Assembly: GCA_034670305.1 (NCBI GenBank)
Contig: JAXMNT010000014.1
Span: 87,440-151,439 of the forward strand
Length of the DNA stretch: 64,000 nucleotides
Direction: 5' to 3'
DNA from: Deltaproteobacteria bacterium
Lineage (GTDB): Bacteria > Myxococcota_A > Polyangia > Polyangiales > Houyiibacteriaceae
A model generated the notes under the pieces. It saw only the letters and a list, made by a program, of their open reading frames with translations. It ran no database searches and was not told where the DNA came from. Below are positions 1 to 64,000 of the stretch, one piece after another; positions within the stretch are counted from its first letter, which is position 1, and the number at the start of each line of letters is the position of its first letter. Made by a program: the position numbers and the translations under genes.

Positions 1-852
1 GAAGCCGTTGAGCACCGGGTTGGCGCGCATGATGAGCATCGTCGCACCCATGCCCGCGTAGCGGTTCATCACCCGACTGAACTTGGAGCTCGGGACCCAC
101 AGGTTGAGCGAGGGGATGAGGAGGAGCCCGCCGGGCTTCCACGGGAGCTGGTAGGTGAGGTCGAAGCGGCTGTCGCCCCACTGCATTTCACGCCGGTTGT
201 GCGTGATCTCGGACGCGGTGAGCTGAACGCTCAGGTCCTGGCGGAAGCCGAGGGAGAGCGCGGGGGTGAAGTTCCAGCGTGGGCGAATCGAGTACCACGT
301 GCTGACGTTGGGGTTGTAGGTGAGCTGGCCTTCGGGCGTGAGGGTTCGAACCGTGAGGCTCGGGCTGAACGTGAAGGGTGCGGACCACGGGAGACCGGCG
401 GTCGGGTTGGCGCTCGCGAGTCGACTCGAGGTGCTGAGTTCTTCTTCGCCGTCGCTCGCGGGTCCGCCACGGCGTCGACGCGGTGTGGGCGTCGCCGCTT
501 CTTCGCCTTCGCCCTCGGCGGCGCGAAGGTCGTCCTCGACGCGGGTCTCGGCGACGCCGAGTTCGTCGGCGCTCTCGCCAGCCGGCGCGGTGACCGGAGC
601 GGAGACCTCGGGTTCCGGTTCGGAGACTTCGGGCTCGGGATCGGCGGCCGCTTCGGCCTCCTCCTCGAGTTCTTCCTCGATCTCGCTCGGGACCGCCGGC
701 GGTGCCTCTGCGGGGACGGTGGGCGCGCCGGGCGCACCGACGTTGTTGCCGGGATCGGCGCCTTCGTCCTGCGCGGACGCCTGCTGCGCCGTCGCCATCG
801 AAAGCGTGGCGATGAGCACGCCAAGCAAAATGCGCAAAGATGCGTTTCTCAA
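1..852 (-). CDS. Secreted/outer-membrane protein, partial (runs off window)
   Basis: Read manually: TTG at 852 opens MRNASLRILLGVLIATLSMATAQQASAQD (signal peptide), an acidic Pro/Glu linker, then aromatic beta-strand-like sequence; frame open to position 1. Confidence 0.7.
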   Translation of the reverse strand, partial: MRNASLRILLGVLIATLSMATAQQASAQDEGADPGNNVGAPGAPTVPAEAPPAVPSEIEEELEEEAEAAADPEPEVSEPEPEVSAPVTAPAGESADELGVAETRVEDDLRAAEGEGEEAATPTPRRRRGGPASDGEEELSTSSRLASANPTAGLPWSAPFTFSPSLTVRTLTPEGQLTYNPNVSTWYSIRPRWNFTPALSLGFRQDLSVQLTASEITHNRREMQWGDSRFDLTYQLPWKPGGLLLIPSLNLWVPSSKFSRVMNRYAGMGATMLIMRANPVLNGF

Positions 853-1203
853 GATCGACTCCACCGAAAATCCAAATCCCAACCCAAACCGAGGATGCGA
901 GGGGCGTTTCTCCCACATGCCCTAGGCTTGTCAACGCTCGCCCGTCACGTGACGCACGATCCGGTGGCCTGAGCAGGCCCCCAGGCGCTGTTACTCAAGA
1001 TGCGTGCCTACCGCTTCGAAGGGGCCCGATCGCCCTGATCTCGGGGGTTTAGACCGTGGCCGGCTTGGGAAGACGGGGCCATTCAGGCGCCCCATCGCGG
1101 ACTGAGATGGATCGCACGGTCCAACCGGAGAGAAAGCCGCGTGATTCCAGATATTTGGGGTTCGTGCGATCTTTGACGCCTCACCCGTTGGGGTCGGTAC
1201 GCG

Positions 1204-1710
1204 TCAGCCGTTCGGGTCGGTCGGGTCGTCGAACTGGGGCAAGCCCTTGGTGGCTTCCTCGTAGTCGTCGAGGTGGGTCATGACGGTCGCCTCCTCGAGC
1301 ACGACCGGTGCGAGGACCGAAGGCACGGCGGTCGCGTCGTCGAGGATGGCCGCCGGCGCGGGGACCATCGTGGCGTCGTCGTCTTGGTACGCGGGGATCG
1401 CAGCGGGCGGCGGAACGGGGGCCACCGGTGGAACGGGTGCTGGGGGCGTGGGGTCTGGATGTGCCGTTGCTGCCCCGCCCTGCTCCGGGTGAAACCCGTG
1501 GTGCTCCGGTTCGATCGGCGGCTCCTCCTGGCGACGGATCAAGACCCGCACCCCGAGTTGCCACGTGAGGCCGATCGCCAGGAACCCCAAACCGAACCGT
1601 TCCCCGATCGGCGAGTACCGAATGCCGTACGCGTAGGTCAGGAAAAAGATGCCGATCCCGATGAACCACAACGGCCACACCGCCGCGTACTTGTCGTGCT
1701 CCGAGGCCAC
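1204..1710 (-). CDS. Hypothetical membrane protein (2 TM + Pro/acidic tail)
   Basis: 3' part of ORF 1204..1965; hydrophobic segments VWPLWFIGIGIFFLTYAY and FGLGFLAIGLTWQLGV; start placed at GTG 1710 to avoid overlap. Confidence 0.6.
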   Translation of the reverse strand: MASEHDKYAAVWPLWFIGIGIFFLTYAYGIRYSPIGERFGLGFLAIGLTWQLGVRVLIRRQEEPPIEPEHHGFHPEQGGAATAHPDPTPPAPVPPVAPVPPPAAIPAYQDDDATMVPAPAAILDDATAVPSVLAPVVLEEATVMTHLDDYEEATKGLPQFDDPTDPNG

Positions 1711-1786
1711 TGCGCGGGAGCATAGCGTGTCGTCCGCACTTCCGGCCCAGCGGTTGACGTATCCTGGCTCCGTGACCGCGCCCGCC

Positions 1787-2428
1787 ATGAAGAAGTTGGA
1801 CTTTGTCCGCCGCCCTCCCGAAGAGATGCGCAAACGCGCCGCCGGGTTCCACACCGATCTGGTTCGCCGCCGTTCGGTCCGACACTTCTCTACGGAGCCG
1901 GTGCCGCTCGACGTGCTCGAGCGCTGCATCGAAACCGCCGGGCAGGCCCCGAGCGGCGCCAACAAACAGCCGTGGCGTTTCGTGCTGGTGACCGACCCGG
2001 CGGTGAAGACGAAGATCCGGGAAGCGGCGGAGAAAGAAGAGCGCGAGTTCTATGGAGGGCGCGCGCCGGACAAGTGGATCGACGACCTGCGGGCGCTCGA
2101 CACCGGACCGGACAAACCGTTTCTCGAGGAGGCGCCCGCGCTGATCGTCGTACTGGCCCAGCGCCATGGCGAGACCCGCGAAGAGCGGCACTACTACGTG
2201 AACGAATCGGTCGGCATCGCGACCGGCTTCTTGTTGGCCGCGCTTCACCACGCCGGCCTCGCGACCCTCACCCACACGCCGAGCCCGATGGGGTTTTTGG
2301 CCGAGGTGCTGGAACGTCCCGACCGCGAGCGCCCCTACTTGTTGATCCCGGTTGGGTACGCGCACCCGGAGTGCGAGGTGCCGGACATCTCCCGCAAGCC
2401 GCTCGAAGAAATTCTGGTTCGCCGCTGA
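1787..2428 (+). CDS. Nitroreductase-superfamily flavoprotein, iodotyrosine deiodinase (IYD)-like
   Basis: RRSVRHF, APSGANKQPW, EEREFY, DKPFLEEAP, ESVGIATG, LTHTPSPM motifs. Confidence 0.85.
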   Translation: MKKLDFVRRPPEEMRKRAAGFHTDLVRRRSVRHFSTEPVPLDVLERCIETAGQAPSGANKQPWRFVLVTDPAVKTKIREAAEKEEREFYGGRAPDKWIDDLRALDTGPDKPFLEEAPALIVVLAQRHGETREERHYYVNESVGIATGFLLAALHHAGLATLTHTPSPMGFLAEVLERPDRERPYLLIPVGYAHPECEVPDISRKPLEEILVRR

Positions 2429-3066
2429 CCCACGCACGGCACGTTCTGGTGGTTGACGACGACCCCGACATTCGGGAGCTGATCGCGCTCACGCTCGCGG
2501 AGCTCTACGGCTGCACGGTCACGGTGTCGCAGAGCGGAGACGACGCCCTGACGCGGCTTCGTTCAGGCGCCGTCCGGCCGGACCTGATCCTGCTCGATCT
2601 GCAGATGCCGGGCATGGGCGGGGCGGAGGTGCTGCGGGAACTGAAGTCGCGCGGCGCGAGCCGGCACATCCCGGTCGTGCTGTTGACTGGGAGCCAGGAC
2701 CCACACGGTCTGCGGGTTGCACGCACCCTTCTCAAACCGATCGACATCGAGCAACTCGGGGAGCTGCTCGAGTCGGTGGCGGCCGCCAAACCCCCGAGCC
2801 TCGACGACAAGGTCTCTGCGATCCGGGCGCGGTTCCTTCGTGGCGCTCGGGAAACTGTGGCGGGCTGGGCAGAGCGCTCCGAGGAAGACATCCGGGCGGA
2901 CGCCCACCGGCTCGCGGGCACCGCCGGACAGCTCGACCTGCAAGAGATGGCCGATCTGTTTCAGGCGATCGAACGCGACGTGGGGACCCGTTCGGTGGCG
3001 GCGGAGATCGAGGCGCTCCGAACGCAGCTGTCGGACGACGCCCCGATCGAACCCTCACCGTTCTGA
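2425..3066 (+). CDS. Response regulator receiver + C-terminal Hpt domain
   Basis: HVLVVDDD, LILLDLQMP, LLKP receiver motifs; AHRLAGTAG Hpt motif; start uncertain (CTG 2425 or GTG 2449). Confidence 0.85.
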   Translation: MTHARHVLVVDDDPDIRELIALTLAELYGCTVTVSQSGDDALTRLRSGAVRPDLILLDLQMPGMGGAEVLRELKSRGASRHIPVVLLTGSQDPHGLRVARTLLKPIDIEQLGELLESVAAAKPPSLDDKVSAIRARFLRGARETVAGWAERSEEDIRADAHRLAGTAGQLDLQEMADLFQAIERDVGTRSVAAEIEALRTQLSDDAPIEPSPF

Positions 3067-3070
3067 CCGC

Positions 3071-5059
3071 TCAGGGCACGGCAGCCGCGGCGGCTTCTTT
3101 GTCCGCCGAGCGAAGCACCCGTCGAAGCGTCGCCGCCAACGCGTCGGGCCGGATGGGCTTCAAGAGGAACGCCTTGACCCCGAGCCGGGACAAGACGAGC
3201 CAATCGGCCGCGGTTCCCGTACCAGTCAGAACCACGAGCGGCGGTGGAGAGGCGAAGTCGGAACGCACGAGGGCGGCCACCTCCATGCCGTTCTGATCGG
3301 GCAGCTGCAGATCCAACAGCACCACGTCGTACGTGGATTGTGCGAGCGCGTTGAAACACGCCTCCGCGGTACGAACCGAGTCGATCTCTCCGCGCGGAAA
3401 CGCCGCCTCCAAATACACCGTCATCAGGTCGGCGAACTCCGGGTCGTCTTCGACGATGAGGATGCGGCGCCGGTCGAGTTCCACCCGCTTGAGCTTCGCG
3501 ATGGCGTCGTCGAGCAGCGTTCGGAACTCGATGCAGCTGGCCGGTCGCTTCGCCGGGTCCTTCTCGAGCGCCGCGCGGAGGGGCGCATCGAGAAGCGGAT
3601 CGACCCCGGGCACCGAACTCGCCCGGGGCACCGGGTCGTTCACGTGCATCGCCGCCAGCCGCTCCGGCACCTGATGGCTGAACGGCAGTCGGCCCGTGAA
3701 CAGCTCGTAGGCCACCACACCGAGGGAGTACACGTCGACCCGGTCGGCGAGCTTGGCCTGCACCTGTCGCCGGACCCGCTCGGGCGCCAGGTAGGCGGGG
3801 GTGCCGACGAGCCGGGACACCCGCGCGAAGTCGTCGTTCGGCCGCACGACCCCGAAGTCCGTCACGCACACTCGAAACGAAGGACCGACCAAGAGGTTGG
3901 CGGGTTTGACGTCGCCGTGGACCAGCCCGCACTGATGCACGGCGTCGATCCCCGCCGCGGCCTGCTGGATGATGGAATGGGCGACATCGAAATCGGGGCG
4001 GCCGCTCTCGCGCACGAACTCGGCGACCGAATGCCCCTCGACCATTTCCATCACCAGGTAGGGCGAGCCGTCGTGCTCCCCAAGCGCGAAGACGCGCGCG
4101 ACGTTCGGGTGTTGCACCTGCGCCATCGCACGGGCTTCCCGCTGAAGATCCACGCTCATCCGATCATGCAGCAACTTGATGGCGACGGGGCGCTCGAGCC
4201 GCATGTCGAACCCGGACAGCACCGCACCGAACCCTCCGCGTCCGAGACTGCCGCGGACCTCATAGACGTCCCCGAGCAACGTGCCGTACGGGATCTCGAG
4301 CGGTGGCGGAGCGACCGAGACTCGGAACTGCTTCCACTCGGCGATGAGGTCCTGGAGCGAGCCACGATCGGCGGGATCGGGCTCCAAGCAGTGTCGAAGC
4401 ACCGGACCGAGCCCAGGAAAGTGATCGACCTCGATCTGGGAGACATCGGCCGGTGGCGGCGACCCGGTGGCAAAGAAGTGCGCCACCGCCGCGAGGCTGA
4501 AGACATCGGTGCGGGGGTCCAGGTGGTCGGTCGCAGGTGCCGCGTAGTTCGGGTCTCTCTCCCCCGACCTCCCCGCGAGGAGCGCCCCCTCCGTACCGAT
4601 GCTTCCGAAGCCGAGCAGTTTCACGCTCCGTTCGGTCTGATGGTGTTGCACGAACACGTGCCGAGGCTCGACCGAGCCGTGGACGAATCCGAGTTCGTGG
4701 GCGGACCGAAGCGCCTGCGCGAGCTCTCCCACCCAGCCCACCATCTCGTCCATGCTCGGCGGCGCGACCCCGACCTCCTCGGTGGCGAGCGCCCCGATCA
4801 ATGGCTCCATGACCACGTAGGCGCGGTCCGACGAGAGGACCAGATCGTACACGCGCATCAGGGCGGGTTCGTTGCCGGCGCCGCCGAGAATGCGCACTTC
4901 GCGCTCGAGCGCGGTGCGCCGGGCGGGCTCTACTTCGCCTTCCAGCAGCTGCACGCTGACCGCCCGATCGAGTCGGGTGTCCTTTGCGTGAAACCATACC
5001 GATCCACGATCCCGCGCGAACGACTCGCCGAGTTCATACCGTCCCCCGAGTGGCATCAT
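3071..5059 (-). CDS. Ser/Thr kinase: degenerate kinase + intact kinase + receiver domain
   Basis: Domain 2 has LGRGGFG, VAIK, HGDVKPAN, TDFG, GTPAYLAPE; domain 1 has HGSVEPRH/LLGFG; C-terminal ILIVEDD, LLDLQLP, LKP. Confidence 0.9.
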   Translation of the reverse strand: MMPLGGRYELGESFARDRGSVWFHAKDTRLDRAVSVQLLEGEVEPARRTALEREVRILGGAGNEPALMRVYDLVLSSDRAYVVMEPLIGALATEEVGVAPPSMDEMVGWVGELAQALRSAHELGFVHGSVEPRHVFVQHHQTERSVKLLGFGSIGTEGALLAGRSGERDPNYAAPATDHLDPRTDVFSLAAVAHFFATGSPPPADVSQIEVDHFPGLGPVLRHCLEPDPADRGSLQDLIAEWKQFRVSVAPPPLEIPYGTLLGDVYEVRGSLGRGGFGAVLSGFDMRLERPVAIKLLHDRMSVDLQREARAMAQVQHPNVARVFALGEHDGSPYLVMEMVEGHSVAEFVRESGRPDFDVAHSIIQQAAAGIDAVHQCGLVHGDVKPANLLVGPSFRVCVTDFGVVRPNDDFARVSRLVGTPAYLAPERVRRQVQAKLADRVDVYSLGVVAYELFTGRLPFSHQVPERLAAMHVNDPVPRASSVPGVDPLLDAPLRAALEKDPAKRPASCIEFRTLLDDAIAKLKRVELDRRRILIVEDDPEFADLMTVYLEAAFPRGEIDSVRTAEACFNALAQSTYDVVLLDLQLPDQNGMEVAALVRSDFASPPPLVVLTGTGTAADWLVLSRLGVKAFLLKPIRPDALAATLRRVLRSADKEAAAAAVP

Positions 5060-5126
5060 GCCGGCCTGAGCATGGCATCTTTCGCCGCCACAACGAACCA
5101 ACCGGGTTCGTTGTGGTGGACCCTCC

Positions 5127-8100
5127 CTACCTAGGGACGCTCTGCGGACGGGCCGAGCCCCGAAGCCGCCGACGCCATCCCCACAGCCCTAGGAGCAGGA
5201 GCAGCGAAGCACTGCCCGCCGGGTGGCTTCCCCCAGCCGAACACGCGCCACCGCCGGCGTACCCGCCAGGGCCGGTGGGTGTGTCGTCGGTGGGATCGAG
5301 GTAGTTCGGGATCCCGTCCCCGTCGGAGTCCTCACGCCCCTCTTCGAGGTCGGTCAGCCCGTCGTTGTCGCTGTCGGTGTCGAGCCGGTTGGGAATGCCG
5401 TCGTCGTCCACATCGTCGTCGGGACCACCAGGCAGCGCGTCGCCGTCTTCGACTTCGGTCCGGGTCGGGATGCCGTCGCCGTCGTCGTCCGTGTCCAGAT
5501 GATCGGGCAGCCGGTCGCCGTCACTGTCGCGCGGCATGCCCGCGTCGAGTTCGTCGCGGGTGGGAATGGAGTCCCCGTCGTCGTCCGTGTCGAGGTAGTC
5601 GGGCATGCCGTCGCCGTCCGTGTCGGGACACGACACTTCAGGCGGACCGCCGCACTCCACGATGTCCGGCAGCCCGTCGCCGTCGCTGTCGACGGGACCG
5701 GAGTCGCTGTCGAGGTAGTCGGGGGTGCCGTCGCCATCCGAGTCGGGACAGCCGGATGCCGGATCCGAGCACTCCATCATGTCGGGCATCGTGTCCCCGT
5801 CGGAGTCGAGGTCGAGCCAGCTCGGCAGTCCGTCGTCGTCGGGATCGTCGTTGCCCAGCGCCATCGAGTCGTTGCGTTCGGTCAACGTCGGGATGCCGTC
5901 GTTGTCGTCGTCCGGATCGAGGTAGTCGAGCCGGCCGTCCTCGTCGGAGTCTCTGGGCGACGACGCGCCACCGGCACCGAGCTCGTCGATGGTCGGAATC
6001 GAGTCGCCGTCGTCGTCGGTGTCCAGGTGGTCCGGCGTGCCGTCACCGTCCGTGTCCTGGTCGCCCTCCGGTCGTTCCTCCCGGGTGGGGATCGAATCGC
6101 CGTCGTCGTCCGGGTCGAGGTAGTCCTCGGTGCCGTCGTCGTCGGTGTCGGGGCAGCCATCCGCTGGATCGCCGCCGCACTCCACCACGTCCGCGATTCC
6201 GTCACCGTCCGTGTCGACCACGACCGAGTCGGGGTCGAGGTAGTCCGGGATTCCGTCGTCGTCGAGGTCGAGGCGGCCTTCCACGAGGTCGCTCGCTCCG
6301 TCCCCGTCGCTGTCGGTGTCCAGGTAGGCCGGGATCCCGTCGTCGTCGGGGTCGCCGAACATGGCGACGTCCATGACCTCTTGCGCGGTGTCGATTCCGT
6401 CCGCGTCGTCGTCGGTGTCCCGCCAGTCCGCCGGTTCGGTCATGTCGCGGTTCGGAAGGGGCGCCATGACGCCGCCGTCGTCCGGATCGAACGCATCGTC
6501 GAGTCCGTCCATGTCGGTGTCGTCGCCCGAAGGCTCCCGATCGGCCACTCCATCGGCGTCCGCGTCGTGGCCTTCGATCGCATCGGGGACCGTGTCCCCG
6601 TCGGTGTCGAGGTCGAGGTAGTCCGGGCTGTCGTCGCCGTCGATGTCGAAGCACGCGCCGATCGCGCCGCACTCGATCGAGTCCACGATGCCGTCGTCGT
6701 CGGCGTCGATGTCGAGGTGGTCGCTGAAGCCGTCCGAGTCGAAGTCGGGCGGTGTCGGTGCCACGCCGCCATCGTCCAGGTCGTAGGCGTCGTCGAGTCC
6801 ATCCATGTCGGTGTCGATGCCGAGCGCCGGCGTGTCGGCCGCGCCGTCGCCGTCCAGGTCGTGCGCTTCGATCGCGGTCGGGATGATGTCGCCGTCGTCG
6901 TCCGCGTCGCGGTAGTCCGGGTCGCCGTCGCCGTCGGTGTCGACGTCGCTCTCGTCCGCAGTGAGCAGCCCGTCGCCATCGTCGTCGACGTCGCGCCAGT
7001 CGGGTCGGCCGTCCTCGTCGGTGTCTTCGCAGGCGGTGAAGCCGCTGCACTCGTCGATGGTCGGGATGCCGTCGCCGTCGTCGTCCGGATCCATGTAGTC
7101 CGGATCGCCGTCGCCATCCGTGTCCGGGCAACCGTCGGCCGGGTCGCCGCCGCACTCGATCGAGTCGGGGATGCCGTCCAGGTCGGTGTCGACGGGGCTC
7201 GAGTCCGGGTCCAGGTAGTCCGGGATGCCATCCATGTCGAGATCGACGGTGCCTTCGGTCCGGTCGGGCACTCCGTCGCCGTCGCTGTCGTCGTCGTACC
7301 AAGCGTCGATGTCGTCGTCGTCCGGCGTACCGAACTCGGCCTGGTCTTCGATCTCAGTCGCGGTCGGGATCGCGTCGCCGTCGTCGTCCGCGTCGCGGAA
7401 GTCCGGCCGAGTGTCCGTGTCGGAGTTGCGGCAGGGCTGCGAGGGACACTCTTCGGTGTCGGCGAGCGTGTCGTCGTCGCTGTCCAGATCCAGGTAGTCC
7501 GGCATGCCGTCCATGTCGGTGTCTTCACAACCGGCGGGCGTCGTGCATTCGACCGCGCTCGGGATGCCGTCGTCGTCGTCGTCGTCGTCGAGGTAGTCCG
7601 GGCCCGGGGTACCGTCGCTGTCGCCGAGCGGGAACTCGGTCCGCGTCGGGATGCCGTCACCGTCGTCGTCCGCGTCCAGGAAGTCGGGCTCCGGATCGCT
7701 GTCGTGGTTCGGCGGGACCGCGCCTGGGTCGTACGCGTCGTCGAGTCCGTCCGCGTTCAGATCGGTGCCGCTCGGAATGGTGTCCGGTTCGCCGTCGCCA
7801 TCGACGTCGTGGCCTTCGGTCGCGTCGGGAACCGAGTCGTTGTCGCTGTCGAGGTCGAGGTACGCCGGCATGCGATCCATGTCCGGGTCGGCCATGCCCT
7901 CGGTCTCGTCGGTCAGCCCGTCGCCGTCCGAGTCCAGGTCGAGGTAGCCCGGGTGTCCGTCCGCGTCGAAGTCACGACACATGGTGGGCATCGGACACTC
8001 TTCCGCGGTCGGGATGCCGTCGCCGTCGTCGTCGGTGTCTCGGTAGTCGGGTCGCGGCGCACCGCCGGCGTTCGGGATCGCGGCCATCATGCCGCCCGCG

Positions 8101-10796
8101 TCGGGATCGTAGGCGTCGTCGAGTCCGTTGCCGTTGCGGTCTTCGCCGCTCGGCAACACGTCGGGCGCGCCGTCGCGGTTCACGTCGTGTCCCTCGATCG
8201 CGTCGAGGATGCCGTCGTTGTCGCTGTCGGTGTCGAGGTAGTCCGGGTCCGCGTCGCCGTCGCTGTTGCGTCGGCCTTCCACGCGGGTCGGGATGCCGTC
8301 GTTGTCGTCGTCGACGTCGAGGTAGTCCGGCCGCCCGTCCATGTCGGAGTCTCGGCAGGTGCGCATGACCATCGGACACTCGTCGGCGTCGTCGATGCCG
8401 TCGTTGTCGCTGTCGCTGTCGAGGTAGTTCGGCCGGCCATCGCCATCGAGGTCGCCCGGCTCTTCGATCACGGTGGGGATTCCGTCGCCGTCGTCGTCGG
8501 TGTCGAGCCAGTCGGCGATCGCACCGTCGGTGTCCTGAAGCGGCGCGCGGGTGCCGCCGTTGTCCGGGTCGTACGCGTTGTCCAGGCCGTCCCCGTCCGT
8601 GTCGACGCCGGCCGGCATGCGATCGGCTGCGCCGTCCATGTCCGCGTCGTGGCCTTCGATGGCGTCGAGCACACCGTCACCATCCGAGTCGGTGTCGCGC
8701 CAGTCGTCGGCGCCCATCATGTCGGTGTTCGGGGTGGGAAGGGGGCGTCCTTCGACCGCGTCGGCCAAGCCGTTCCCGTTCGTGTCCGCGCCGCCGTCGA
8801 GCCGGCCGTCGCCGTTTCCATCGCGGCCGCCCGCTTCGGTCGTGTCGGTGATGCCGTCTCCATCGGAGTCGACGTCGAGGAAGTCGTCCGCGCCATCTCG
8901 ATCGGTGTCGGGCGGGGTGGTGGTGACGGTGGCGATGAGCGGGTTCGCCGGCGCGGTGTCGACCGAGTCGATCACCCCGTCGCCGTCGCGATCTGCCTGA
9001 TCGTCTGGCAGGCCATCGTCGTTCGCGTCGAGTGCGCCGTTGTCGCTCTCGAAGACATCTGGGAGTCCGTCGCCGTCCGCGTCCAGATCCTGGTGGTTCG
9101 GCGTACCGTCTTGGTCCAGGTCGAAGCGGTCGTCGATGTTGTCGCCGTTCGAATCCACGAACCCGGGCGTGCCTGGATCCCGCCAGTCGGGCGTTCCGTC
9201 CATGTCGATGTCCGCGTCGGGCAAGAGGCCCACACCGAGCTCGTCGGTGTCGAGGATGCCGTCGTTGTCGTCGTCCGGATCCATGTCGTCCGGAACGCCG
9301 TCGCCATCGAAGTCGGCGTTCGGCGGGCACTCGGAAGACAGGGGCGGAAGGGAGACGGTCTGGAAGCCGCCGATGCCACCGGTGCCGTTGCCGCCACCGC
9401 CGGTACCACCCGCGCCGCCCGCGATGTCGGGCGTTCCGGCGATCGTGCCGCTCGGGGTCGCGAGCACGACGAAACCGCCGCCGCCGCCACCACCCGCACC
9501 ATCGTCCGCTTGGTCGGTGTCGCTTCCATCTCCGCCGACCGCCTGCACGGTGAGGGCGCCGAGCGTCGTGTCTTCGGTGTGGAGGAACAACGTGCCGCCG
9601 CCACCACCGCCGCCGCCACCTTCTTGGTCCTGGCGCTCGCCGCCATCGCCGTTCGCGGAGAGCACGCCACCGCCGGCCAACGACGCCGCGCGGATGTAGA
9701 GCACCCCACCGCCCGCCTGGCCACTGACGGCGGCCACTTCGGTGTCGTCGTCGAGTGAGCCGGAACCGCCGCCACCTCCAAGGAGGATGCGGTCGAGATC
9801 TCGATAGCCGGTGCCGGGACGCGCGACCGTTGCGGCGGTGTCTCCGCCTGGACCGACCGCGCCCGTGCCGCCGGGACCACCGCCGCCGCCGCCGCCGCCG
9901 CCCGAGTCGATGACGGTTCCCGGATGGGTCGCACCCGCGTTGCCTGGCGCGCCGCGCAAGTTCTCGGTGCCGAAGATGCCGGAGGTGGCCCGGGTGCGCA
10001 CGCCGAGCGCGCGGCTGTAGACGCGCGTCGGCGTGCCGTGGATGCCCTCGCCTTTGACACCGTCGGTCTCGGTGTCGTTCACCAACGGAATGACCGGGCT
10101 GCCGCCGGAGAAGCCGAGCCCGTCCACGCTGATGCGGCCGGCCACTCGAAGTTCTCCCGTGACGTCGAGCACCACGAAGCCACCCGAGCGTCCATCCCAC
10201 GGCGCACCGGTGACGACGCCTGTGCCTGTGACGCGCAGGTCACCGAAGGTCGGTACACGAACCACCTGGTACCGGTACACGCCGCCACCGAGGTTGCCGG
10301 CCACATCGGCGGTGTCGTCGCCGATGTAGAGGTTGCGGGTCGTGTTCACGAGGGGCAGCACGCCGCCCGCCACGGGGCCCGCGGCGATGTTGAACTCGTA
10401 CAAGCCGGCGACGAACTGAGCCTCGTCCAGCACGCCCTGTCGATCGTCGCCTCCCGGACCATCTCCGTAGCGACCGTTCACCGTGCCCTCGGCTCGGCGG
10501 TCGATGCGCGCCCCCTGCACCTGCACGAGGAGGACCAGATCACCGGCGGCGATCACCCCCGAGCCGCGGCGGGCCGCGGCGTCGACCGGGACCACGCCGC
10601 TCCCCACCGGCACAGTCGTGAGACCAGCGGGGTTCGGATAGTACGCGTTGAGGATCGTTCCCGGTGCGGCCACGACCTGGTCGGGCCCGGTGGTGCCACA
10701 GGCGGTCTGCGCCTCGACCGGAGAGGACAGCCAGAGTCCAGCCGAAAGGAGCGCGATGGCCCCACAGATGCGGTTGCAAGAAAAGCTCGAAGTCAT
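5127..10796 (-). CDS. Large cell-surface protein with thrombospondin type-3-like Ca-binding repeats and MYXO-CTERM-type tail
   Basis: Signal peptide, Gly-rich N-domain, dozens of DxDxDG(I/V)PD(Y/F)LDxDxDxDG repeats, C-terminal GGGACS...LLLLLGLWGWRRR. Confidence 0.9.
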   Translation of the reverse strand: MTSSFSCNRICGAIALLSAGLWLSSPVEAQTACGTTGPDQVVAAPGTILNAYYPNPAGLTTVPVGSGVVPVDAAARRGSGVIAAGDLVLLVQVQGARIDRRAEGTVNGRYGDGPGGDDRQGVLDEAQFVAGLYEFNIAAGPVAGGVLPLVNTTRNLYIGDDTADVAGNLGGGVYRYQVVRVPTFGDLRVTGTGVVTGAPWDGRSGGFVVLDVTGELRVAGRISVDGLGFSGGSPVIPLVNDTETDGVKGEGIHGTPTRVYSRALGVRTRATSGIFGTENLRGAPGNAGATHPGTVIDSGGGGGGGGGPGGTGAVGPGGDTAATVARPGTGYRDLDRILLGGGGGSGSLDDDTEVAAVSGQAGGGVLYIRAASLAGGGVLSANGDGGERQDQEGGGGGGGGGTLFLHTEDTTLGALTVQAVGGDGSDTDQADDGAGGGGGGGFVVLATPSGTIAGTPDIAGGAGGTGGGGNGTGGIGGFQTVSLPPLSSECPPNADFDGDGVPDDMDPDDDNDGILDTDELGVGLLPDADIDMDGTPDWRDPGTPGFVDSNGDNIDDRFDLDQDGTPNHQDLDADGDGLPDVFESDNGALDANDDGLPDDQADRDGDGVIDSVDTAPANPLIATVTTTPPDTDRDGADDFLDVDSDGDGITDTTEAGGRDGNGDGRLDGGADTNGNGLADAVEGRPLPTPNTDMMGADDWRDTDSDGDGVLDAIEGHDADMDGAADRMPAGVDTDGDGLDNAYDPDNGGTRAPLQDTDGAIADWLDTDDDGDGIPTVIEEPGDLDGDGRPNYLDSDSDNDGIDDADECPMVMRTCRDSDMDGRPDYLDVDDDNDGIPTRVEGRRNSDGDADPDYLDTDSDNDGILDAIEGHDVNRDGAPDVLPSGEDRNGNGLDDAYDPDAGGMMAAIPNAGGAPRPDYRDTDDDGDGIPTAEECPMPTMCRDFDADGHPGYLDLDSDGDGLTDETEGMADPDMDRMPAYLDLDSDNDSVPDATEGHDVDGDGEPDTIPSGTDLNADGLDDAYDPGAVPPNHDSDPEPDFLDADDDGDGIPTRTEFPLGDSDGTPGPDYLDDDDDDDGIPSAVECTTPAGCEDTDMDGMPDYLDLDSDDDTLADTEECPSQPCRNSDTDTRPDFRDADDDGDAIPTATEIEDQAEFGTPDDDDIDAWYDDDSDGDGVPDRTEGTVDLDMDGIPDYLDPDSSPVDTDLDGIPDSIECGGDPADGCPDTDGDGDPDYMDPDDDGDGIPTIDECSGFTACEDTDEDGRPDWRDVDDDGDGLLTADESDVDTDGDGDPDYRDADDDGDIIPTAIEAHDLDGDGAADTPALGIDTDMDGLDDAYDLDDGGVAPTPPDFDSDGFSDHLDIDADDDGIVDSIECGAIGACFDIDGDDSPDYLDLDTDGDTVPDAIEGHDADADGVADREPSGDDTDMDGLDDAFDPDDGGVMAPLPNRDMTEPADWRDTDDDADGIDTAQEVMDVAMFGDPDDDGIPAYLDTDSDGDGASDLVEGRLDLDDDGIPDYLDPDSVVVDTDGDGIADVVECGGDPADGCPDTDDDGTEDYLDPDDDGDSIPTREERPEGDQDTDGDGTPDHLDTDDDGDSIPTIDELGAGGASSPRDSDEDGRLDYLDPDDDNDGIPTLTERNDSMALGNDDPDDDGLPSWLDLDSDGDTMPDMMECSDPASGCPDSDGDGTPDYLDSDSGPVDSDGDGLPDIVECGGPPEVSCPDTDGDGMPDYLDTDDDGDSIPTRDELDAGMPRDSDGDRLPDHLDTDDDGDGIPTRTEVEDGDALPGGPDDDVDDDGIPNRLDTDSDNDGLTDLEEGREDSDGDGIPNYLDPTDDTPTGPGGYAGGGACSAGGSHPAGSASLLLLLGLWGWRRRLRGSARPQSVPR

Positions 10797-10988
10797 CAGA
10801 GTTCCTTTGGCATCACCTAAATTTGACACGGCTGTAGAGCCGGCGATGCCTCACCTCAATGGGGTGCGTTTTCGGTCACGCGACAGTGCAAGCCACGTTC
10901 CGCCGAGTATGACAGAAAAACGTCCGACCGATCCGGCGGATCGACCTCACCACTGTGGGTGATTTACATCAAGTGATGGACAGAACCA

Positions 10989-12404
10989 TCACCCGTTTGG
11001 GTCAACGGCCGGAAACGTGCCCGAGCTGCGGGTCGAGCCGATGGCTGGCGCGAGCGCGAGACGGAGGGCGTCCGCGGCGGTCTTCGGTCGATCGAAGCCG
11101 TCGGCCGGCTCGACGAGCCGTAGCTCGTCCGCATCGACGTGGCCGTCGAGCAGCAAAAGCGTCTGCGCCGGGGCCAGGAACGCGCCGAGCCAGGGACGGA
11201 GGTTGTCGTCGGTCGGGAGTGCGAAGACCTCGACGTCGGTGCCACCCAGGCGAAGCCGACCGAGCGCACCGAGCATGCCGTTGCCGACCGCGGAGGGCCG
11301 CGCCGCCGCCACGAGGAACTCCTCGATGCCGCTCAGCGCTCGTGCGAAGCGGGTCAACGCATCGAAGGAACCTGCCACCCCGAGTCGGACGGGGCCGTCG
11401 ACCCCAGGACGGCGGAGGCGGAGCGCGGCGGTGCGCATCGCGGGGATCTCCTCTTCGTCGCAGAAGCGGGTGCGCGCGATGGCCTCGTGGGCGCGCAGCG
11501 CGTTCTGCCCCCAGAGCCCGACGAGCACCTCGAGGATGGCCACGTCCGAGTCGGCGACCAGATCGAGCACCTCCTGCAGGGACCGAGGTTGCTCGAGGCG
11601 GCTCGCGATGGCCTCCGCGAGATGCCTCGGCACGTCGCGGATCGTGCTCGGCGCCACCGTGAGGTGGACCTGGGTGTCGAGGCTCGGCAACTCGTCCAAC
11701 AGACGGGTGCGCTCGTCGCTGTGCCGCACCGCTTCCATGAGGAGGTGATCGGTCGCGCGGTCGATGCGCCGGCGGGTCGCGGGCCGGTCCGGCATGAAGA
11801 TGAACTTGCCCTCCCGCTGTCCGAGCGCTCGAAAGAGCGCCTTCTCACCGGTGACCGCCCCGCAGCTCGCGTCGACGATCGCACCGGAGCGGATCCAGAT
11901 CTCCGCTTCGATGCCGCCGCTCTCCACCCGCAAGAGGCCCGTGCGCCGGTTCTGTGCGAACACCTGCAAGAGATCGAAGAGCGCGACTTGCTGAAGATCG
12001 CCTTCGAGCTCCGCTGCCCGCGCCGGCTCGCGCCGCGCCCGGATGACATCGAGCACCCGCGCCGCGACCTCCTCGGCGTGAAACGGTTTGACGATCGGTT
12101 CGGCCCGCGCGTGCAGGGCGCCGAGCTCCGAGCGGTCGCCGCGACCGAGCACGAACACGTGCGCGTCGGCCGTGCGCGGGTTGTCGGTCAGCACGTCGAG
12201 AAAGGTGCGGATGTCGAGGATCGTGACGTTGCGATCGACGAGCACGACTTCGGCCGCGATCTCGACCGCACGTTTGAGTCCGCTCTGTCCGTCGGTCGCC
12301 AGCGCGACCTGATGGCCCTGCTCGCGCAGGATGCGGGCGAGTAGATCGAGCGTGTCCCAGTCTTCGTCGACGACGAGCACGCGCGCTTTGAGATCCACCG
12401 TCAT
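10989..12404 (-). CDS. Receiver + DUF4388-like domain protein
   Basis: ATG 12404 overlaps upstream TGA; RVLVVDED, VLVD, VKPF; LEGDLQQVALFDLLQVFAQNRRTGLL typical of DUF4388. Confidence 0.85.
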   Translation of the reverse strand: MTVDLKARVLVVDEDWDTLDLLARILREQGHQVALATDGQSGLKRAVEIAAEVVLVDRNVTILDIRTFLDVLTDNPRTADAHVFVLGRGDRSELGALHARAEPIVKPFHAEEVAARVLDVIRARREPARAAELEGDLQQVALFDLLQVFAQNRRTGLLRVESGGIEAEIWIRSGAIVDASCGAVTGEKALFRALGQREGKFIFMPDRPATRRRIDRATDHLLMEAVRHSDERTRLLDELPSLDTQVHLTVAPSTIRDVPRHLAEAIASRLEQPRSLQEVLDLVADSDVAILEVLVGLWGQNALRAHEAIARTRFCDEEEIPAMRTAALRLRRPGVDGPVRLGVAGSFDALTRFARALSGIEEFLVAAARPSAVGNGMLGALGRLRLGGTDVEVFALPTDDNLRPWLGAFLAPAQTLLLLDGHVDADELRLVEPADGFDRPKTAADALRLALAPAIGSTRSSGTFPAVDPNG

Positions 12405-14290
12405 CCGATCTCCGGCTGCAGGTGGTAGGTGCGCTGCAGGGACGCGACCAGACCATCGACGAGATCGAGATCGCTCGCGTGGTACGCGAGCACGCTCTCG
12501 GTCGGGAGCGATGCGCCCTCGAGTGGCCGGGCGATCAGCAGGTACCCGCCGAGCTCGGTGAGCGCGAGCAGGAGCACCCGGTCCCGGATGCGCGGATCGT
12601 CCACCCGCAAGGTCCGCGGAGAAGCGCCGGTCGGCGCGGCGTTGGGATCGAGGACCCAGCCACGCACCGGCCCGGTCTCGGCGACGTCGAGCGCTGCTTG
12701 CATCGCAATCGTCATCGAGCCGTCGCCCATCGCGTAGAGCACGCCGGGTGCCTTGTGGCGCACCGCATCTTCGGTGAGCAACGACGAGATGCGGGGGAGC
12801 AGTCCGCGCGGAACCACCGCGTGGCACGAGCGGTGTCCATGCGCGCCGACCAGGTCGCGGTGCAGGGAGACCTCACCGTTCGGCAACACGGCGACGTCGT
12901 CGTCGGAGCCTAGGATCCGGTCGAGCGCGTCCCAGAACCCGAGGCCCGAGAGCCCCATGCGGCGCCACACGCCTTCTCGGCTTCGTTCGCTTCGGCGCCT
13001 CGAGACCCGCAAGAGCCGGCCGAGATCGCGCCCGTCGAGTGGATACACGGCGACGCCGCACACCAGGTCGAGTTGCGCATCCAGGATGCCGACATCGGTC
13101 AACATGGATGGGAGTTCGGCCAGCGACTCGAACCGCGCGAGGATGCGGCGGCGGGCGGCGAGCGCACCGAGCAAGCCCGTCTCTGGAAGGAGCAGGTAGA
13201 ACTCGTCGTCCTCGACGCGCGCGAGCACATCCGAGTCGCGGACGGCGCTGAGCACTGCGTCGGTCACCAGCCGGCGAAGGTTCAGCCGTAGGTCGGGGGA
13301 GACGCGTTCGGCGATCTCTCCGATGCCTTCGAGGCCGATCGTGAGCAGTGCGAAACGCCGGTTGTGGCGCGCGGCGCGGTCGATCTCTCGGCCAGCGACG
13401 TCGCCGAAGTAGGCGAACGTGTACGCGCTGGTCTCGGGATCTTTGAGCCCCGTGCGCGCGATCGCGTCCACCTTGCGCGCGCTCGCAAGCGCCGCGGTTC
13501 CGAGCGACGCGACGATCGTCAACGCTTCACGGCCGAGATCGTCGAGCGGCGTCTCGGGCACGAGCACCGCACACGCGGAGGCATCGCGATCTCCGAGAAA
13601 CAGGATTCGAATGACGTGGTCGTCTTCTTGAACCGGCTGGGTCGGATCGAGCGTGGCGAGCACGGCGCCGTCCAGGTTGTTCGGCAGCTCGTCGCCTGCC
13701 GCGACGACCGAGGTGCGCACGTAGGTCGTGGCATTCGGGAAGGGCGGCACGTAGATCGCGCCCGCGGCGAGCGCGATCTCTTCGCTGCAGGTCTGGAGAA
13801 TGCGCTCGGCCACCGAACGTGGATCGATCTCCGCGACGAACGCGGCGCAGCGTGCGTAGGTGGCCGTGCGCAGCCGACCCCATCGCGCTTCTTCACCGAG
13901 CTGCTTGCGCTGCTCCAGCAAGATGCGCCGCTCCCGGGCCCGCCCGACCGCCACGAGCAGTGCGTCTCCGGTGAGCGGACGCATCACCGTCTGCAACACG
14001 CCGAGCGCCATGGCATGAGAGGCCTCTTCGAGGTCCTGGGGCGTGGTGAGGACGATGACGTCTACGAGCGGATAGAGCGCGCGCAAGTGGTGCACGAGTG
14101 CGAGTCCGTCGCCCCGCGGCAGCGAGAGCGAGACGAGCGCGACGTCCACGTCTCCACGGCTGAGACGCTCGAGCGCATGGGGCACCTCGAGCACGACCTC
14201 GACCAGGTCGCCTCGGTCCTCCAGCACACTGGCCGCGAAACGTGCGTCTTGTCGCTCGGCGGCGACCACCAGGATGCGCAGCTGACTCAC
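12401..14290 (-). CDS. Atypical receiver + GAF-like + degenerate GGDEF-domain protein
   Basis: GTG 14290 overlaps dapF stop; KDPET..Y...YF, RDSDVLARVEDDEF (RxxD plus degenerate A-site), GVAVYP. Confidence 0.85.
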   Translation of the reverse strand: MSQLRILVVAAERQDARFAASVLEDRGDLVEVVLEVPHALERLSRGDVDVALVSLSLPRGDGLALVHHLRALYPLVDVIVLTTPQDLEEASHAMALGVLQTVMRPLTGDALLVAVGRARERRILLEQRKQLGEEARWGRLRTATYARCAAFVAEIDPRSVAERILQTCSEEIALAAGAIYVPPFPNATTYVRTSVVAAGDELPNNLDGAVLATLDPTQPVQEDDHVIRILFLGDRDASACAVLVPETPLDDLGREALTIVASLGTAALASARKVDAIARTGLKDPETSAYTFAYFGDVAGREIDRAARHNRRFALLTIGLEGIGEIAERVSPDLRLNLRRLVTDAVLSAVRDSDVLARVEDDEFYLLLPETGLLGALAARRRILARFESLAELPSMLTDVGILDAQLDLVCGVAVYPLDGRDLGRLLRVSRRRSERSREGVWRRMGLSGLGFWDALDRILGSDDDVAVLPNGEVSLHRDLVGAHGHRSCHAVVPRGLLPRISSLLTEDAVRHKAPGVLYAMGDGSMTIAMQAALDVAETGPVRGWVLDPNAAPTGASPRTLRVDDPRIRDRVLLLALTELGGYLLIARPLEGASLPTESVLAYHASDLDLVDGLVASLQRTYHLQPEIG

Positions 14291-15141
14291 GGGCTCCCGG
14301 TCGATTCGCGCGAAGCCCGAACGTAGGTTCCATCGAAGACGTGCCGCGCAGGTCCCCGCATCACGATGGGGGCACCGGGCGCATCCACCCGCACCGTCAG
14401 CGCGCCGCCCGGCAGCCGAATGGTCAGGTCGGTTCCCCGTTCGGCGCGTCCGGTCTCCACCGCTGCCACCGCTGCCGCGCATGCACCGGTGCCGCACGCG
14501 CGGGTCCACCCGGCGCCGCGCTCGAGCACGTTGAGATCGATGTGACCAGCGGCCATCTGGGCGAAGCCGACGTTGACCCCCGCGGGGAACATCGGGTCGG
14601 TTTGCAGCTGGGGTCCGAGTGCGAGCCGGGCGTCGGTCTCGATCGGATCGAAGGTCACCGCGTGGGGGTTGCCCATGCCGACGGTCGTCCAGTGCAGCCC
14701 GAGCAGGTTGTCGTCGCGCAGGGCGCGTTTGCAAGGGATCGCCTCCGCCTCGAGCGTGGCGGGGCGCATGGCGATCTCGACCCACGCTGTCGCGTCGTCG
14801 TTGTCTTTGGACGCACCGTCGTACAGCTGGAGAACTTGGCCGCGGTGGGGTCCCGCATCGGTCGTCAGATCGACGGTCTCACCCATCGGCAAGACCCCGG
14901 TGCGGACCAGGTGCCAGACCACGCACCGCAGTCCGTTGCCACACATCTCGGCGACCGAACCGTCCGCGTTGAGCACCGTCATCGATGCGGGATCGGCGCC
15001 GACGCTCAGCACACCGTCGGCGCCTACGCCGAGGTTTCGGTCGCAGATCCGGATGGCCTCGTCGGGTGTGATCTCTTCGGCGGCGTCCACGACGACGAAA
15101 TCGTTGCCCAGGCCTTCGTACTTCGAAAAGCGCAGCCCCAC
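14287..15141 (-). CDS. dapF: Diaminopimelate epimerase
   Basis: FSKYEGLGNDF, GVGADG, NADGSVAEMCGNGLRC, MGNPH, ERGAGWTRACGTGACA. Confidence 0.97.
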   Translation of the reverse strand: MGLRFSKYEGLGNDFVVVDAAEEITPDEAIRICDRNLGVGADGVLSVGADPASMTVLNADGSVAEMCGNGLRCVVWHLVRTGVLPMGETVDLTTDAGPHRGQVLQLYDGASKDNDDATAWVEIAMRPATLEAEAIPCKRALRDDNLLGLHWTTVGMGNPHAVTFDPIETDARLALGPQLQTDPMFPAGVNVGFAQMAAGHIDLNVLERGAGWTRACGTGACAAAVAAVETGRAERGTDLTIRLPGGALTVRVDAPGAPIVMRGPARHVFDGTYVRASRESTGSP

Positions 15142-15192
15142 CCGAGGGTCGTACCATGGGCTCCCTCAGGCGTCCGCCGAAACCTGCGGGGA

Positions 15193-16461
15193 CTAGCGCA
15201 CGGAGACGTAGGTGGTCCGTTCGTCCGGTGTCGGGAAGATCGCCGTCCAGCCCGGCGGCAGCGCCGGCTCGGTGAAATCGAACAGGACGCGCGCGTCGCG
15301 TGGGGCGAGGTTCACACACCCGTGGCTCTTCCGGCGGCCGAAGTCGTCGTGCCAGAACGCGGCGTGCAGCCCGTTCGCACCTTCGAAGTACTGAACCCAG
15401 GGCACCCGCTCGAGCGCGTAGTTGGACTCGAGGTCTTCGCGTTCGAGGTTGTCCATGTCCGAGAAAGCGAGCTTCACCCAGAGCCGGTGCACGCCTTCCG
15501 GCGTCGCGTGGCTCGGACGGTTCTTCCCGGTGCTGACCAACGTGGCGTAGACCGGTTGGTCCCCGCGGTACGCAACCGCGGTCTGCGCGTCGACGTCGAC
15601 GTCGATCCAGGTCCCGTCTTCGGCCACGCCTTCGGGGCGTTCGGCCGGTGCGGCGACGACGATGTCGCGGGTCCGCACGAAGGTGCCATCGGTGAGTTCG
15701 GTCCAACCGCGCTCGGTGGCCCGCACGTGGAGCACTTCACGGGCGCCCGCCCGACGCACGACCCGGCCTCCCCGCCGTTCGTGCATGCGGGCACCGCGTC
15801 GACCGACCCACGCGATGTCGAGCGGGGTGCCAGGCTCGATGGCGACTCCGCCGAAGTCGCTTCCGCGGGCGCGGCGGAGCGCGTCGGACTCCACGTAGAG
15901 CCCGCGCCGGGTGCGCGCGAACGGCACGCCGCGGTGCATCTCGTGACGCCGGACGATCACCCCGAAACCGGCACCCATCGCCTCGACGTACTCGTCGGTG
16001 AAGTAGTCCTCCGGGCGGGCGAAGGCGCGCGTCCCGTCGACCGCAACGAACGCGTATTCGTGGGGGAGCAGTTCGCCCTCCGGCATGTTCGGGTGCGTGT
16101 GGGTGTGCGGCCGCGCGGAGGTGTACCGGACGTGCTGCTCGCACACATAGGTGGACGGCGCGATCTCCGCCCACGCGCTGTCGCACCCATCGGACGCGAT
16201 GCGCCGGCCGACCGGGAAGCGGGCGCCGCGGGCCAACGTGCCGCGTCGGGTGGCCCCTCTGCGTGGGGCCAAAAAGACGGGCGCGTCCGCGTTGATGATC
16301 TCGAGGCTGTGGGTGCCCGAAGGCGGCGGCGGCAGGACCAGCTGCCTCGCACCAGCCGACTGCGCCGGCGCCTCGGTCGGCTGGAGCAGCACAGCACACA
16401 GCGCGCACAACACCGCCAGCGTGCCCGCTGCAGAAGGTCCACTCGTCCGGCTCGATCGCAT
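15193..16461 (-). CDS. L,D-transpeptidase (YkuD family), exported
   Basis: LVSTGK..TPEG, GLHAAFWHDDFGRRKSHGCVNL catalytic His/Cys motif; signal peptide. Confidence 0.92.
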   Translation of the reverse strand: MRSSRTSGPSAAGTLAVLCALCAVLLQPTEAPAQSAGARQLVLPPPPSGTHSLEIINADAPVFLAPRRGATRRGTLARGARFPVGRRIASDGCDSAWAEIAPSTYVCEQHVRYTSARPHTHTHPNMPEGELLPHEYAFVAVDGTRAFARPEDYFTDEYVEAMGAGFGVIVRRHEMHRGVPFARTRRGLYVESDALRRARGSDFGGVAIEPGTPLDIAWVGRRGARMHERRGGRVVRRAGAREVLHVRATERGWTELTDGTFVRTRDIVVAAPAERPEGVAEDGTWIDVDVDAQTAVAYRGDQPVYATLVSTGKNRPSHATPEGVHRLWVKLAFSDMDNLEREDLESNYALERVPWVQYFEGANGLHAAFWHDDFGRRKSHGCVNLAPRDARVLFDFTEPALPPGWTAIFPTPDERTTYVSVR

Positions 16462-16602
16462 CCGCCCGCAGTATAGGAACCGATCTCCCAGCCCCCAACT
16501 TCCGATCTTTTCTTGCCACTACGGGCCTGGCTCGCTTCGCGAGACTGGCGGCCCTATGTTCGCGCCGCACCACCGAGGGCAAGGGCAAGGGCAAGGGGTG
16601 TG

Positions 16603-17529
16603 TCAGGGGTCGGTGTGGGCGCCGCGGGCTTCGGCCGCCGGTCCACCGGACCGCACGCCGAGCCGCTCCGCCCACGCTCGGTCGACATCGATGTCGAGGG
16701 CGCGGAGCTTGGGAAAGATCTCGGCCTCCAACGTCGCGTAGAAGATCGCGGCGAACTGCTCGGTCGTGAGCGTGCCGAGGTTGGGTTCTTCGCTGGCCTC
16801 GATCACCACTTCACGCCCCGCGAGATCTTCGATGCGGAGCTCGCCGCAGGTCGTGTGCTCGAAGCCGGCGAGCGCCCGGCTCAACCGCGTGTGGGCGGAG
16901 GCGCGCTCCTCTGCATCCAGTGTCGGCCACAACACCTCGAGTGCCTCCCAGCCGAAGCTCGCGTGAAACTGCTCGTCCTTGAGGATCTGCTCGGCACAGA
17001 GGATCGCGACCGGGTCGGTCGACACCAGCGCGACCGCATCCAGCATCGGGCGGCTCAACGACTCCCCGATGCAACATGCGGTCAGCACGGCGCGCGCGGC
17101 CCACCCCCGCACGGCGTGCTCGTGCGCTGGGTCGGGGGTGACCTCCGACCCGAGCTGCGGTGCGCCTGGCCAGGGTGCGCGCGGGGTTCGCCAGTTGAAG
17201 AAGCCAGGCTCGTCCGCACCCTCGGGATAGAACGTCTTCGCGGCGGTCGCGCACAACTCGATGTGGCGGACCTCGTCGGTGATCAGTCGGGAGAGCCCGC
17301 CGAGCATCTCCATCGGCGCCCGCGCTTCGCAGAGCGCGTGCAGCAGCGCGGAGAACTGGTGCACCGATCCATGTTCCGCTTGGGCACGGCTGACCCAGTG
17401 CCAGCCCGCATGTCGACGCAGTTTGACGTCGTAGCGCGAAGGATCGAACGCCTCGAACTCCGGCCAGGGGTCGCGGTGCACCTGGAAGCGGTGCATCGCA
17501 CCAAGCGCCCGCGTGGTCGGCGCGAGCAT
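16603..17529 (-). CDS. Ferritin-like diiron-carboxylate protein
   Basis: AEHGS...DEVRH...GESLS...DEQFH four-helix diiron ligand pattern. Confidence 0.85.
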   Translation of the reverse strand: MLAPTTRALGAMHRFQVHRDPWPEFEAFDPSRYDVKLRRHAGWHWVSRAQAEHGSVHQFSALLHALCEARAPMEMLGGLSRLITDEVRHIELCATAAKTFYPEGADEPGFFNWRTPRAPWPGAPQLGSEVTPDPAHEHAVRGWAARAVLTACCIGESLSRPMLDAVALVSTDPVAILCAEQILKDEQFHASFGWEALEVLWPTLDAEERASAHTRLSRALAGFEHTTCGELRIEDLAGREVVIEASEEPNLGTLTTEQFAAIFYATLEAEIFPKLRALDIDVDRAWAERLGVRSGGPAAEARGAHTDP

Positions 17530-17543
17530 GCTGTCGAGGTCGG

Positions 17544-17981
17544 TCAGGGCGGACCTGGCGCGTAGGGCATCAACAGGAGGTTGGGGTCGGTCACTTCTTG
17601 GGTGGCCGTCGGTTCGGTTGCACCGGCTTCTGCACCTGCGGGCGCCGGCGGGGGTTCCTGCCTGGCCGGGGTGTTCACGGTCGGCATCTCCTCGGGCGCG
17701 GGTGGGGTCTCTCCGATCGGGGGCGGCGGCTCGACCACGGGGTTGGAAGTCTCGACGGTCTCTGGCTCCGGGTCGGCCGGGACGTTGACGTGGGGAGGCG
17801 CGGGCGTGTTGACCATGTCCCGTTCGGTCGGACCACATCCGACCGCGAGCCCACCGGCAGGCGCGGCCACGAGAAGCGCCGTGCCGATCGCGAACCGGAG
17901 CCGCTTGCGCTTCTTCGCGCGGGCGGGCGCCCTGCGCGTCTGTTTCTTCTGCGATGGCTGCTTGCTGCGTGTCTTGTTCAT
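17544..17981 (-). CDS. Pro/Glu-rich lipoprotein, paralogue B
   Basis: MNKTRSK...KKRKRLRFAIGTALLVAAPAGGLAVGC lipobox; near-identical N-terminus to 18082..18558. Confidence 0.8.
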   Translation of the reverse strand: MNKTRSKQPSQKKQTRRAPARAKKRKRLRFAIGTALLVAAPAGGLAVGCGPTERDMVNTPAPPHVNVPADPEPETVETSNPVVEPPPPIGETPPAPEEMPTVNTPARQEPPPAPAGAEAGATEPTATQEVTDPNLLLMPYAPGPP

Positions 17982-18081
17982 GCGTCTTCCCATCCCAGCG
18001 GCGGTGAATTGGCCAAGAGTCCGGTGAAAGACCGCTCTCGACAACGCTTGGAGCCGACGCTCGCGCCTCCGGGATCGTCGC

Positions 18082-18558
18082 TCAAAGCTCGGGTTCGTCG
18101 CGCGACGGGCGCACGTTGGTGCGCTCCTGTGGCGGGGGCGGAAGGACCATCGGGACCGGGTTGCTCCTGTGCGTCGGGGTGGTGCCCCTCCCATCGTCCA
18201 CGGGCTCTGTTTCGGGATCGGTCTCGGGCTCAGGCTCGGTCTCCGGCTCCACCACGGGCGGCGGTTCCTCGCCGGTTGGGTTGGCCGTCTCCATGGGCTC
18301 GATCGGCACGACCGGGTTGGAGGTCTCCACGCTCTCCGGTTCCGGATCCGGCGGCACGTTGATGTTCTCCGGCGCAGGCGTATTGACCATGTCCCCCTCG
18401 TCGGGGCCACAGCCCACCGCGAACCCGCCGGCCGGCGCCGCCACGAGGAGCGCGGTGCCGATCGCGAAGCGGAGGCGCTTGCGCTTCTTCGGCCGAGCCG
18501 CCGCCTCGCGGGTCTGCTTCTTCTTCTGCGATGGCTTCTTGGTGCGTGTCTCGCTCAT
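18082..18558 (-). CDS. Pro/Glu-rich lipoprotein, paralogue A
   Basis: GGGAG upstream; MSETRTK...KKRKRLRFAIGTALLVAAPAGGFAVGC lipobox. Confidence 0.8.
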   Translation of the reverse strand: MSETRTKKPSQKKKQTREAAARPKKRKRLRFAIGTALLVAAPAGGFAVGCGPDEGDMVNTPAPENINVPPDPEPESVETSNPVVPIEPMETANPTGEEPPPVVEPETEPEPETDPETEPVDDGRGTTPTHRSNPVPMVLPPPPQERTNVRPSRDEPEL

Positions 18559-18652
18559 GCGTGCTCCCCGATGACCCACGCGCGGTGGGTGTTGGTCGAT
18601 GGTCCAGGGAAAGACCCTTCTCGGCAAGCATGTCTTGGGATAGACGGTCGCG

Positions 18653-18877
18653 ATGGAACTCTCAGACGACGAGCGTGAAGAGCTGCGCGAGATCTTCGAC
18701 CACTTCGACACCGACTCGAACGGGGTCATCGACCGGGAAGAGTTCCGGAAGATGCTCCTGAGCATGGACGGCAAGTTTCCCGAGAGCGACATCGCGCAAG
18801 GGCTGATGGCGCTCGACGGAGACTCGAACGGCGTGATCGACTGGGACGAGTTCGTCGAATGGTGGTGCGGCCGCTAG
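18653..18877 (+). CDS. Small two-EF-hand calmodulin-like protein
   Basis: DTDSNGVIDREE and DGDSNGVIDWDE canonical EF loops. Confidence 0.92.
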   Translation: MELSDDEREELREIFDHFDTDSNGVIDREEFRKMLLSMDGKFPESDIAQGLMALDGDSNGVIDWDEFVEWWCGR

Positions 18878-18965
18878 CAGGTCGCTGAAGAGCGACCTGC
18901 TCCCTTGCCGTTGCCCGTGCCCGTGCCCTTGCCCGCGTCGTGGACGCCGTGTGTTTCGCGACGGC

Positions 18966-20480
18966 CTAGAAGCCGGCGTCGCCGGGCTGGCCTTCGACCG
19001 GCTCCGAACCCGCGGCATCTTCGACGGGCTCCGAACCCATGCCGCCCTCGACCGGTTCCGAACCCGCGCCGCCTTCGACCGGGCCCGTGCCCGTGTCGCC
19101 GAATGCCGGTGCGGCCTCGGGCTGCGCGACTTCGGGCTCCGGCTCCGGTGTGATGTCGGGCTCCGGCTCGACTTCGGGCTCCGGCTCCACGAACGCCGAC
19201 GATCGGTACTCCACGCCGCCCTCGCCTTCGCGGGTTTCACCGCGGCCGAAGTGGTAGGAGAAGTCGACGTAGATGCCGCTGAGCTTGATGGAGTACTCGC
19301 CGGCTTCACCGCACGACAGGCACCCATCGCGTCCATCGATGTCCTCCGGCGTGATCGTCGTGCTGCCGGTTCGGAAGGCGTACGCCACGTTCAGCTGCCA
19401 GGGGCCGGCGTTGTAGCCGAGTCCTGCCGTCGCGACGTAGGTCGGCGCAGGCGGGGTGCCGAACGCGGTCGGGTACGCGCGGTTCGACGTCTGCTGGTCC
19501 CAGATGAAGCCGAGCCGAATCGGCAGCTTGCCTTCGAGCAACCGGTACTCGGCGCCGAGGCGCACGGTCCAGGCGTTGGTCCAGTCCGAGATCTGCGTCA
19601 CGTCGATGACGCCGCGGCCGCCCGCCTCTTCGAGTTGGCCGCGCGGGTTCTGCGACTGCAGCCCGTACTCGGCGTCCACGGCCACGCCGAACGCGCCGTA
19701 GTCCATGCGGCCGCCCATGCTCAAACGACTCGGCAGGGTGAAACTCCCGACCCAGGCGGTCTCGGCGCTCTCGTCGAAGAGGAAACCCTGCCCCTCCACG
19801 TCGGTGGTGGTCTTGTGGCGGTACGCGAGACCGACCGAGAAGTGGTCGAGGAACTTGTACTGGGCGCCGACCCGAAAGCCGGCGTAGCTCAGCCCGGACA
19901 GATCGAACGCGGCCGCGGTGCCCTGGTCTCTCGACCGGTCAAGGCTCGCGTAAGTCACGCGGTAGCCCGCACCAAAGCTGAGCCCGGTGTCCGGGATCTC
20001 GACCGCGACGCCCGGAGAGATCTCCAGGAAGAAGAGCGTCGTCTGGTCGATGCCTCCGTCGTACTCGTACGTCGCGCCAGCCGACGCGACCGGATACACC
20101 GCGAGCCCGACCGTGAGCCAGTCGGTGATGCGACCGGAACCACCCACGAGGAAGAACGGACCGACCGTCGTGTTCGACGTGAGGTTCTGGTTGTCCTCGG
20201 CCGGGTTGCCCGTGATGGTCCCGACGAGGAGCGAGAAGTCGCCCATCAACGTCAGCCGATCGGTGCCGCTGAGCCCTGCCGGGTTGTGAAAGAGCGCCGA
20301 AGGATCGTCGACGTACGAAACCGCGGTGCCACCCATGCCCATGTGGCGCGCGGAGTAGAGCATCGGGGTGTCGTACCCGCCCGCCTTCGCCTGCGAGGGC
20401 GCGAGCAGTCCCACCGTGGTGAGTGCGAAGAGGGCCGCGGCCATCCACCGGGCCGGCGTCGCGGCTGTTGCGTTCATCAT
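18966..20480 (-). CDS. OmpP1/FadL-family outer-membrane transporter
   Basis: Signal peptide; SARHMGMGG...DDPSALFHNPAGL N-terminal signature; beta-barrel strands; acidic C-terminal extension. Confidence 0.85.
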   Translation of the reverse strand: MMNATAATPARWMAAALFALTTVGLLAPSQAKAGGYDTPMLYSARHMGMGGTAVSYVDDPSALFHNPAGLSGTDRLTLMGDFSLLVGTITGNPAEDNQNLTSNTTVGPFFLVGGSGRITDWLTVGLAVYPVASAGATYEYDGGIDQTTLFFLEISPGVAVEIPDTGLSFGAGYRVTYASLDRSRDQGTAAAFDLSGLSYAGFRVGAQYKFLDHFSVGLAYRHKTTTDVEGQGFLFDESAETAWVGSFTLPSRLSMGGRMDYGAFGVAVDAEYGLQSQNPRGQLEEAGGRGVIDVTQISDWTNAWTVRLGAEYRLLEGKLPIRLGFIWDQQTSNRAYPTAFGTPPAPTYVATAGLGYNAGPWQLNVAYAFRTGSTTITPEDIDGRDGCLSCGEAGEYSIKLSGIYVDFSYHFGRGETREGEGGVEYRSSAFVEPEPEVEPEPDITPEPEPEVAQPEAAPAFGDTGTGPVEGGAGSEPVEGGMGSEPVEDAAGSEPVEGQPGDAGF

Positions 20481-20555
20481 GCGTTCATCCTCGGTGTCTC
20501 GGGTCATGGCCGCCCGAGCCTAGCACTGCCGACCGCCCACGCGATCCGCCAGCTT

Positions 20556-20700
20556 GGCTTCGGCTTCTTCGGCTTCGGCTCCGGCGTCGGCGTCGGCGTC
20601 CGCGTCGGCTTCGGCTTCGGCGTCGGCTTCGGCGTCGGCTTCGGCGTCGGCGTCGGCTTCGGCTTCGGCGTCGGGTTGCGGCTTCGGCGTCGGCTCCGGC
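20556..20700. repeat. Hexamer microsatellite (GGCTTC/GGCGTC)n
   Basis: Visible tandem hexamers between divergent genes. Confidence 0.9.
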
Positions 20701-20813
20701 CGCCAACGGCGGCGCATCTGGGCCCGTCTGGTTGACCGTTGGCGGTTGAAAGGCGAGGTTGCGGCGGTCAATCCGGTCCGCACCGCACCAGGACCGCAGA
20801 GGGTGGAGTCGCC

Positions 20814-21758
20814 ATGATCAGGGTCTGCAAGTCGTCGTTCGTTCTCATTGCCGCCTTCGGGCTCGTCGCCTGTGGCGCGAACGATGGGCGCCGCCCGACC
20901 CGCGACGGCGGCGTTTCGGACGGAGCCGCCGGCGATGCGATGCGGCGGGACGTGGGTGAGTGCGAGCCGACCGGCAACGAGGGCACCGTCGAGACCTGCA
21001 CGGACGGGCTCGACAACAACTGCGACGGCCGCCTGGACTGCAGTGATCTCGCCTGCTCCGGCGTCGGCGAATGTCCGGTGTGCGGCGAGGTCGAGACCCC
21101 GCTGGGCGCACCGCTCGCGCTGCCGGACGGGGTCGGCGGCACCGACTGCACCTCGGATGCGTCCTGCCCCGGCGAGCAGCGCTGCTTCACGACCGATGCC
21201 CCCGACATGGAGTGCCGCGAGTCGTACCGCTCGACGCTCGACTTCATCGGCTTCGGTCCCGCCATCTTCGACTCCGTGAACGACATCCGCTCGGTCTGCG
21301 TGACGATGGAGCACTCCTGGCTCCGCGACCTCGAGATCACGCTCGAAGCCCCGAACGGCCAGCGGGTCCGTCTGCAGGAGTTCCTCGGCCAAGAAGGCGG
21401 CGAGATCTACCTTGGCCAGGCCGACGACTGCGACGACAGCGGTTCCCCCACGCCGGGCACCGGCGCGCACTACTGCTGGACCCCGACCGCGACCCGCCAA
21501 TCGATGCTCGACTACGCCAACGCGGGCGGCGCGATGGACTCCGCACCCGACTGCCTCTTCGGAGGCGACACCGACATGATGCCGCCGGGCGACTACTCGG
21601 CCGCCGACGACTGGTCCAACCTCATCGGCACTCCGCTGAACGGCAACTGGACCCTCTCGGTCACCGATCTCTGGGGCAGCGACAACGGCTACATCTTCGA
21701 CTGGTCGATCTCGTTCGACCCCGTGACCGTCGAAGACTGCTCGTCACCGCTTATCTAA
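20814..21758 (+). CDS. Cys-rich lipoprotein with proprotein-convertase P-like domain
   Basis: LVAC lipobox; CTDGLDNNCDGRLDC repeat; MEHSWLRDLEITLEAPNG and NGNWTLSVTD..DNGYIFDWSI. Confidence 0.85.
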   Translation: MIRVCKSSFVLIAAFGLVACGANDGRRPTRDGGVSDGAAGDAMRRDVGECEPTGNEGTVETCTDGLDNNCDGRLDCSDLACSGVGECPVCGEVETPLGAPLALPDGVGGTDCTSDASCPGEQRCFTTDAPDMECRESYRSTLDFIGFGPAIFDSVNDIRSVCVTMEHSWLRDLEITLEAPNGQRVRLQEFLGQEGGEIYLGQADDCDDSGSPTPGTGAHYCWTPTATRQSMLDYANAGGAMDSAPDCLFGGDTDMMPPGDYSAADDWSNLIGTPLNGNWTLSVTDLWGSDNGYIFDWSISFDPVTVEDCSSPLI

Positions 21759-21949
21759 CTGCCAATACGCGCCTGGCTCGCTTCGCGAGTGGCGGCCCCA
21801 TGTTCGCGCCCGTCTTTCTGAAGGGAAACGTGCTCGCCGCGGAGGCGAAGGGCCTCCTTCACCCAGTGCACCGAACGTTCCTGTGCATGACTCGTATGCA
21901 CTTGTGGGAGACTCACCGAGTCGCGCATGAGCGCCTCCGTTCCTCCAAC

Positions 21950-22774
21950 ATGGATACCCCCACCTTGACTCGATTGCTCTGCGTCAGCGCCCTCGCCCTC
22001 ACCCTCTTTGCTTGCACAGACGACACACCCACATGCGGTGTCGTTGGTTCCACCCAGACTTGTGTCTGTCCCGGCGGGGCGTCGGGTGCCCAGACATGCC
22101 AAGCCGACGGCACGTTCGGCGTGTGCAGGTGTTCGGGGATGGACGCGGGAGGCAGCGTCGATTCGGGTACGGATGCCGCGTGCATCCCCAGCTGTGGCGC
22201 ACGTGTGTGTGGCGACGATGGCTGCGGTGGGGTGTGTGGTGAGTGCACGGCGCCCGAGACATGCTCGCCGGGCGGCACCTGTGCGTGTGTCCCCAGCTGC
22301 GGCGGCGCCGCGTGTGGAGCGGACGATGGGTGTGGGGGCGTGTGCGAAGAGGGCACCTGCTCGGGCGACGCGACCTGCATGGCGGGTGCGTGCATGATCG
22401 AACGCTGCTTGACCGAGTGCATGGATGCAATCCACTGCGACGCCGCCCTCGAAGATTCCTACTCGTGCCTCTACTACCCAGACGGAGTTCAGGGAGGCTG
22501 CACAGGGTTCATGCGGGATCCATCGAACCCGAGCTGCGAGTTCGAAGCTTGTCCAGAGGGCTTCACGTGCCGCGGCTTTGCGTGCAACCGCAACTGTGAG
22601 ACCGCGGCGGACTGCGGTCCCGGCCAGACGTGTGTGGGCGTCAACGGCCCACCCACCCCTTCGGTCCCGAGACACTGCGCGGTCCGGCTGACGGTCCCGC
22701 CCGAGAGTGGCCCGTGTGGACCGGACGGGAGCTGCGCCGACGGCACCCAGTGCCAGGCCGTCCCCGCGCCTTAA
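21950..22774 (+). CDS. Cys-rich lipoprotein
   Basis: LFAC lipobox; CIPSCGARVCGDDGCGGVCG repeats typical of myxobacterial surface proteins. Confidence 0.8.
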   Translation: MDTPTLTRLLCVSALALTLFACTDDTPTCGVVGSTQTCVCPGGASGAQTCQADGTFGVCRCSGMDAGGSVDSGTDAACIPSCGARVCGDDGCGGVCGECTAPETCSPGGTCACVPSCGGAACGADDGCGGVCEEGTCSGDATCMAGACMIERCLTECMDAIHCDAALEDSYSCLYYPDGVQGGCTGFMRDPSNPSCEFEACPEGFTCRGFACNRNCETAADCGPGQTCVGVNGPPTPSVPRHCAVRLTVPPESGPCGPDGSCADGTQCQAVPAP

Positions 22775-23829
22775 GCCTCGCGCGCTTCGGCCGCCGGTTG
22801 GGTCACGCCGTCGCGGCTGGCCCACCAGTCGGCGAGCACCGGCCAGAGCTTGCGGTGCGCGCTCGAGCTCACGACCGCGCCGACGTGCCCGCCCGGCAGG
22901 TGGGTGTGGGTGAGGTCTTCGCTGGATGCGCGTTCCACGAGCGGCAGCGCGCTCTTCTTCGGCACGATGGTGTCGTGTTCGAACGTGAGCACGTGCATCG
23001 GCATCGCCAGCGTTTCCAGATGCACCGGGTGCCCGTCGAGTTCGAGGGTGCCGCGCATGAGCGCGTCCTCGCGGTAGAACTTCTGCACCCACGCGCGGAA
23101 GAGTTCGCCGGGCAAGGACACGTTGTCGTTCGCCCAGCGCTCCTTCGCGAAGAAGCCATCGAGCATGTCGTCGGTCCACTCCGCGTCGTGGCGCGCGCGG
23201 CCGAGCAAGAACATCGCCTTCGAAGGCGAGAGTAGAGGCTGCGCCAAGGTGAACGCGGTCTGCAGGAGCGTGGACGGAGCGTTGCCGAGCCCGCCGACGA
23301 ACGCATCCACGTCGAAGTCCGGGTGTCGGGTCCAGCGCGCGAGCACCGTGTCGTCGTCCTCGAACGCGACCGGTGCCGCGAGCGTGGTCAAAGACGCGAT
23401 GCGCTCCGGATGCACCGCGGCGTGCACCGTGGTCAGCGTGCCGCCCATGCAGTAGCCGAGAAGGTGTGCCTTCGGTGCCCCGCTGTGTTTGCACGCGCGG
23501 CGGAGCACACGGCCGATCGCCGTGCCGACCAGATCGTCGAACGAGGTGAACCGGTCCTCCGGCGCGGGCTGGCCCCAGTCGACCACGTAGACCTCGTGGC
23601 CGCGCGCGACGAGCCACTCGACCAGGCTGCGTCCGGGCGCGAGGTCGAGCACGTACCAGCGGTTGATGAGCGAAGGCACCATGACGATCGGCGTCTGGTA
23701 CCGGCGCTCGGTCGGCACGAAACGCAGGAGGCGCCAGCGGCGCTCGGCGTGCACGACCTCGTGACGGGTCTGCGCGACCTCGGGCTTCGGCCGGCGCAAG
23801 AGCCCGGCGAGGTTCTTCCACATCGCCAT
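22771..23829 (-). CDS. phaC: PHA synthase PhaC subunit (class III/IV-type size)
   Basis: PIVMVPSLINRWYVLDL, YVVDWG, GYCMGG (catalytic Cys), HDTIVP, GGHVG. Confidence 0.88.
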   Translation of the reverse strand: MAMWKNLAGLLRRPKPEVAQTRHEVVHAERRWRLLRFVPTERRYQTPIVMVPSLINRWYVLDLAPGRSLVEWLVARGHEVYVVDWGQPAPEDRFTSFDDLVGTAIGRVLRRACKHSGAPKAHLLGYCMGGTLTTVHAAVHPERIASLTTLAAPVAFEDDDTVLARWTRHPDFDVDAFVGGLGNAPSTLLQTAFTLAQPLLSPSKAMFLLGRARHDAEWTDDMLDGFFAKERWANDNVSLPGELFRAWVQKFYREDALMRGTLELDGHPVHLETLAMPMHVLTFEHDTIVPKKSALPLVERASSEDLTHTHLPGGHVGAVVSSSAHRKLWPVLADWWASRDGVTQPAAEAREA

Positions 23830-23831
23830 GG

Positions 23832-25526
23832 TCAGCCCGGCTCCTCGTAGAGCGCCGCGAGCCGCTCCCCGAAGCGTTCGTAGATCGCCTTGCGACGGAT
23901 CTTCAACGTCGGGGTGAGCAGCCCGTCTTCGACCGTGAGCGGCTCGTCGATCACCGCGAACTTCTTGATCGTCTCGAACCGCGCGAGCTGTGCGTTGACC
24001 CGATCGATGCGGGACTGAACGAGCGCGTCCCGCGCGGCCAGCCGTTCGTCCGCCGCGACGCCGTCGAGCTTCTTGGCGATCGCGGCCTCGTCGATCCAGA
24101 CCCCCGCCACGAGGTACTTGCGCGCGTCGCCGTAGACGACGACCTGGGTGACGTAGGGGTCGGCGGCGAAGCGGGTCTCGATGTTGGTCGGGGCCACGTT
24201 CTTGCCACCCGCGGTCACGAGAATGTCCTTCTTGCGGCCGATGATCTGAAGGAAGCCGTCTTCGGTGAACCGGCCGAGGTCGCCGGTGCGAAAGAAGCCG
24301 TCTTCGTCGAACGCGGCCGCGGTGGCTTCGGGGTTGTCGTGGTAGCCGCCGAAGATGCTCGGCCCGCGCGCGAGGATCTCTCCGTCGTCTCCGAGTTTGA
24401 GCTCGACCGAAGGAAACGGCTTGCCGACCGAGTCGAAACGAAACGCGCCCGGCCGGTTGAGCGTGAGCGTGGGCGAACATTCGGTGAGGCCATAGCCCTC
24501 GAGCAGGAGCACATCCTGCGTGAAGAAGAAGTCCTTCACCCCGCGGTCGAGCCCCGCGCCGCCGCTCAGACAGAACCGCAGCCGGCCGCCCGTCACCCGC
24601 GCGAACTCGGTCGCGGCGTCCGGCGCCTTCTGGGACCACGTCGCGAGCTTCTCCCATACACTCGGCACACTCATGAAGACGTGCGGGCGCACCCGCGGAA
24701 GGTCGTCCATCACTTGCTTCGGATCGCTCAAGTAGCTGACCCAGCCGAGCTGGTTGCCGGCGCCCGCTTCTCCGTAGCCGAAGATGTGGCTCATCGGCAG
24801 CCAGAGCAAATCCACCGCGCCTTCGTCGAGTCGCTCGGCGTTGTTCTCGAGCCAGTCGCGCCCGTTGACGCCGACGTTGCGGTGGGTGAGCGGCACCCCC
24901 TTCGGTGGTCCGCTCGTGCCGCTGGTGTAGAGCATGATCGCCGGCTGATCGAGGTCGATCGCCGCGAGCTTCGCGTCGAGCGCGCCCGGATCCTCCGCCG
25001 CGACGGCCGCGCCTTTGGCACGCAGCATCGACCAGGTGAGCACCCGCTTCGCAAGCGCCGGCACCCGCTCTTCGAACCCGGCCCGAAGCCGCCCGGCGAG
25101 CCCGTCCTCGAAGACGACGAACGCGTCCACGTCGGCGCAATGCTCAGCCGCTTCGACGATGCGGTCGATGAGCGGCGCGGTGTCGACGAAGAGCACCTTG
25201 GCGCCGCTGTGCCCCACCACATACGCCGCCTGTTCGGCGGTGCTCGACCCGTAGATCGGCACCATCACGCCGCCGGCGGCCTGGATGCCGAGCGCGGCCG
25301 AGAGCCACTCGACGCGGTTGGGCGCGAAGATGCACGCGCGGGCACCCGGTGCGATCGGCAGGCCGAGCGCGACGTCGCGGATCTGTTCGGCGAACGTGCG
25401 CCAGGTCACCGGCTGCCAGGCGTCGCCGTCGGGCACCATGAACCGCGCCTGCTCGCCGCGCGCTTCGAGGTGGTCGAAGATCACCGCGGGGGCGGGACGG
25501 ATCGCGAGGTAAGGAGAGACGTCCAT
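23832..25526 (-). CDS. Long-chain acyl-CoA synthetase (AMP-forming)
   Basis: [48 protein letters not shown]. Confidence 0.93.
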
Positions 25527-25527
25527 C

Positions 25528-25869
25528 TCACGCTCCGTCGGTGGAGGCGCCGCGCGCGGCTTCGAGATCCTCGAGCTTCTCTTCGAGGTCGATGAGCCGG
25601 CTCTGCAGCTCGTCGATCGCACGCAGGGTGCGGACTTGGTCTTGCTGTGTCGCCAGCCCGAAGCCGCCCCACCAATCGCGCAGGAAACGCTGCTGCTTGC
25701 GCTGCGCCCGCGTGACCAAACCAAGCACTTTGCCGGCCGGTGCGAACGTCGAAGCACTGCCGAGCATGGACTCGAAGAGGGGGGCCGCGGCGGTTTCCCA
25801 GGCGCGGTAGGTCTGCTCGAAGAGCGACCAGGGATCGGGGGTCTCGTGCGGGTCGTTGGGCTGGGTCAT
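25528..25869 (-). CDS. Short PhaE-like PHA synthase partner subunit (putative)
   Basis: GLATQQDQ...[18 protein letters not shown] coiled coil resembles the PhaE C-terminus; co-transcribed with phaC. Confidence 0.6.
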
Positions 25870-25892
25870 GGGTCTCGTACCTGGTTGGCGAA

Positions 25893-26732
25893 TCACTCGA
25901 GGGAGAGGCGGCGCAGCTCGCTGGCCACGTCGAAGTCGGGGTTGGTCTCGTCGGGGCGGCTGGTGGCACGCGCGACCTCGCCGAAGCACTCGAAGAGCCA
26001 GCTCACCTGGCGGCGGCTGGTCGGTGCGCCGACGGTCGGTTCCACGGTGACGCGGGTGTCGACGCGGTGCGCTTGGTCGAAGCTCAGGTCGGGCAGCTCG
26101 AGCCGCCCGGTGCCGACCACGCGCACTTCGTAGACGTCGCGTCCCGCGTAGGGCAGACCGAGCAGGGTGCCGCCCGACACCTCGCCAACCGACACGTGTT
26201 CCGAGCCGGCTTCGATCGGGAAGCGGTAGAGCAGCACCGGCGCGGTGTAGACGAGCAAGGTCTGTCCGGAAGCCGGCGCCTCTTCGCGGCTCGCGACACC
26301 GTGCAAACGCAAACCGTCCGGGTCGTGGGTGTAGACCCCGAGCGTGTTGCCCGCCGCGTCCACCGGCGCGGCGAACTCACCAGCCGGGAACGAGTCCGCG
26401 AACCAGTGATCGCCGAGCGCACTGGCTTCGATGCGGGCGATTCCGTCGTCGGCGAAGTCGAGTGAGAGGTCCCAGACCCGCTGCTCGTCGATCACCGTGC
26501 CGACCACGTTCACGGCGCGCTCGGTGCCAGGCGGGTTGACGACCAGCCCGACCGGGATGCCGAGCGCCGGTTGGATCTCGACCGCGTCGATGCGGCCGTC
26601 GAGGTTCGGGATGCACTCGAGCCCGCCCGCGTCCGGACCGACGAATGCGTCGCGGATGGGGAAGGTCTGGTTGGTATTGCAGGCGAGCAAGAGCAGCCCG
26701 GCGAGCGCGACCGTGGGGGTTCGGAACGTCAT
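25893..26732 (-). CDS. Lipoprotein of unknown function (paralogue of 29520..30476)
   Basis: LLAC lipobox; CIPNLDGRI, WDLSLDF, WF, GVAS, FP, ECFGEVA blocks. Confidence 0.8.
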   Translation of the reverse strand: MTFRTPTVALAGLLLLACNTNQTFPIRDAFVGPDAGGLECIPNLDGRIDAVEIQPALGIPVGLVVNPPGTERAVNVVGTVIDEQRVWDLSLDFADDGIARIEASALGDHWFADSFPAGEFAAPVDAAGNTLGVYTHDPDGLRLHGVASREEAPASGQTLLVYTAPVLLYRFPIEAGSEHVSVGEVSGGTLLGLPYAGRDVYEVRVVGTGRLELPDLSFDQAHRVDTRVTVEPTVGAPTSRRQVSWLFECFGEVARATSRPDETNPDFDVASELRRLSLE

Positions 26733-28405
26733 CAGTAGTGCAGTCCCAGTCGGAAGCGGAGCAGCTGCGCGGGTTTCGCGTCGAGGCCCGCGCTCGGGTT
26801 GTCAAAGGCAGCGAATGGAAAGAACGCCGCGTACTCGATCGCGGCGACGAAGCCGTTCGTGGTGGTGTAGGCGAGCGTCGGGTCGAGCTCGATGCCGAGC
26901 GGGCGCGCACCGCTCGGCGTGCTGGAGGCCTGCGCCGCAAACGACGCGATGACGGCGAGGGAGAGATCGAGGCGGCCGGGTCCGACCTCGGCCAGGCGGA
27001 TGCGGCCGTGCGGCCTCAGGTAGATGGTGTCGGTGACGGTGCCGAGGATCTCTCGGAAGAGGATCCGGTCGATGCGGTAGTCGGGATGAAACCGGAAGTT
27101 GTCGACGCGGGTGTCGAAGGGCGCGGACGCCTGCGGTCCGTCGATGTCGCCGGCCACCGGCGCGGGTGCGTTCGGACCGCCGTTGCGTGCGCCGAGCTGC
27201 GCACCGAATCCGGGCGAGGGATCGCCGCTCGCGTAGCCCGCGTCGAAGCCGGCTGCGACGCCGCCGGTCTGCACGCCGTGATCGGGACCGAACTCGGACT
27301 CGAACGCGAGCCCGAACTGGCGACTCGTGAACGCGTCCCGCAACTCCACGCCCGGAATGAGCGAAGGCTGACCGATGCGGGCGCCGAGGTACGCCGCTTC
27401 GAGTTCGATGCGCCCGGTCGGAAGCGTGAGCCGCGCCCAGACGTCCACCGCGGTGGCCCGGAAGTCGCGCGGGGTGACCTGCGCGCCGTCGATGGCGACG
27501 GGGCTCGCGACCGGGAGGTAGTGCGCCGGCACGTCGCGGTCCTGCCAGCGGTGCGACACGTACGCGCCGTACTCGAAGCTCGGCTTGCCGGCGCGCGCGC
27601 GGCGCCGGCGCGCGACATCGGAGTGGAAGTCGAGCACCGCGAAGGTCACCGTGCGCACATCGTCCCACGGGTCGAGGTCGACGGCGCGGCGGGGGTGGTT
27701 GCGCGGGGTGCTCGGACCGGTCGCGGTGAAGTCGTAGCTGATCGCCCACACGTGGCCGAGCAGCGGCGTGAGGAAGGCGATGCGATCGGCGGCGTCGCCG
27801 CTGTCGCAGCTCGCGCAGTCTCCGCCGTTGGCGAGCATGCCGAGGCCCCAGTGGTTGCCCATGCGCCCGAACGCGAGCAACCCGAACGGGGTCAACACCT
27901 CGCCGTACGCGCGTTTGATCCGGATGGGCTCGCGCGCATCGCGTTGCGACACCGCGACCGAAGGCACCCCGTCCGGTTGGGAACCGAGCGAGAGGTTGTC
28001 GAGTCCGTCGAGGCGGATTTTGATCGCCACCGACGCGGCCGGCACGATGAGCGCGATGTCGGTGCGCAAGCGCATGTCCGCGTGGGTCAGCGTCTGCGCG
28101 TTCGGGTCGGAGAGCGGCACCGGGAAGAGCGCCTGACCGCTCGGGCTCAGCCCGCGGTCGAGGTCGAGGTTGTAGAGCAACTCGAAGCGCGCCCGAAGCG
28201 CGCCCGAGAAGTGCACGGTGGTCTCGGCTTCGGACTCGATGTCTTGGCCGATGTCGGTGAAGCCGGACGCCTCCGCGGGCGACGCAGCCGCCAGCACGAG
28301 GAGCACGGAGAGCACGGCCCACGGGCACGCGGTCCTTGCGGTCCGTGCGGTCCGCATGGGGCGCGCGCGCCGCGGCTGCGCGAACGATGGACGCAGATCG
28401 ATCAT
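26732..28405 (-). CDS. Outer-membrane beta-barrel, TIGR04551-like
   Basis: IKRAYGEVLTPFGLLAFGRMGNHWGLGM, GYASGD, NFRFHPDYRIDRILFREI, terminal aromatic (LHY); start uncertain. Confidence 0.75.
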   Translation of the reverse strand: MIDLRPSFAQPRRARPMRTARTARTACPWAVLSVLLVLAAASPAEASGFTDIGQDIESEAETTVHFSGALRARFELLYNLDLDRGLSPSGQALFPVPLSDPNAQTLTHADMRLRTDIALIVPAASVAIKIRLDGLDNLSLGSQPDGVPSVAVSQRDAREPIRIKRAYGEVLTPFGLLAFGRMGNHWGLGMLANGGDCASCDSGDAADRIAFLTPLLGHVWAISYDFTATGPSTPRNHPRRAVDLDPWDDVRTVTFAVLDFHSDVARRRRARAGKPSFEYGAYVSHRWQDRDVPAHYLPVASPVAIDGAQVTPRDFRATAVDVWARLTLPTGRIELEAAYLGARIGQPSLIPGVELRDAFTSRQFGLAFESEFGPDHGVQTGGVAAGFDAGYASGDPSPGFGAQLGARNGGPNAPAPVAGDIDGPQASAPFDTRVDNFRFHPDYRIDRILFREILGTVTDTIYLRPHGRIRLAEVGPGRLDLSLAVIASFAAQASSTPSGARPLGIELDPTLAYTTTNGFVAAIEYAAFFPFAAFDNPSAGLDAKPAQLLRFRLGLHY

Positions 28406-29523
28406 CGCGTGCCCCACGGGTTGCGGCCGGTGTCGCTCGGTTCGTTCGCGGGGGCATCCGATGTTGGGTCCGATGGATCCGCAGTGTCCGGGTCGGCGGT
28501 CGGGCCGTCGCCCAGGTCGGGCCGCGGAGCCGGAACCGTCTGCGCCTGCGGCGGTTCGGTGGAACGCGCGGTCGAAGTTTCGGTGGCTTCGCCCGGCTGC
28601 AGGAACGCCAGCAGGTCGCGGGTCGAAGGACGGGCCGCTTCGATCATCGGGAAGTGTCCGCAGAGCGGATAGACCTCGAGCCGCGCGTTCGCCAGATCGT
28701 TGGAGAGCCGTTCGCCCACCTCGAGGGTGGTCACCGCGTCTTCGCGTCCCCAGAGCAGCAGCACCGGCTGTTCGATCTCCCGGTAGTGCGTTTGCTGGGT
28801 CTCGAAACGCATCGCCCGAACCGACGCCAGCGCCGCGGCGCGGGTGCCCGGCCGCCGAACTTGCGCCTCGACTTCCTCGACGAGCGCCTGCGGGATGATC
28901 TCCGGGTCGTGGAACGCGAGCGCGATCTTGTCCTCGGTCCGCTCCGCGTAGAAGCCCGCGAAGATCATCTCGCCGACACCGCGCGCACGGGCCCAGTGAA
29001 ACGTGGTCGGCAGCTGCTCGGCGTACACCCACGCGTCGTAGAGTGCGATGCGCTCGACCCGTTCGGGCGCGACGAGCGCGACCTTGAGCGCGATGGACGA
29101 CCCGTAGGAGTGGGCGACGAACGCGGCGCGATCCACGCTGCGGGCGTCCATGAGCGCGAGCACGATGCGCGCCTGCTCTTCGGGGGAGTAGTCGCCCGCA
29201 GGCCGGCCGCTGTGGCCGAACCCTTTGAGATCGAGCGCGAGCACCCGGTAGTCGTCTCGCAGCGCTTGCCGCACGCCGGTCCAGACGCCGATGGAGCTCG
29301 CGAAGCCGTGGACGAGCACGACGACCGGCGCGTCCCGCGGGCCCTCGTCGACGTAGCGGATCGAAGTGCCGCGCAACGTCAGGAAGGTCGCCTCGTCCGG
29401 CGACTCGGGCAGCGTGCCCGCGTGGTAGGGCAGACAGCCGCTCAAACTCACCAGCGTGGTGAGAGCGGCGAGTCCGAACCGGACCGACCTCCCTCTCCGA
29501 GCACGCGTCGCGGCACCGGTCAC
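28402..29523 (-). CDS. Alpha/beta hydrolase lipoprotein
   Basis: LSGC lipobox; VLVHGF, DLKGFG, AHSYG nucleophile, WGRED, CGHFP. Confidence 0.88.
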   Translation of the reverse strand: MTGAATRARRGRSVRFGLAALTTLVSLSGCLPYHAGTLPESPDEATFLTLRGTSIRYVDEGPRDAPVVVLVHGFASSIGVWTGVRQALRDDYRVLALDLKGFGHSGRPAGDYSPEEQARIVLALMDARSVDRAAFVAHSYGSSIALKVALVAPERVERIALYDAWVYAEQLPTTFHWARARGVGEMIFAGFYAERTEDKIALAFHDPEIIPQALVEEVEAQVRRPGTRAAALASVRAMRFETQQTHYREIEQPVLLLWGREDAVTTLEVGERLSNDLANARLEVYPLCGHFPMIEAARPSTRDLLAFLQPGEATETSTARSTEPPQAQTVPAPRPDLGDGPTADPDTADPSDPTSDAPANEPSDTGRNPWGTR

Positions 29524-30476
29524 GGCGCGAGCCTGCGGACTTCGGCGAGCTCGATGAGCTCGTCGCCGTCGTCGTTGTCGTTGCCGGTGAGCACTGCGAC
29601 CGTTCCGAAACACTCGGTGACGAGCGCGAAGCTGACTTTGGTGGTCACCGCGAAGCCCACGGTGCGGCGAAGCTCGGTGCGGACCCGCAGCACATCGAAG
29701 CGGCCGAACGGCGTGACGAGCGTGCCCTCCGCATCGACCTCGCTCGAGTACGTCTCGGTGTAGTTGCTGAAGATCCCAAGCGCGAGGCCACTGACCGTCA
29801 CGTCGCTCTCCCAAGAGGCGCCGAGCGAGAGCGGAAACTGCAGCACCGAGACCGCCGGGTCGTTCTCGAGGTTGGTCCGGTCGAACCCTTCGTCGGGCGA
29901 GACCACCCCACGCAACGAGAGCGTGCTGCCGTCGACTTCGAAGACGCCGAGCAGGTCGCTCTCGAGGCTGAGCGGGGTCACGTACGTCGCGCCGGGATAG
30001 TCCGAGTCGAACCACTCCCCGCTCGGGTCCGCGGTCTCGACGAGCACCATGCGGTCGCCGGTGAAGTCGGCGCTCAGATCCCAAGTGCGCACGCCCTCGA
30101 CCATCGTGCCGGCGGTGTTGAACGCGACGTCGGTGGCGCCCCGAAAGGTGGCCCGCAGGCCGGCGCGGATCGGGACCTCGGCGCGTTCGATGATCCCGTC
30201 GCGGTTGGGCGCGCAGACGATGCCGCCGCCGTCGCCGGCGTCCATCGCCGGCGCGTCGGCTGCCGGTGCGTCGACCGCCGCGTCGACGGCTTCGGGGGCG
30301 TCGGGCTGGAACGCGTCGCCGGCGCCAGCGTCGGCGTCGACCGGCACGCAGCGACCATCGGCCATGCAGATGCCGGACGCGCAGTCGGCGCCGACGGTGC
30401 ACTGGCGCCCACTGTTCGCGGCGCACGCGCCCACGACCAAGCCCAGCACCACCCCGATCCACCCGTGCACGTTCAC
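29520..30476 (-). CDS. Lipoprotein of unknown function (paralogue of 25893..26732)
   Basis: GGAGG SD; VVGAC lipobox; CAPNRDGII, WDLSADF, WF, GVVS, FP, ECFGTVA blocks. Confidence 0.8.
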   Translation of the reverse strand: MNVHGWIGVVLGLVVGACAANSGRQCTVGADCASGICMADGRCVPVDADAGAGDAFQPDAPEAVDAAVDAPAADAPAMDAGDGGGIVCAPNRDGIIERAEVPIRAGLRATFRGATDVAFNTAGTMVEGVRTWDLSADFTGDRMVLVETADPSGEWFDSDYPGATYVTPLSLESDLLGVFEVDGSTLSLRGVVSPDEGFDRTNLENDPAVSVLQFPLSLGASWESDVTVSGLALGIFSNYTETYSSEVDAEGTLVTPFGRFDVLRVRTELRRTVGFAVTTKVSFALVTECFGTVAVLTGNDNDDGDELIELAEVRRLAP

Positions 30477-30516
30477 CCGACACCTCCATCGACCTTCGCA
30501 CGTGCAGGAGAATCTC

Positions 30517-30618
30517 TTGCGCAGTGCAGCGAGGCCGAACGCCGACGAAATACGGGACGTTCCGAGCACTGTCAACCAGATTGTTGCAACGCACAATGCT
30601 CGACCTTGCAGCGCAGCA
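30517..30618. promoter_or_regulatory. Cluster of PhaR-type operator boxes in the divergent promoter
   Basis: TTGCGCAGTGCAGC 30517-30530, TTGTTGCAACGCACAA 30581-30596, TTGCAGCGCAGCA 30606-30618. Confidence 0.7.
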
Positions 30619-30641
30619 CGAATCCCGCTATCACCCTCCCC

Positions 30642-31184
30642 GTGATCATCGTCAAGAAGTACAGCAACCGGCGCCTCTACGACACCGACCAGAGCCGCTA
30701 CATCACCCTGGACGAGCTGGCCGAGCGCATCCGCGCCGGAGACGACGTGCGGGTGGTCGACGCGAAGACCGGCGACGACCTCACCCAGCCGGTCCTTGCG
30801 CAGATCATCCTCGAGAGCCGCGGCGCGGCGAAGCTCTTGCCCGCCACGCTGCTCGCGCAGCTCATCCGCATGAACGACGAGGATCTCTCGAATTTCATGG
30901 GACGCTACATGTCGTGGGCGCTGGAGATCTACTTCCAGGCGAAACGCGGCGCCTCCCATCTCGGACCGCTCGGAGGACTCGCGCAAGCACCGTTTCAAGC
31001 GACGAGCGCGATGGCGCGCATGCTTCAGGGCATGGGCCCGTGGAACATGCCGGGCATGCGGCCGCCTGGGGTGACGCCGACCCCACCGGTCGCACCCGAA
31101 CCGCCCGCCGATCAGGTCGACGACCTGGCGACCCTGCGGCGCGAGATCGAAGCCCTCAAAGAAGCGATGGGGACCAAGAAGTGA
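30642..31184 (+). CDS. phaR: PHA synthesis repressor PhaR-family DNA-binding protein
   Basis: IVKKYSNRRLYDTDQSRYITL...VVDAKTGDDLT..VLAQIILE signature. Confidence 0.93.
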   Translation: MIIVKKYSNRRLYDTDQSRYITLDELAERIRAGDDVRVVDAKTGDDLTQPVLAQIILESRGAAKLLPATLLAQLIRMNDEDLSNFMGRYMSWALEIYFQAKRGASHLGPLGGLAQAPFQATSAMARMLQGMGPWNMPGMRPPGVTPTPPVAPEPPADQVDDLATLRREIEALKEAMGTKK

Positions 31185-31200
31185 GCGCACGCACAAGAGT

Positions 31201-31215
31201 TTGTGCACCGCAACA
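31201..31215 (-). promoter_or_regulatory. PhaR-type box upstream of phasin-like gene
   Basis: Reverse complement reads TGTTGCGGTGCACAA; TTGACG -35-like hexamer at 31224. Confidence 0.7.
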
Positions 31216-31311
31216 TTTCTGTCTTGACGGGAGGCCTTCCGCGACCCAACTTCGGCTCGCCGCGACAGCGAACTAACGATTTTCACGAACAAAGCGCGGC
31301 AAGGAGACCTC

Positions 31312-31590
31312 ATGGACCCGATGACGCAGATGCAGCAGAACATGGCCGCTCAGGCCCAGGCGATGATGACCGACACGGTCACGAAGTGGTGGAAGACCGC
31401 GCTCGAGACCCAGGTCGCGCAGATGAACGCGATGCTCGTGGAGCTCGGCAAAGTGGAGACGAAGGGCGTCGAGCAGGCCGGCACAGCGATCGACGAAGTC
31501 GCGCGGCTTGGCAAAGCGGGCCTCGAAGCCAGCGCACAGCTGCAAGCGGCTTGGCGCCGCATCGGGCAGCAGGTGATCGAGAAGGTCTGA
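31312..31590 (+). CDS. Phasin-like small amphipathic helical protein (putative)
   Basis: AGGAG SD; Ala/Gln-rich helical 92 aa; follows phaR and a PhaR-type box. Confidence 0.65.
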   Translation: MDPMTQMQQNMAAQAQAMMTDTVTKWWKTALETQVAQMNAMLVELGKVETKGVEQAGTAIDEVARLGKAGLEASAQLQAAWRRIGQQVIEKV

Positions 31591-31696
31591 GCGAAGACCG
31601 GGTCGCCTCTCGAGGCCGCCCGGAAACCCACCGCCGACGCGGGCCGGTCAGCGGTCCGCGTTCGTGCGTTCCATGTGTTGCGAGAGGAGAGACGTC

Positions 31697-32443
31697 GTGC
31701 AGTTGAAAGACCTGAGAGTGATCGTGACCGGCGGTGCGTCGGGCATGGGCCGCCACTTCGCCGAGCAGCTTCACGCCGCGGGCGCGAAGGTCGCCGTCGG
31801 TGACGTGGACGAGGCGAAGCTCGCCACCTTGCCCGAAGGCATCCACCGCGAACGCCTGGACGTCTCGAACGAAGACGAGGTCGTGCGTTTCGTGAAGTCG
31901 GCGGCCGACGCGATGGGCGGACTCAACGCGCTCATCAACAACGCCGGCATCCTGCGCGACGGCTTGCTCGTGAAGAAGTCGCGCAAGACCGGCGCGATCG
32001 AGAAGATGTCGCGCGCGGATCTGGAGAAGGTCTTCGACGTGAACCTGACCGGCGCGATCTTGATGGTCCGCGAAGTCGTCGGCCACATGCTCGAACACGA
32101 CGCCCAGGGTGTGATCGTGAACATCTCTTCGATCGCGCGGCACGGTTCACGCGGTCAGACGAACTACGTCGCGGCGAAGGCCGCGCTCGCCGCGAACACA
32201 GTGACCTGGATGCGCGAGTTCAGCCGCCACGGCATCCGGGTCGGCGCCGTCGCCCCCGGCATGGTCGAGACCCCGATGACCGACGGCATGCGGGACGACG
32301 CGCGCGATCGCATCGTCGCGTCGATCCCCCTCGGCCGCATCGGCACCCCCGAAGACATCTGGATGGCTGTGCGTTTCATCTTCGAATGCGACTATTTCAC
32401 CGGGCGAACCATCGACGTCGACGGTGGCGGTGCGATGGGGTGA
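31697..32443 (+). CDS. SDR oxidoreductase (FabG/PhaB-like)
   Basis: TGGASGMG, NNAGILRD, NISS, YVAAK, PLGRIG. Confidence 0.92.
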   Translation: MQLKDLRVIVTGGASGMGRHFAEQLHAAGAKVAVGDVDEAKLATLPEGIHRERLDVSNEDEVVRFVKSAADAMGGLNALINNAGILRDGLLVKKSRKTGAIEKMSRADLEKVFDVNLTGAILMVREVVGHMLEHDAQGVIVNISSIARHGSRGQTNYVAAKAALAANTVTWMREFSRHGIRVGAVAPGMVETPMTDGMRDDARDRIVASIPLGRIGTPEDIWMAVRFIFECDYFTGRTIDVDGGGAMG

Positions 32444-33381
32444 CCGAGACTCCTTCCCCACGAATCCGCCGGACCGCGGCGACGCCTGAGACATCGCCGG
32501 CTTCGAGCCAACCCACCTTGGCCAGCCTGGCCCACCTGACGCGCGGGCTCCCGCCGCTGCAACAGATCACGCTCGGCAAGTTCCGGATCGCGTACCGCGC
32601 CAACCTCACCGGCCGGGGCGAACCGCTCCTGTTCGTGCACGGGCTCGGCAGCTCGCACCTGGTGTGGGCACGCGCGCTGCCGCTCCTCGGTCGCCCTTAC
32701 GTGGCAGTCGACCTCCCCGGCTACGGCGAGAGCGACAAACCACGCTACGGCTACACGCTGCCGTTCTACATGCGGCGGCTGACGCGCTTGCTCGATGCGC
32801 TCTGCATCGAGCAAGCGACGTGGGTCGGTCATTCGATGGGCGCCCAGATCGCGGTGCTCGCCGCACTGGAAGCGCCCGCCCGAGTGCGCGCGCTGCGGCT
32901 CTTCTCCCCGGCCGGCTTCGAGACCTTCGATGCGTCGCAGGCCGACGTGCTGCGCGCGCTGACCACCGTCGGCAAGGTGCGGAACGCGCGCCGCGCCCAG
33001 GTCGAGAACGCGATGACCATGGGGTTCTTTCGCCGCCCCGCCGAAGCCGATGCGCTCGTCGCCAGACGGATGGCATTCCAGGGCGCGGAACTCGATGGCT
33101 ACGCGCACGCGTTCAGTCGATCGGTCCGCGCGATGCTGGAGGCGCCGGTGCTGCACCGCTTGAGCGAACTCGAGGCGCGAACCCCGACTGTGCCCATGTC
33201 GATTCGGCTCGGCGCCGAGGACCAGCTGGTCCCGAGCCGACTCTTCGGTGCCGCTTCGCCCGCGACACTGCTCGAGTCCATCCGAGACGAGCTCCCCGAC
33301 GCCGAAGCGGCCTTGGTTCCGGAGGCGGGCCACCTGCTCCCGTTCGAGCGGCCCGAGATCGTGGCAGAGCTTTTGGCGTGA
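32440..33381 (+). CDS. Alpha/beta hydrolase, cytoplasmic
   Basis: FVHGLG, DLPGYG, GHSMG, EAGHLLP. Confidence 0.88.
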   Translation: MTETPSPRIRRTAATPETSPASSQPTLASLAHLTRGLPPLQQITLGKFRIAYRANLTGRGEPLLFVHGLGSSHLVWARALPLLGRPYVAVDLPGYGESDKPRYGYTLPFYMRRLTRLLDALCIEQATWVGHSMGAQIAVLAALEAPARVRALRLFSPAGFETFDASQADVLRALTTVGKVRNARRAQVENAMTMGFFRRPAEADALVARRMAFQGAELDGYAHAFSRSVRAMLEAPVLHRLSELEARTPTVPMSIRLGAEDQLVPSRLFGAASPATLLESIRDELPDAEAALVPEAGHLLPFERPEIVAELLA

Positions 33382-33390
33382 CCCGGGTCG

Positions 33391-33425
33391 TGCTGCAACG
33401 CACAATAGATTGTTGCGGCGCACAA
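33391..33425 (+). promoter_or_regulatory. Tandem PhaR-type boxes upstream of symporter
   Basis: TGCTGCAACGCACAA 33391-33405 and TGTTGCGGCGCACAA 33411-33425 (20-bp period). Confidence 0.72.
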
Positions 33426-33462
33426 ATCGACGCGCTACACCCTTTTTCGGAACGGAGACGGC

Positions 33463-34956
33463 ATGGACAACTCGATCGCATGGGGGGCGTTTGGCCTCTA
33501 CCTCCTGGTGACCACCGGCCTCGCGGTGCGCGGCATGATGAAGACCACCAGTGGCAGCATCGAGAGTTTCGCGCTCGGCAACCGCGACATGGGCCCGCTC
33601 TTGGTCGGGGTGACGCTCGCCGCCGCGATCGCCAGCACCGCGACCTTCGTCATCAACCCGGGCTTCGTGTGGAAGGACGGCCTCTCGTCGCTCCTGCACT
33701 TCGGGGTGGCCGGCACCCTCGGCGTCGTGGTCGGGCTCGTGCTCTTGAGCCGCGGCTTTCGCCGGCTCGGTGAGAAGCACCGCGCGCTCACGCTGCCGCA
33801 CTGGGTCGGCGCACGCTTTGGCAGCCGCGGCATGCGCACCTACTTCGCGGGTTTGAACCTCGTGCTCGCGATCGCGTTCGTGGTGCTCATCGTGAAGGGC
33901 TCCGCGCTCGTGATGTCGAGCACCCTCGGCCTCTCCTACGCGACCAGCGTCTTCGTCGTCATCGGCTTCGTCTTCTCGTACATCCTGCTCGGCGGCACCT
34001 ACGCGCACGCCTACACGAACGCGCTGCAGGGTTCGATCATGCTGGTGGTCGCGCTCGCGCTCATCGGCAGCGGCGTGCACCTCTTCGCCGACGGCGGGGT
34101 CTCCGGTTTCTTCGCCGCGCTCGAAGCGCAGGACCCGGCGCTCGTCGCGATGACGAACCCGAACAGCCCGGTCGCAGGCAGCTTCTTCGAGGTATTCGTC
34201 TGCGGCTTCGTCGTGAGCTTCGGCCTCGTCTGTCAGCCGCACATCTTGATGAAGTCGCTCTACCTGCGGAGCGAGAAAGACCTGAACCGCTACCTCGTGG
34301 TCGCAGCCCTCGTCGGCGTCGGTTTCGCGCTCGTGCTGCTCGTCGGTTTGTTCGCGCGGGTCGCCTACCCCGAGCTCGCGGTCGGACCGGAAGCGATCAC
34401 CCAGGACGCGGTGGTCCCGGTCTACATCCAGCACGCGTTCGGCAGCACCGCCGGCGCGCTCATCAGCGTCGCGCTCTTGGCCGCCGGCATGAGCACCATG
34501 GACGGCATCCTCGTCTCGGCCTCGACCATCGCCGGCAACGACCTGGTCCTCGGTCTCGTCGGAAGCCGCGTCGCAGAAGAAGAGCGCCCCGCCCTCGCCC
34601 TGCGCGCAAGCCGCGTGCTGCTCGTGCTCATGGGCGTCGTCTCCTTGGTCATCGCGCTCGACCCGCCGGCCGTCGTCGGCCTCTTCGCGTTCGCCGGCAT
34701 CTATGGCCTCGTCGCGGCATCGGTCGCGCCGGTGGTCTTCGGCATCTTCGTCGACCGCACCCCACCCCGCTGGGCATTCGCCGCGTCGATCGTCGGCCCC
34801 GCCGTGCACTTCGTCCTCTACCTCGGCGTCGGCGTGACCAACCCCGCCGTCACCGGCACCTTCGGCGTCGTCGCCGGCTGCGCCGTCCTCGGCCTCGGCG
34901 TCCTCCTGCAACCCCAGCCCCTCACCGAATCCGCCGCGGTCGCCGAAGGCGCCTGA
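33463..34956 (+). CDS. Sodium:solute symporter (SSS family)
   Basis: Polytopic; FALGNRDMGP, ASTATF, AAGMSTMDG motifs; GGAG SD. Confidence 0.92.
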   Translation: MDNSIAWGAFGLYLLVTTGLAVRGMMKTTSGSIESFALGNRDMGPLLVGVTLAAAIASTATFVINPGFVWKDGLSSLLHFGVAGTLGVVVGLVLLSRGFRRLGEKHRALTLPHWVGARFGSRGMRTYFAGLNLVLAIAFVVLIVKGSALVMSSTLGLSYATSVFVVIGFVFSYILLGGTYAHAYTNALQGSIMLVVALALIGSGVHLFADGGVSGFFAALEAQDPALVAMTNPNSPVAGSFFEVFVCGFVVSFGLVCQPHILMKSLYLRSEKDLNRYLVVAALVGVGFALVLLVGLFARVAYPELAVGPEAITQDAVVPVYIQHAFGSTAGALISVALLAAGMSTMDGILVSASTIAGNDLVLGLVGSRVAEEERPALALRASRVLLVLMGVVSLVIALDPPAVVGLFAFAGIYGLVAASVAPVVFGIFVDRTPPRWAFAASIVGPAVHFVLYLGVGVTNPAVTGTFGVVAGCAVLGLGVLLQPQPLTESAAVAEGA

Positions 34957-34966
34957 CCCAGGTCGT

Positions 34967-35950
34967 TCAGCCGAACGGCGAGCGCTGGTAGTTCGGCCCC
35001 ACCCACACCGGCTGCGCCTGCGCCAAGACGCGCACAGAGAACTCCGCTGCTTCGGCGATGGTCTCGCCATCCAGCGTGGCGCCGAGCGGCTCGCCGATGA
35101 CTCGGACCCGCAGCGACCGCACGGCACGGCGCTCTATCTCGGGATGGTCGACGAGCTGACCGAGCCGGGCCTCGCCCGCGATGCGCGCGAGCGACGCCAT
35201 CGAGGTCGCGTTCACGACCAACACATCCAAGAGGCCGTCTTCGGCGTCCGCTGTGGTGGCGAGTTCGAAACCGCCACCCGCGAACCGACCATTCAACACG
35301 GTGAGGGCCGCGACCTCGAACCGTTCCTCGGCACCTTCGTCGAACCCGAGTTCGATCACCCACTGCGCGTCGGAGGCGGCCTTCGCGCTGCCGACGAGGT
35401 ACGCGAGCGGGCCGAGCGTCTTCTTCAGCGAACCGTCGATCGCTTCGCCGATGCGGTGCGCCACCCCGAAGTTGAGCACGTTGATGCCGACCCGTTCGCC
35501 GCTTGGGGTCTGCACTGCGATCAAATCCAGCGCATGCGTCCGGTCCGACGACTGACGGCCGAGGTTCTCGGCCAGCGCGACCAGCGCCTGAACCGCCTCG
35601 CCGGTCTCGAGGGGCAGACCCAAGGTCCGGGCGAAGTCGTTGCCGGTCCCGAGCGGAAGCACACCGAGCACGCTCGACGAGCCCGTCTCACCCGAGCCCG
35701 CGCGCAACCCAGACAGGACGTCGTGCACGCTGCCGTCTCCGCCACCGGCGACCACCACCGGGACCCCGGCGGCCGAGGCGTCCGCCGCGGCCTGCGTCAT
35801 CGCGCCGCTGGAGTCTGGGCGCGCGACGTCGAAGTGCGCCTCGAGCGCGGACAGATGGGGCGCGAGCGTCTCGAACCCGCTGGCGTGATCGTTCAGCAGC
35901 ACCAGCGGGCGCGATGGGCCCGATCCGGAACTCGAAGAAGCCGAGGTCAA
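34967..35950 (-). CDS. Diacylglycerol/lipid kinase family (YegS/DgkB-like)
   Basis: LNDHASG, GGGDGS, LPLGTGNDFAR, NGRFAGGG, LDGE; TTG overlaps upstream stop. Confidence 0.88.
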   Translation of the reverse strand: MTSASSSSGSGPSRPLVLLNDHASGFETLAPHLSALEAHFDVARPDSSGAMTQAAADASAAGVPVVVAGGGDGSVHDVLSGLRAGSGETGSSSVLGVLPLGTGNDFARTLGLPLETGEAVQALVALAENLGRQSSDRTHALDLIAVQTPSGERVGINVLNFGVAHRIGEAIDGSLKKTLGPLAYLVGSAKAASDAQWVIELGFDEGAEERFEVAALTVLNGRFAGGGFELATTADAEDGLLDVLVVNATSMASLARIAGEARLGQLVDHPEIERRAVRSLRVRVIGEPLGATLDGETIAEAAEFSVRVLAQAQPVWVGPNYQRSPFG

Positions 35951-38352
35951 CTGGCGGAGAGGCTCACGTTCAAGGGGATGCTGCCGCCGTCGGTGACCGT
36001 GACCATGCGGGTCATCGGTACGAACCCCTCGGCGGAGACTTCCACTTCCCAGGTGCCCGCGGGCACGCCCATGAAATTGTAGTTGCCGGTGCCGTTCGTG
36101 AGCTGGTCGGACACGATGCCGCGGTTGATGCGCACCCGCGCGCCGGAGATGGCCGCACCACCCGCCGCGTTGACGACCTGACCGACCACACCCCCTGCGC
36201 CCGGGTCGTCGCCGATGCGTACCTGCCGGTGTCCGCCAAGACGGGTGAGGTACCCGCGCGTGTCGATCGCGACGACGTGCAGGACCCAGAGGCCGTCGGC
36301 CAGACCGCTGCGCAAGAGTGTGGTCTGCGTCACGGGCAGGTAGGTGTCGGCCGCGGTCGGCACGGTGTCGCCGTAGTGATCGAGCACGTAGTAGAACCCG
36401 GTGTAGTTCTCGGGACCGTTGGGCGTCGTCCACGCGAAGAACGCGTCGCGGTTGGCAGACCACGCGGTCTCGGACGGATGGCTCGACGAGCTCATGCCGG
36501 GCGGCGCAGTGTTCAGCCGGATTCGAAAGCCGGTCTCGACGGTGCCGACCATCGAACTGGGATCGACCGACGCGACGTGGAAGTAGTTGTCGCCGGACAC
36601 GAGCTCGTCGCGGTCGACGCTCACGGTGTCGGTGCTCGCGAACGTGCCGATCGCCGGCGTCGGCACCCGGTGCTGTTCGTTGCTCAGCAGCCAGTAGTAG
36701 CCGAGGCGTCCGGGGAACGCGCGGTCCCAGGCCACCGTGACGAAGGGGAAGTCGTCGTTGTAGTAGAGGTCCGAATCGGGATGGGTGCTCGAGCTCGGGT
36801 CGAGCGGCGGCAGGAGGCCTTGGGTTTCCACTGCACCGGCCAGCGTGCCGGTCACCGACCGGGACTCGCCGGAGAGGATCTTGATCCGGCCCTGTCCACC
36901 GGTGCCCCCGTACGTGCCGGAACTGATGCCGGCGCCAGCCGCGCTCACCGAACCACTGACCTCCACGATGTTGGCCGCGAGCAAGACGCCGCCCCCCGCG
37001 CCGCCTCCGGTGGAGAGCCCGCTCGAGCCCTCTGCGCGAACACCCGGCACACCATCCGCGGTGATCTGCCCCGACACGTCGATGGTGCCCGTGGCGATCA
37101 ACCGAAGCCGGCCACCGCCCGGTGAACGAGGCGACGTGCTTCCGCGCACATCGCCGCCCGGACCGCCTTGGGCGACGGCGGAGTCTTGGGCGGAGCCGAA
37201 CGGGCGCCCACCGCTGCTGCACGCGCGTCCACTGCTGCCGATCGGTCCCCGCGTCCCCGCGGTGCCGTACCCACCCCCGGTGCCGCCGTGGAATCCGCCC
37301 GTGCAGAACTGGCCTTGTTCGCCCATGCCGTCCGGCCCGAGCCCGGACGCGCTGACCCCAATGGATGCGCCGCTCTCGACCGTGATGCTGCCGGCGCGAA
37401 TGGTCAGGTCGCCCAGAGAGGAACTGAGCGTGACGCCGCTGCGCACGAGCACGTCCCCGTCGACGTAGATCTCGCCGTTCAGATCCATGTTGGTCGCGAT
37501 GTCGAGCCCGTCCAGCGCGCAGGTCCCGTAGGCGCAGAAGGTGCCGCAGGTTTCCGTCGCGCTCCACGACGCGCCGCCCGCGTCGCAGGTCTCGACCATG
37601 TCGCCATTGCAGCGCCGGTCGCCGGGTTCGCACGCGCCGGTGCAGAGCCCGGCCGCGCAGCCCGTGCCGCAGGTGCGCACGTGCAGCCATGCGGTGCCAG
37701 CGCTGTTGCACGCCTCGGACACGCTGCCGTTGCAGCGGTATTCGCTCGGGGTGCAGGTGACTTCGGTCACGCACTCCCCCGCCGCGCAATCGATCGCGCA
37801 GGCCTCGTCGAAGACGAAGGTGCCGCCACTGCAGACCTCGGCCGTGCTCCCCACGCAGCGGCGTGCGGTCCCAGTGCAGGTGTCGCCGCCGCCGTCCACA
37901 CCGCCGCCGTCCACGCCGCCGCCGTCCACGCCGCCGCCGTCCACGCCGCCGCCGTCCACGCCGCCGCCGTCCACGCCGCCGCCGTCCACGCCGCCGCCGT
38001 CCACGCCGCCGCCGTCCACGCCGCCGCCGTCCACGCCGCCGCCGTCCACGCCGCCGCCGTCCACGCCGCCGCCGTCCACGCCGCCGCCGTCGGTGTCACC
38101 CACGCATCCCATGCCGACCTGGCAGGTGAGCTCTCCACCACAGACGGCGTCGACCGGCGTCCAGTTGCAGAAGCTGTCCACCCCGCAGGTGTCGACCGTG
38201 CACTCGAAGCCATCGTCGCAGTGCGCATCGGTCGTGCACGGCTCCCGATCCGGCGGCACGTCGTCGTCGCCACACGCGATCAGAAGCACGCCGGCCAACA
38301 GGGTGGAGGCGACACGGGGAAGACGGGAGAGAAGTGGCAGAAACCGGTTCAT
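35947..38352 (-). CDS. Cys/Gly-rich lipoprotein with VDGGG linker and C-terminal carboxypeptidase-regulatory-like domain
   Basis: LIAC lipobox; Cys repeats; duplicated SSSHP modules; ISGARV..TNGTGNYNF.GVPAGTW. Confidence 0.85.
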   Translation of the reverse strand: MNRFLPLLSRLPRVASTLLAGVLLIACGDDDVPPDREPCTTDAHCDDGFECTVDTCGVDSFCNWTPVDAVCGGELTCQVGMGCVGDTDGGGVDGGGVDGGGVDGGGVDGGGVDGGGVDGGGVDGGGVDGGGVDGGGVDGGGVDGGGVDGGGVDGGGDTCTGTARRCVGSTAEVCSGGTFVFDEACAIDCAAGECVTEVTCTPSEYRCNGSVSEACNSAGTAWLHVRTCGTGCAAGLCTGACEPGDRRCNGDMVETCDAGGASWSATETCGTFCAYGTCALDGLDIATNMDLNGEIYVDGDVLVRSGVTLSSSLGDLTIRAGSITVESGASIGVSASGLGPDGMGEQGQFCTGGFHGGTGGGYGTAGTRGPIGSSGRACSSGGRPFGSAQDSAVAQGGPGGDVRGSTSPRSPGGGRLRLIATGTIDVSGQITADGVPGVRAEGSSGLSTGGGAGGGVLLAANIVEVSGSVSAAGAGISSGTYGGTGGQGRIKILSGESRSVTGTLAGAVETQGLLPPLDPSSSTHPDSDLYYNDDFPFVTVAWDRAFPGRLGYYWLLSNEQHRVPTPAIGTFASTDTVSVDRDELVSGDNYFHVASVDPSSMVGTVETGFRIRLNTAPPGMSSSSHPSETAWSANRDAFFAWTTPNGPENYTGFYYVLDHYGDTVPTAADTYLPVTQTTLLRSGLADGLWVLHVVAIDTRGYLTRLGGHRQVRIGDDPGAGGVVGQVVNAAGGAAISGARVRINRGIVSDQLTNGTGNYNFMGVPAGTWEVEVSAEGFVPMTRMVTVTDGGSIPLNVSLSAS
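37885..38090. repeat. 15-bp coding VNTR (about 13-14 copies, encodes VDGGG)
   Basis: (CCGCCGCCGTCCACG)n nearly perfect. Confidence 0.95.
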
Positions 38353-38509
38353 GGATGGGTCCTCGGGGCGGGGCGCGGGTCCGAGAAGGGACCCCGACGT
38401 GGCGTCATACGACCGCAGCCGCGTCTTCATACCCTGGGCGGAGTCGGCGGGGTAGAGGCGGCAGCGGCAGCGACAGAACCAGCGACAGCTTCAACGGCAG
38501 CGCGGCTTC

Positions 38510-39364
38510 TTACTCGAGCAGCACGCAGCGGAGCGGGCTCGAGGATTCCTGCAACAGATCGCGGACCATCTCGGTCACCCGGAAGGCTTTGTCCGGGGGG
38601 AAGTGGGTGCGGTCGTCCGGCATCGCGTAGAGGCGCAGCGTCTCCTCTTCGCCGAGCGCCGTGAAGGTCTCGTAGCTGCGTTGTTCGAGGTCCAGCAAGG
38701 TCAGGTCGTGGTCGCTGGCGACCCGCCGCACCGCATGGGCGTAGTCGCCGTGGGTGCGCGAGATCTCGTCGCCAGAGAAGACCATGCGGCTGACCGGCGT
38801 CATGAGGATGGGCGTCGCGCCGGCGGCTTCGATCTCCGAGATGTAGGTCTCCAGATAGTCGCGAAAGGTCCCGAGAAACTCTGGTGCGTCGCCGGGCTCG
38901 GTGCGGCGGTAGGCCTCCGGCTTCGAATCGTTGTGCCCGAACTGGATGAGGACATAGTCGCCGGGCACGAGCGCGCTCCGAACCGCGTCGAACGCGCCTT
39001 CGTCGTAGAAGGACTTGCTGCTGCGGCCCGAGCGGGCGGCGTTGGTGACCGAGACCGCCGCATCGACGTAGTCCTCGAGGAAGTCCCCCCACCCCGATCC
39101 ACTGGCCACGGTCGAGTCGCCGATCAGGTGGACCGAGGGCGCTTCGACCGCTTCGCACTCGTCCACCGCCGCGTCCTCTCCCGCATCGTCGCCGCCCGAG
39201 TCCGGCGCGCCCGCATCCCCAGCCGCCGCATCGTCGGCGCCCGCGTCCTGCGCATCCACGACCGAACCATCGCGCGCCACCGCATCCACCGACGCGTCCG
39301 CAGCCTCGCCGCCATCGCCGCATCCGATCGCCATCACCAGAACGAAACCTAGCCAAGTCTTCAC
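38510..39364 (-). CDS. SGNH/GDSL esterase lipoprotein (rhamnogalacturonan acetylesterase-like)
   Basis: IGDSTVA, NAARSGRSSKSF, IQFGHND, DRTHF. Confidence 0.9.
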   Translation of the reverse strand: MKTWLGFVLVMAIGCGDGGEAADASVDAVARDGSVVDAQDAGADDAAAGDAGAPDSGGDDAGEDAAVDECEAVEAPSVHLIGDSTVASGSGWGDFLEDYVDAAVSVTNAARSGRSSKSFYDEGAFDAVRSALVPGDYVLIQFGHNDSKPEAYRRTEPGDAPEFLGTFRDYLETYISEIEAAGATPILMTPVSRMVFSGDEISRTHGDYAHAVRRVASDHDLTLLDLEQRSYETFTALGEEETLRLYAMPDDRTHFPPDKAFRVTEMVRDLLQESSSPLRCVLLE

Positions 39365-39479
39365 GCCCAACGCCTTCCAGGTTCGAGTACAGGCGCAGCT
39401 TCTCACAGCTTCGACGGCGCCTCCGCCGAATCGGCAACCGGCTCGCGTGGGCTGCGCCGCTCTGCTAGGCGGTGCGGCC

Positions 39480-39983
39480 ATGAGCCAGACCATCAGCGAC
39501 AAAAAGGTCGTCACGATCGACTACGTCCTCCGCAACGCCGCCGGCGAGGAACTCGACAAGTCGGATCCGGACGCCCCGATGCTCTACCTCCACGGTGGGC
39601 ACAACATCGTCCCCGGCCTCGAGCGCCAGCTCGTGGGCAAGACCATTGGCGACGAAGTCGTTGCGGTGGTCCCTCCGGCCGAGGGCTACGGCGAACCCGA
39701 CCCGCGCCTCAAGCCGATGCGCGTGCCGAAGTCGTCCTTCCCGAAGGACGCCGCCCTCCGCAAGGGCATGCAGTTCATGACCAAGACCGAGCAGGGCATG
39801 GTCCCGCTCTGGGTGATCAAGGTGCAGGGCCCGACGGTCATCGTCAGCGGCGAACACCCCCTCACCGGCGTCGAGCTCCACTTCACCGTGAAGGTCATCG
39901 ACATTCGCGACGCCACCGAAGTCGAGCTCGCCCACGGGCACGTCCACGGCCCCGGCGGCCACCACCACGGCGAAGAAGAGTAG
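39480..39983 (+). CDS. slyD: SlyD-like FKBP peptidyl-prolyl isomerase
   Basis: YLHGGHNIVPGLE, PAEGYG, HPLTG.ELHF.VKV..IRDAT..ELAHGHVHG, His tail. Confidence 0.92.
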   Translation: MSQTISDKKVVTIDYVLRNAAGEELDKSDPDAPMLYLHGGHNIVPGLERQLVGKTIGDEVVAVVPPAEGYGEPDPRLKPMRVPKSSFPKDAALRKGMQFMTKTEQGMVPLWVIKVQGPTVIVSGEHPLTGVELHFTVKVIDIRDATEVELAHGHVHGPGGHHHGEEE

Positions 39984-40412
39984 CGAGCACGTGCAGGTGC
40001 CCAGGTGGGGAGGAGGCCGAAGGCCGGAGGGGGAATCCTTCCCCCTCAGAAAAGACGGGCGCGACTTAGGGCCGCCAGTCTCGCGAAGCGGGCCAGGCCT
40101 CGAACAGCGCCAAAGGTCAGGCGGCTCAGAGTCGTGCACCTGCGCAGGCCGTAGGCCGAGCAACTGGTGCACTCCCCAAGTGATCACAGAGCGCCGAACC
40201 GACCCGGTGCAGCCGAGCGAAGCGAGCCAGCCGTGTCACCGGGACGGGGTTTGGGGGCCGTGCCCCCAAGCAAAAGGAGCGCCTGGACGCGCGCAGCCGC
40301 CAATCACATCAAGCGGTTCTCCAATGGACCCATCGAATGGCGGCGAGCACGTGCAGGCAGCGACGGGCGCGACTTAGGGCCGCCAGTCCCGCGAAGCGGG
40401 CCAGGCCCGTAG
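39984..40412. repeat. Composite REP-like palindromic intergenic element
   Basis: Modules shared with 16515-16567, 21761-21827, 44440-44592, 46255-46565, 48134-48480, 62718-63063. Confidence 0.85.
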
Positions 40413-40423
40413 TGCAGAAGAAA

Positions 40424-42217
40424 TCAGAGATCGAGCGCGCGCAGGCGGGCGTACCAGTCTTGGTGCAGCTCGACCTCTTCGGCTTCGAGCGAGACGATCG
40501 CGCGGGTCGCCGCGTCGACGGTTCGCACGCCTTCCGCGACGCTCTGACCGAGCTGCCGGCGGAGCGGCGCGTTGCCCGGCACGTCGCGCAAGGCGCCGAG
40601 CGCGTCGCGGCGTTGATCGAGGGCGCGGCGCTGCACGGTGAGGTCCCGGTCGTGTTGCACCCGTTCGCGCACCATCTCGTGAAGTCGATCGACGATGGTC
40701 CGAAGCGGCGCGACGTCTCCGCCGCGCGCTTCGATGAGCTCGAGCAGTGCCGGCACGAACGCGTGCTTCGGTTCCGACCCGAGGTCGACGGTGCGGGTCT
40801 CGGGCTGAACCAAACGCACACTGGCTTCGGCACCTTCGACCGGTACGAAGTAGCCGGCGCCGGTGACGATCACATCGCCCGCAAGACCCTCGGGTTCGAA
40901 GCCGGCTTCTTTGGGCGCGAACACGTACAAACGGTCGCCCTCGGTGCGGCGGCCCGTCACTTTGTAGCGGTGCTCCACGACGCGCCGCAGCCGAACCCGC
41001 AGCTGTCCGCCGGTCACCGAGAGCCCGCGGATCTCGTCCTGGCGTTGCACGCGGCTCGCTTCGATGCCGACCGAGGGGTTCATCGCGTAGGCGACGAACG
41101 CATGTGCGTTCGCGGGAATGGCCGCGGTGACGCCATCGCCCTGAAAGCTCCCGTCCGCGTAGACCGTGACCGGTCCGGTGAGGAGCGGTGACTCGAGCGG
41201 GTTCTGGAACATCACCGCGTGGTACGGGTGGCGGTGGCTCGAGCCGGGCGTGCCGTTGCGGACCGGGGCCGGCTTGAAGAGCAACACGCGGCGGCCGGTC
41301 GTCTGGGTGTCCACGAAGGGCACGAGGCCCGACTCGCCGGCGCCGAGCGTGAGCCGCTCCGGCGTCTCGAGCGTGAAGCCATCCGCCGGGTCGCGGTCGT
41401 CGATCGCAGAGATCGCGTGGGTGGTCTGCGGTTCGGCGACCGGCTGCGCCTGAGGCGCCGCTTGCAGGTTCAAGTCGACCTCGGCCGCGTTGCGCTGGTT
41501 CATGCGTTGCCCAGCGCGCTGCGAGATCTCGTTGCCGATCGTGTTCGCTTGTCCGTACGCGTTCTGCACCGTGCCGGTGGGCACCGGAATCGCCGCGGTG
41601 AGTTCGGGCGCGAGCACCAGGCGGCCGTCGCTGTTGAGGGTCGGTCGCTGCGCCACCCGCGCGGTGCCGACCTCGTACCGGAACGCGAGCGGCACTTCCG
41701 TGGAGAGCGCGAGGCGCACGCCGGTCCAGTCTTCGCCCGAGGGGTTGTCGACGACCGCGAGCCCTTGCAAGCGGACGTTGCCGTCGCCGGTGTCGATGAC
41801 GCGGTAGGTCGGCCGCCAGCCGGACGCTTCCGCCACGTAGGCGATGGAGAGGTCGCGCGAGCCTTCCCCGCTCAAGCCGATGCGCAGCCGCGCGCCGTCT
41901 CCGTCTTCGAGGACCCGCACGCCGGTGATGGCGCCGCCGTCGTGGTCGACGACCGAGAGGCTCTTGAGCACGTCGTGAATGCCGGCGGTGGCGGTGCGGA
42001 GATCGATGGTGGACTCCTCGACCTCGCCGCGGCGTTCGATGTACGCCATGCCGTTCTGGAACAGCACGACCCGCTCGACCGGCAGTGGTTCGCTGGTCTG
42101 CATGGTGGGGGTCTGTCGCGCGCCGCACGCCGGCACGAGGAACAGAACAGCCAAACCAGCGCTCGTCAGCACACCCAGCGTGACCATCGTCGTCACTCGA
42201 AACTTCGTCTTCGTCAT
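40424..42217 (-). CDS. DUF4139-like lipoprotein
   Basis: VPAC lipobox; RVVLFQNGMAYIER, WRPTYR, VVDNPSGEDWTGVRLAL; C-terminal coiled coil. Confidence 0.8.
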   Translation of the reverse strand: MTKTKFRVTTMVTLGVLTSAGLAVLFLVPACGARQTPTMQTSEPLPVERVVLFQNGMAYIERRGEVEESTIDLRTATAGIHDVLKSLSVVDHDGGAITGVRVLEDGDGARLRIGLSGEGSRDLSIAYVAEASGWRPTYRVIDTGDGNVRLQGLAVVDNPSGEDWTGVRLALSTEVPLAFRYEVGTARVAQRPTLNSDGRLVLAPELTAAIPVPTGTVQNAYGQANTIGNEISQRAGQRMNQRNAAEVDLNLQAAPQAQPVAEPQTTHAISAIDDRDPADGFTLETPERLTLGAGESGLVPFVDTQTTGRRVLLFKPAPVRNGTPGSSHRHPYHAVMFQNPLESPLLTGPVTVYADGSFQGDGVTAAIPANAHAFVAYAMNPSVGIEASRVQRQDEIRGLSVTGGQLRVRLRRVVEHRYKVTGRRTEGDRLYVFAPKEAGFEPEGLAGDVIVTGAGYFVPVEGAEASVRLVQPETRTVDLGSEPKHAFVPALLELIEARGGDVAPLRTIVDRLHEMVRERVQHDRDLTVQRRALDQRRDALGALRDVPGNAPLRRQLGQSVAEGVRTVDAATRAIVSLEAEEVELHQDWYARLRALDL

Positions 42218-42275
42218 CGTTCGCCTCCAGTCCACAGCCTGAAGCCAAACGCACGACGCCGACGTAAAGCTCAGG

Positions 42276-43430
42276 TCAAAGCGTGGACGACTCGCCCACT
42301 GGGTGGCGAAACACCTCTTGCAGGATGGCGGCGGCGGGTTTGCCGCGGGGCGAAAAGCCGCCGGGACCTTCTTCGCCGGTGTCTGGATCGGTGAACCACT
42401 TCCAGAGGTAGACCCCGCGGATGTTCGGACGCGCCGCCACGCCCGCGAAGAACACCCGGTAGGCGGTGGCCTGGGCGATCGGATCCACCTGCGCGTCCGG
42501 TCGGTGTTCGGTCCACTCGTACGGACGCACCGCGCAGCCGGCCACCGACTTGTATCCGACCTCGGTGATCAGCACCGGCCGCTGCACGCGTTCGCTCAAC
42601 GCATCGAGCTGGTCGAGCGCGACCGAGAGACGCGCCTGCATGGAGGCTTCGTCGGCGTGTTCGTCGTCGGCGAGCGATGGGTAGAACTGGACCCCGACGT
42701 AGTCGAGCGCATCCCAGAACGGCACGTCGTCCGACGCGTCCCAGTTCGCCGCGTAGACGAGCTCCCCTTGGTACACCGCGCGGACCCGCGCGATGAGGCG
42801 GCGCCACGACGCGGTCTCGGTGAGCGAAGACCGCAGCTCGGTGCCGACCACCAACACTTCCACGCCCGTCTCCTGCGCCATGCGTGCGTAGTCGAGCAGG
42901 AAGGGTTCGTACGTCTCGAAGAACGCCTCCCATCCGGCCGCCGGCGCGAGCTCGGCGCGCCAGGCGCCGCCTCGGATCCAGAGGTGCGGCTTGAGCATCA
43001 CCTTCAACGAACGGGCATGCGCGTCCTCGATGACCCGCCTCATTCGCTCGTGGGTCTCGCCCGCCGCACCCGCCGTGCGCACCGAGCGGACCTCGTGGCT
43101 CTCGAGGGAGCTCATGAAACCGAACGGCGTCACGCTGACCCAGTTCGCGCCGAGCCCGCGCACCTCTTCCAACTGCGCGCGCGACGCGTCGCTGCCGTAG
43201 CCATGTGCGCCGCCCGACTGGTAGCTGTGCGCAAAGCAGACGCCGCGGTGCACGTTGGGCCCGAGCGCCGGCAGACGTTCCATGCGAACGGCAGGTGACT
43301 CCGCGGCGGTACTCGGGGTGGTCTGCGCAGTGGACGGCTCGGTACGCTCGGAGCTGCCGCACGCCACCAGCGCGGACACCAGGAGCCATCGGTGCGCGCC
43401 TCGAGAACCGCGGTGTGCCCCTACCGTCAA
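42276..43430 (-). CDS. TIM-barrel glycoside hydrolase (GH113-like) lipoprotein
   Basis: LVAC; VMLKPHLW, GTEL, YAANWD, FWDALDYVGV, ITEVGY, WKW. Confidence 0.82.
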   Translation of the reverse strand: MTVGAHRGSRGAHRWLLVSALVACGSSERTEPSTAQTTPSTAAESPAVRMERLPALGPNVHRGVCFAHSYQSGGAHGYGSDASRAQLEEVRGLGANWVSVTPFGFMSSLESHEVRSVRTAGAAGETHERMRRVIEDAHARSLKVMLKPHLWIRGGAWRAELAPAAGWEAFFETYEPFLLDYARMAQETGVEVLVVGTELRSSLTETASWRRLIARVRAVYQGELVYAANWDASDDVPFWDALDYVGVQFYPSLADDEHADEASMQARLSVALDQLDALSERVQRPVLITEVGYKSVAGCAVRPYEWTEHRPDAQVDPIAQATAYRVFFAGVAARPNIRGVYLWKWFTDPDTGEEGPGGFSPRGKPAAAILQEVFRHPVGESSTL

Positions 43431-44389
43431 GGCGTGCGCGGCGGAGGGACCCGCACGTCGATGTGGTACTCGGCCCGCAGCGCTTCGAGCGGCGTCGCGA
43501 AGTGATCCCAGGGATCCCACCCGTCTGAGAGATCCCGCGTGCAGCGGGTGCCGCGCACGAACGCTTCGAGCATCGTGGCGGGTTTCATCTGCATCTTCTC
43601 GACGCCCGCGATGGGGGAGATCTGCAGCCCCAAGTGAAACTGACAGAGGACGAAGAGCAGCGAGAAGAACGGATCGTACGACTGGAAACCCGCCTGGTAC
43701 GACGCCGCGAGCACTTCCTCTTCCGGCGTGGTGTCGTAGCCAGCGAGCACATGCACACAATCGTGAAACGCGATGGGCTCCGGCGCGCCGAACGCCTCGC
43801 CCGGCATCGAGAACTCGTTGGCGCGAATGAACTCCGCATACGCGCGGCCGAGCGTGCCCGCCGGGTAGGTCTCGAGGCTGCGGTACCTATCGGCGAGCGC
43901 TTTGACCTCGGTGCCCCGAAACGTCCGGGCGATCTCGACCATGCCGCGCACGCCTTTGTCGGCGAAGTGTTGCCCCACCCGTTTGCCAATGAACGAGCGG
44001 CGCACGATGTCGATGCGCAGCGTCTGCAAACGACCGTGCAAGATCCGCGAGAAGTCGTGAAGCGGCGCGGCGTCGAGATCGAGCGCCAGCGCGAACGAGG
44101 CCAGAAGCGCTTCTTCCTCCGCGCTGGCCTCCGCGTCGGTGAGCGCCATCAGGGTGCACCCGCGCAAGATGCGCTCTCGGAACTCGCCGGCCGGCACCAG
44201 GGCGGCCAGCTCTCCGGGCGTGATCGGTTCGAGTGCGTCTACGTCGAACGAGGTGTGCAGCAGGATCGACTGCACCGACTTCAAGAGATCGCGCTCGAGC
44301 GGATGCACGATGCCGTCGGCAGCCGCGATGGTGGAGAGCGCGCGCAAGCCAGCATGCGCCACTTCGGAAGGCGGGATGGAGAGTTCCAT
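43427..44389 (-). CDS. TerB-like N-terminus + Coq4-like C-terminus protein
   Basis: AAADGIVHPLE and LTDAEASAEE (TerB-like); PAGTLGRAY and HDCVHVLAGY..TPEEE (Coq4-like). Confidence 0.7.
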   Translation of the reverse strand: MELSIPPSEVAHAGLRALSTIAAADGIVHPLERDLLKSVQSILLHTSFDVDALEPITPGELAALVPAGEFRERILRGCTLMALTDAEASAEEEALLASFALALDLDAAPLHDFSRILHGRLQTLRIDIVRRSFIGKRVGQHFADKGVRGMVEIARTFRGTEVKALADRYRSLETYPAGTLGRAYAEFIRANEFSMPGEAFGAPEPIAFHDCVHVLAGYDTTPEEEVLAASYQAGFQSYDPFFSLLFVLCQFHLGLQISPIAGVEKMQMKPATMLEAFVRGTRCTRDLSDGWDPWDHFATPLEALRAEYHIDVRVPPPRTP

Positions 44390-44439
44390 CGGCCGCAGCA
44401 TACAGGTTCACGGCTCGGTGGCCGTGTCGGCTGGGCGCA

Positions 44440-44592
44440 GATATTCGACAGCGCGCAGCCTCGCGAAGCGAGCCAGCGGTGTCACCGGGACGGGGTTTGG
44501 GGGCTGTGCCCCCAAGGAATATTCGACAGCGCGCAGCCTCGCGAAGCGAGCCAGCGGTGTCGGGGCGGGGTTTGGGGGCTGTGCCACCAAGT
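44440..44592. repeat. Tandem duplicated ~75-bp REP-like unit
   Basis: ATATTCGACAGCGCGCAGCCTCGCGAAGCGAGCCAGCGGTGTC...GGGGTTTGGGGGCTGTGCC occurs twice. Confidence 0.88.
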
Positions 44593-44624
44593 AATATTGG
44601 AGGGCATCGAGACCACCCGGACGG

Positions 44625-44736
44625 AGCTCGGACGCGGTTAACAGAACTCACGTCTGATCCTCGATGGCGAGCACGAGGACGCACACGGGTACGTGCACGT
44701 GCACGTGTACGTGTACGTGCACGAAGGCCGGGCCTA
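44625..44736. repeat. Dispersed repeat, second copy at 55489-55578
   Basis: AGCTCGGACGCG(G/A)TTAACAGAACTCACGTCTGATCC...GCACGAAGGCCGGGCCTA. Confidence 0.88.
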
Positions 44737-44905
44737 CGGCCCGTTCAGCAGACATTCGGCACGCCAATGTGTGCCAGGTCTGGCCAACCGGAAGTGAACC
44801 CAATAAAATCAGCAAGTTGCATCCGAGCCAGGGCGCGCCATTTTTTCTGACGGATGTCGGTCCCGCGATCCACCAACCCCACAGCACATGCTTGGAGGTC
44901 GACTG

Positions 44906-46147
44906 ATGAAATGGATTTCTTGGACGCAGATGGCGTTCGTGACGATGGCCCTCTTGGGGGCGTGTACGAGCAGCCAGGTGAACCTCGGCGGCGACGACGG
45001 GGGCCGAGACGCGGCCACGTCCGACGCGGGACGCGCCGATGCGGGAGAGACGACTCCGTGCGGCGACAACAACTGCGTCGGCGGCGAGTATTGCTGCAAC
45101 GAGAGCTGCGGCATCTGCGCCGCACTCGGCAGTGGCTGCCCCGCGATCGTGTGTGAGCCAGAGCCCTTCATCTGCAACGGCGTGGTCTGTGAAGAAGGCG
45201 TCACGTCGTGTTGCGCCGGCTGCGGACCAGGCGAGTCCACCTGCGGTCCGAGTGACGGCTCCGAATGCCTGCCCCCGCCCTGTCCGCCACCAGAGACCTG
45301 TCCCGACGGCACCGAGTGCGGCGCCGATGGCATCTGCTGTCTCGCCAGCTGCGACGGCGACTACTCGTGCGGTTCGCCGGACGGACCGTCGTGCCCGCTG
45401 CTCGACTGCCCGCCTCCGCCCCGGTGCGAGGATGGGACCACCTGCGGCGCCGGTGAGCAGTGCTGCCCCGGATGCGCGGGTGAGTTCTGCGCCCCGATCG
45501 GTGGCTCGTGCCCGCGCCCGGCGTGCCCGCCTCCGCCCGATCGCTGCGAAGCGATGGATGCCCGCGGCGAAGGTCCCTGCGACGCCATCCTCGGCGTCGC
45601 GTTCGACGGAGAGTCCTGCGTGTACCTCAGCGGCTGCAGCTGCGTCGGCGACCACTGCCCTTACGTGCACGACTCGGTCGAGGCGTGTGAGAGCGCCAAC
45701 TGGAACTGCGGCATCACGACCTGCATGGCCGACAAGGACTGCGCCGTGAGCGACTACTGCGACGAGTGCGCGACGAGCAGCTGTCCCGGATGCGAGGACT
45801 GCGTCGGCGCCTGCGTGCCGCACAGCTGCTTGACGGAGCCCGCCCCCACCTGCCGCGCCGAACGTCCTGACTGCGCCGACGGCGAGGTCGCCGTGGTCCG
45901 CGACGGTTGCTGGGAGTGCACCGAGCTCGCCCGCTGCGGGGTGCCTGGATGCGCCGCGATTCTCTGCGGACCGGGCACCACATGCCAAGAGTGCGACGGC
46001 GACGCCGCGTGTGTCCCGGATGGAGAGATGTGCCCGCCTCCGTCGGACCCCTGCGCTCTGATCGACTGTGAAGACGGACACACCTGCACCGTGTGCCGAC
46101 CCGGCGAAGGCGTCTGCCTCGCGCCCGACGAGGTCTGCGCCTTCTGA
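44906..46147 (+). CDS. Cys-rich lipoprotein
   Basis: GGAGG SD; LGAC lipobox; very high Cys, CCNESCGIC motif, possible Kunitz-like CDAILGVAFDGESC..SGC. Confidence 0.85.
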   Translation: MKWISWTQMAFVTMALLGACTSSQVNLGGDDGGRDAATSDAGRADAGETTPCGDNNCVGGEYCCNESCGICAALGSGCPAIVCEPEPFICNGVVCEEGVTSCCAGCGPGESTCGPSDGSECLPPPCPPPETCPDGTECGADGICCLASCDGDYSCGSPDGPSCPLLDCPPPPRCEDGTTCGAGEQCCPGCAGEFCAPIGGSCPRPACPPPPDRCEAMDARGEGPCDAILGVAFDGESCVYLSGCSCVGDHCPYVHDSVEACESANWNCGITTCMADKDCAVSDYCDECATSSCPGCEDCVGACVPHSCLTEPAPTCRAERPDCADGEVAVVRDGCWECTELARCGVPGCAAILCGPGTTCQECDGDAACVPDGEMCPPPSDPCALIDCEDGHTCTVCRPGEGVCLAPDEVCAF

Positions 46148-46254
46148 CCGATGCGGGCGGGCGCTGAGTCCGCCCCAGAGTTTCGCTGGATCTCATCCAA
46201 CCACCACCCCCGAGGGCGCCTGCAATCCTGCAGGCGCCCTCGACTAATTCTATT

Positions 46255-46613
46255 GCCGCTACGGGCCTGGCTCGCTTCGCGAGACTGGCGGCCCTAATTC
46301 GGCGTCCACTGTTTCTGAGGGGGAAGGGTTCCCCCTCCGGCCTGCGGCCTCCTCCCCACCTGGGCACATCGACGTGCTCGCCGCCCTTCACTTGGCGCAC
46401 TGAAGAAGCGATTGGAACATCTGGCGGCTGTGCGCGGTGAAGGCACTCCTGCCGCCTCTACGACTCACTTGGGGAGTGCACCAGTTGCTCGGCCTACGGC
46501 CTGCGCAGGTGCACGGGTGGAGCCGCCTGACTCGCGGGCGCTGAGCGAGGCCTGGCTCGCTTCGCGTTCCGCTTCCGTTTCCGCTTCCGCTTCCGCTTCC
46601 GCTTCCGCTTCCG
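46255..46613. repeat. Composite REP-like element followed by (TTCCGC)n
   Basis: Same modules as 48134-48480; hexamers 46566-46613. Confidence 0.88.
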
Positions 46614-46614
46614 C

Positions 46615-48123
46615 TCAGTCTGCGGGGACGGCGCGGTCGTGGCACCAGTTGCGGAGGGCTTGGAGCTTCTCGGCCATCGTGACGCTGAGGGGGCGGGTGG
46701 CGTGGATCTCGCCGAGCACAGACTCGGTGTCGATGTCGCGGTCTTCGGCGAACGCGCCGTAGAGCGCGGCGAGCACCGCCTGTTCGATCTCGGCGCCGCT
46801 GAACCCTTCGGCTGCTTCGCCGAGCGCCTTCACGTCGAAGTCCTCTGGGTCTCGGTTGCGGCGGCGCAGGTGCACTTCGAAGATGCGGGCGCGGGTCTCG
46901 GCGCTCGGCAAGTCCACGAAGAAGATCTCGTCGAAGCGTCCCTTGCGCATCAGCTCGGGCGGCAGGTGGGAGATGTCGTTGGCGGTCGCGATGACGAAGA
47001 CGCTCTCCTGCTTCTCTTGCAGCCACGCGAGGAAGGTGCCGAAGACCCGCTGGCTCGTGCCGCCGTCGTTGTCGCCCTGTCCGAGGCCCTTCTCGATCTC
47101 GTCGACCCAGAGCACACACGGCGCCATGTCTTCGGCCATCTTGATCGCGCGGCGCAGGTTGCGTTCGCTCTCTCCGAAGTACTTCTGGAAGAGGTTGCCG
47201 GGATCGAGGCGGATGAGGGGCAGCCGCCATTCGGCCGCGACCGCTTTGGCGCACAAGCTCTTGCCGCAGCCCTGCACCCCGAGCAGCAGCAGCCCCTTCG
47301 GTGGGGTGAGCCCGAAGTCGCGTGCGCGCTCCGGCTCGGAGAAGGCCATGCGTCGGCGGCGCAGCCACTCTTTCAGGTTCGCGAGCCCCGCGATGTCTTT
47401 CATGCGGTGGTCGTGCGGGAAGTACTCGAGCAAGCCGCTGCGTTCGATGATGCGGCGTTTGGTCGCCAGCACCGTCTCGAGATCCGCCCGGTCGAGCCGC
47501 CCGTCCTCGATGACGGCTTTGGTGATGATCTTCCGCACCTCGAAGAAGGTCAGGCCGTGCAAGGCAGACAGCAGCTCGGCCACATCCTCGCTCGAGAGAT
47601 CGACCTCGATCGGCCGCCGTTTGGCGACCTCGCGCAACAGATCGGAGACGAACCGGTGGTAGGTCTCGGGCGAAGGCGCTGGAAGACTGATGGCGGAGAA
47701 GAGCGGCTCGAGATCCGGTGGCAAGTCCACCGCGGGGGCCGCGAGCACGAGTTGTCCTCGGTGTTCGAAGTACAGCCGATAGATCGACTTCATGCGGGCG
47801 ATCGCACCGGGCGACTCGAGCGGCGGGAACCCGGGCAGGTAGAAGATGGCTTCGAGGTTGGCCCGCTCGATGAACGCCAGGCAGCCCTCCGGGTCCTGCG
47901 TGTTGGCGGGACGACCGGCGTCTGGGCCCCGCATCTCGAGGCCCCGGTTGGCGTCCCACACGAAGAGCGGCAACCCCACCCGGTCCGCGAGGTACCCGAG
48001 CACCGTTTGCACCCGGTCCTCTTCAACGGTCTCGATCAGCAGCAGGGGGTGGTTTGCGCGGACGAGCACTTCGAGCTCGGCCACGAGCTCAGGCGACGGG
48101 GGAACGGCAACCATCGGAGACAC
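46615..48123 (-). CDS. AAA+ ATPase (Ycf46-like)
   Basis: [40 protein letters not shown]. Confidence 0.92.
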
Positions 48124-48133
48124 TGTACTTCAG

Positions 48134-48480
48134 CCACTACGGGCCTGGCCCGCTTCGCGGGACTGGCGGCCCTAATTCGGCGTCCAGAGCACATCGACGT
48201 GCTCGCTGCCTGTTCATTGGGTGCACTGAAAAGGCACCTAGAACTCTTGGCAGCTGCGCGCGGTCGATGCACTCCTGCCGCCTCTACGACGCACTTGGGG
48301 AGTGCACCAGTTGCTCGGCCTGCGGCCTGCGCAGGTGCACGGGTGGAGCCGCCTGACTCGCTGGCGCTGAGCGTGGCCTGGCCCGCTTCGCGGGACGGGC
48401 GGCCCTAATTCGGCGTCCAGTGTTTCTGAGGGGGAAGGGTTCCCCCTCCGGCCTTCGGCCTCCTCCCCACCTGGGCACAC
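48134..48480. repeat. Composite REP-like element
   Basis: Rearranged modules of 46255-46565. Confidence 0.88.
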
Positions 48481-48545
48481 TGGTGGGCGCCGGGCCGCTT
48501 GACCGGACGGGCTGGGGGGCGAACACTCCGCGGCCCGGAGGAAAC

Positions 48546-48782
48546 ATGGCGAAGATTGAAGACCTGACGATGGACAAGCGGATCGTGGACCGGAACCTAG
48601 AGAAGGGTCTGGTGACGCGTGACGAACTCGACAAGCACATCGCTGGGTTGCCTGATCTGACCGACAAGTCCGAGTACATCTCCGTGGACACGCCCGAAGA
48701 GCTCGAGCCCGCGTCGCCCCCGGACGACGAGGACGCCCCGGCCGCAGCAGCACCCGTCGCCGACTCGCGCGAAGAGGAGTGA
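48546..48782 (+). CDS. Small hypothetical protein
   Basis: GGAGG SD; MAKIEDLTMDKRIVDRNLEKGLVTRDELDKHIAGLPDL, acidic tail. Confidence 0.8.
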   Translation: MAKIEDLTMDKRIVDRNLEKGLVTRDELDKHIAGLPDLTDKSEYISVDTPEELEPASPPDDEDAPAAAAPVADSREEE

Positions 48783-48786
48783 GCCC

Positions 48787-49119
48787 ATGGTGAAGGACCT
48801 GACCCCGGAAGAGCGGGCCGAAGCGGAACGCAAAGCGGACGCGGCGGAAGAGAACCACGCGCCTGCGCCAGGCATCGACTTCAACACCTTCGTCCTGTCG
48901 CTGAGCAGCACTGCGCTCGTCCAGATGGGCGCCGCGCCGAAAGAGCTCTTCGGCGGTGAAGAGCCGCCGCCCGCGAACTTCCCGATGGCCAAGCAGACGA
49001 TCGACCTGATCGCCATCCTCGAGAACAAAACGCGTGGCAACCTGACGGGCGAAGAAGAGCGGCTGCTCCAGCAGGTCCTCTACGACCTCCGGATGCGCTA
49101 CCTCAAAGCCGTCGGCTGA
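48787..49119 (+). CDS. DUF1844-like protein
   Basis: FNTFVLSLSSTALVQMG...AKQTIDLIAILENKTRGNLT.EE..LL..VLYDLRMRY. Confidence 0.88.
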   Translation: MVKDLTPEERAEAERKADAAEENHAPAPGIDFNTFVLSLSSTALVQMGAAPKELFGGEEPPPANFPMAKQTIDLIAILENKTRGNLTGEEERLLQQVLYDLRMRYLKAVG

Positions 49120-49216
49120 CCTCGTCGCGCCAGCCGTTCCCATGGGCTCGAGCGCCCGGGAACCGCTGAGACCAACCGCAAGGCCGAAACCCATCGGGAC
49201 GGGTACACTGCGCCCC

Positions 49217-51787
49217 ATGATGCGGACTCGAGCGATCGCGGTGATGTGGGCGGCCTGTGCGGTCGCCGGGTGTGGCGACGACGACGGCCTCGGTGATGCC
49301 GGTGGCGATGCGATGGCCGAAGACGCCGGCGTGGACTCTGGTCCCGCCGTGCCCGTCTCGACCGCGCACTGCACCTACGAGACGCCGCCCTCCAACGCGA
49401 ATGCGTCGGGCGCGGTCGAAGCCGGGTCGCTGGAAGCCGGCGCCGCCGAAGGCATCATCGACGTGCCCATGGGTGCCGCGCTCGGCGCCTACACCGCCCG
49501 GGTGGATTTCCTCGGCGACATCGATCCGCCCGACCGACGCTTCAACGAACTGAGCGGAAGTTTCGCGCCGAGCATCGGCATCGAGACCCGGCCGATGGCC
49601 AAAGCGGTCGCGCTGCGCGCCGGCGGCGAGACCATCGTTCTGCTCAAGACGGACCTCTCGCTCGCGGACGAAGCGCTCCTGCACGACATCGAGATGCGGC
49701 TCATGGAAGACCACGGGCACGACCTGTCCGGCAAGGTGCTCTTCGCGACCAGCCACTCGCACTCCGCGTGGGCGCAGTACACCGCGAACTCGGTGCTCTG
49801 GGTCGGGCTCGGCCGCATCCGAACCGAGATCGTCGAGGCCGTGGTGCGCGACCTCGCCGCGGTCGCCGCGGAGGCGATCGACAACCTGGAGCCGGCGCAG
49901 ATCGGCATCGGCCACGACCCGGACTTCGACCCCGACGACCAAGTCACGCGCGACCGGCGCTCCGAGAACGACGCACTCGCCGGAGGCCCCTCGAAGGACC
50001 GCGACCTGTTCGTCGTGCGGGTCGACACGATGGACGGCGCACCGATCGCCATCGTGCCGATCTTCGGCATTCACGGCACGGTGACCGGCGCCGACAACTT
50101 GCTCGCGTCGTCGGATGCGATCGGCGCGATCGAACTCGCGATCGAAGAGTCGTTCGATTCGCCGGTCGTGGTCATGCACATGCAGGGCGCCGGCGGCGAC
50201 GTCTCTCCCGCCGGCACCGGTGGCGTCCGCTGCGATGGCCAGCCCTGTTACCCGTTCGCCCGCGCCGAGATGGTCGGTCTGCTCGCCCGCGACATGGTGC
50301 TCACGACTTGGAGCGACGCGGGCGACGCCCTGACGGACACACTCGCGATGCAGATGGTCACCCGGCACATCGAACTCGGACCGAACTGGGAGAACTTCGA
50401 CAGCCGCGGCGGCACCCTTCGCTACGCGCCTTGGGATGGCACCACCGTCGCGGACGGCGATATCTTCTCGGGCGACACGCTGCTCAGCCCCATCGACGAG
50501 TTCAACGCACCGCACGGCGCGGCGCTCTGTGGCGAGGACAACAACGCCCTCTTCCCCCGCAGCCAGTTGCCCGGCACCGATCGGCGCGACAACCCGTACC
50601 GGTCGTGCGCGGACATCGAAGCCGCCGCGCCGATCCTCGGACGGCTGATGGTGTTGCCGTTCGAACCGATGCCGGCGTGTGCGACGACCCGGACCACGAT
50701 CAGTGCCCTGCGCATCGGCGACCACCTGATGATGACGGTGCCGGGCGAACCGGTGACGCTGTACGCCGACCGCCTGCGCGCAGGTTCGCCGGTCGACCCG
50801 GCCCACACGATCGTGGTCGGGTTCGCGCAGGACCACGTCGGCTACGTGATGACTGCGGAGGACTGGCTCCAGCGCGGGTACGAACCGAGCATCAACGTGT
50901 GGGGACCGCTCGAAGGAGAGCTCATCGGCGAGCGCACCCTCGACCTGGCGCCGCTCGCGATGGCCGCGGAGCGCGCGGACGGAACCGAAGGACACGCGAC
51001 GCGGTACGACCGGCTCCCGATCGACGACACCGACGTGCCCGAACCCGACGCGGCCCCGATGGCCGGCACGGTGGAAGACGTGCCGTGGGAACGGCAGTAC
51101 GTGCGCGGTGGCGTGCCGCTCGAGTCCGGACAACCGCGCGCGACCGTGCCACGGCTCGAGTCCGCGGTGTTCGCGTGGATCGGCGAGGATCCGCGCAGCG
51201 CGACGCCGGCGGTGTCGCTCGAGCGAGAGGTCTCCGAGGGGGTCTTCGAACCGGTGCGCCGGCGGTCGGGACGCCTCATGGCCGACCGGGATCTGCTCGT
51301 CACCCACACCCCCGACCCGCTCGTACGGACCGACCCGACCACCCCGCGCACGCACCGGTTCGCGGTGGAGTGGCAGGCGGTGGTCGCGGGCAGTGGACCG
51401 TCCGATCCGCTGGAGGATCGGGTGGGCGTGGCGCTCGGCCGCTACCGGTTCCGCGTACAGGGCGCCGGGTACGACTTGGAGAGCGCGCCGTTCGAAGTCG
51501 TGCCCGCGACCCTCATCGTCGACGCGCGGATCGAAGGCGGGCGCCTGGTCGGGTCTGCGTCTCTGCACGCACCCACAGGCTTCCGCCTCTTGCACGCGAC
51601 CCTTCTTTCGAACGAACCCATCCCCGCGAACGGCGAGGTGGTGCTCGCCATCGAAGGCGGCGCGGAGATCGAAGAGCGCACGGTCACACTCGACGCGGAC
51701 GGGAACTTCGACACCGAGGCGCCGGCGGTGGCCACGCGGGTGACGGTGACCGACCGCTTCGGCAACACGGGTGCGTTGACGCTCTGA
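49217..51787 (+). CDS. Neutral/alkaline ceramidase-like lipoprotein
   Basis: VAGC lipobox; [34 protein letters not shown]...GYE. Confidence 0.75.
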
Positions 51788-51794
51788 CGGCGAG

Positions 51795-51962
51795 GCGAAG
51801 CCGAAGCCGAACCCGAAGCCGAAGCCGAAGCCGAACCCGAAGCCGAACCCGAAGCCGACTCCGAAGCCGAAGCCGACTCCGAAGCCGAAGCCGAACCCGA
51901 AGCCGAAGCCGAAGCCGAAGCCGAACCCGACTCCGAAGCCGAACCCGACTCCGACCCCGAAG
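51795..51962. repeat. Hexamer microsatellite (GCCGAA/CCCGAA/TCCGAA)n
   Basis: Tandem hexamers between convergent genes. Confidence 0.92.
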
Positions 51963-51987
51963 CTGACCGCTCGAGGCCGGCTGCCTG

Positions 51988-52774
51988 CTACTCGAGGTCG
52001 GGGAGGAGGCCTTTCCAGCGGCCGCGCGCGTAGTCTTTGAATCGGATGCGGGTGTCGTGGCGGTGGTCGGTGACGAGGCCGTCTTGCACGCGGATCGTGC
52101 GGATCTTGTCACCGCGCATGCCGCTGCCGACGAGGGCGCGGCGGGTGGCGTCTTCGGCCTTCTTGCGGCGGGTGGCGCGGGTGTCGCGCAGCCGGGCGAG
52201 TAGGGTCGAGAACGCGAGTTCGCGGTTGCGTTCGCGCGAGCGACCGCTGTCGATGCGGACGGATGTGCCGGTGGGCACGTGCACGACGCGGACGCCGGTC
52301 TCCGTCTTGTTGCGGTGTTGGCCGCCTGGGCCGGAGCCGCGGAAGGCACTCCACTGAAGATCGTGGAGATCGATGGGCGGCGCGCTGGACGAAGAACGGC
52401 CGAGCACCGCGACCGTCACCGTGGAGGTGTGGACGCGGCCGCGTTTTTCGTTCGGTGGAACACGCTGCCAGCGGTGGCCGCCGGACTCGAGAAGGAAGAG
52501 GGATGCGACCGCGCCCTTGACCTCAAAGCTCGCGAAGCCTTCGCGCGAGCCGATGAGTTCTACGTCGTCAAAGACGTCCGGTGCTGTCCGGGCGCATCGC
52601 AGTGCTGGCTGGGCGCATCGCAGTGCTGGCTGGGCGCATCGCAGTGCCACCCTGCGTGCGACGGAAGGTCTGCACACGCTTGAGGTAGATCGACAACTGG
52701 AGTTCCACGAGGCGTCGTGCGTCTTCGCCGCCTTCCCCCGCGCGGAGCTCGATCAGAACTGAACTCTGTTCCAT
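51988..52774 (-). CDS. RF1-derived class I peptide release factor paralogue lacking domain 1; join(52774..52571,52569..51988) via +1 frameshift, 261 aa
   Basis: GAGGAG SD + ATG 52774; frame 0 [14 protein letters not shown] ends at CTT TGA C; +1 frame has [49 protein letters not shown]. Confidence 0.85.
52567..52573 (-). other. prfB-type +1 programmed frameshift site CTT TGA C (putative)
   Basis: Minus strand GGA CGT CTT TGA CGA CGT A; heptamer terminates the upstream frame and joins the two RF halves. Confidence 0.75.
52590..52647. repeat. 21-bp tandem repeat (~3 copies) inside the RF gene
   Basis: GGGCGCATCGCAGTGCTGGCT repeated; encodes TAMRPAS. Confidence 0.9.
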
Positions 52775-52943
52775 CTTGAGGCTCCTCGAACACGCGCCCG
52801 GTACGGACGCGAACGCGCATCCTAAACACGATGCGCCCGACTTCAAGTCCGAGTGCCCAGTCCACCGAGGCCGTTAAGGAGAACAAGGCGCACACATCGT
52901 CGATGTGCCGCCTTGTTCCGAACGAGTGTGTCGAGTCAGGGTT

Positions 52944-53582
52944 TCAGAGACTGCGTTTCTTGGCCCGAACCCCGCGACGGCTGCCCTTCGCGCGCTTCTT
53001 CTTGCCCTTCTTCTGCCAGGAAGTGCTCTGACCCCACTCGTCCTCCTGCACCGGCGCGCCCCCTTCGGGTGCCTCCTCGCCTTCCGTTCCCTTGTAGCGG
53101 CGCTCGTCTGCGTCGTACTCGGGTTCGATGGCTGGGGTGCCGTCCGGTTTCACCGGACCGACGCCGATGGGCGGTGGCCGACGGGGCGGCGGACGCCCGG
53201 GCGGCGGACCTCCTCCCGCACGCTCGGCACGTTCCCCTGCGCCGCTTCGTTTGAACTCGGCGATGGGGGACTGGCGAGGTTTGCTGGGACGCGGTCCATC
53301 GGATCGAGGAGGGGGTGGCCCTCCCGGTCCGCGGCGGCGGTCTTCAGCGGCGTTGATGTTCAGCCGGCGTCCATTGAGCTCTTGTCCATTGAACTGCTCG
53401 ATGCATGCCGTCGCTTGTTCCTTCGTCGCGAACGTGACGAACCCGAAGCCGCGAGGGCGTCCGGTTTCACGATCGGTTGGAAGAAAGCAATCGATGATCT
53501 CCCCTGCCGCCGACAAGAACCCGCTGAGTTCTTCTTTTGTCGTCCGGTAGTTGAGGTTGCCTACGAATACTTTGGCGGAAAT
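52944..53582 (-). CDS. RRM RNA-binding protein with Pro/Gly-rich and basic tail; probable ATT start
   Basis: KVFVGNL (RNP2), RGFGFVTF (RNP1), FNGQELNGRRLNINAA; AGGAG 7 nt before ATT. Confidence 0.9.
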   Translation of the reverse strand: MSAKVFVGNLNYRTTKEELSGFLSAAGEIIDCFLPTDRETGRPRGFGFVTFATKEQATACIEQFNGQELNGRRLNINAAEDRRRGPGGPPPPRSDGPRPSKPRQSPIAEFKRSGAGERAERAGGGPPPGRPPPRRPPPIGVGPVKPDGTPAIEPEYDADERRYKGTEGEEAPEGGAPVQEDEWGQSTSWQKKGKKKRAKGSRRGVRAKKRSL

Positions 53583-53774
53583 CGTCTCTCTCCTGCGCGC
53601 ACCGACGTGGACACCCTCACCATGAGGGGCGGTCCCTCGAATGAACGAGGCGACCTCGCTTCCGCTCCCAGCATGGGAACGTTGCGCGAATCGGTCCTGC
53701 ATAGAGTAGCAACGATCCAGCCAGAACCCCAGCCGACCCATTCCACCGAATCCGAACGCACCCGGTCGACGCGC

Positions 53775-55229
53775 TCACGCACCCACGGTCGCGCGCACAC
53801 TTGGCAACCGCATCTTCCAGAGGAAGCCGTCGAAGTAGAAGTGGACCATGGACTGGAACACCGTCCAGTAGCCGACCCACTCGTAGGTCGAGATCTGGCG
53901 CACGCGGGGCATCGACTCGTCGGCGAAGATCCATCGCCCGTAGTACTTCAGGTAGATGAAACCGCCCGCCAGCACGAGCGCGCTCCCCACGTAGGTGAGC
54001 AGCGGAAACCCAAGAAATCGTTGAATGATCGGCCGGTGCGCCAGTGGCTTGTCGTAGCGGCGGCGCTGGTACGCCCAGACGAAGACCATGTACTCGACGC
54101 CGTGGCTGAACGCGTACGCGAGGTACGCCTTGAGCGGATCGACGAGCACGAACGTGCTGGCGAGGAGCGTCGTGCCCACCGCCATGGTGAGTCGCGCGCG
54201 GTTGCGAAGTCCGCTCGCGCGGTGTTCGTAGAACACCCAAACCGCCACACTCACGACGACCAGCAGCGCCGTTGGCACGAGAAAAAGATTTGCGTACTCG
54301 GCGAAGAAATCGAACAGCGGCGCGAGCGTTCGACGCCCTCGGGAGAAGAGCCGGTCGATCTGTGCGCGGTAGGTCGTCGCGAGATAGAAGAAGTAGAAGG
54401 GCAGCCACGCGAAGATCAGGAGCCGGTCGACCCAGCCCGGGACCGGACGATCGGCGCGGCTCTTCGCCGCGTACATCCGGAAGATGCCGTACTTCTGCAT
54501 GTACACGTGCCAGATGTTCCAGGCGCCCGCGAACACCGCTGCGAAGTTCAACACGTGACGCATCGAGACCCCGTCCGACGGCGCGAGCACGAACACGGGC
54601 ACCAGCCCCGCGGCGATGGCGAGCAGTGGGAAGACGAGCACGCGGACCTTGCGGTGGGCGATGTACGCGAAGAGATCCAGGCCACACACGAAGAGCGTGA
54701 ACGCGATCCACAACCCGCCCGAAGGACCGAGCGTCTCCGGCGCGATGTACCACCCGATCGCCACACCGGCTGCGAACGAAGGCAGACCCACGAACACGAT
54801 CTCGTGCAGTGGGGTGCGGGTGTTCGGTCGGTCGCGCAGACACAGTTGCACGAGCCACACCACCGCGGCGCAGAGCGCCGCCACCCCGAATGGACTGAGC
54901 GTCACCATGCGTGCGAGCCACGGCGAGAAGACGAAGAGCGCGAACATGGCGACTGGGAACAAGACGAATCGCGTGGGGTGCCGCGCGAAGACTTGGCGGT
55001 CCATGTACACGTAGGGGAAGCCGTAGTGGCGGTGCACGTCCGTGACCGAGAGCACGACGATGTACGCGATGAGGTAGTCGTGCTGACGGCTCATGCCGAC
55101 GAACGCGATCGCGAGCAGGAGGGGCAACCAACTGAACGCATACGCGCAGACGTCTACCCAGGGGGCGACGTGCCAGTGACGCACGTTGTGATCCGGAGGT
55201 GGGACACCCAGCACCCCGCCGTCATGCAC
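53775..55229 (-). CDS. Polytopic membrane protein with His motifs
   Basis: Many TM segments; HRHY, WHVYMQKYG, HGVEY, HFYFDG; start uncertain. Confidence 0.8.
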   Translation of the reverse strand: MHDGGVLGVPPPDHNVRHWHVAPWVDVCAYAFSWLPLLLAIAFVGMSRQHDYLIAYIVVLSVTDVHRHYGFPYVYMDRQVFARHPTRFVLFPVAMFALFVFSPWLARMVTLSPFGVAALCAAVVWLVQLCLRDRPNTRTPLHEIVFVGLPSFAAGVAIGWYIAPETLGPSGGLWIAFTLFVCGLDLFAYIAHRKVRVLVFPLLAIAAGLVPVFVLAPSDGVSMRHVLNFAAVFAGAWNIWHVYMQKYGIFRMYAAKSRADRPVPGWVDRLLIFAWLPFYFFYLATTYRAQIDRLFSRGRRTLAPLFDFFAEYANLFLVPTALLVVVSVAVWVFYEHRASGLRNRARLTMAVGTTLLASTFVLVDPLKAYLAYAFSHGVEYMVFVWAYQRRRYDKPLAHRPIIQRFLGFPLLTYVGSALVLAGGFIYLKYYGRWIFADESMPRVRQISTYEWVGYWTVFQSMVHFYFDGFLWKMRLPSVRATVGA

Positions 55230-55590
55230 GGGCCGGAGGTGTTCAGCAAGGCTGCGTGCCGCGGAGGTGGTTCGGCGGGGTGTCTTCGAAGCCCGGCGAA
55301 GCCGGGCTCACGTAAACGTGCTCGTGCACGTACTCGTAGACGTGCACGCAATCGTGAGCGTCCTCGCTTCAGCACATCTTGGAGAGCATCGGGACCACCC
55401 GAACGAGGAACTCCTTGCCCTCGCGGGCAGAGGCTCGGTTCCGGCACTCATTGTCCCGCAGTCGAAGCCGTTCCAGAGCATCAACCGCAGCTCGGACGCG
55501 ATTAACAGAACTCACGTCTGATCCCCGATGGCGAGGACGAGGACGCACACGGGTACGTGTGCACGAAGGCCGGGCCTAAGCCCGGGCGGG

Positions 55591-55908
55591 TCAGGACGCG
55601 TGGCGGCGGGCTTCGCGCATCATCAGCACGAGCCCTTCCCGCACCACGTCCGGCGGGGCGTCTCCACCCCGGAACGGTTCGACCATCTTCTGCATCTCGC
55701 GGACCACCTGGCCAAGCTCGCCGAACCCGTGGGTCTCCGCGGAACCCGCCACCAGATCGGAGAGCTGCCAGACCCGCTCGACCGAATCGCTGCTCCCGGT
55801 GCGAATGAGATCGCGGAGCGCGCCGTCCAGGGGTCCGAGTTTCTCTTGCAGCCGGGCGGCGTAGCTCGCCCGCAGTTTCTGCACCGTCTCGTCGAGTCCG
55901 CGGCTCAC
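55591..55908 (-). CDS. Stand-alone Hpt-like helical protein (phospho-His absent)
   Basis: LRASYAARLQEKL...LSDLVAGSAETHGFGELG resembles the Hpt consensus; start uncertain. Confidence 0.55.
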   Translation of the reverse strand: MSRGLDETVQKLRASYAARLQEKLGPLDGALRDLIRTGSSDSVERVWQLSDLVAGSAETHGFGELGQVVREMQKMVEPFRGGDAPPDVVREGLVLMMREARRHAS

Positions 55909-56027
55909 CCGATCAAGGTCCCACCGGTCGACGTCCGTGGCAAGCACCAGCCGATCCCAGCCAGGCCGAGTCGACGGGGCGAGGGCAGCGGCGAGGGCAG
56001 CGACGTGTGCCCCGAAGACCCCGGTCG

Positions 56028-56498
56028 CTAGGCGACCATCGTCTTGCTCGTCGTGCGGCTGAGTCGAATCGGCACCCTCCACAGACCGAGGGTCGGGTCC
56101 TGATCGACCCGTTCCGGTTCGCCGTCGAACAGCGCGCCGAACGTTCCGAAATGTTTGCGGCCGCGCCATTCGACGATCGCCGGGAACACGTAGGTCCGGT
56201 CCGCGCTCGTGCTGTCGAGCCGGATCAAGATGCGCGCGCCCACTTCGGGTGGCTTGCGGGTCGAGACCACCACGCCCGCGCCGGTGAGGGTGCGGATCTC
56301 ACCCTGGCCAAAACCACCGGGGACCGTGAATCGAATGCCGTGCGCGTCCGCTTTTCGAGTGGCGGCACACGGCTCCCAAGGCGTCTCACTGCCCAGCAAA
56401 CTTCCGAGTCCCATCAGCCGCGCGCGGGACGCGCGGGTGGGATCGACGTTCGCCTGCAATGAGCGGTACTCGTGAATGAGTTCGAGCAGGGTGTCCAT
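56028..56498 (-). CDS. PilZ-like domain protein
   Basis: GGAGG SD; GEIRTLTGAGVVV..PEVGARILIRL..FPAIVEW..FGALF. Confidence 0.65.
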   Translation of the reverse strand: MDTLLELIHEYRSLQANVDPTRASRARLMGLGSLLGSETPWEPCAATRKADAHGIRFTVPGGFGQGEIRTLTGAGVVVSTRKPPEVGARILIRLDSTSADRTYVFPAIVEWRGRKHFGTFGALFDGEPERVDQDPTLGLWRVPIRLSRTTSKTMVA

Positions 56499-56697
56499 GA
56501 GAGAGCCTCCGGGAGCGGTAAAGAGCAACCACCGTGCCGACCGAAAAGGAGAACGATCCCGCCCGTGCCAACACAGCAGTGGGACATCGATGTCGCGATC
56601 TTCGTTGGGTCGTGAATCACGGTACGCACCCACATAGACGCACCAGAGGCCCCAAAACTTTCATGCCATCGCGTCTGCGGGTGCGCTCCACCCCGTC

Positions 56698-56935
56698 GGG
56701 TTCGGCTTCGGCTTCGGCTTCGGCGTCGGCGTCGGCGTCGGCTTCGGCTTCGGCGTCGGCTTCGGCTTCGGCTTCGGCGTCGGCTTCGGCGTCGGCGTCG
56801 GCTTCGGCGTCGGCGTCGGCGTCGGATTCGGCTTCGGCGTCGGCTTCGGCGTCGGCGTCGGCTTCGGCGTCGGCTTCGGCGTCGGCTTCGGCTTCGGCGT
56901 CGGCTTCGGCGTCGGCTTCGGCTTCGGCGTCGGCG
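56698..56935. repeat. Long hexamer microsatellite (GGCTTC/GGCGTC)n, about 39 units
   Basis: Directly visible. Confidence 0.95.
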
Positions 56936-56951
56936 CCCGCCGCGGAAGCCT

Positions 56952-57518
56952 TCAGGGGGCCGTTGCCAGGAAGGTCTCTAGGTTTGAGCGGACGAGCGTT
57001 CCGGAAAAGGTCTCGTCGCCATCGACCACGCCGAGCTGGTCTTCTTGCACGGTGAGGTACCAGCACATCTTGCGGGCCAATCGGCCCGCGAGCTGGCCCA
57101 CGAGCTCGGCCGGCAACTGGACCACCTGCACGTGTTCGGCGCCATGAATGGTCCGGCTCGACCACTCTTTGATCAGCACCACCGGCTGCTTCTCCGTGAA
57201 CACCAGCACCCGGTCCGCCTTCTTGCTGGCGCGGTGGAGACGGTCGGCGGTGGGTGCGCCGACATCGATCCATGTCGCGATGTCGCCGCCGCCGCGCGGT
57301 GATGGCGTGAAGAGCGCCGGGTCGTCGGAGTGCGAGAGCCCGCGACCAAAGTCCAACCCGTCTTCGTGGGCCAGCGCGCGGGCCAGCACCCGCACCACGA
57401 GTCGCTCGTGCGATTCGCTCGGGTGACAGGCGACGCGCAGCTCGAGGCTCTCGTAGACGGAACGATCGATGTCCGCGAGCTCGAGCTGAATCCGGAACAG
57501 TGTGGACGTCAGCGCCAA
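56952..57518 (-). CDS. yaeQ: YaeQ family protein
   Basis: MALTST...LADIDR..Y..L..ACHPSES.ER, FGRGLS..DDPAL, WIDVGAP..DRLHRA. Confidence 0.92.
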   Translation of the reverse strand: MALTSTLFRIQLELADIDRSVYESLELRVACHPSESHERLVVRVLARALAHEDGLDFGRGLSHSDDPALFTPSPRGGGDIATWIDVGAPTADRLHRASKKADRVLVFTEKQPVVLIKEWSSRTIHGAEHVQVVQLPAELVGQLAGRLARKMCWYLTVQEDQLGVVDGDETFSGTLVRSNLETFLATAP

Positions 57519-57605
57519 CGTGCGGGTTCCCTGAAGGGCATGCGGGTGTCTACCACCCCTGCGGGTCGAGCGGGCGGCCAGTCGCGGCCCGTACGGGTTC
57601 GCTCC

Positions 57606-57962
57606 CTACTCGGGCGGGCGGATGTCTTTCAAGACATCGGCGGCCTTCGAGGGATCCGCGAGTCCGGCGAACGTCTTGTCGTAGTGACGGCGCAGCCCGA
57701 GATTCACCGCCACCGAGTACCCGACGAACGCGACCACCGAGACCGCGACGAAGAGGCCGAGGACCACCGCGCCGATCAACGCCCACGTCGGGCCCTCCAT
57801 CGCCAGCGGGATGAGCAACATCAGACCGATGAGTCCGCCCGTCATCGACAGGCCGAAGCCCACCATCGACGCGATCAGTCCCCTGCGCAGTTTCGCGAGC
57901 TTCGGGTCGGACGCGAACGCGGGATCTTGGAGGCTGAAGCCGTTTGACGAATCGTTGTCCAT
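57606..57962 (-). CDS. Small two-TM hypothetical protein
   Basis: Two hydrophobic segments; ATG 5 nt after the kinase stop. Confidence 0.7.
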   Translation of the reverse strand: MDNDSSNGFSLQDPAFASDPKLAKLRRGLIASMVGFGLSMTGGLIGLMLLIPLAMEGPTWALIGAVVLGLFVAVSVVAFVGYSVAVNLGLRRHYDKTFAGLADPSKAADVLKDIRPPE

Positions 57963-57967
57963 GCGCG

Positions 57968-59392
57968 CTACATCCCTTCCAACACTTCCCGCCACGCGTT
58001 CAGTGCCACGTCGTCGTACAGCCACACCTGCACGTGGTTCAACCCCGCGCTGCCGATGAACGAGAAGGTTCGGATGGTCTCGAGCATCAACTTCGCGCCG
58101 AGCGCGTGCGGCACTTCCCCGATGCCGGTGCCGAGCGCAGGAAACGCGATGGACTTGGCGCCGCGGCGGCGCGCGCCGAGGAGCGACCGGATGACCGCGC
58201 GCTGAATGCAGATCGCGCCGTCGATCGCCGCGACCGCGTGGGCGACGTGTTTCGCCTTCAGCTTGCCCGCGGAAGACCACACCACCTCACCCATTGCGCA
58301 CGGTGCGAGCGCGATGACCTCGGACTCGATCTCCACCCCGCCGTGCCTCAGAAGCGACGCGGCGACGCCGAGGTCCATCGTCAACTGGGGGTTGGCGGCG
58401 TTGACCAGGACATCGGCCTCGGCGGTGGCGAGATCCCCGACGTGCAACGAGATGTGGATGCCGCCGACCTCGGCCTCGCCACTCTTGGTGTGGTGGGTGA
58501 AGGTCGGCAGCGGCTCTTCGATCTTGCTCAGCGTGCGCACCAGCTCGGTCGCATGCGCTGGCCGCTTCGACGGATCCTTTTGCAGCAGGCCCGCCATCGC
58601 ACTGAAGAGAAACGCGCGGGTGGGATCGGACTGCGGCAAGGTGACGTAGGGCTGCGTCGTGTGCGCGTAGAAGAGCGCGGTCGCGGTGTCGCCGCGAAAG
58701 GGCGCGGTGCCGGTCGCGAGCAGATGGGCGGTCGCGCCGAGTGCATAGAGGTCGCACTTCGCGGTCGGCTGGTCACCGGCCCAGATCTCGGGCGCGAGGA
58801 AGAGGGGCGTGCCGGCGATCGGTTCGTTCGAGCCGTCGATGCGGTTGCTGTCTCGGGCGATGCCGAAGTCTCCGAGCAACGCTTGGCCATCTCCGCACAG
58901 AAAGAGGTTCGCGGGTTTGATGTCGCGGTGGACGACGCCGGCGCGGTGGATCGCGGTCAACCCGCGCGCGACGTCGGATACGATCCGGGTGACCGCCGCG
59001 GTCGAGAGCAGTTCGGGTGAACGATCGACCAGCTCCTGCAGATCGACTCCGTCCACGTAGCGCTGCACCAGAAAGGGCACCCCGTTCTCGATGCCCGCGT
59101 CCACCACCCCGACCACATACGGAGAGTTGACCCGCGCCGCGAGCTCGGCTTCGCTGAAGATGGCTTCGGGCGAGGGCGCTTCGGCCAACTCCGTGGGGTC
59201 CATCACCTGCGCGGGAGTCGCGTCGGCGCCGAGTTTCGGTTCGGGCGGGCGTGGTCGGAAGAGCTTGAGGATGAGCGGCCGCCGAAGCACCGCGTGGCTC
59301 ACGAGATAGGCGACCCCCATGGCGCCGTGGGCCAGGATGCCGTGGACACGCAGTCCGTGAAACTCGGTCCCGCGGCGGAGTTCAAAACTCAT
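57968..59392 (-). CDS. Ser/Thr kinase fused to macro domain
   Basis: HRDIKPAN, GDFG, GTPLFLAPE; VGDL...DVLVNAAN, HVAHAV, FPALGTGIG. Confidence 0.92.
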   Translation of the reverse strand: MSFELRRGTEFHGLRVHGILAHGAMGVAYLVSHAVLRRPLILKLFRPRPPEPKLGADATPAQVMDPTELAEAPSPEAIFSEAELAARVNSPYVVGVVDAGIENGVPFLVQRYVDGVDLQELVDRSPELLSTAAVTRIVSDVARGLTAIHRAGVVHRDIKPANLFLCGDGQALLGDFGIARDSNRIDGSNEPIAGTPLFLAPEIWAGDQPTAKCDLYALGATAHLLATGTAPFRGDTATALFYAHTTQPYVTLPQSDPTRAFLFSAMAGLLQKDPSKRPAHATELVRTLSKIEEPLPTFTHHTKSGEAEVGGIHISLHVGDLATAEADVLVNAANPQLTMDLGVAASLLRHGGVEIESEVIALAPCAMGEVVWSSAGKLKAKHVAHAVAAIDGAICIQRAVIRSLLGARRRGAKSIAFPALGTGIGEVPHALGAKLMLETIRTFSFIGSAGLNHVQVWLYDDVALNAWREVLEGM

Positions 59393-59446
59393 GGCGAGAC
59401 CGTGGCCGTGCGCGCGGTGCACTTCAAGCGAGCATTCATGCGCTGG

Positions 59447-60010
59447 CTAAGGTGGACAGACGCCGTGCGTCGGGTGACCGATGTTCATGCACGGAAAACA
59501 GTCCGGGGGATCGAGCTGACAGATGTTGGCGCACCGGCCGTCGAAGCAGACGAAGAGGATGTCGCACTGGTCGCTCGAGGTGCAGCTCGCGCCGAGGTTG
59601 CCGCACGGCTCGCAGGTCTCGCACCGACCCTCGGACGCGGAATAGAAGCGGCAGACCTCCAGCGACGCGCAGTCGCCGCGGCCACCCGGGCGATCGCAGG
59701 GGGTGCCGCTCGGGTCGGCGGGCGACACGCGCGGATCGAGCGCGCCCCCGTCTGGAGATCCCGCGTCGCGCGGCCCCGCGTCCACGCCCGGCGCGTCGAC
59801 ACCTGGCGCATCTCGCCCCGGCGCGTCGACACCCGGCGCGTCCACACCCGGCGCGTCCACACCCGGCGCGTCCCGGCCCGGTGCGTCGGCTCGGGCGGCA
59901 TCGACCGGGCCTCCATCCGGGCGTGCCCCGTCGCTCCCGGTTCGGCGCCTGTCGTTCGAACAACCCGCCACCACCGCCAGTGCGAGCAGGCTCGGTAGGA
60001 TCCTTTTCAC
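59447..60010 (-). CDS. Cys-rich lipoprotein with DAPG(V/R) linker
   Basis: VAGC lipobox; 15-bp repeats 59780-59885; Cys-rich C-terminus. Confidence 0.8.
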   Translation of the reverse strand: MKRILPSLLALAVVAGCSNDRRRTGSDGARPDGGPVDAARADAPGRDAPGVDAPGVDAPGVDAPGRDAPGVDAPGVDAGPRDAGSPDGGALDPRVSPADPSGTPCDRPGGRGDCASLEVCRFYSASEGRCETCEPCGNLGASCTSSDQCDILFVCFDGRCANICQLDPPDCFPCMNIGHPTHGVCPP

Positions 60011-60079
60011 GGGCCCCATCTTCGCACAAAACGTCGTGACCGCGTGGCGAACCGGCCCATTGCGCGCCATCCTCCGCGC

Positions 60080-61486
60080 ATGAAACGCCTCTCGTTGCTG
60101 TGCCTCCTCCTTTCGATGACGTCCTGGTCCTGTGGCGACGATGGCCCGGGCGGTTCCGCGGACCATCCGAACGTGGGCTGCGACGACGTCGAGGCCGCCA
60201 ACTGCACCCTGATCGCCAGTGGTGACTCGGCCGGCCTCATCGACGCGGTGAACCTGCTGACCGACGACACCGCGATCATTCTCGGCACGGGCACGTACAC
60301 GTTCGACAACCAGGTCACGATTCGGAACGCGGACGACGTCACCCTGATCGGTCAGGGCATGGGCACCACCACGCTCGACTTCGGTGCGGTGACCACCCAG
60401 GTCAACGGGGTCGACGCGGTCGGCGACCGGTTCCACATCGAGGGGCTGACCATTCTCGACGCACGCAAAGACGCGCTCCGGGTGGAAGACAGCGACGTCG
60501 TCACGATTCGCGCGGTGGAGACGACCTGGTCCGGCGGTGCGCTCTCGACCAACGGCGCCTACGGCATCTACCCGGTCAAGTGCAGCAACGTGCTGCTCGA
60601 AGACTCGGTCGCCTCGTTCGCGAGCGACGCGGGCATCTACGTCGGTCAGTCGGAGAACGTGATCGTCCGCAACAACACCGCGCACGACAACGTCGCCGGC
60701 ATCGAGATCGAGAACACCCAGTTCGCCGACGTGTACGGCAACACCGCCGAGAACAACACCGGCGGCCTCGTGGTGTTCGACCTCCCCGGCAACCCGATCG
60801 TCGGCCGCGACGTGTGGATCCACGACAACGTCGTGCGCACCAACAACCACGCGAACTTCGCCCCGGGCGGCACGGTCGCGCAGATCCCGCCGGGCACCGG
60901 GACCTTCGCGATGGCGTCGCGCCGCGTCGTGCTCGAGGACAACACCTACGACGGCAACGCGACGGTGGACATTGCGATCGTCAGCGGACTCGTGATCGCT
61001 GGCAACCCGGCCGACTGGGCGCAACCGGCGTCGAGTCTGGTGGGGCAGTGGGACGATCTGGCGCTCGTGCAAATGGAAGACCAAGTGTTCAACTTCCGCA
61101 GCGAGAACATCGTGGTCCGCAACAACACCCACACCGGCGGCGGCACCAACGCCAACCTCGGCGAGTTCGAGCCCGAGTTCGGCGCACTCTTCCTCACCGT
61201 CTACGGCAGCGAGACGGTCGACAACGTGGTCTACGATGCGATCGGCGAGTCCATGTTCAGCGCCGACGACCCGTCGATGAACAGCAACGACAACCGCATC
61301 TGCATGGGCGGCTCGTCGGCGACCTTCGCGAGCCTGGACCTCGAGCACCTGGAGCCGCGGGTCTCCATGCTGGAGCTCGGGCTGATCGACGCGCTCTACC
61401 GGCCGGACGCACCCTACGCCCCGTTCGACTGCGACGCGCTCGAAGGCGGCGCGCTCGTGGCCGTCACGCTGCCGCAGCTTCCATGA
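60080..61486 (+). CDS. Parallel beta-helix lipoprotein (TIGR03805-like)
   Basis: NGAYGIYPV, ASDAGIYVGQS, NVAGIEIENT, NNTGGLVVFDLP. Confidence 0.88.
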   Translation: MKRLSLLCLLLSMTSWSCGDDGPGGSADHPNVGCDDVEAANCTLIASGDSAGLIDAVNLLTDDTAIILGTGTYTFDNQVTIRNADDVTLIGQGMGTTTLDFGAVTTQVNGVDAVGDRFHIEGLTILDARKDALRVEDSDVVTIRAVETTWSGGALSTNGAYGIYPVKCSNVLLEDSVASFASDAGIYVGQSENVIVRNNTAHDNVAGIEIENTQFADVYGNTAENNTGGLVVFDLPGNPIVGRDVWIHDNVVRTNNHANFAPGGTVAQIPPGTGTFAMASRRVVLEDNTYDGNATVDIAIVSGLVIAGNPADWAQPASSLVGQWDDLALVQMEDQVFNFRSENIVVRNNTHTGGGTNANLGEFEPEFGALFLTVYGSETVDNVVYDAIGESMFSADDPSMNSNDNRICMGGSSATFASLDLEHLEPRVSMLELGLIDALYRPDAPYAPFDCDALEGGALVAVTLPQLP

Positions 61487-61620
61487 ACCCCGTCTTTCGC
61501 GAGGGAGGCTCCGGGCCCGGGCAGGAGCGAAGCGACGAGCAGGTCCAGAACCGTTTTCAAGGGTTCGGAAAGCCGAAGGCGTCCGGGCCCGCAGAAACCC
61601 CGCGAGAGACCAGCAAGAAC

Positions 61621-62718
61621 GTGCGCGCGGTCGTCTTGTGCCTGCTTGGAGCCCTCGTGGCTTCGTGTGGCGACGACGGGCTCGGCCCGGTGTCGGTGAA
61701 CCTCGACGGTCCGCCGCCCGCCCAGCTGAGCGCGACGAACTTGCTCGTCTGGGACGGCACGGCCTTCACCTACAACGACCGCGTCGTGCCCTACGATCTG
61801 AACACGGAGTTGTTCAGCGACTTCGCGCTCAAAGACCGGGCCGTGTACGTGCCGGACGGGTCGAGCGCGACGTATGCAGACAATGGTGTGTTCGACTTTC
61901 CGGTCGGCACCGTGCTCGTGAAGACGTTCTCGTTTCCAGCCGACTTCCGCGCCCCGACCGAGAACATCACCCTGGTCGAGACCCGGCTCTTGATCCGCAC
62001 GGCCGGTGGCTGGCAAGCGTGGCCGTACATCTGGAACGAAGCCCAGACCGACGCGACCCTCTCACCTTCCGGTGAGGTGCGGACGGTGACCTTCCTGGAC
62101 GCCGAGGGCGCGACGCAGACGTCCAACTACCTGATCCCGCAGCGCAACCAGTGTCAGTCGTGCCACGAGCTCAAGGACGAGGCGGACGACACGTTCATCA
62201 CGCCGATCGGCCCGTCCGCGCGCAACCTGCACCGGTCGCTGGACGGCGTGAACCAACTCACCGCGTGGACCGATGCGGGCATCCTCACCGGGCTGCCGGC
62301 AGTGGACTCCATCGAGGCCGCGACCGACTTCCGGCCGATCGCACAGGACGGGATCGCCGGGCTCGACGCGGCGCAGATCGAAGCCGCGGCCCGCGACTAC
62401 CTGGACGTCAACTGCGCGCATTGCCACAACCCCCGCGGCGTCCAGGGCATCACGAGCCAGCTCTTCCTGAACCACTCGAACGACGACGAGTTCAGCCTCG
62501 GCGTCTGCAAGCGGCCCGGCAGCGCGGGCGCGGGCACGGGCGGGTTCGACCACGACATCGTGCCGGGCAACCCCGACGAATCGATCTTGATCTTCCGGGT
62601 CGAGACCACGGAAGTCGGCGCGATGATGCCGCTCCTCGGCCGCTCCCTCGCCCACGATCGCGCGGTCGAACTCCTCCGCGCCTGGGTCGGCAACATGACC
62701 CCCCTCGTCTGCGACTGA
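61621..62718 (+). CDS. SO2930-like diheme c-type cytochrome lipoprotein (TIGR03806-like)
   Basis: PYDLNTELFSDFA.K.R, FPVGTVLVKTF, CQSCH and CAHCH; VASC lipobox; alternative ATG at 61483. Confidence 0.88.
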   Translation: MRAVVLCLLGALVASCGDDGLGPVSVNLDGPPPAQLSATNLLVWDGTAFTYNDRVVPYDLNTELFSDFALKDRAVYVPDGSSATYADNGVFDFPVGTVLVKTFSFPADFRAPTENITLVETRLLIRTAGGWQAWPYIWNEAQTDATLSPSGEVRTVTFLDAEGATQTSNYLIPQRNQCQSCHELKDEADDTFITPIGPSARNLHRSLDGVNQLTAWTDAGILTGLPAVDSIEAATDFRPIAQDGIAGLDAAQIEAAARDYLDVNCAHCHNPRGVQGITSQLFLNHSNDDEFSLGVCKRPGSAGAGTGGFDHDIVPGNPDESILIFRVETTEVGAMMPLLGRSLAHDRAVELLRAWVGNMTPLVCD

Positions 62719-63063
62719 GGCCCGGCGCGAAGCGAGCCAGGCCCTTGATGAGATCGCCACTCGTGCACCTGCGCCGACGGCCGAGCAACTGGTGCACGCC
62801 AGTCTCGCGAAGCGAGCCAGGCCCGCAATGACAAGAAAGAGACCGCCACTCGTGCACCTGCGCAGGCCGAAGGCCGAGCAACTGGTGCACTCCGCAATCG
62901 AGCGCCGAGAGCGCCTTGAGGAGCGCCTGGACGCGCGCAGCCGCTCAAGCGTTCCAAGAGCTCATTCAATGCTTCAAGCGAATGGGGCGGCGAGCACGTG
63001 CAGGTGCGACGGGCGCGTGCATAGGGCCGCCAGTCTCGCGAAGCGAGCCAGGCCCGTAGTGGC
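62718..63063. repeat. Composite REP-like element
   Basis: Two GTGCACCTGCGC...GGCCGAGCAACTGGTGCAC modules plus a block matching 40277-40412. Confidence 0.85.
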
Positions 63064-63069
63064 CGTACG

Positions 63070-63657
63070 TCAGGCTGCGGCGCGGATGTCGATCGTGATG
63101 GCGATCGTGTTGCTGACCTTCTCTTGCACGAGCCGGTTGATGGTGACGTTGTAGTCGCTCAACTGGATCGAGAAGGTGGCGCGGCCGCGGATGCCGCCGC
63201 TTCCGTCCCAGCGGGCGCGGACGCGCGCGCGCACGTTCTTCGTCTGGCCGTGAAGGGTGAACCGACCGATGAGCGTGAACTGGGCCTCCTGGTTGGCGGT
63301 GAGAGCCGTCGCGCCTTCGACGCCCGTGATCTCGAACGTCGCGTTCGGGTGGGCGGCCGCGTCCAGCCAGTCGCTGCCGCGAAGGTGTTCGTCCCGCAGG
63401 TCGATGCCGGTGCGGATCGATGCGATGGGCACCGTCAGCGTGCCGCGGGTGGCGGCGAGGTTCGATGGGTTGAGGGAGATGCTTCCGGTGAGGGAGTTGC
63501 TGACGCCGTTGATGGTCTCGAGCGACGCGACCGAACGGAAGGTGGCGCGGCCCCGGCTGACGCCGAAGTCGCGGGCCTGGGCCTCGGCCAGACTCGTGCC
63601 TCCGAGGGCGAGTAGCCCAAAAGCCAGAACGAAGGTGAGTCGGGAAATCTGCTTCAT
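63070..63657 (-). CDS. YceI-family lipid/polyisoprenoid-binding protein
   Basis: Signal peptide; SIRTGIDLRDEHLRGSDWLDA..HPNATF, TLHGQTK. Confidence 0.92.
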   Translation of the reverse strand: MKQISRLTFVLAFGLLALGGTSLAEAQARDFGVSRGRATFRSVASLETINGVSNSLTGSISLNPSNLAATRGTLTVPIASIRTGIDLRDEHLRGSDWLDAAAHPNATFEITGVEGATALTANQEAQFTLIGRFTLHGQTKNVRARVRARWDGSGGIRGRATFSIQLSDYNVTINRLVQEKVSNTIAITIDIRAAA

Positions 63658-64000
63658 GTCGCCTCTGCGTCAGGTCGGCACGACGCCGACGGTGGGATCA
63701 TCGATGGGAGGGCCGCATTGCAGCCGATGCGGGTGGGCCAGGTCAACCGTGTTGGTCTCGCCGACGTCGGTGGGACGAGGTTGCAGCAGCGGTATTCACC
63801 AACCCGGGCACCCAAGAGAGTACGAGACAGCAGGACTTTCGTTACCAAGCACCCGGTTGTGCCATCGCACGACCTGCTAGCAGGTTGCTGAAGAACGCCC
63901 GCAGGGCGTTCTCGCAGCCTGCCCCTTGCCCCTGCCCTTGCCTTTGCCCTTGCCCGCGGATCAGCGGTCAGATCGCTTGATCAGCGCGACGAGCATCGCG

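Follow-up and report, generated by a model that had tools for sequence, protein, structure and literature searches.

PHA operons are known as cytoplasmic systems, and a locus in the 64,000-nucleotide stretch of DNA analysed here (the window) raises the question of what four envelope genes are doing in one run with a PHA synthase gene. A sequence-only reading had described a tightly packed leftward run diverging from the phaR-to-symporter genes and had proposed that monomers are supplied from outside the cell. The make-up of 12 genes, with their positions, strands and overlaps, was verified in the sequence and bears out that description. Read from lipA through hydA, the barrel gene, lipB, a small ORF and an acyl-CoA ligase gene to phaC, the minus-strand junction gaps are −4, −4, −1, +23, +1 and +2, values that depend on start codons picked by us from ORF calls; the plus-strand gaps, from phaR through the phasin-like, SDR and hydB genes to the symporter gene, are 127, 106, −4 and 81. 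The entire stretch is unbroken in two DNA contigs, possibly the source itself, the hydB–symporter junction is also spanned by about 91% identical contigs from two other runs, and terminator matches are at chance level (6 versus 6.8). The 'plastic metagenome' label of the four sequence sets that contain the stretch in full was given no weight, since these may be the source. A FadL-type barrel at 18966–20507 and a lipid kinase at 34967–35950 were left out of the cluster, as neither recurs across 80 loci. The four envelope genes (lipoprotein, esterase, TIGR04551 barrel and paralogous lipoprotein) are referred to below as the module.

The storage side of the run is the more familiar. PhaC (352 aa; 22771–23829, minus strand) scores 242.1 bits against TIGR01836, below a cut-off of 365.3 that is passed by the PhaC of none of 301 phylum genomes, and lies above the cut-off of PF07167. 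Its triad, C127-D286-H315, is the same in 71 of 71 group members, and the protein aligns with the solved PhaC structures 5hz2 and 5t6o (E 1e-26). It is a class III-like PHA synthase catalytic subunit, predicted to polymerise (R)-3-hydroxyacyl-CoA. The small ORF (113 aa; 25528–25869, minus strand) gave no family match in the profile search, while 36 of 44 aligned orthologues match the PhaE family PF09712 at E≤0.1 (best 3.5e-8). Present in 60 of 80 loci, this putative mini-PhaE, at about 100 aa, has about one third of the usual PhaE length. The AMP-forming acyl-CoA ligase (564 aa; 23832–25526, minus strand; PF00501 and PF23562) is of the long-chain, FadD/ACSL-like type, with FadD11 as its best NCBIfam match (247 bits, below cut-off). 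It is found in 66 of 80 loci, in a slot occupied by two distant clades, and several PhaC clades also adjoin the module. Class III synthases favour short monomers. Since PhaC, PhaE and the ligase contain no hydrophobic 19-mer over 1.6, no membrane segment is predicted in any of them.

The two lipoproteins, LipA (29520–30476, minus strand), which has a Cys-rich N-terminal stretch, and LipB (25893–26732, minus strand), can be aligned at 32% over 246 aa with E 3e-26, which makes them paralogues, as had been claimed. lipA is found in 73 of 80 loci, and a lipobox-like motif in 68 of 79 LipB proteins. The AF2 model of LipB (pLDDT 94) is all-beta and weakly matches 4fvs (Z 9.2, rmsd 4.0, 169 aligned) and YmcC 2in5 (Z 7.3, 6% identity); its top five Foldseek matches all have the GfcB/YmcC-type fold, yet at E 0.012–0.08. 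Pfam contains no real family for any of 73 lipoprotein members, and the ESM Atlas returned only unnamed Myxococcota clusters, with recognition slightly below threshold. The family comprises 812 representatives and shows tandem domain expansions in relatives. Two barrel–LipB read-through proteins (P0393 and P0394) retain the LipB signal peptide, which is only a hint.

HydA (28402–29523, minus strand) is a lipoprotein alpha/beta hydrolase with an intact Ser-Asp-His triad; C30, S139, D262 and H290 do not vary among the 41 aligned sequences. It falls below the cut-off of all PHA depolymerase families (NF050089, 74.5 versus 300; TIGR02240, 28.5 versus 250.6), the PHB depolymerase 8ynv is just one among 27 similar structure matches, and homologue searches with HydA and the symporter yielded automatic names only. 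In two lineages (L041, L055, L094 and G317) HydA is fused to the N-terminus of the barrel, with no second signal peptide. These natural fusions would put the esterase on the periplasmic side, out of direct reach of prey granules at the cell surface. In-frame hydA–barrel readings in L096 and L097 were not accepted as fusions because of an internal signal peptide.

To what extent is the module tied to PHA storage? The PhaR-like protein (30642–31184, plus strand) matches PF07879 (94 bits) and PF05233 above cut-off and TIGR01848 just below it (99.8 versus 109.45); a second PhaR-domain gene is present in the genome. A sigma70-type promoter of the envelope–phaC run is predicted at 30547–30575 on the minus strand (TTGACA at 30570–30575, 17 nt, TATTTC), with a PhaR-type operator at 30582–30596, immediately upstream of the −35 box, and a weaker second site at 30603–30619. 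The strict promoter scan found nothing at lipA, since the −10 box has C as its last base. All 47 phaR–lipA intergenic regions have TTGAC on the strand of lipA (shuffles, mean 7.3), and one has it on the opposite strand. The PhaR core motif, which agrees with motifs given in PMC6201568 and PMC12849132, is found in 40 of the 47 regions (65 sites versus 2.1 in shuffles), and 30 of these sites lie 18–21 nt before the −35 box, a layout also reported for the phaP1 promoter (PMC12849132).

TGCRNYGCA-type palindromes occur at four sites in the window (8 strand matches versus 1.24 expected; 0 of 100 shuffles). PhaR-type operators also precede the phasin-like gene (31201–31215) and, in tandem, the symporter gene (33391–33405 and 33411–33425; PWM 19.0 and 22.0). 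When the 7.9 Mb genome was scanned with a PWM whose training sites include two from the window itself, the top three sites all fell in the locus, one of them before the symporter, and the operator at 30582–30596 was the best site genome-wide. The phasin-like protein (92 aa, small and helical; 31312–31590, plus strand) has no Pfam or NCBIfam match; the label is putative and stands on size, position and the PhaR-type site in front. Direct tblastn finds the gene in 34 of 80 loci, and a PhaR-type site lies upstream of 38 of the 40 such genes with room for one. The envelope–phaC run is thus predicted to be under PhaR control through a conserved promoter and PhaR-type operators, and the envelope genes are probably co-transcribed with phaC.

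Co-conservation points the same way and is very strong, so that the sequence-only reading withstands its own refuting condition, envelope genes not conserved or transcribed with phaC. Of the 47 barrel loci that have 6 kb of flanking sequence on each side, 44 contain phaC and 45 the ligase; in more distant loci with a rearranged gene order, phaC is kept in 16 of 19. The adjacency of the module to phaC and the ligase gene survives inversions and gene replacement, mostly as one run with abutting codons. Class III-like PhaC is encoded in 79 of the 82 module-bearing genomes among 301 sampled Myxococcota, and in 48 of the 219 genomes that lack the module; the module is accordingly an add-on needing PhaC. 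The exceptions are six loci with no phaC nearby (L021, L045, L048, L085, L086 and L087) and three genomes without a strong class III-like PhaC (G231, G244 and G296).

These figures weigh against the view that the envelope genes are co-regulated with storage without supplying it, serving membrane lipid remodelling or vitamin uptake (e.g. pantothenate for CoA) while monomers arise elsewhere from thiolase, beta-oxidation and MaoC. The locus indeed lacks a thiolase, as had been noted, and the missing phaA had been taken as a sign of external supply; this is poor evidence, because six TIGR01930 thiolases above cut-off are encoded on other contigs, and other parts of the genome encode a thiolase-SDR-MaoC cluster and MaoC proteins. 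Moreover, MaoC or thiolase genes occur within a few loci (L013, L090, L095 and L103, the last with an SDR followed by thiolase), L086 and L087 lack phaC yet keep the module next to a TetR gene and a thiolase-like one, the symporter is nearest to PanF, and PhaR is reported to be pleiotropic in other bacteria (PMC6201568). With the adjacency of module, phaC and ligase withstanding rearrangement and PhaC so seldom missing, we regard this view as improbable. The SDR (31697–32443, plus strand) is a probable 3-ketoacyl-CoA reductase (PRK08217, 285.7 versus 298; PhaB TIGR01829, 155 versus 302), and the genome-wide search found no 3-hydroxybutyrate dehydrogenase and no PhaB above cut-off.

If the module does serve storage, in which direction does material move? 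The barrel (26732–28405, minus strand, the start being 28405 or 28357) scores 353.4 bits against TIGR04551 (cut-off 300). A second copy in the genome scores higher (446 bits, C4), and within 10 kb of it lies neither a PHA gene nor a module gene. Of the 301 genomes, 193 encode a TIGR04551 protein and 82 carry the four-gene module. The function envisaged earlier for this uncharacterised myxobacterial barrel family would belong to a paralogous subfamily linked to PHA rather than to TIGR04551 as a whole, for which a literature search found no papers. The AF2 model (pLDDT 85.5) has 18 strands. Foldseek ranks the AlgE family first (E 5e-15, TM about 0.5–0.6), and the best named ESM Atlas cluster is Alginate_exp (0.97, 208 of 256 features). 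Both matches speak for export, by which the module would move a PhaEC-made polyester or acylated oligomer to the surface, with the lipoproteins carrying it through the periplasm and HydA trimming it or clearing it away. So do the likeness of the lipoproteins to YmcC/GfcB, known to bind a barrel during the export of capsule (PMC8592465), the role of other 18-strand barrels in polymer export in myxobacteria (PMC9603273), and the PHB 10–15-mers reported from pellet-plus-resin extracts of marine myxobacteria, which do not show where the oligomers lay (PMC6226438); a periplasmic hydrolase beneath the barrel is also compatible. Against export, there is no membrane-spanning synthase, and the neighbours common to at least 4 of 80 loci include neither a recurring exporter family nor Wza/Wzc-type genes; PF13372 is touched by only one of 72 barrels (E 0.038), PhaR and phasin indicate internal granules, and the recurring carriers belong to uptake families. 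Export is, in our judgement, unlikely.

The predicted lumen has 66 conserved positions, 15 of them Arg and 10 Asp/Glu, and loops L3 and L7 are long and conserved; such an Arg-lined, polar lumen would suit carboxylates, not a neutral greasy polymer. None of 72 barrel members matches the OprD Pfam family at E≤0.1. The VIA matches (MOMP, Z 24.2; OccD2, 22.6; OpdQ, 22.2; AlgE, 21.8) are headed by uptake porins, which we count for import, together with a secreted PHB-depolymerase gene directly 3' of phaC in 4 of 80 loci. Because of the predicted lumen, the lack of an inner-membrane exporter, the soluble synthase and the swappable uptake carriers, we infer an inward direction, with slightly better than even confidence, for a barrel that resembles both AlgE and uptake porins. 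Counted against import are the first rank of AlgE in Foldseek and the Atlas, the GfcB-like lipoproteins, the long-chain ligase type and the scarcity of carriers, found in only 27 of 100 loci.

These carriers (SSS in 13, MFS in 10 and SatP-like in 4 of 100 loci) never occur two together, an exclusion that is not significant alone, about two overlaps being expected by hand estimate among related genomes (L039 and L104 share one). Where the carrier is of the MFS type, its gene opens the run, and 9 of these 10 have a PhaR-type site. In the window the carrier is the Na+:solute symporter (33463–34956, plus strand; PF00474, 155 bits), which among curated families comes closest to the pantothenate symporter PanF (138 versus a cut-off of 328; ActP, 32.7 versus 750). 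It had been assigned to the pathway, yet it is present in only 10 of 80 loci and so is not core. Nor is hydB (32440–33381, plus strand; PF00561/PF12697), which encodes a lineage-restricted cytoplasmic alpha/beta hydrolase and is present in 6 of the 80.

What might be imported is a narrower question. Hydroxyalkanoate oligomers have a slight preference over lipid-derived acids. External supply remains the better reading, but prey PHB as the substrate is weak, given no depolymerase over cut-off (the best extracellular PHB depolymerase of the window's genome scores 121 versus 150), the long-chain-type ligase and a symporter nearest to PanF in few loci. Secreted depolymerases are mildly enriched with the module (31 of 82 versus 45 of 219 genomes, the genomes being related). 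A granule-bound CoA ligase, Acs1, is reported in P. putida without import (PMC11103573), which further weakens the argument from the missing phaA. That enzyme would also fit a recapture of the cell's own PHA turnover products, in which 3-hydroxy acids and short oligomers released at mobilisation are retaken, possibly shared within the swarm, and re-activated by the ligase. The same regulon and topology evidence applies to recapture, a passive barrel works in both directions, PhaZ-like Cys hydrolase genes directly precede the module in L010, L011, L013, L016 and L079, and most module genomes have no secreted depolymerase at the threshold used. Recapture leaves unexplained two dedicated lipoproteins with tandem domain expansions and the depolymerase genes beside phaC, and we hold it to be rather unlikely.

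Taken together, we lean modestly towards a conserved PHA-storage cluster whose four envelope genes form an inward supply line for water-soluble acid esters. Nascent granules would titrate PhaR, as in other bacteria, lifting repression and raising supply when storage starts. Short hydroxy-acid or fatty-acid esters, e.g. 3-hydroxyalkanoate oligomers from lysed cells, would pass the barrel, HydA anchored beneath it would split them, and LipA and LipB might bind or hand on the substrate. An interchangeable inner-membrane carrier (SSS, MFS or SatP-like, or encoded elsewhere) would bring in the acids, and the ligase would form CoA thioesters, those of hydroxy acids going to PhaEC directly and those of fatty acids after beta-oxidation and the SDR. 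A stronger form, in which predatory myxobacteria salvage 3-hydroxyalkanoate oligomers of lysed prey by way of the barrel, cleave these in the periplasm and build the intact monomers into their own granules, bypassing acetyl-CoA under a PhaR-driven positive feedback, is possible but distinctly speculative. That Myxococcota store PHA at all is on record: Bradymonas is reported to do so during predation (PMC7460792), and PHB to be present in Enhygromyxa and Plesiocystis (PMC6226438).

An envelope module is here linked to phaC by position, genome co-presence and a conserved operator, in 82 of the 301 Myxococcota genomes sampled, about one quarter. New, on the strength of sequence comparison, are a predicted conserved promoter toward envelope genes flanked by PhaR-type operators, and natural esterase–barrel fusions in two lineages; literature searches outside subscription journals and bioRxiv supplements found no description of this cluster. 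Two unnamed families, the TIGR04551 subfamily and the lipoprotein family, gain a testable context, and the module is a candidate for the route of PHA fragments across the outer membrane, with a possible link between predation and carbon storage. Were salvage true, the module would be without precedent as an outer-membrane complex taking up PHA fragments, and the passage of PHA from one cell's store to another's would be the first of its kind; were the direct route true, channel, esterase and ligase would be components for turning PHA biologically into fresh PHA.

How does the cluster compare with known systems? With the class III PhaEC system it shares a small Cys-Asp-His PhaC, a PhaE-related partner, a PhaR-domain regulator and TGCRNYGCA-type operators beside a −35 box. 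It differs in a PhaC under the TIGR01836 cut-off, a PhaE of about 100 aa, an acyl-CoA ligase in place of phaAB, and the four envelope genes in the run, which were not found for any PHA operon in the literature searched; the legend of Fig. S19 in PMC6226438 describes a PHB cluster with neither barrel nor lipoproteins. The export models are PgaAB, AlgE-AlgK-AlgL and GfcBCD. Alginate, PNAG and Pel export share an AlgE-like barrel adjoining a periplasmic hydrolase, lipoproteins and a polymerase gene, whereas here no inner-membrane-spanning synthase or translocase recurs in 80 loci and the polymer is a neutral cytoplasmic polyester. AlgE has a long T8; the turn is short in this barrel. The GfcB (YmcC)-GfcC-GfcD group 4 capsule system likewise pairs a barrel gene with a beta-sheet lipoprotein whose fold is similar (PMC8592465), but the fold match is weak, the GfcD barrel is much larger, and Wza/Wzc-type genes do not recur here. 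The OprD/Occ and Campylobacter MOMP uptake porins share, by prediction, the 18 strands, the Arg-lined lumen and the long L3 and L7 (Z 22–24), at about 10% identity and without the dedicated esterase and two lipoproteins; AlgE comes within 1 Z of OccD2. Finally, the Bacteroidetes SusCD utilisomes offer an analogy in how the system may work, combining barrel, lipoproteins and hydrolase for the uptake of polymer fragments, while the present module has no TonB plug, unrelated folds and an apparently periplasmic hydrolase, and its product would be re-polymerised rather than catabolised.

All twelve genes claimed by the sequence-only reading were found in the locus (window 22771..34956), in the orientations it gave. 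The minus-strand run of lipA, hydA, barrel, lipB, a small ORF, ligase and phaC is tightly packed, with successive junction gaps of −4, −4, −1, +23, +1 and +2 bases that depend on our choice of start codons. Its first four genes, the envelope module, encode a barrel that passes the TIGR04551 cut-off (353 vs 300) and lipoproteins LipA and LipB, which are 32% identical. PhaC contains the Cys-Asp-His triad and is closest to class III, yet falls below the class III cut-off (242 vs 365), while the 113-aa small ORF was judged a shortened PhaE by its orthologues, 36/44 of which match PF09712. The phasin-like gene lies where it had been placed, but no family supports the phasin label. The locus indeed lacks a thiolase, yet other parts of the genome (7.9 Mb, 96% complete) encode six, one of them within a MaoC-SDR-thiolase cluster on contig C30.

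Searching GTDB genomes with the barrel yielded 239 confirmed relatives, all in Myxococcota. The best 80 of these 239 loci contain lipB (79), hydA (75) and lipA (73) together with phaC (68), phaR (67), ligase (66) and mini-PhaE (60); the phasin-like gene (34), SDR (34), symporter (10) and hydB (6) are less constant. Among the 47 loci with 6 kb on both sides, phaC is found in 44, the ligase in 45 and phaR in 46, a positive outcome of the suggested check for synteny of TIGR04551-like genes with phaC and phaR. Twenty further regions were hand-picked, with weak matches favoured and three genomes without strong PhaC included; 19 hold the barrel, of which 16 have phaC and 14 the ligase, often in inverted or rearranged order. 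In quick trees, the PhaC proteins encoded beside the module fall into several clades, and the ligases in this slot into two that are well separated. phaC was not seen in the examined stretch of six loci (L021, L045, L048, L085, L086, L087). Across 301 evenly sampled Myxococcota genomes, which include related, non-independent ones, class III-like PhaC (E<=1e-45) occurs in 79 of the 82 with the lipoprotein family and in 48 of the 219 without it. This plain asymmetry suggests that the module needs PhaC, while PhaC would not need the module.

TIGR04551 itself is broader, occurring in 193/301 Myxococcota genomes, and the higher-scoring copy of the window's genome has no PHA or module genes among its neighbours. 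Any function would thus be limited to a paralogous, PHA-linked subfamily rather than extend, as had been suggested, to the whole family. That copy (L081:9824-11803, contig C4) lies near trigger factor and clpP/clpX-like genes; three weaker barrel paralogues are found on contig C47 (L083). In one family (L086:7632-9038, L087:1983-3401), the module is followed by genes for an uncharacterised 470-aa protein, for a TetR regulator and for a thiolase-like protein; phaC and PhaR-type sites are both missing, and the module has possibly been repurposed. Pieces about 91% identical to window 24001-34000 were found in two marine runs; four runs that contain the entire stretch carry the label plastic metagenome and are possibly the window's source.

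Where phaR and lipA diverge directly (46 loci and the window, gaps of 40-330 bases), TTGAC is present on the lipA strand in 47/47 gaps (shuffle mean 7.3; opposite strand 1/47) and the TGCRNYGCA core in 40/47, with 65 sites vs 2.1 in shuffles. Thirty of these 65 precede the −35 box by 18-21 bases, and another group follows it by 38-50 bases. The proposal had been made to hang on co-transcription or co-conservation of the envelope genes with phaC, and this predicted promoter region, which they would share, is conserved. In the window, PhaR-type sites occur at 30582, 31201, 33391 and 33411, giving 8 strand matches where 1.24 were expected; a weaker site lies at 30603. Genome-wide, the three top matrix scores all fall within the locus, two window sites being among the 65 used for training. 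Since sites are found at the envelope run, at the phasin-like gene and at the symporter, all three are predicted to belong to a single small PhaR regulon. Another PhaR-domain protein (contig C11:35654-36280) could read the same sites; PF07879 is far commoner than class III-like PhaC (269/301 vs 127 Myxococcota genomes, E<=1e-45), which suggests a PHA-independent role for one copy.

In five close relatives (L001, L003, L004, L015, L027) the symporter is separated from the PhaR-type sites by a gene for a FabH-like condensing enzyme. This gene is missing from the window, which has only 81 bases (33382-33462) there, and has no orthologue in the genome (best 31%); the window's junction is also spanned by contigs from two further runs. 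A YegS-like lipid kinase (34967-35950, minus strand) converges on the symporter, followed by a gene for a secreted protein of 827 aa that contains GGVDG repeats and Cys-rich modules (35947-38430, minus), and two short Pro-rich paralogous ORFs stand in tandem at 17544-18792 (minus). A further PhaC/PhaZ-like Cys hydrolase (DUF3141/PHB_depo_C matches; synthase or depolymerase) with a small partner ORF recurs beside the module or phaR (L010, L011, L013, L016, L079, L092, L093, L099, L100). An MBOAT acyltransferase lies near the locus in one family (L093:14004-16987, with a GDSL gene; L100:3200-4648), and contig C43 of the window's genome encodes a 965-aa protein in which a PhaC-like hydrolase fold is fused to an AMP-binding ligase, in a PRK07868-like layout (L082:5763-8660).

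The barrel was modeled with 18 strands (pLDDT 85.5). Foldseek ranks AlgE first (E 5e-15) and Atlas names the match Alginate_exp, whereas VIA prefers MOMP (Z 24.2, rmsd 3.6, 339 aligned), then OccD2 (22.6), OpdQ (22.2) and AlgE (21.8), so the fold is silent on transport direction. With faces assigned by alternating hydropathy (ambiguous for strands 4 and 7), the 66 conserved predicted lumen positions include 15 Arg and 10 Asp/Glu; the long barrel loops L3 and L7 are also conserved. A separate FadL/Toluene_X-type outer-membrane barrel (PF03349; 18966-20507, minus strand) lies 2.3 kb from phaC and is absent from the recurring neighbours of the 80 loci.

HydA is a lipoprotein whose Cys30, Ser139, Asp262 and His290 are invariant in all 41 aligned sequences, chosen from 57 full-length ones; it matches no depolymerase family. 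Adjacent hydA and barrel genes are in frame in 5/94 pairs. In three of these (L041, L055, L094) the two parts are joined by a Pro/Ala linker, and no frame offers a second signal peptide; genome G317 has the same fusion as L094 (89% over 804 aa). The first strand of such barrels begins in the periplasm, so that an esterase fused before it likely acts beneath the barrel rather than at the surface. In two mutually 76% identical proteins (P0393, P0394), the barrel frame continues into lipB, whose signal peptide is retained. The lipoprotein domain also occurs in tandem, two or three per chain, with small Cys-rich spacers (L088-L090, L101, L048, P0391, P0392). The confident LipB model (pLDDT 94) weakly resembles lipoproteins of the YmcC/GfcB type (Z 9.2 and 7.3); GfcB itself is a binding partner of GfcC and of the barrel GfcD (PMC8592465).

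The locus is best read, with a slight lean in favor, as a system that supplies storage with acid esters from outside. The predicted charged, polar lumen argues for import, as do an AMP-forming ligase, implying free acids, and carriers drawn from uptake families (SSS in 13, MFS in 10 and SatP-like in 4 of 100 loci), although most loci have no carrier and the window's symporter is closest to PanF, far below cut-off, which weaken it. Other 18-strand barrels export myxobacterial polysaccharides (PMC9603273). Here the synthase is soluble and no exporter recurs among locus neighbours, which favors import; we consider export of a polyester improbable. Granule-type regulation also favors import; a module that is co-regulated with storage but has an unrelated job is a distinctly improbable reading. 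Import is weakened by the long-chain type of the ligase, by a CoA ligase known on granules without import (PMC11103573), and by MaoC or thiolase genes in a few loci, such as L103, where SDR is followed by thiolase and the ligase is absent. Overflow and recapture seems hardly probable. A secreted PHB depolymerase gene directly 3' of phaC in 4/80 loci (NF050058 281 vs 150 at L053) again favors inward supply, while the lack of one over cut-off in the window's genome and mild enrichment across genomes (31/82 with the module vs 45/219 without) weaken it. The boldest form, direct re-polymerisation of prey PHA fragments, is doubtful.

The locus is a real, widespread variant of the PHA storage operon, combining an envelope module with a conserved, predicted PhaR-type promoter; no description of this cluster was found in the open literature, and the variant is apparently undescribed so far. 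PHA builds up in Bradymonas during predation, and a route through beta-oxidation with FadL has been proposed (PMC7460792 and PMC11509652). PHB has been detected in Enhygromyxa and Plesiocystis, whose published PHB cluster (PMC6226438) is without envelope genes, unlike the window's locus.

Follow-up and report, generated by a model that had tools for sequence, protein, structure and literature searches.

In the window, as the whole 64,000-nt stretch of DNA analysed here is called, a short release factor gene runs on the minus strand from 52774 to 51988. An ATG opens 68 codons that end at CTT TGA C, after which the +1 frame, beginning DDVELIG, continues to a TAG (Table 1). When TGAC is read as one step, a 261-aa protein with the Pfam PCRF and RF-1 domains is obtained. 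The coordinates assigned in the initial annotation to the Shine-Dalgarno (SD) sequence, the ATG, the 68 codons, CTT TGA C, the DDVELIG frame and GGQ all hold. A separate GTG start at 52677 in the +1 frame (229-aa frame) was rejected, because its product would be without the helix alpha5 and GG tip of the continuous members of the family. On the 261-aa product, NCBIfam prfA scored 174 bits (cut-off 400) and 166 bits (cut-off 423), prfB 103 bits (cut-off 370) and prfH 74 bits (cut-off 166.65); the ArfB model scored 30 bits (cut-off 100), and the PCRF domain is present, unlike in ArfB/YaeJ. The gene upstream of the short factor encodes an RRM protein. Across the window, no Rfam elements or tRNAs were found, and the sigma-70 promoter search gave no match.

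Table 1. Features of the short-factor gene (positions in the 64,000-nt window)
Feature	Position	Strand	Remark
Shine-Dalgarno sequence of the start, GAGGAG	52782..52787	-	7 nt 5' of ATG
ATG start codon	52774-52772	-	
ORF1, 68 codons + TGA	52568..52774	-	RF domain 2 first beta-strand and helix alpha5, GG tip
GG-tip segment of ORF1	52750-52721	-	domain 1 absent in front
63-nt in-frame insert	52581..52643	-	strain-specific; three 21-nt tandem repeat units
Internal SD-like slot, ACCGGA	52577..52582	-	weak in the window copy
Shift site CTT TGA C	52567..52573	-	predicted +1 ribosomal frameshift in competition with termination
Parts of the shift site	CTT 52573-52571, TGA 52570-52568, C 52567	-	
ORF2, +1 frame	51988..52569	-	remaining domains 2/4 and domain 3; RF1-like C-terminus
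Stop-reading loop (predicted)	52423..52470	-	PPN at 52458-52450
Catalytic GGQ	52318..52326	-	invariant in 34/34 alignment rows
ORF2 stop TAG	51990-51988	-	

The tandem-repeat insert, which is absent from the initial annotation, supplies 21 of the 68 codons of ORF1. With the insert removed, ORF1 ends in TQGGTGRL, as in L278, the nearest relative; in the structure model of a relative, the insert site is the turn between helix 13-34 and strand 37-44. The 21-nt repeat family is dispersed in the window genome (26 blast places, most of them that family). Tandem repeats resembling GCCAGCACTGCGATTCCCGAA are found at 52581-52647 of the window, on contigs C34, C45, C41 and C56 of genome G000, and on others; one array of this dispersed repeat was inserted in frame into the short-factor gene. 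Long intergenic hexamer arrays of the CGAAGC/GCTTCG type are also present, at 51796-51963, adjoining the short-factor gene on its downstream side, and at about 56680-56900. A fusion of a Ser/Thr protein kinase and a Macro domain is encoded at 57968-59422 on the minus strand.

A gene split in this manner may also reflect an assembly error, or the window copy may be a decaying pseudogene. Its weak internal SD, the 63-nt insert, a longish terminal branch (0.57) and the absence of the tRNA array that is present at its two nearest relatives would fit such an origin. However, contigs from runs X5 and X6 (study P2) and X8 (study P3) carry the gene at ~95% identity and a depth of 2-4.5, and span the shift site with zero indels or substitutions, X6 being borderline with ~30 letters on one side; this comparison used assembled contigs, not raw reads. 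X5 and X8 come from two other studies; runs X1-X4 may themselves have supplied this DNA and do not count as independent. The X5, X6 and X8 contigs skip 63 nt, with 52580 joined to 52644. Close relatives differ from the window copy at 27 places in ORF2; 25 of these are synonymous when read in the +1 frame and none in either of the other frames. In ORF1, two of three are synonymous. Both reading frames are under selection. Furthermore, the same site occurs in 111 further loci, and the insert keeps the frame and, according to the model, sits at a helix-strand turn. Assembly error and pseudogene were therefore rejected, on the intact site in the relatives' contigs and the synonymous +1-frame differences, and are considered extremely improbable; the 1-nt assembly error that the initial annotation had raised was not found.

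Homologous loci were taken from phage, genome and metagenome collections (the best 80 each of 391, 213 and 586 matches), and the sample is biased to close relatives because the best-scoring loci were taken. The 273 loci included 77 duplicates, 48 loci of canonical RF1 and 15 that could not be used. The remaining 133 family loci, window included, are from large phages and Myxococcota; a +1 site is present in 112 of them and an in-frame stop in 10, and the other 11 are continuous. The prfB-type shift site proposed earlier for this gene is thus conserved; the expectation that homologues would keep CTT-TGA at the junction stands for most of the 112 shift loci (CTT in 110, TGA in 82) and fails for the continuous and in-frame-stop loci. 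The gate stop lies 31 codons 3' of the EIR motif in 109 of the 112 shift loci, is preceded by CTT in 110 (in the rest of these genes, 12.6% of Leu codons are CTT) and is directly followed by C in 88. In L218, the +1 site lies about ten codons later than in the remaining loci. Where the SD slot holds an Arg codon, this is AGG in 57 of 61 cases, compared with 9.6% elsewhere, and TAA is found at 4/111 gates versus 53/109 ends of the same genes, kin not being independent. The AGG bias and the avoidance of TAA indicate that the shift signal is selected as RNA.

The internal SD duplex has a median energy of -9.8 kcal/mol in the family and -2.1 kcal/mol in control windows; 78% of the family versus 17% of control windows fall below -5 kcal/mol. 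At -3.2 kcal/mol, the window copy is indeed reduced, as had been remarked of its ACCGGA, and 15% of the gates in the family are weaker than -3 kcal/mol. CGGAGG is the commonest form in the family; the nearest relatives of the window copy have ACGGGA and AAGGGA. With its weak SD, the window copy probably shifts inefficiently.

A Met within 10 aa of EIR was found in 126 of 133 family members versus 3 of 44 RF1, and the C-terminus of ORF2 is RF1-like, in agreement with the absence of domain 1 and the RF1-like C-terminus first described. The family appears to consist of ~225-aa, domain-1-less, RF1-derived factors, for which a +1 ribosomal frameshift is the predicted route to the full protein; the window gene is a chromosomal copy. 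Continuous members also made up 33 of the 120 best protein matches. Their existence indicates that the fused product is the natural protein and, at 11/133 loci and 33/120 matches, that gating is dispensable. The structure model of one continuous member is folded like RF domains 2-4 (pLDDT 85), with the gate at a helix-strand turn. In genome G464, three copies score as full-length with no internal stop; one of them, L308, is continuous.

A FastTree phylogeny was built on the post-gate part (166 rows, with 28 RF1 and 12 RF2 rows dropped and one PrfH included). All 131 short factors lie on one side of a branch (SH 99), and their clade is sister to RF1 (SH 98) and apart from RF2 and PrfH; FastTree tends to overstate support, and PrfH sits on a long branch in this tree. 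The family profile matched RF1 at 1e-68, RF2 at 1e-41 and PrfH at 1e-22. This indicates one clade of domain-1-less, RF1-derived factors, as was anticipated when the gene was first taken for a further class of factor. It differs from RF2 in that the SPF loop and domain 1 are missing and it falls outside the RF2 clade. A search for fused longer forms of the short factor found none at E<=1e-60, which is weak evidence.

Of 301 genomes sampled from the class, 34 have the gene, with 17/51 and 10/51 in two families; among near relatives of the window genome it occurs in 3 of 61, with the window genome counted and one canonical RF match excluded. The class sample gave 28 loci (26 shift, 1 continuous, 1 cut), which overlap the genomes of the 133-locus set. 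Archangium gephyra SDU49 and Nannocystaceae ST9 are cultured carriers. The Atlas gives automatic RF names only, and the nearest cluster is 49% viral. Six curated huge-phage records were examined, all of which carry the short-factor family. The distribution suggests that the gene is phage-derived and has partly settled in chromosomes.

The initial annotation proposed that synthesis of the factor senses UGA termination, possibly as a backup when RF2 is limiting. This proved too narrow. The gate stop in the 112 shift loci is TGA in 82, TAG in 26 and TAA in 4; the 26 shifting loci of the class sample all have CTT, with TGA in 17 and TAG in 9. Host prfB gates are TGA in 24/25 and 32/32 (two sets of genomes), and in five genomes the prfB gate is TGA and the short-factor gate is TAG. 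On 110 tree rows the gate codon changed 23 times (shuffled mean 25.7; 16 of 200 shuffles as low), so it is barely clustered on the tree. In one pair chosen post hoc, L018 (TGA) and L023 (TAG), 31/31 ORF1 codons are identical, and 6/92 fourfold sites differ. The stops of long ORFs in the window genome are TGA 1583, TAG 744 and TAA 135. One phage locus, L082 (6616-6692), has a TAG gate (TTT TAG C) and a nearby tRNA with anticodon CUA.

The ten in-frame stops are spread over three separate clades of the tree and include a syntenic TGA/TAG pair. Among the six curated huge phages, four have one or two in-frame TGA and one has the usual shift site. L341 (LR756511.1, 5906-5988) is a divergent member that apparently lies behind two tandem +1 sites in an N-terminal leader, the first being CTT TAA C and the second CTT TGA C. 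We infer that the in-frame stops and the double sites of L341 may be readthrough or shift gates. Recoded genomes were considered as another cause of the in-frame stops; this is unsupported for L099, L107, L165, L178, L257 and L339-L343, because adjacent genes have the same stop at their ends or the coverage under code-11 and code-4 is similar, a result that excludes the short contigs L177, L240, L264, L266 and L270. At several in-frame-stop loci, other genes on the same contig terminate at that codon. In L339, L340, L342 and L343, from AT-rich huge phages, one or two in-frame TGA lie at about 6000-6700 at varying Trp-like positions, and the genes flanking the short factor look standard-code.

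The window genome (96% complete) also encodes a separate 356-aa RF1, RF3, an RF2 whose gene likewise has a CTT TGA C site, and a 151-aa RF-1-domain frame read as ArfB-like by size. The host RF2 (L001, G000:C4:93994-95013, minus strand) has the loop S[KR]FSGRRETSF, three residues shorter than SPF...RRHTSF; the same short S[KR]F loop, with the TGA frameshift gate kept, occurs in the RF2 of 10 other genomes of the host's family (L364-L373). It was considered whether the short factor compensates a degenerate host RF2. This was rejected: of 32 genomes, 11 have the S[KR]F loop, and the gene was matched in 3 of these and unmatched in 8; 13 carriers in other families have a normal SPF. Since the host RF2 is SKF yet TGA-gated, the loop can be a misleading guide to specificity.

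On sequence grounds, the best reading, with a probability of roughly 0.5, is that the family is a broad-specificity release factor that may limit its own synthesis at any stop. The ribosome would halt at the gate stop while tRNA-Leu sits on CUU. Arrival of a release factor would free the dead ORF1 peptide; if termination is slow, the tRNA would re-pair to UUU, aided by the internal SD, and the full factor would be made, the +1 shift following the mechanics described for prfB (PMC12421855). The full factor would release at UGA, UAG and UAA, and thereby shut off its own synthesis at whichever gate stop is present. It may provide added termination capacity under heavy translation, with the feedback averting premature release at near-stop codons. 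RF2 variants of broadened specificity are reported to gain release at UGG (PMC7530605), a drawback that would select for feedback. Since UGA and UAG replace each other at the gate with the protein unchanged, feedback is most simply explained by a factor that reads both; regulation through the gate would make sense if the product is able to relieve the very stop that it senses. The recurrence of stop-dependent gates, as +1 sites, in-frame stops and tandem sites, was counted in favour of self-limitation. The fullest form of this proposal is a natural "omnipotent" bacterial-type factor: a minimal RF1 descendant that would act on UAA, UAG and UGA without RF3, spread by large phages, acquired by myxobacteria, and self-limited by its own stop through +1 frameshift, readthrough or double gates. 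We hold this form tentatively, as a possibility somewhat short of even odds.

The residues of the reading pocket may be consistent with such a factor. In RF1, stop position 1 is contacted by G116, E119 and T186, position 2 by T186 and H193, and position 3 by Q181 and T194 (PMC3974865); residue numbers here are those of Thermus RF1, counted from the 4v4r alignment. The family keeps G116 (133/133), Q181 (133/133), T194 (127/133) and P184 (129/133), has the GG tip in 133/133 loci, and carries T115E (131/133), E119D (132/133), A121K/R (131/133) and mostly W at V180 (107/133). Position 186 is T in 82 loci, N in 47 and S in 2. The PPN loop singled out in the initial annotation is thus present in the window copy and is no hallmark of the family; as a reason for UGA gating it was rejected, the gate codon having no association with PPN or PPT. 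In algal mtRF1a, T186N is reported to go with UGA use, a correlation, and N186 is paired with a Ser treated as needed (PMC6821328). T115E, E119D, A121K/R, V180W and T/N/S at position 186, all at the pocket for stop positions 1-2, may relax the choice of A versus G at stop position 2, and Q181 and T194 may preserve A/G reading at position 3. Domain 1 is not needed for release and is needed for RF3 (PMC1586002); without it, the factor may work independently of RF3. Several members have a shortened reading loop (L113, L109, L219, L338), for example HRWQEKSGGRMQTS and HRVQRTSNGRIHSS.

Some of the sequence evidence points away from broad specificity and toward an ordinary RF1 that reads UAA and UAG. 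Bacterial RF1 (prfA) is the closest relative by profile, tree and fold (TM 0.83 to 1rq0); its loop length is kept in the family, the PxT loop is found in 82/133, and the family profile is far nearer to RF1 than to RF2. With such specificity, the gate would be an attenuator or a sensor of host termination capacity, where a UGA gate would report host RF2 and a UAG gate RF1, with supply low and load-dependent. A plain attenuator would account just as well for the lability of the gate codon. The independence of PPN and PPT from the gate codon and the avoidance at the gate of TAA, which both host factors read, also favour ordinary RF1 specificity, as do the continuous forms. Against the self-limiting reading, the gate mix resembles the stop usage of the window genome, and the SD of the window copy is weak. 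However, about three quarters of the gates are UGA, which an RF1-specific factor could neither read nor relieve, so that its induction would not fix the signal of a UGA gate. Stop-dependent gates recur through two mechanisms and at several positions, and the near-fixed T115E, E119D and A121K/R are located at the reading pocket. The family also differs from RF1 in its missing domain 1, a shorter C-terminus, H or Q at H193, its stop gating, and an accessory, patchy occurrence beside a normal RF1. Ordinary RF1 specificity is therefore regarded as unlikely, though it deserves serious attention.

The factor might instead act in ribosome rescue in the manner of PrfH, with codon-independent release at an empty or damaged A site and feedback at any slow stop. 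PrfH/RFH is likewise a class I factor of similar size that is without domain 1 and sporadic in occurrence (PMC1586002; Tian et al. 2025, 10.1101/2025.01.09.632186); in the phylum, it is present in 2 of 201 genomes. The basic EKRGR loop of the family, its indifference to the gate codon, and the tRNA or tmRNA genes found within 5 kb in 38 of 60 phage loci would agree with rescue; such genes also accompany both of the nearest bacterial relatives. In contrast to PrfH, which has GP and SXY, the family has a GG tip and a PxT-type loop and retains the RF1 codon contacts G116, Q181 and T194; it is stop-gated, scores well below the cut-off of the PrfH model, and does not group with the one PrfH in the tree. 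The RtcB partner is missing: among 146 same-strand neighbours scanned (239 listed), there was no RtcB and no recurring partner gene, only one RNA ligase and one TROVE. A rescue function is thus considered improbable, and the broad-specificity, self-limiting factor remains the preferred reading.

The control element resembles the prfB frameshift in its SD-like element, 3-nt spacer, CUU, stop and usually C, and the common form of the family cassette, CGGAGG-N3-CTTTGAC, is the same as the prfB cassettes of the same phylum. Unlike prfB, where the gate is near the start of domain 1, the family has its gate in an RF1-derived gene after helix alpha5; gates may be TAG (26/112), some clades have in-frame stops, and in others the gate is absent. 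The family is controlled like prfB and built like RF1 and PrfH, and is a member of none of them. Stop-dependent frameshift and readthrough expression of a viral release factor is also described for the eRF1 of Mimivirus and Megavirus (Jeudy et al. 2012, PMC3521657). However, that protein has the eukaryotic/archaeal fold and the short factor is bacterial-type, and the likeness is therefore convergent.

Among studies of huge and recoded phages, RF1 and RF2 are listed with no short form, gate or family status in the text available from Al-Shayeb 2020 (PMC7162821) and Borges 2021 (10.1101/2021.08.26.457843); the word "frameshift" is absent from the main texts as available, supplements being outside this scope. 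Neither "phage" nor "frameshift" occurs in the accessible part of Burroughs and Aravind 2019 (PMC6514570). Within the literature searched, which did not extend to subscription papers and supplements, the short-factor family is undescribed. Some huge-phage "RF1" calls probably belong to it. Databases wrongly list the shifted genes as N-truncated "RF1", the probable reason that the family was overlooked.

In sum, the family extends what is reported on release-factor control in bacteria. As far as the accessible text of the sources goes, none of 8,164 prfB gates was TAG and prfA had no programmed shift (Prince et al. 2025, PMC12421855), and a UAG/RF1 counterpart and in-frame readthrough gates were unknown in bacteria (Atkins et al. 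2016, PMC5009743). Published surveys therefore contain no UAG gate in prfB, no programmed RF1 shift and no readthrough-gated bacterial release factor; the short-factor family bears sequence signatures of all three. It also points to translation control of a so far hidden kind in large phages. If the factor does read all three stops, the old question of why bacteria keep two codon-specific factors, and eukaryotes and archaea one, would become directly testable.
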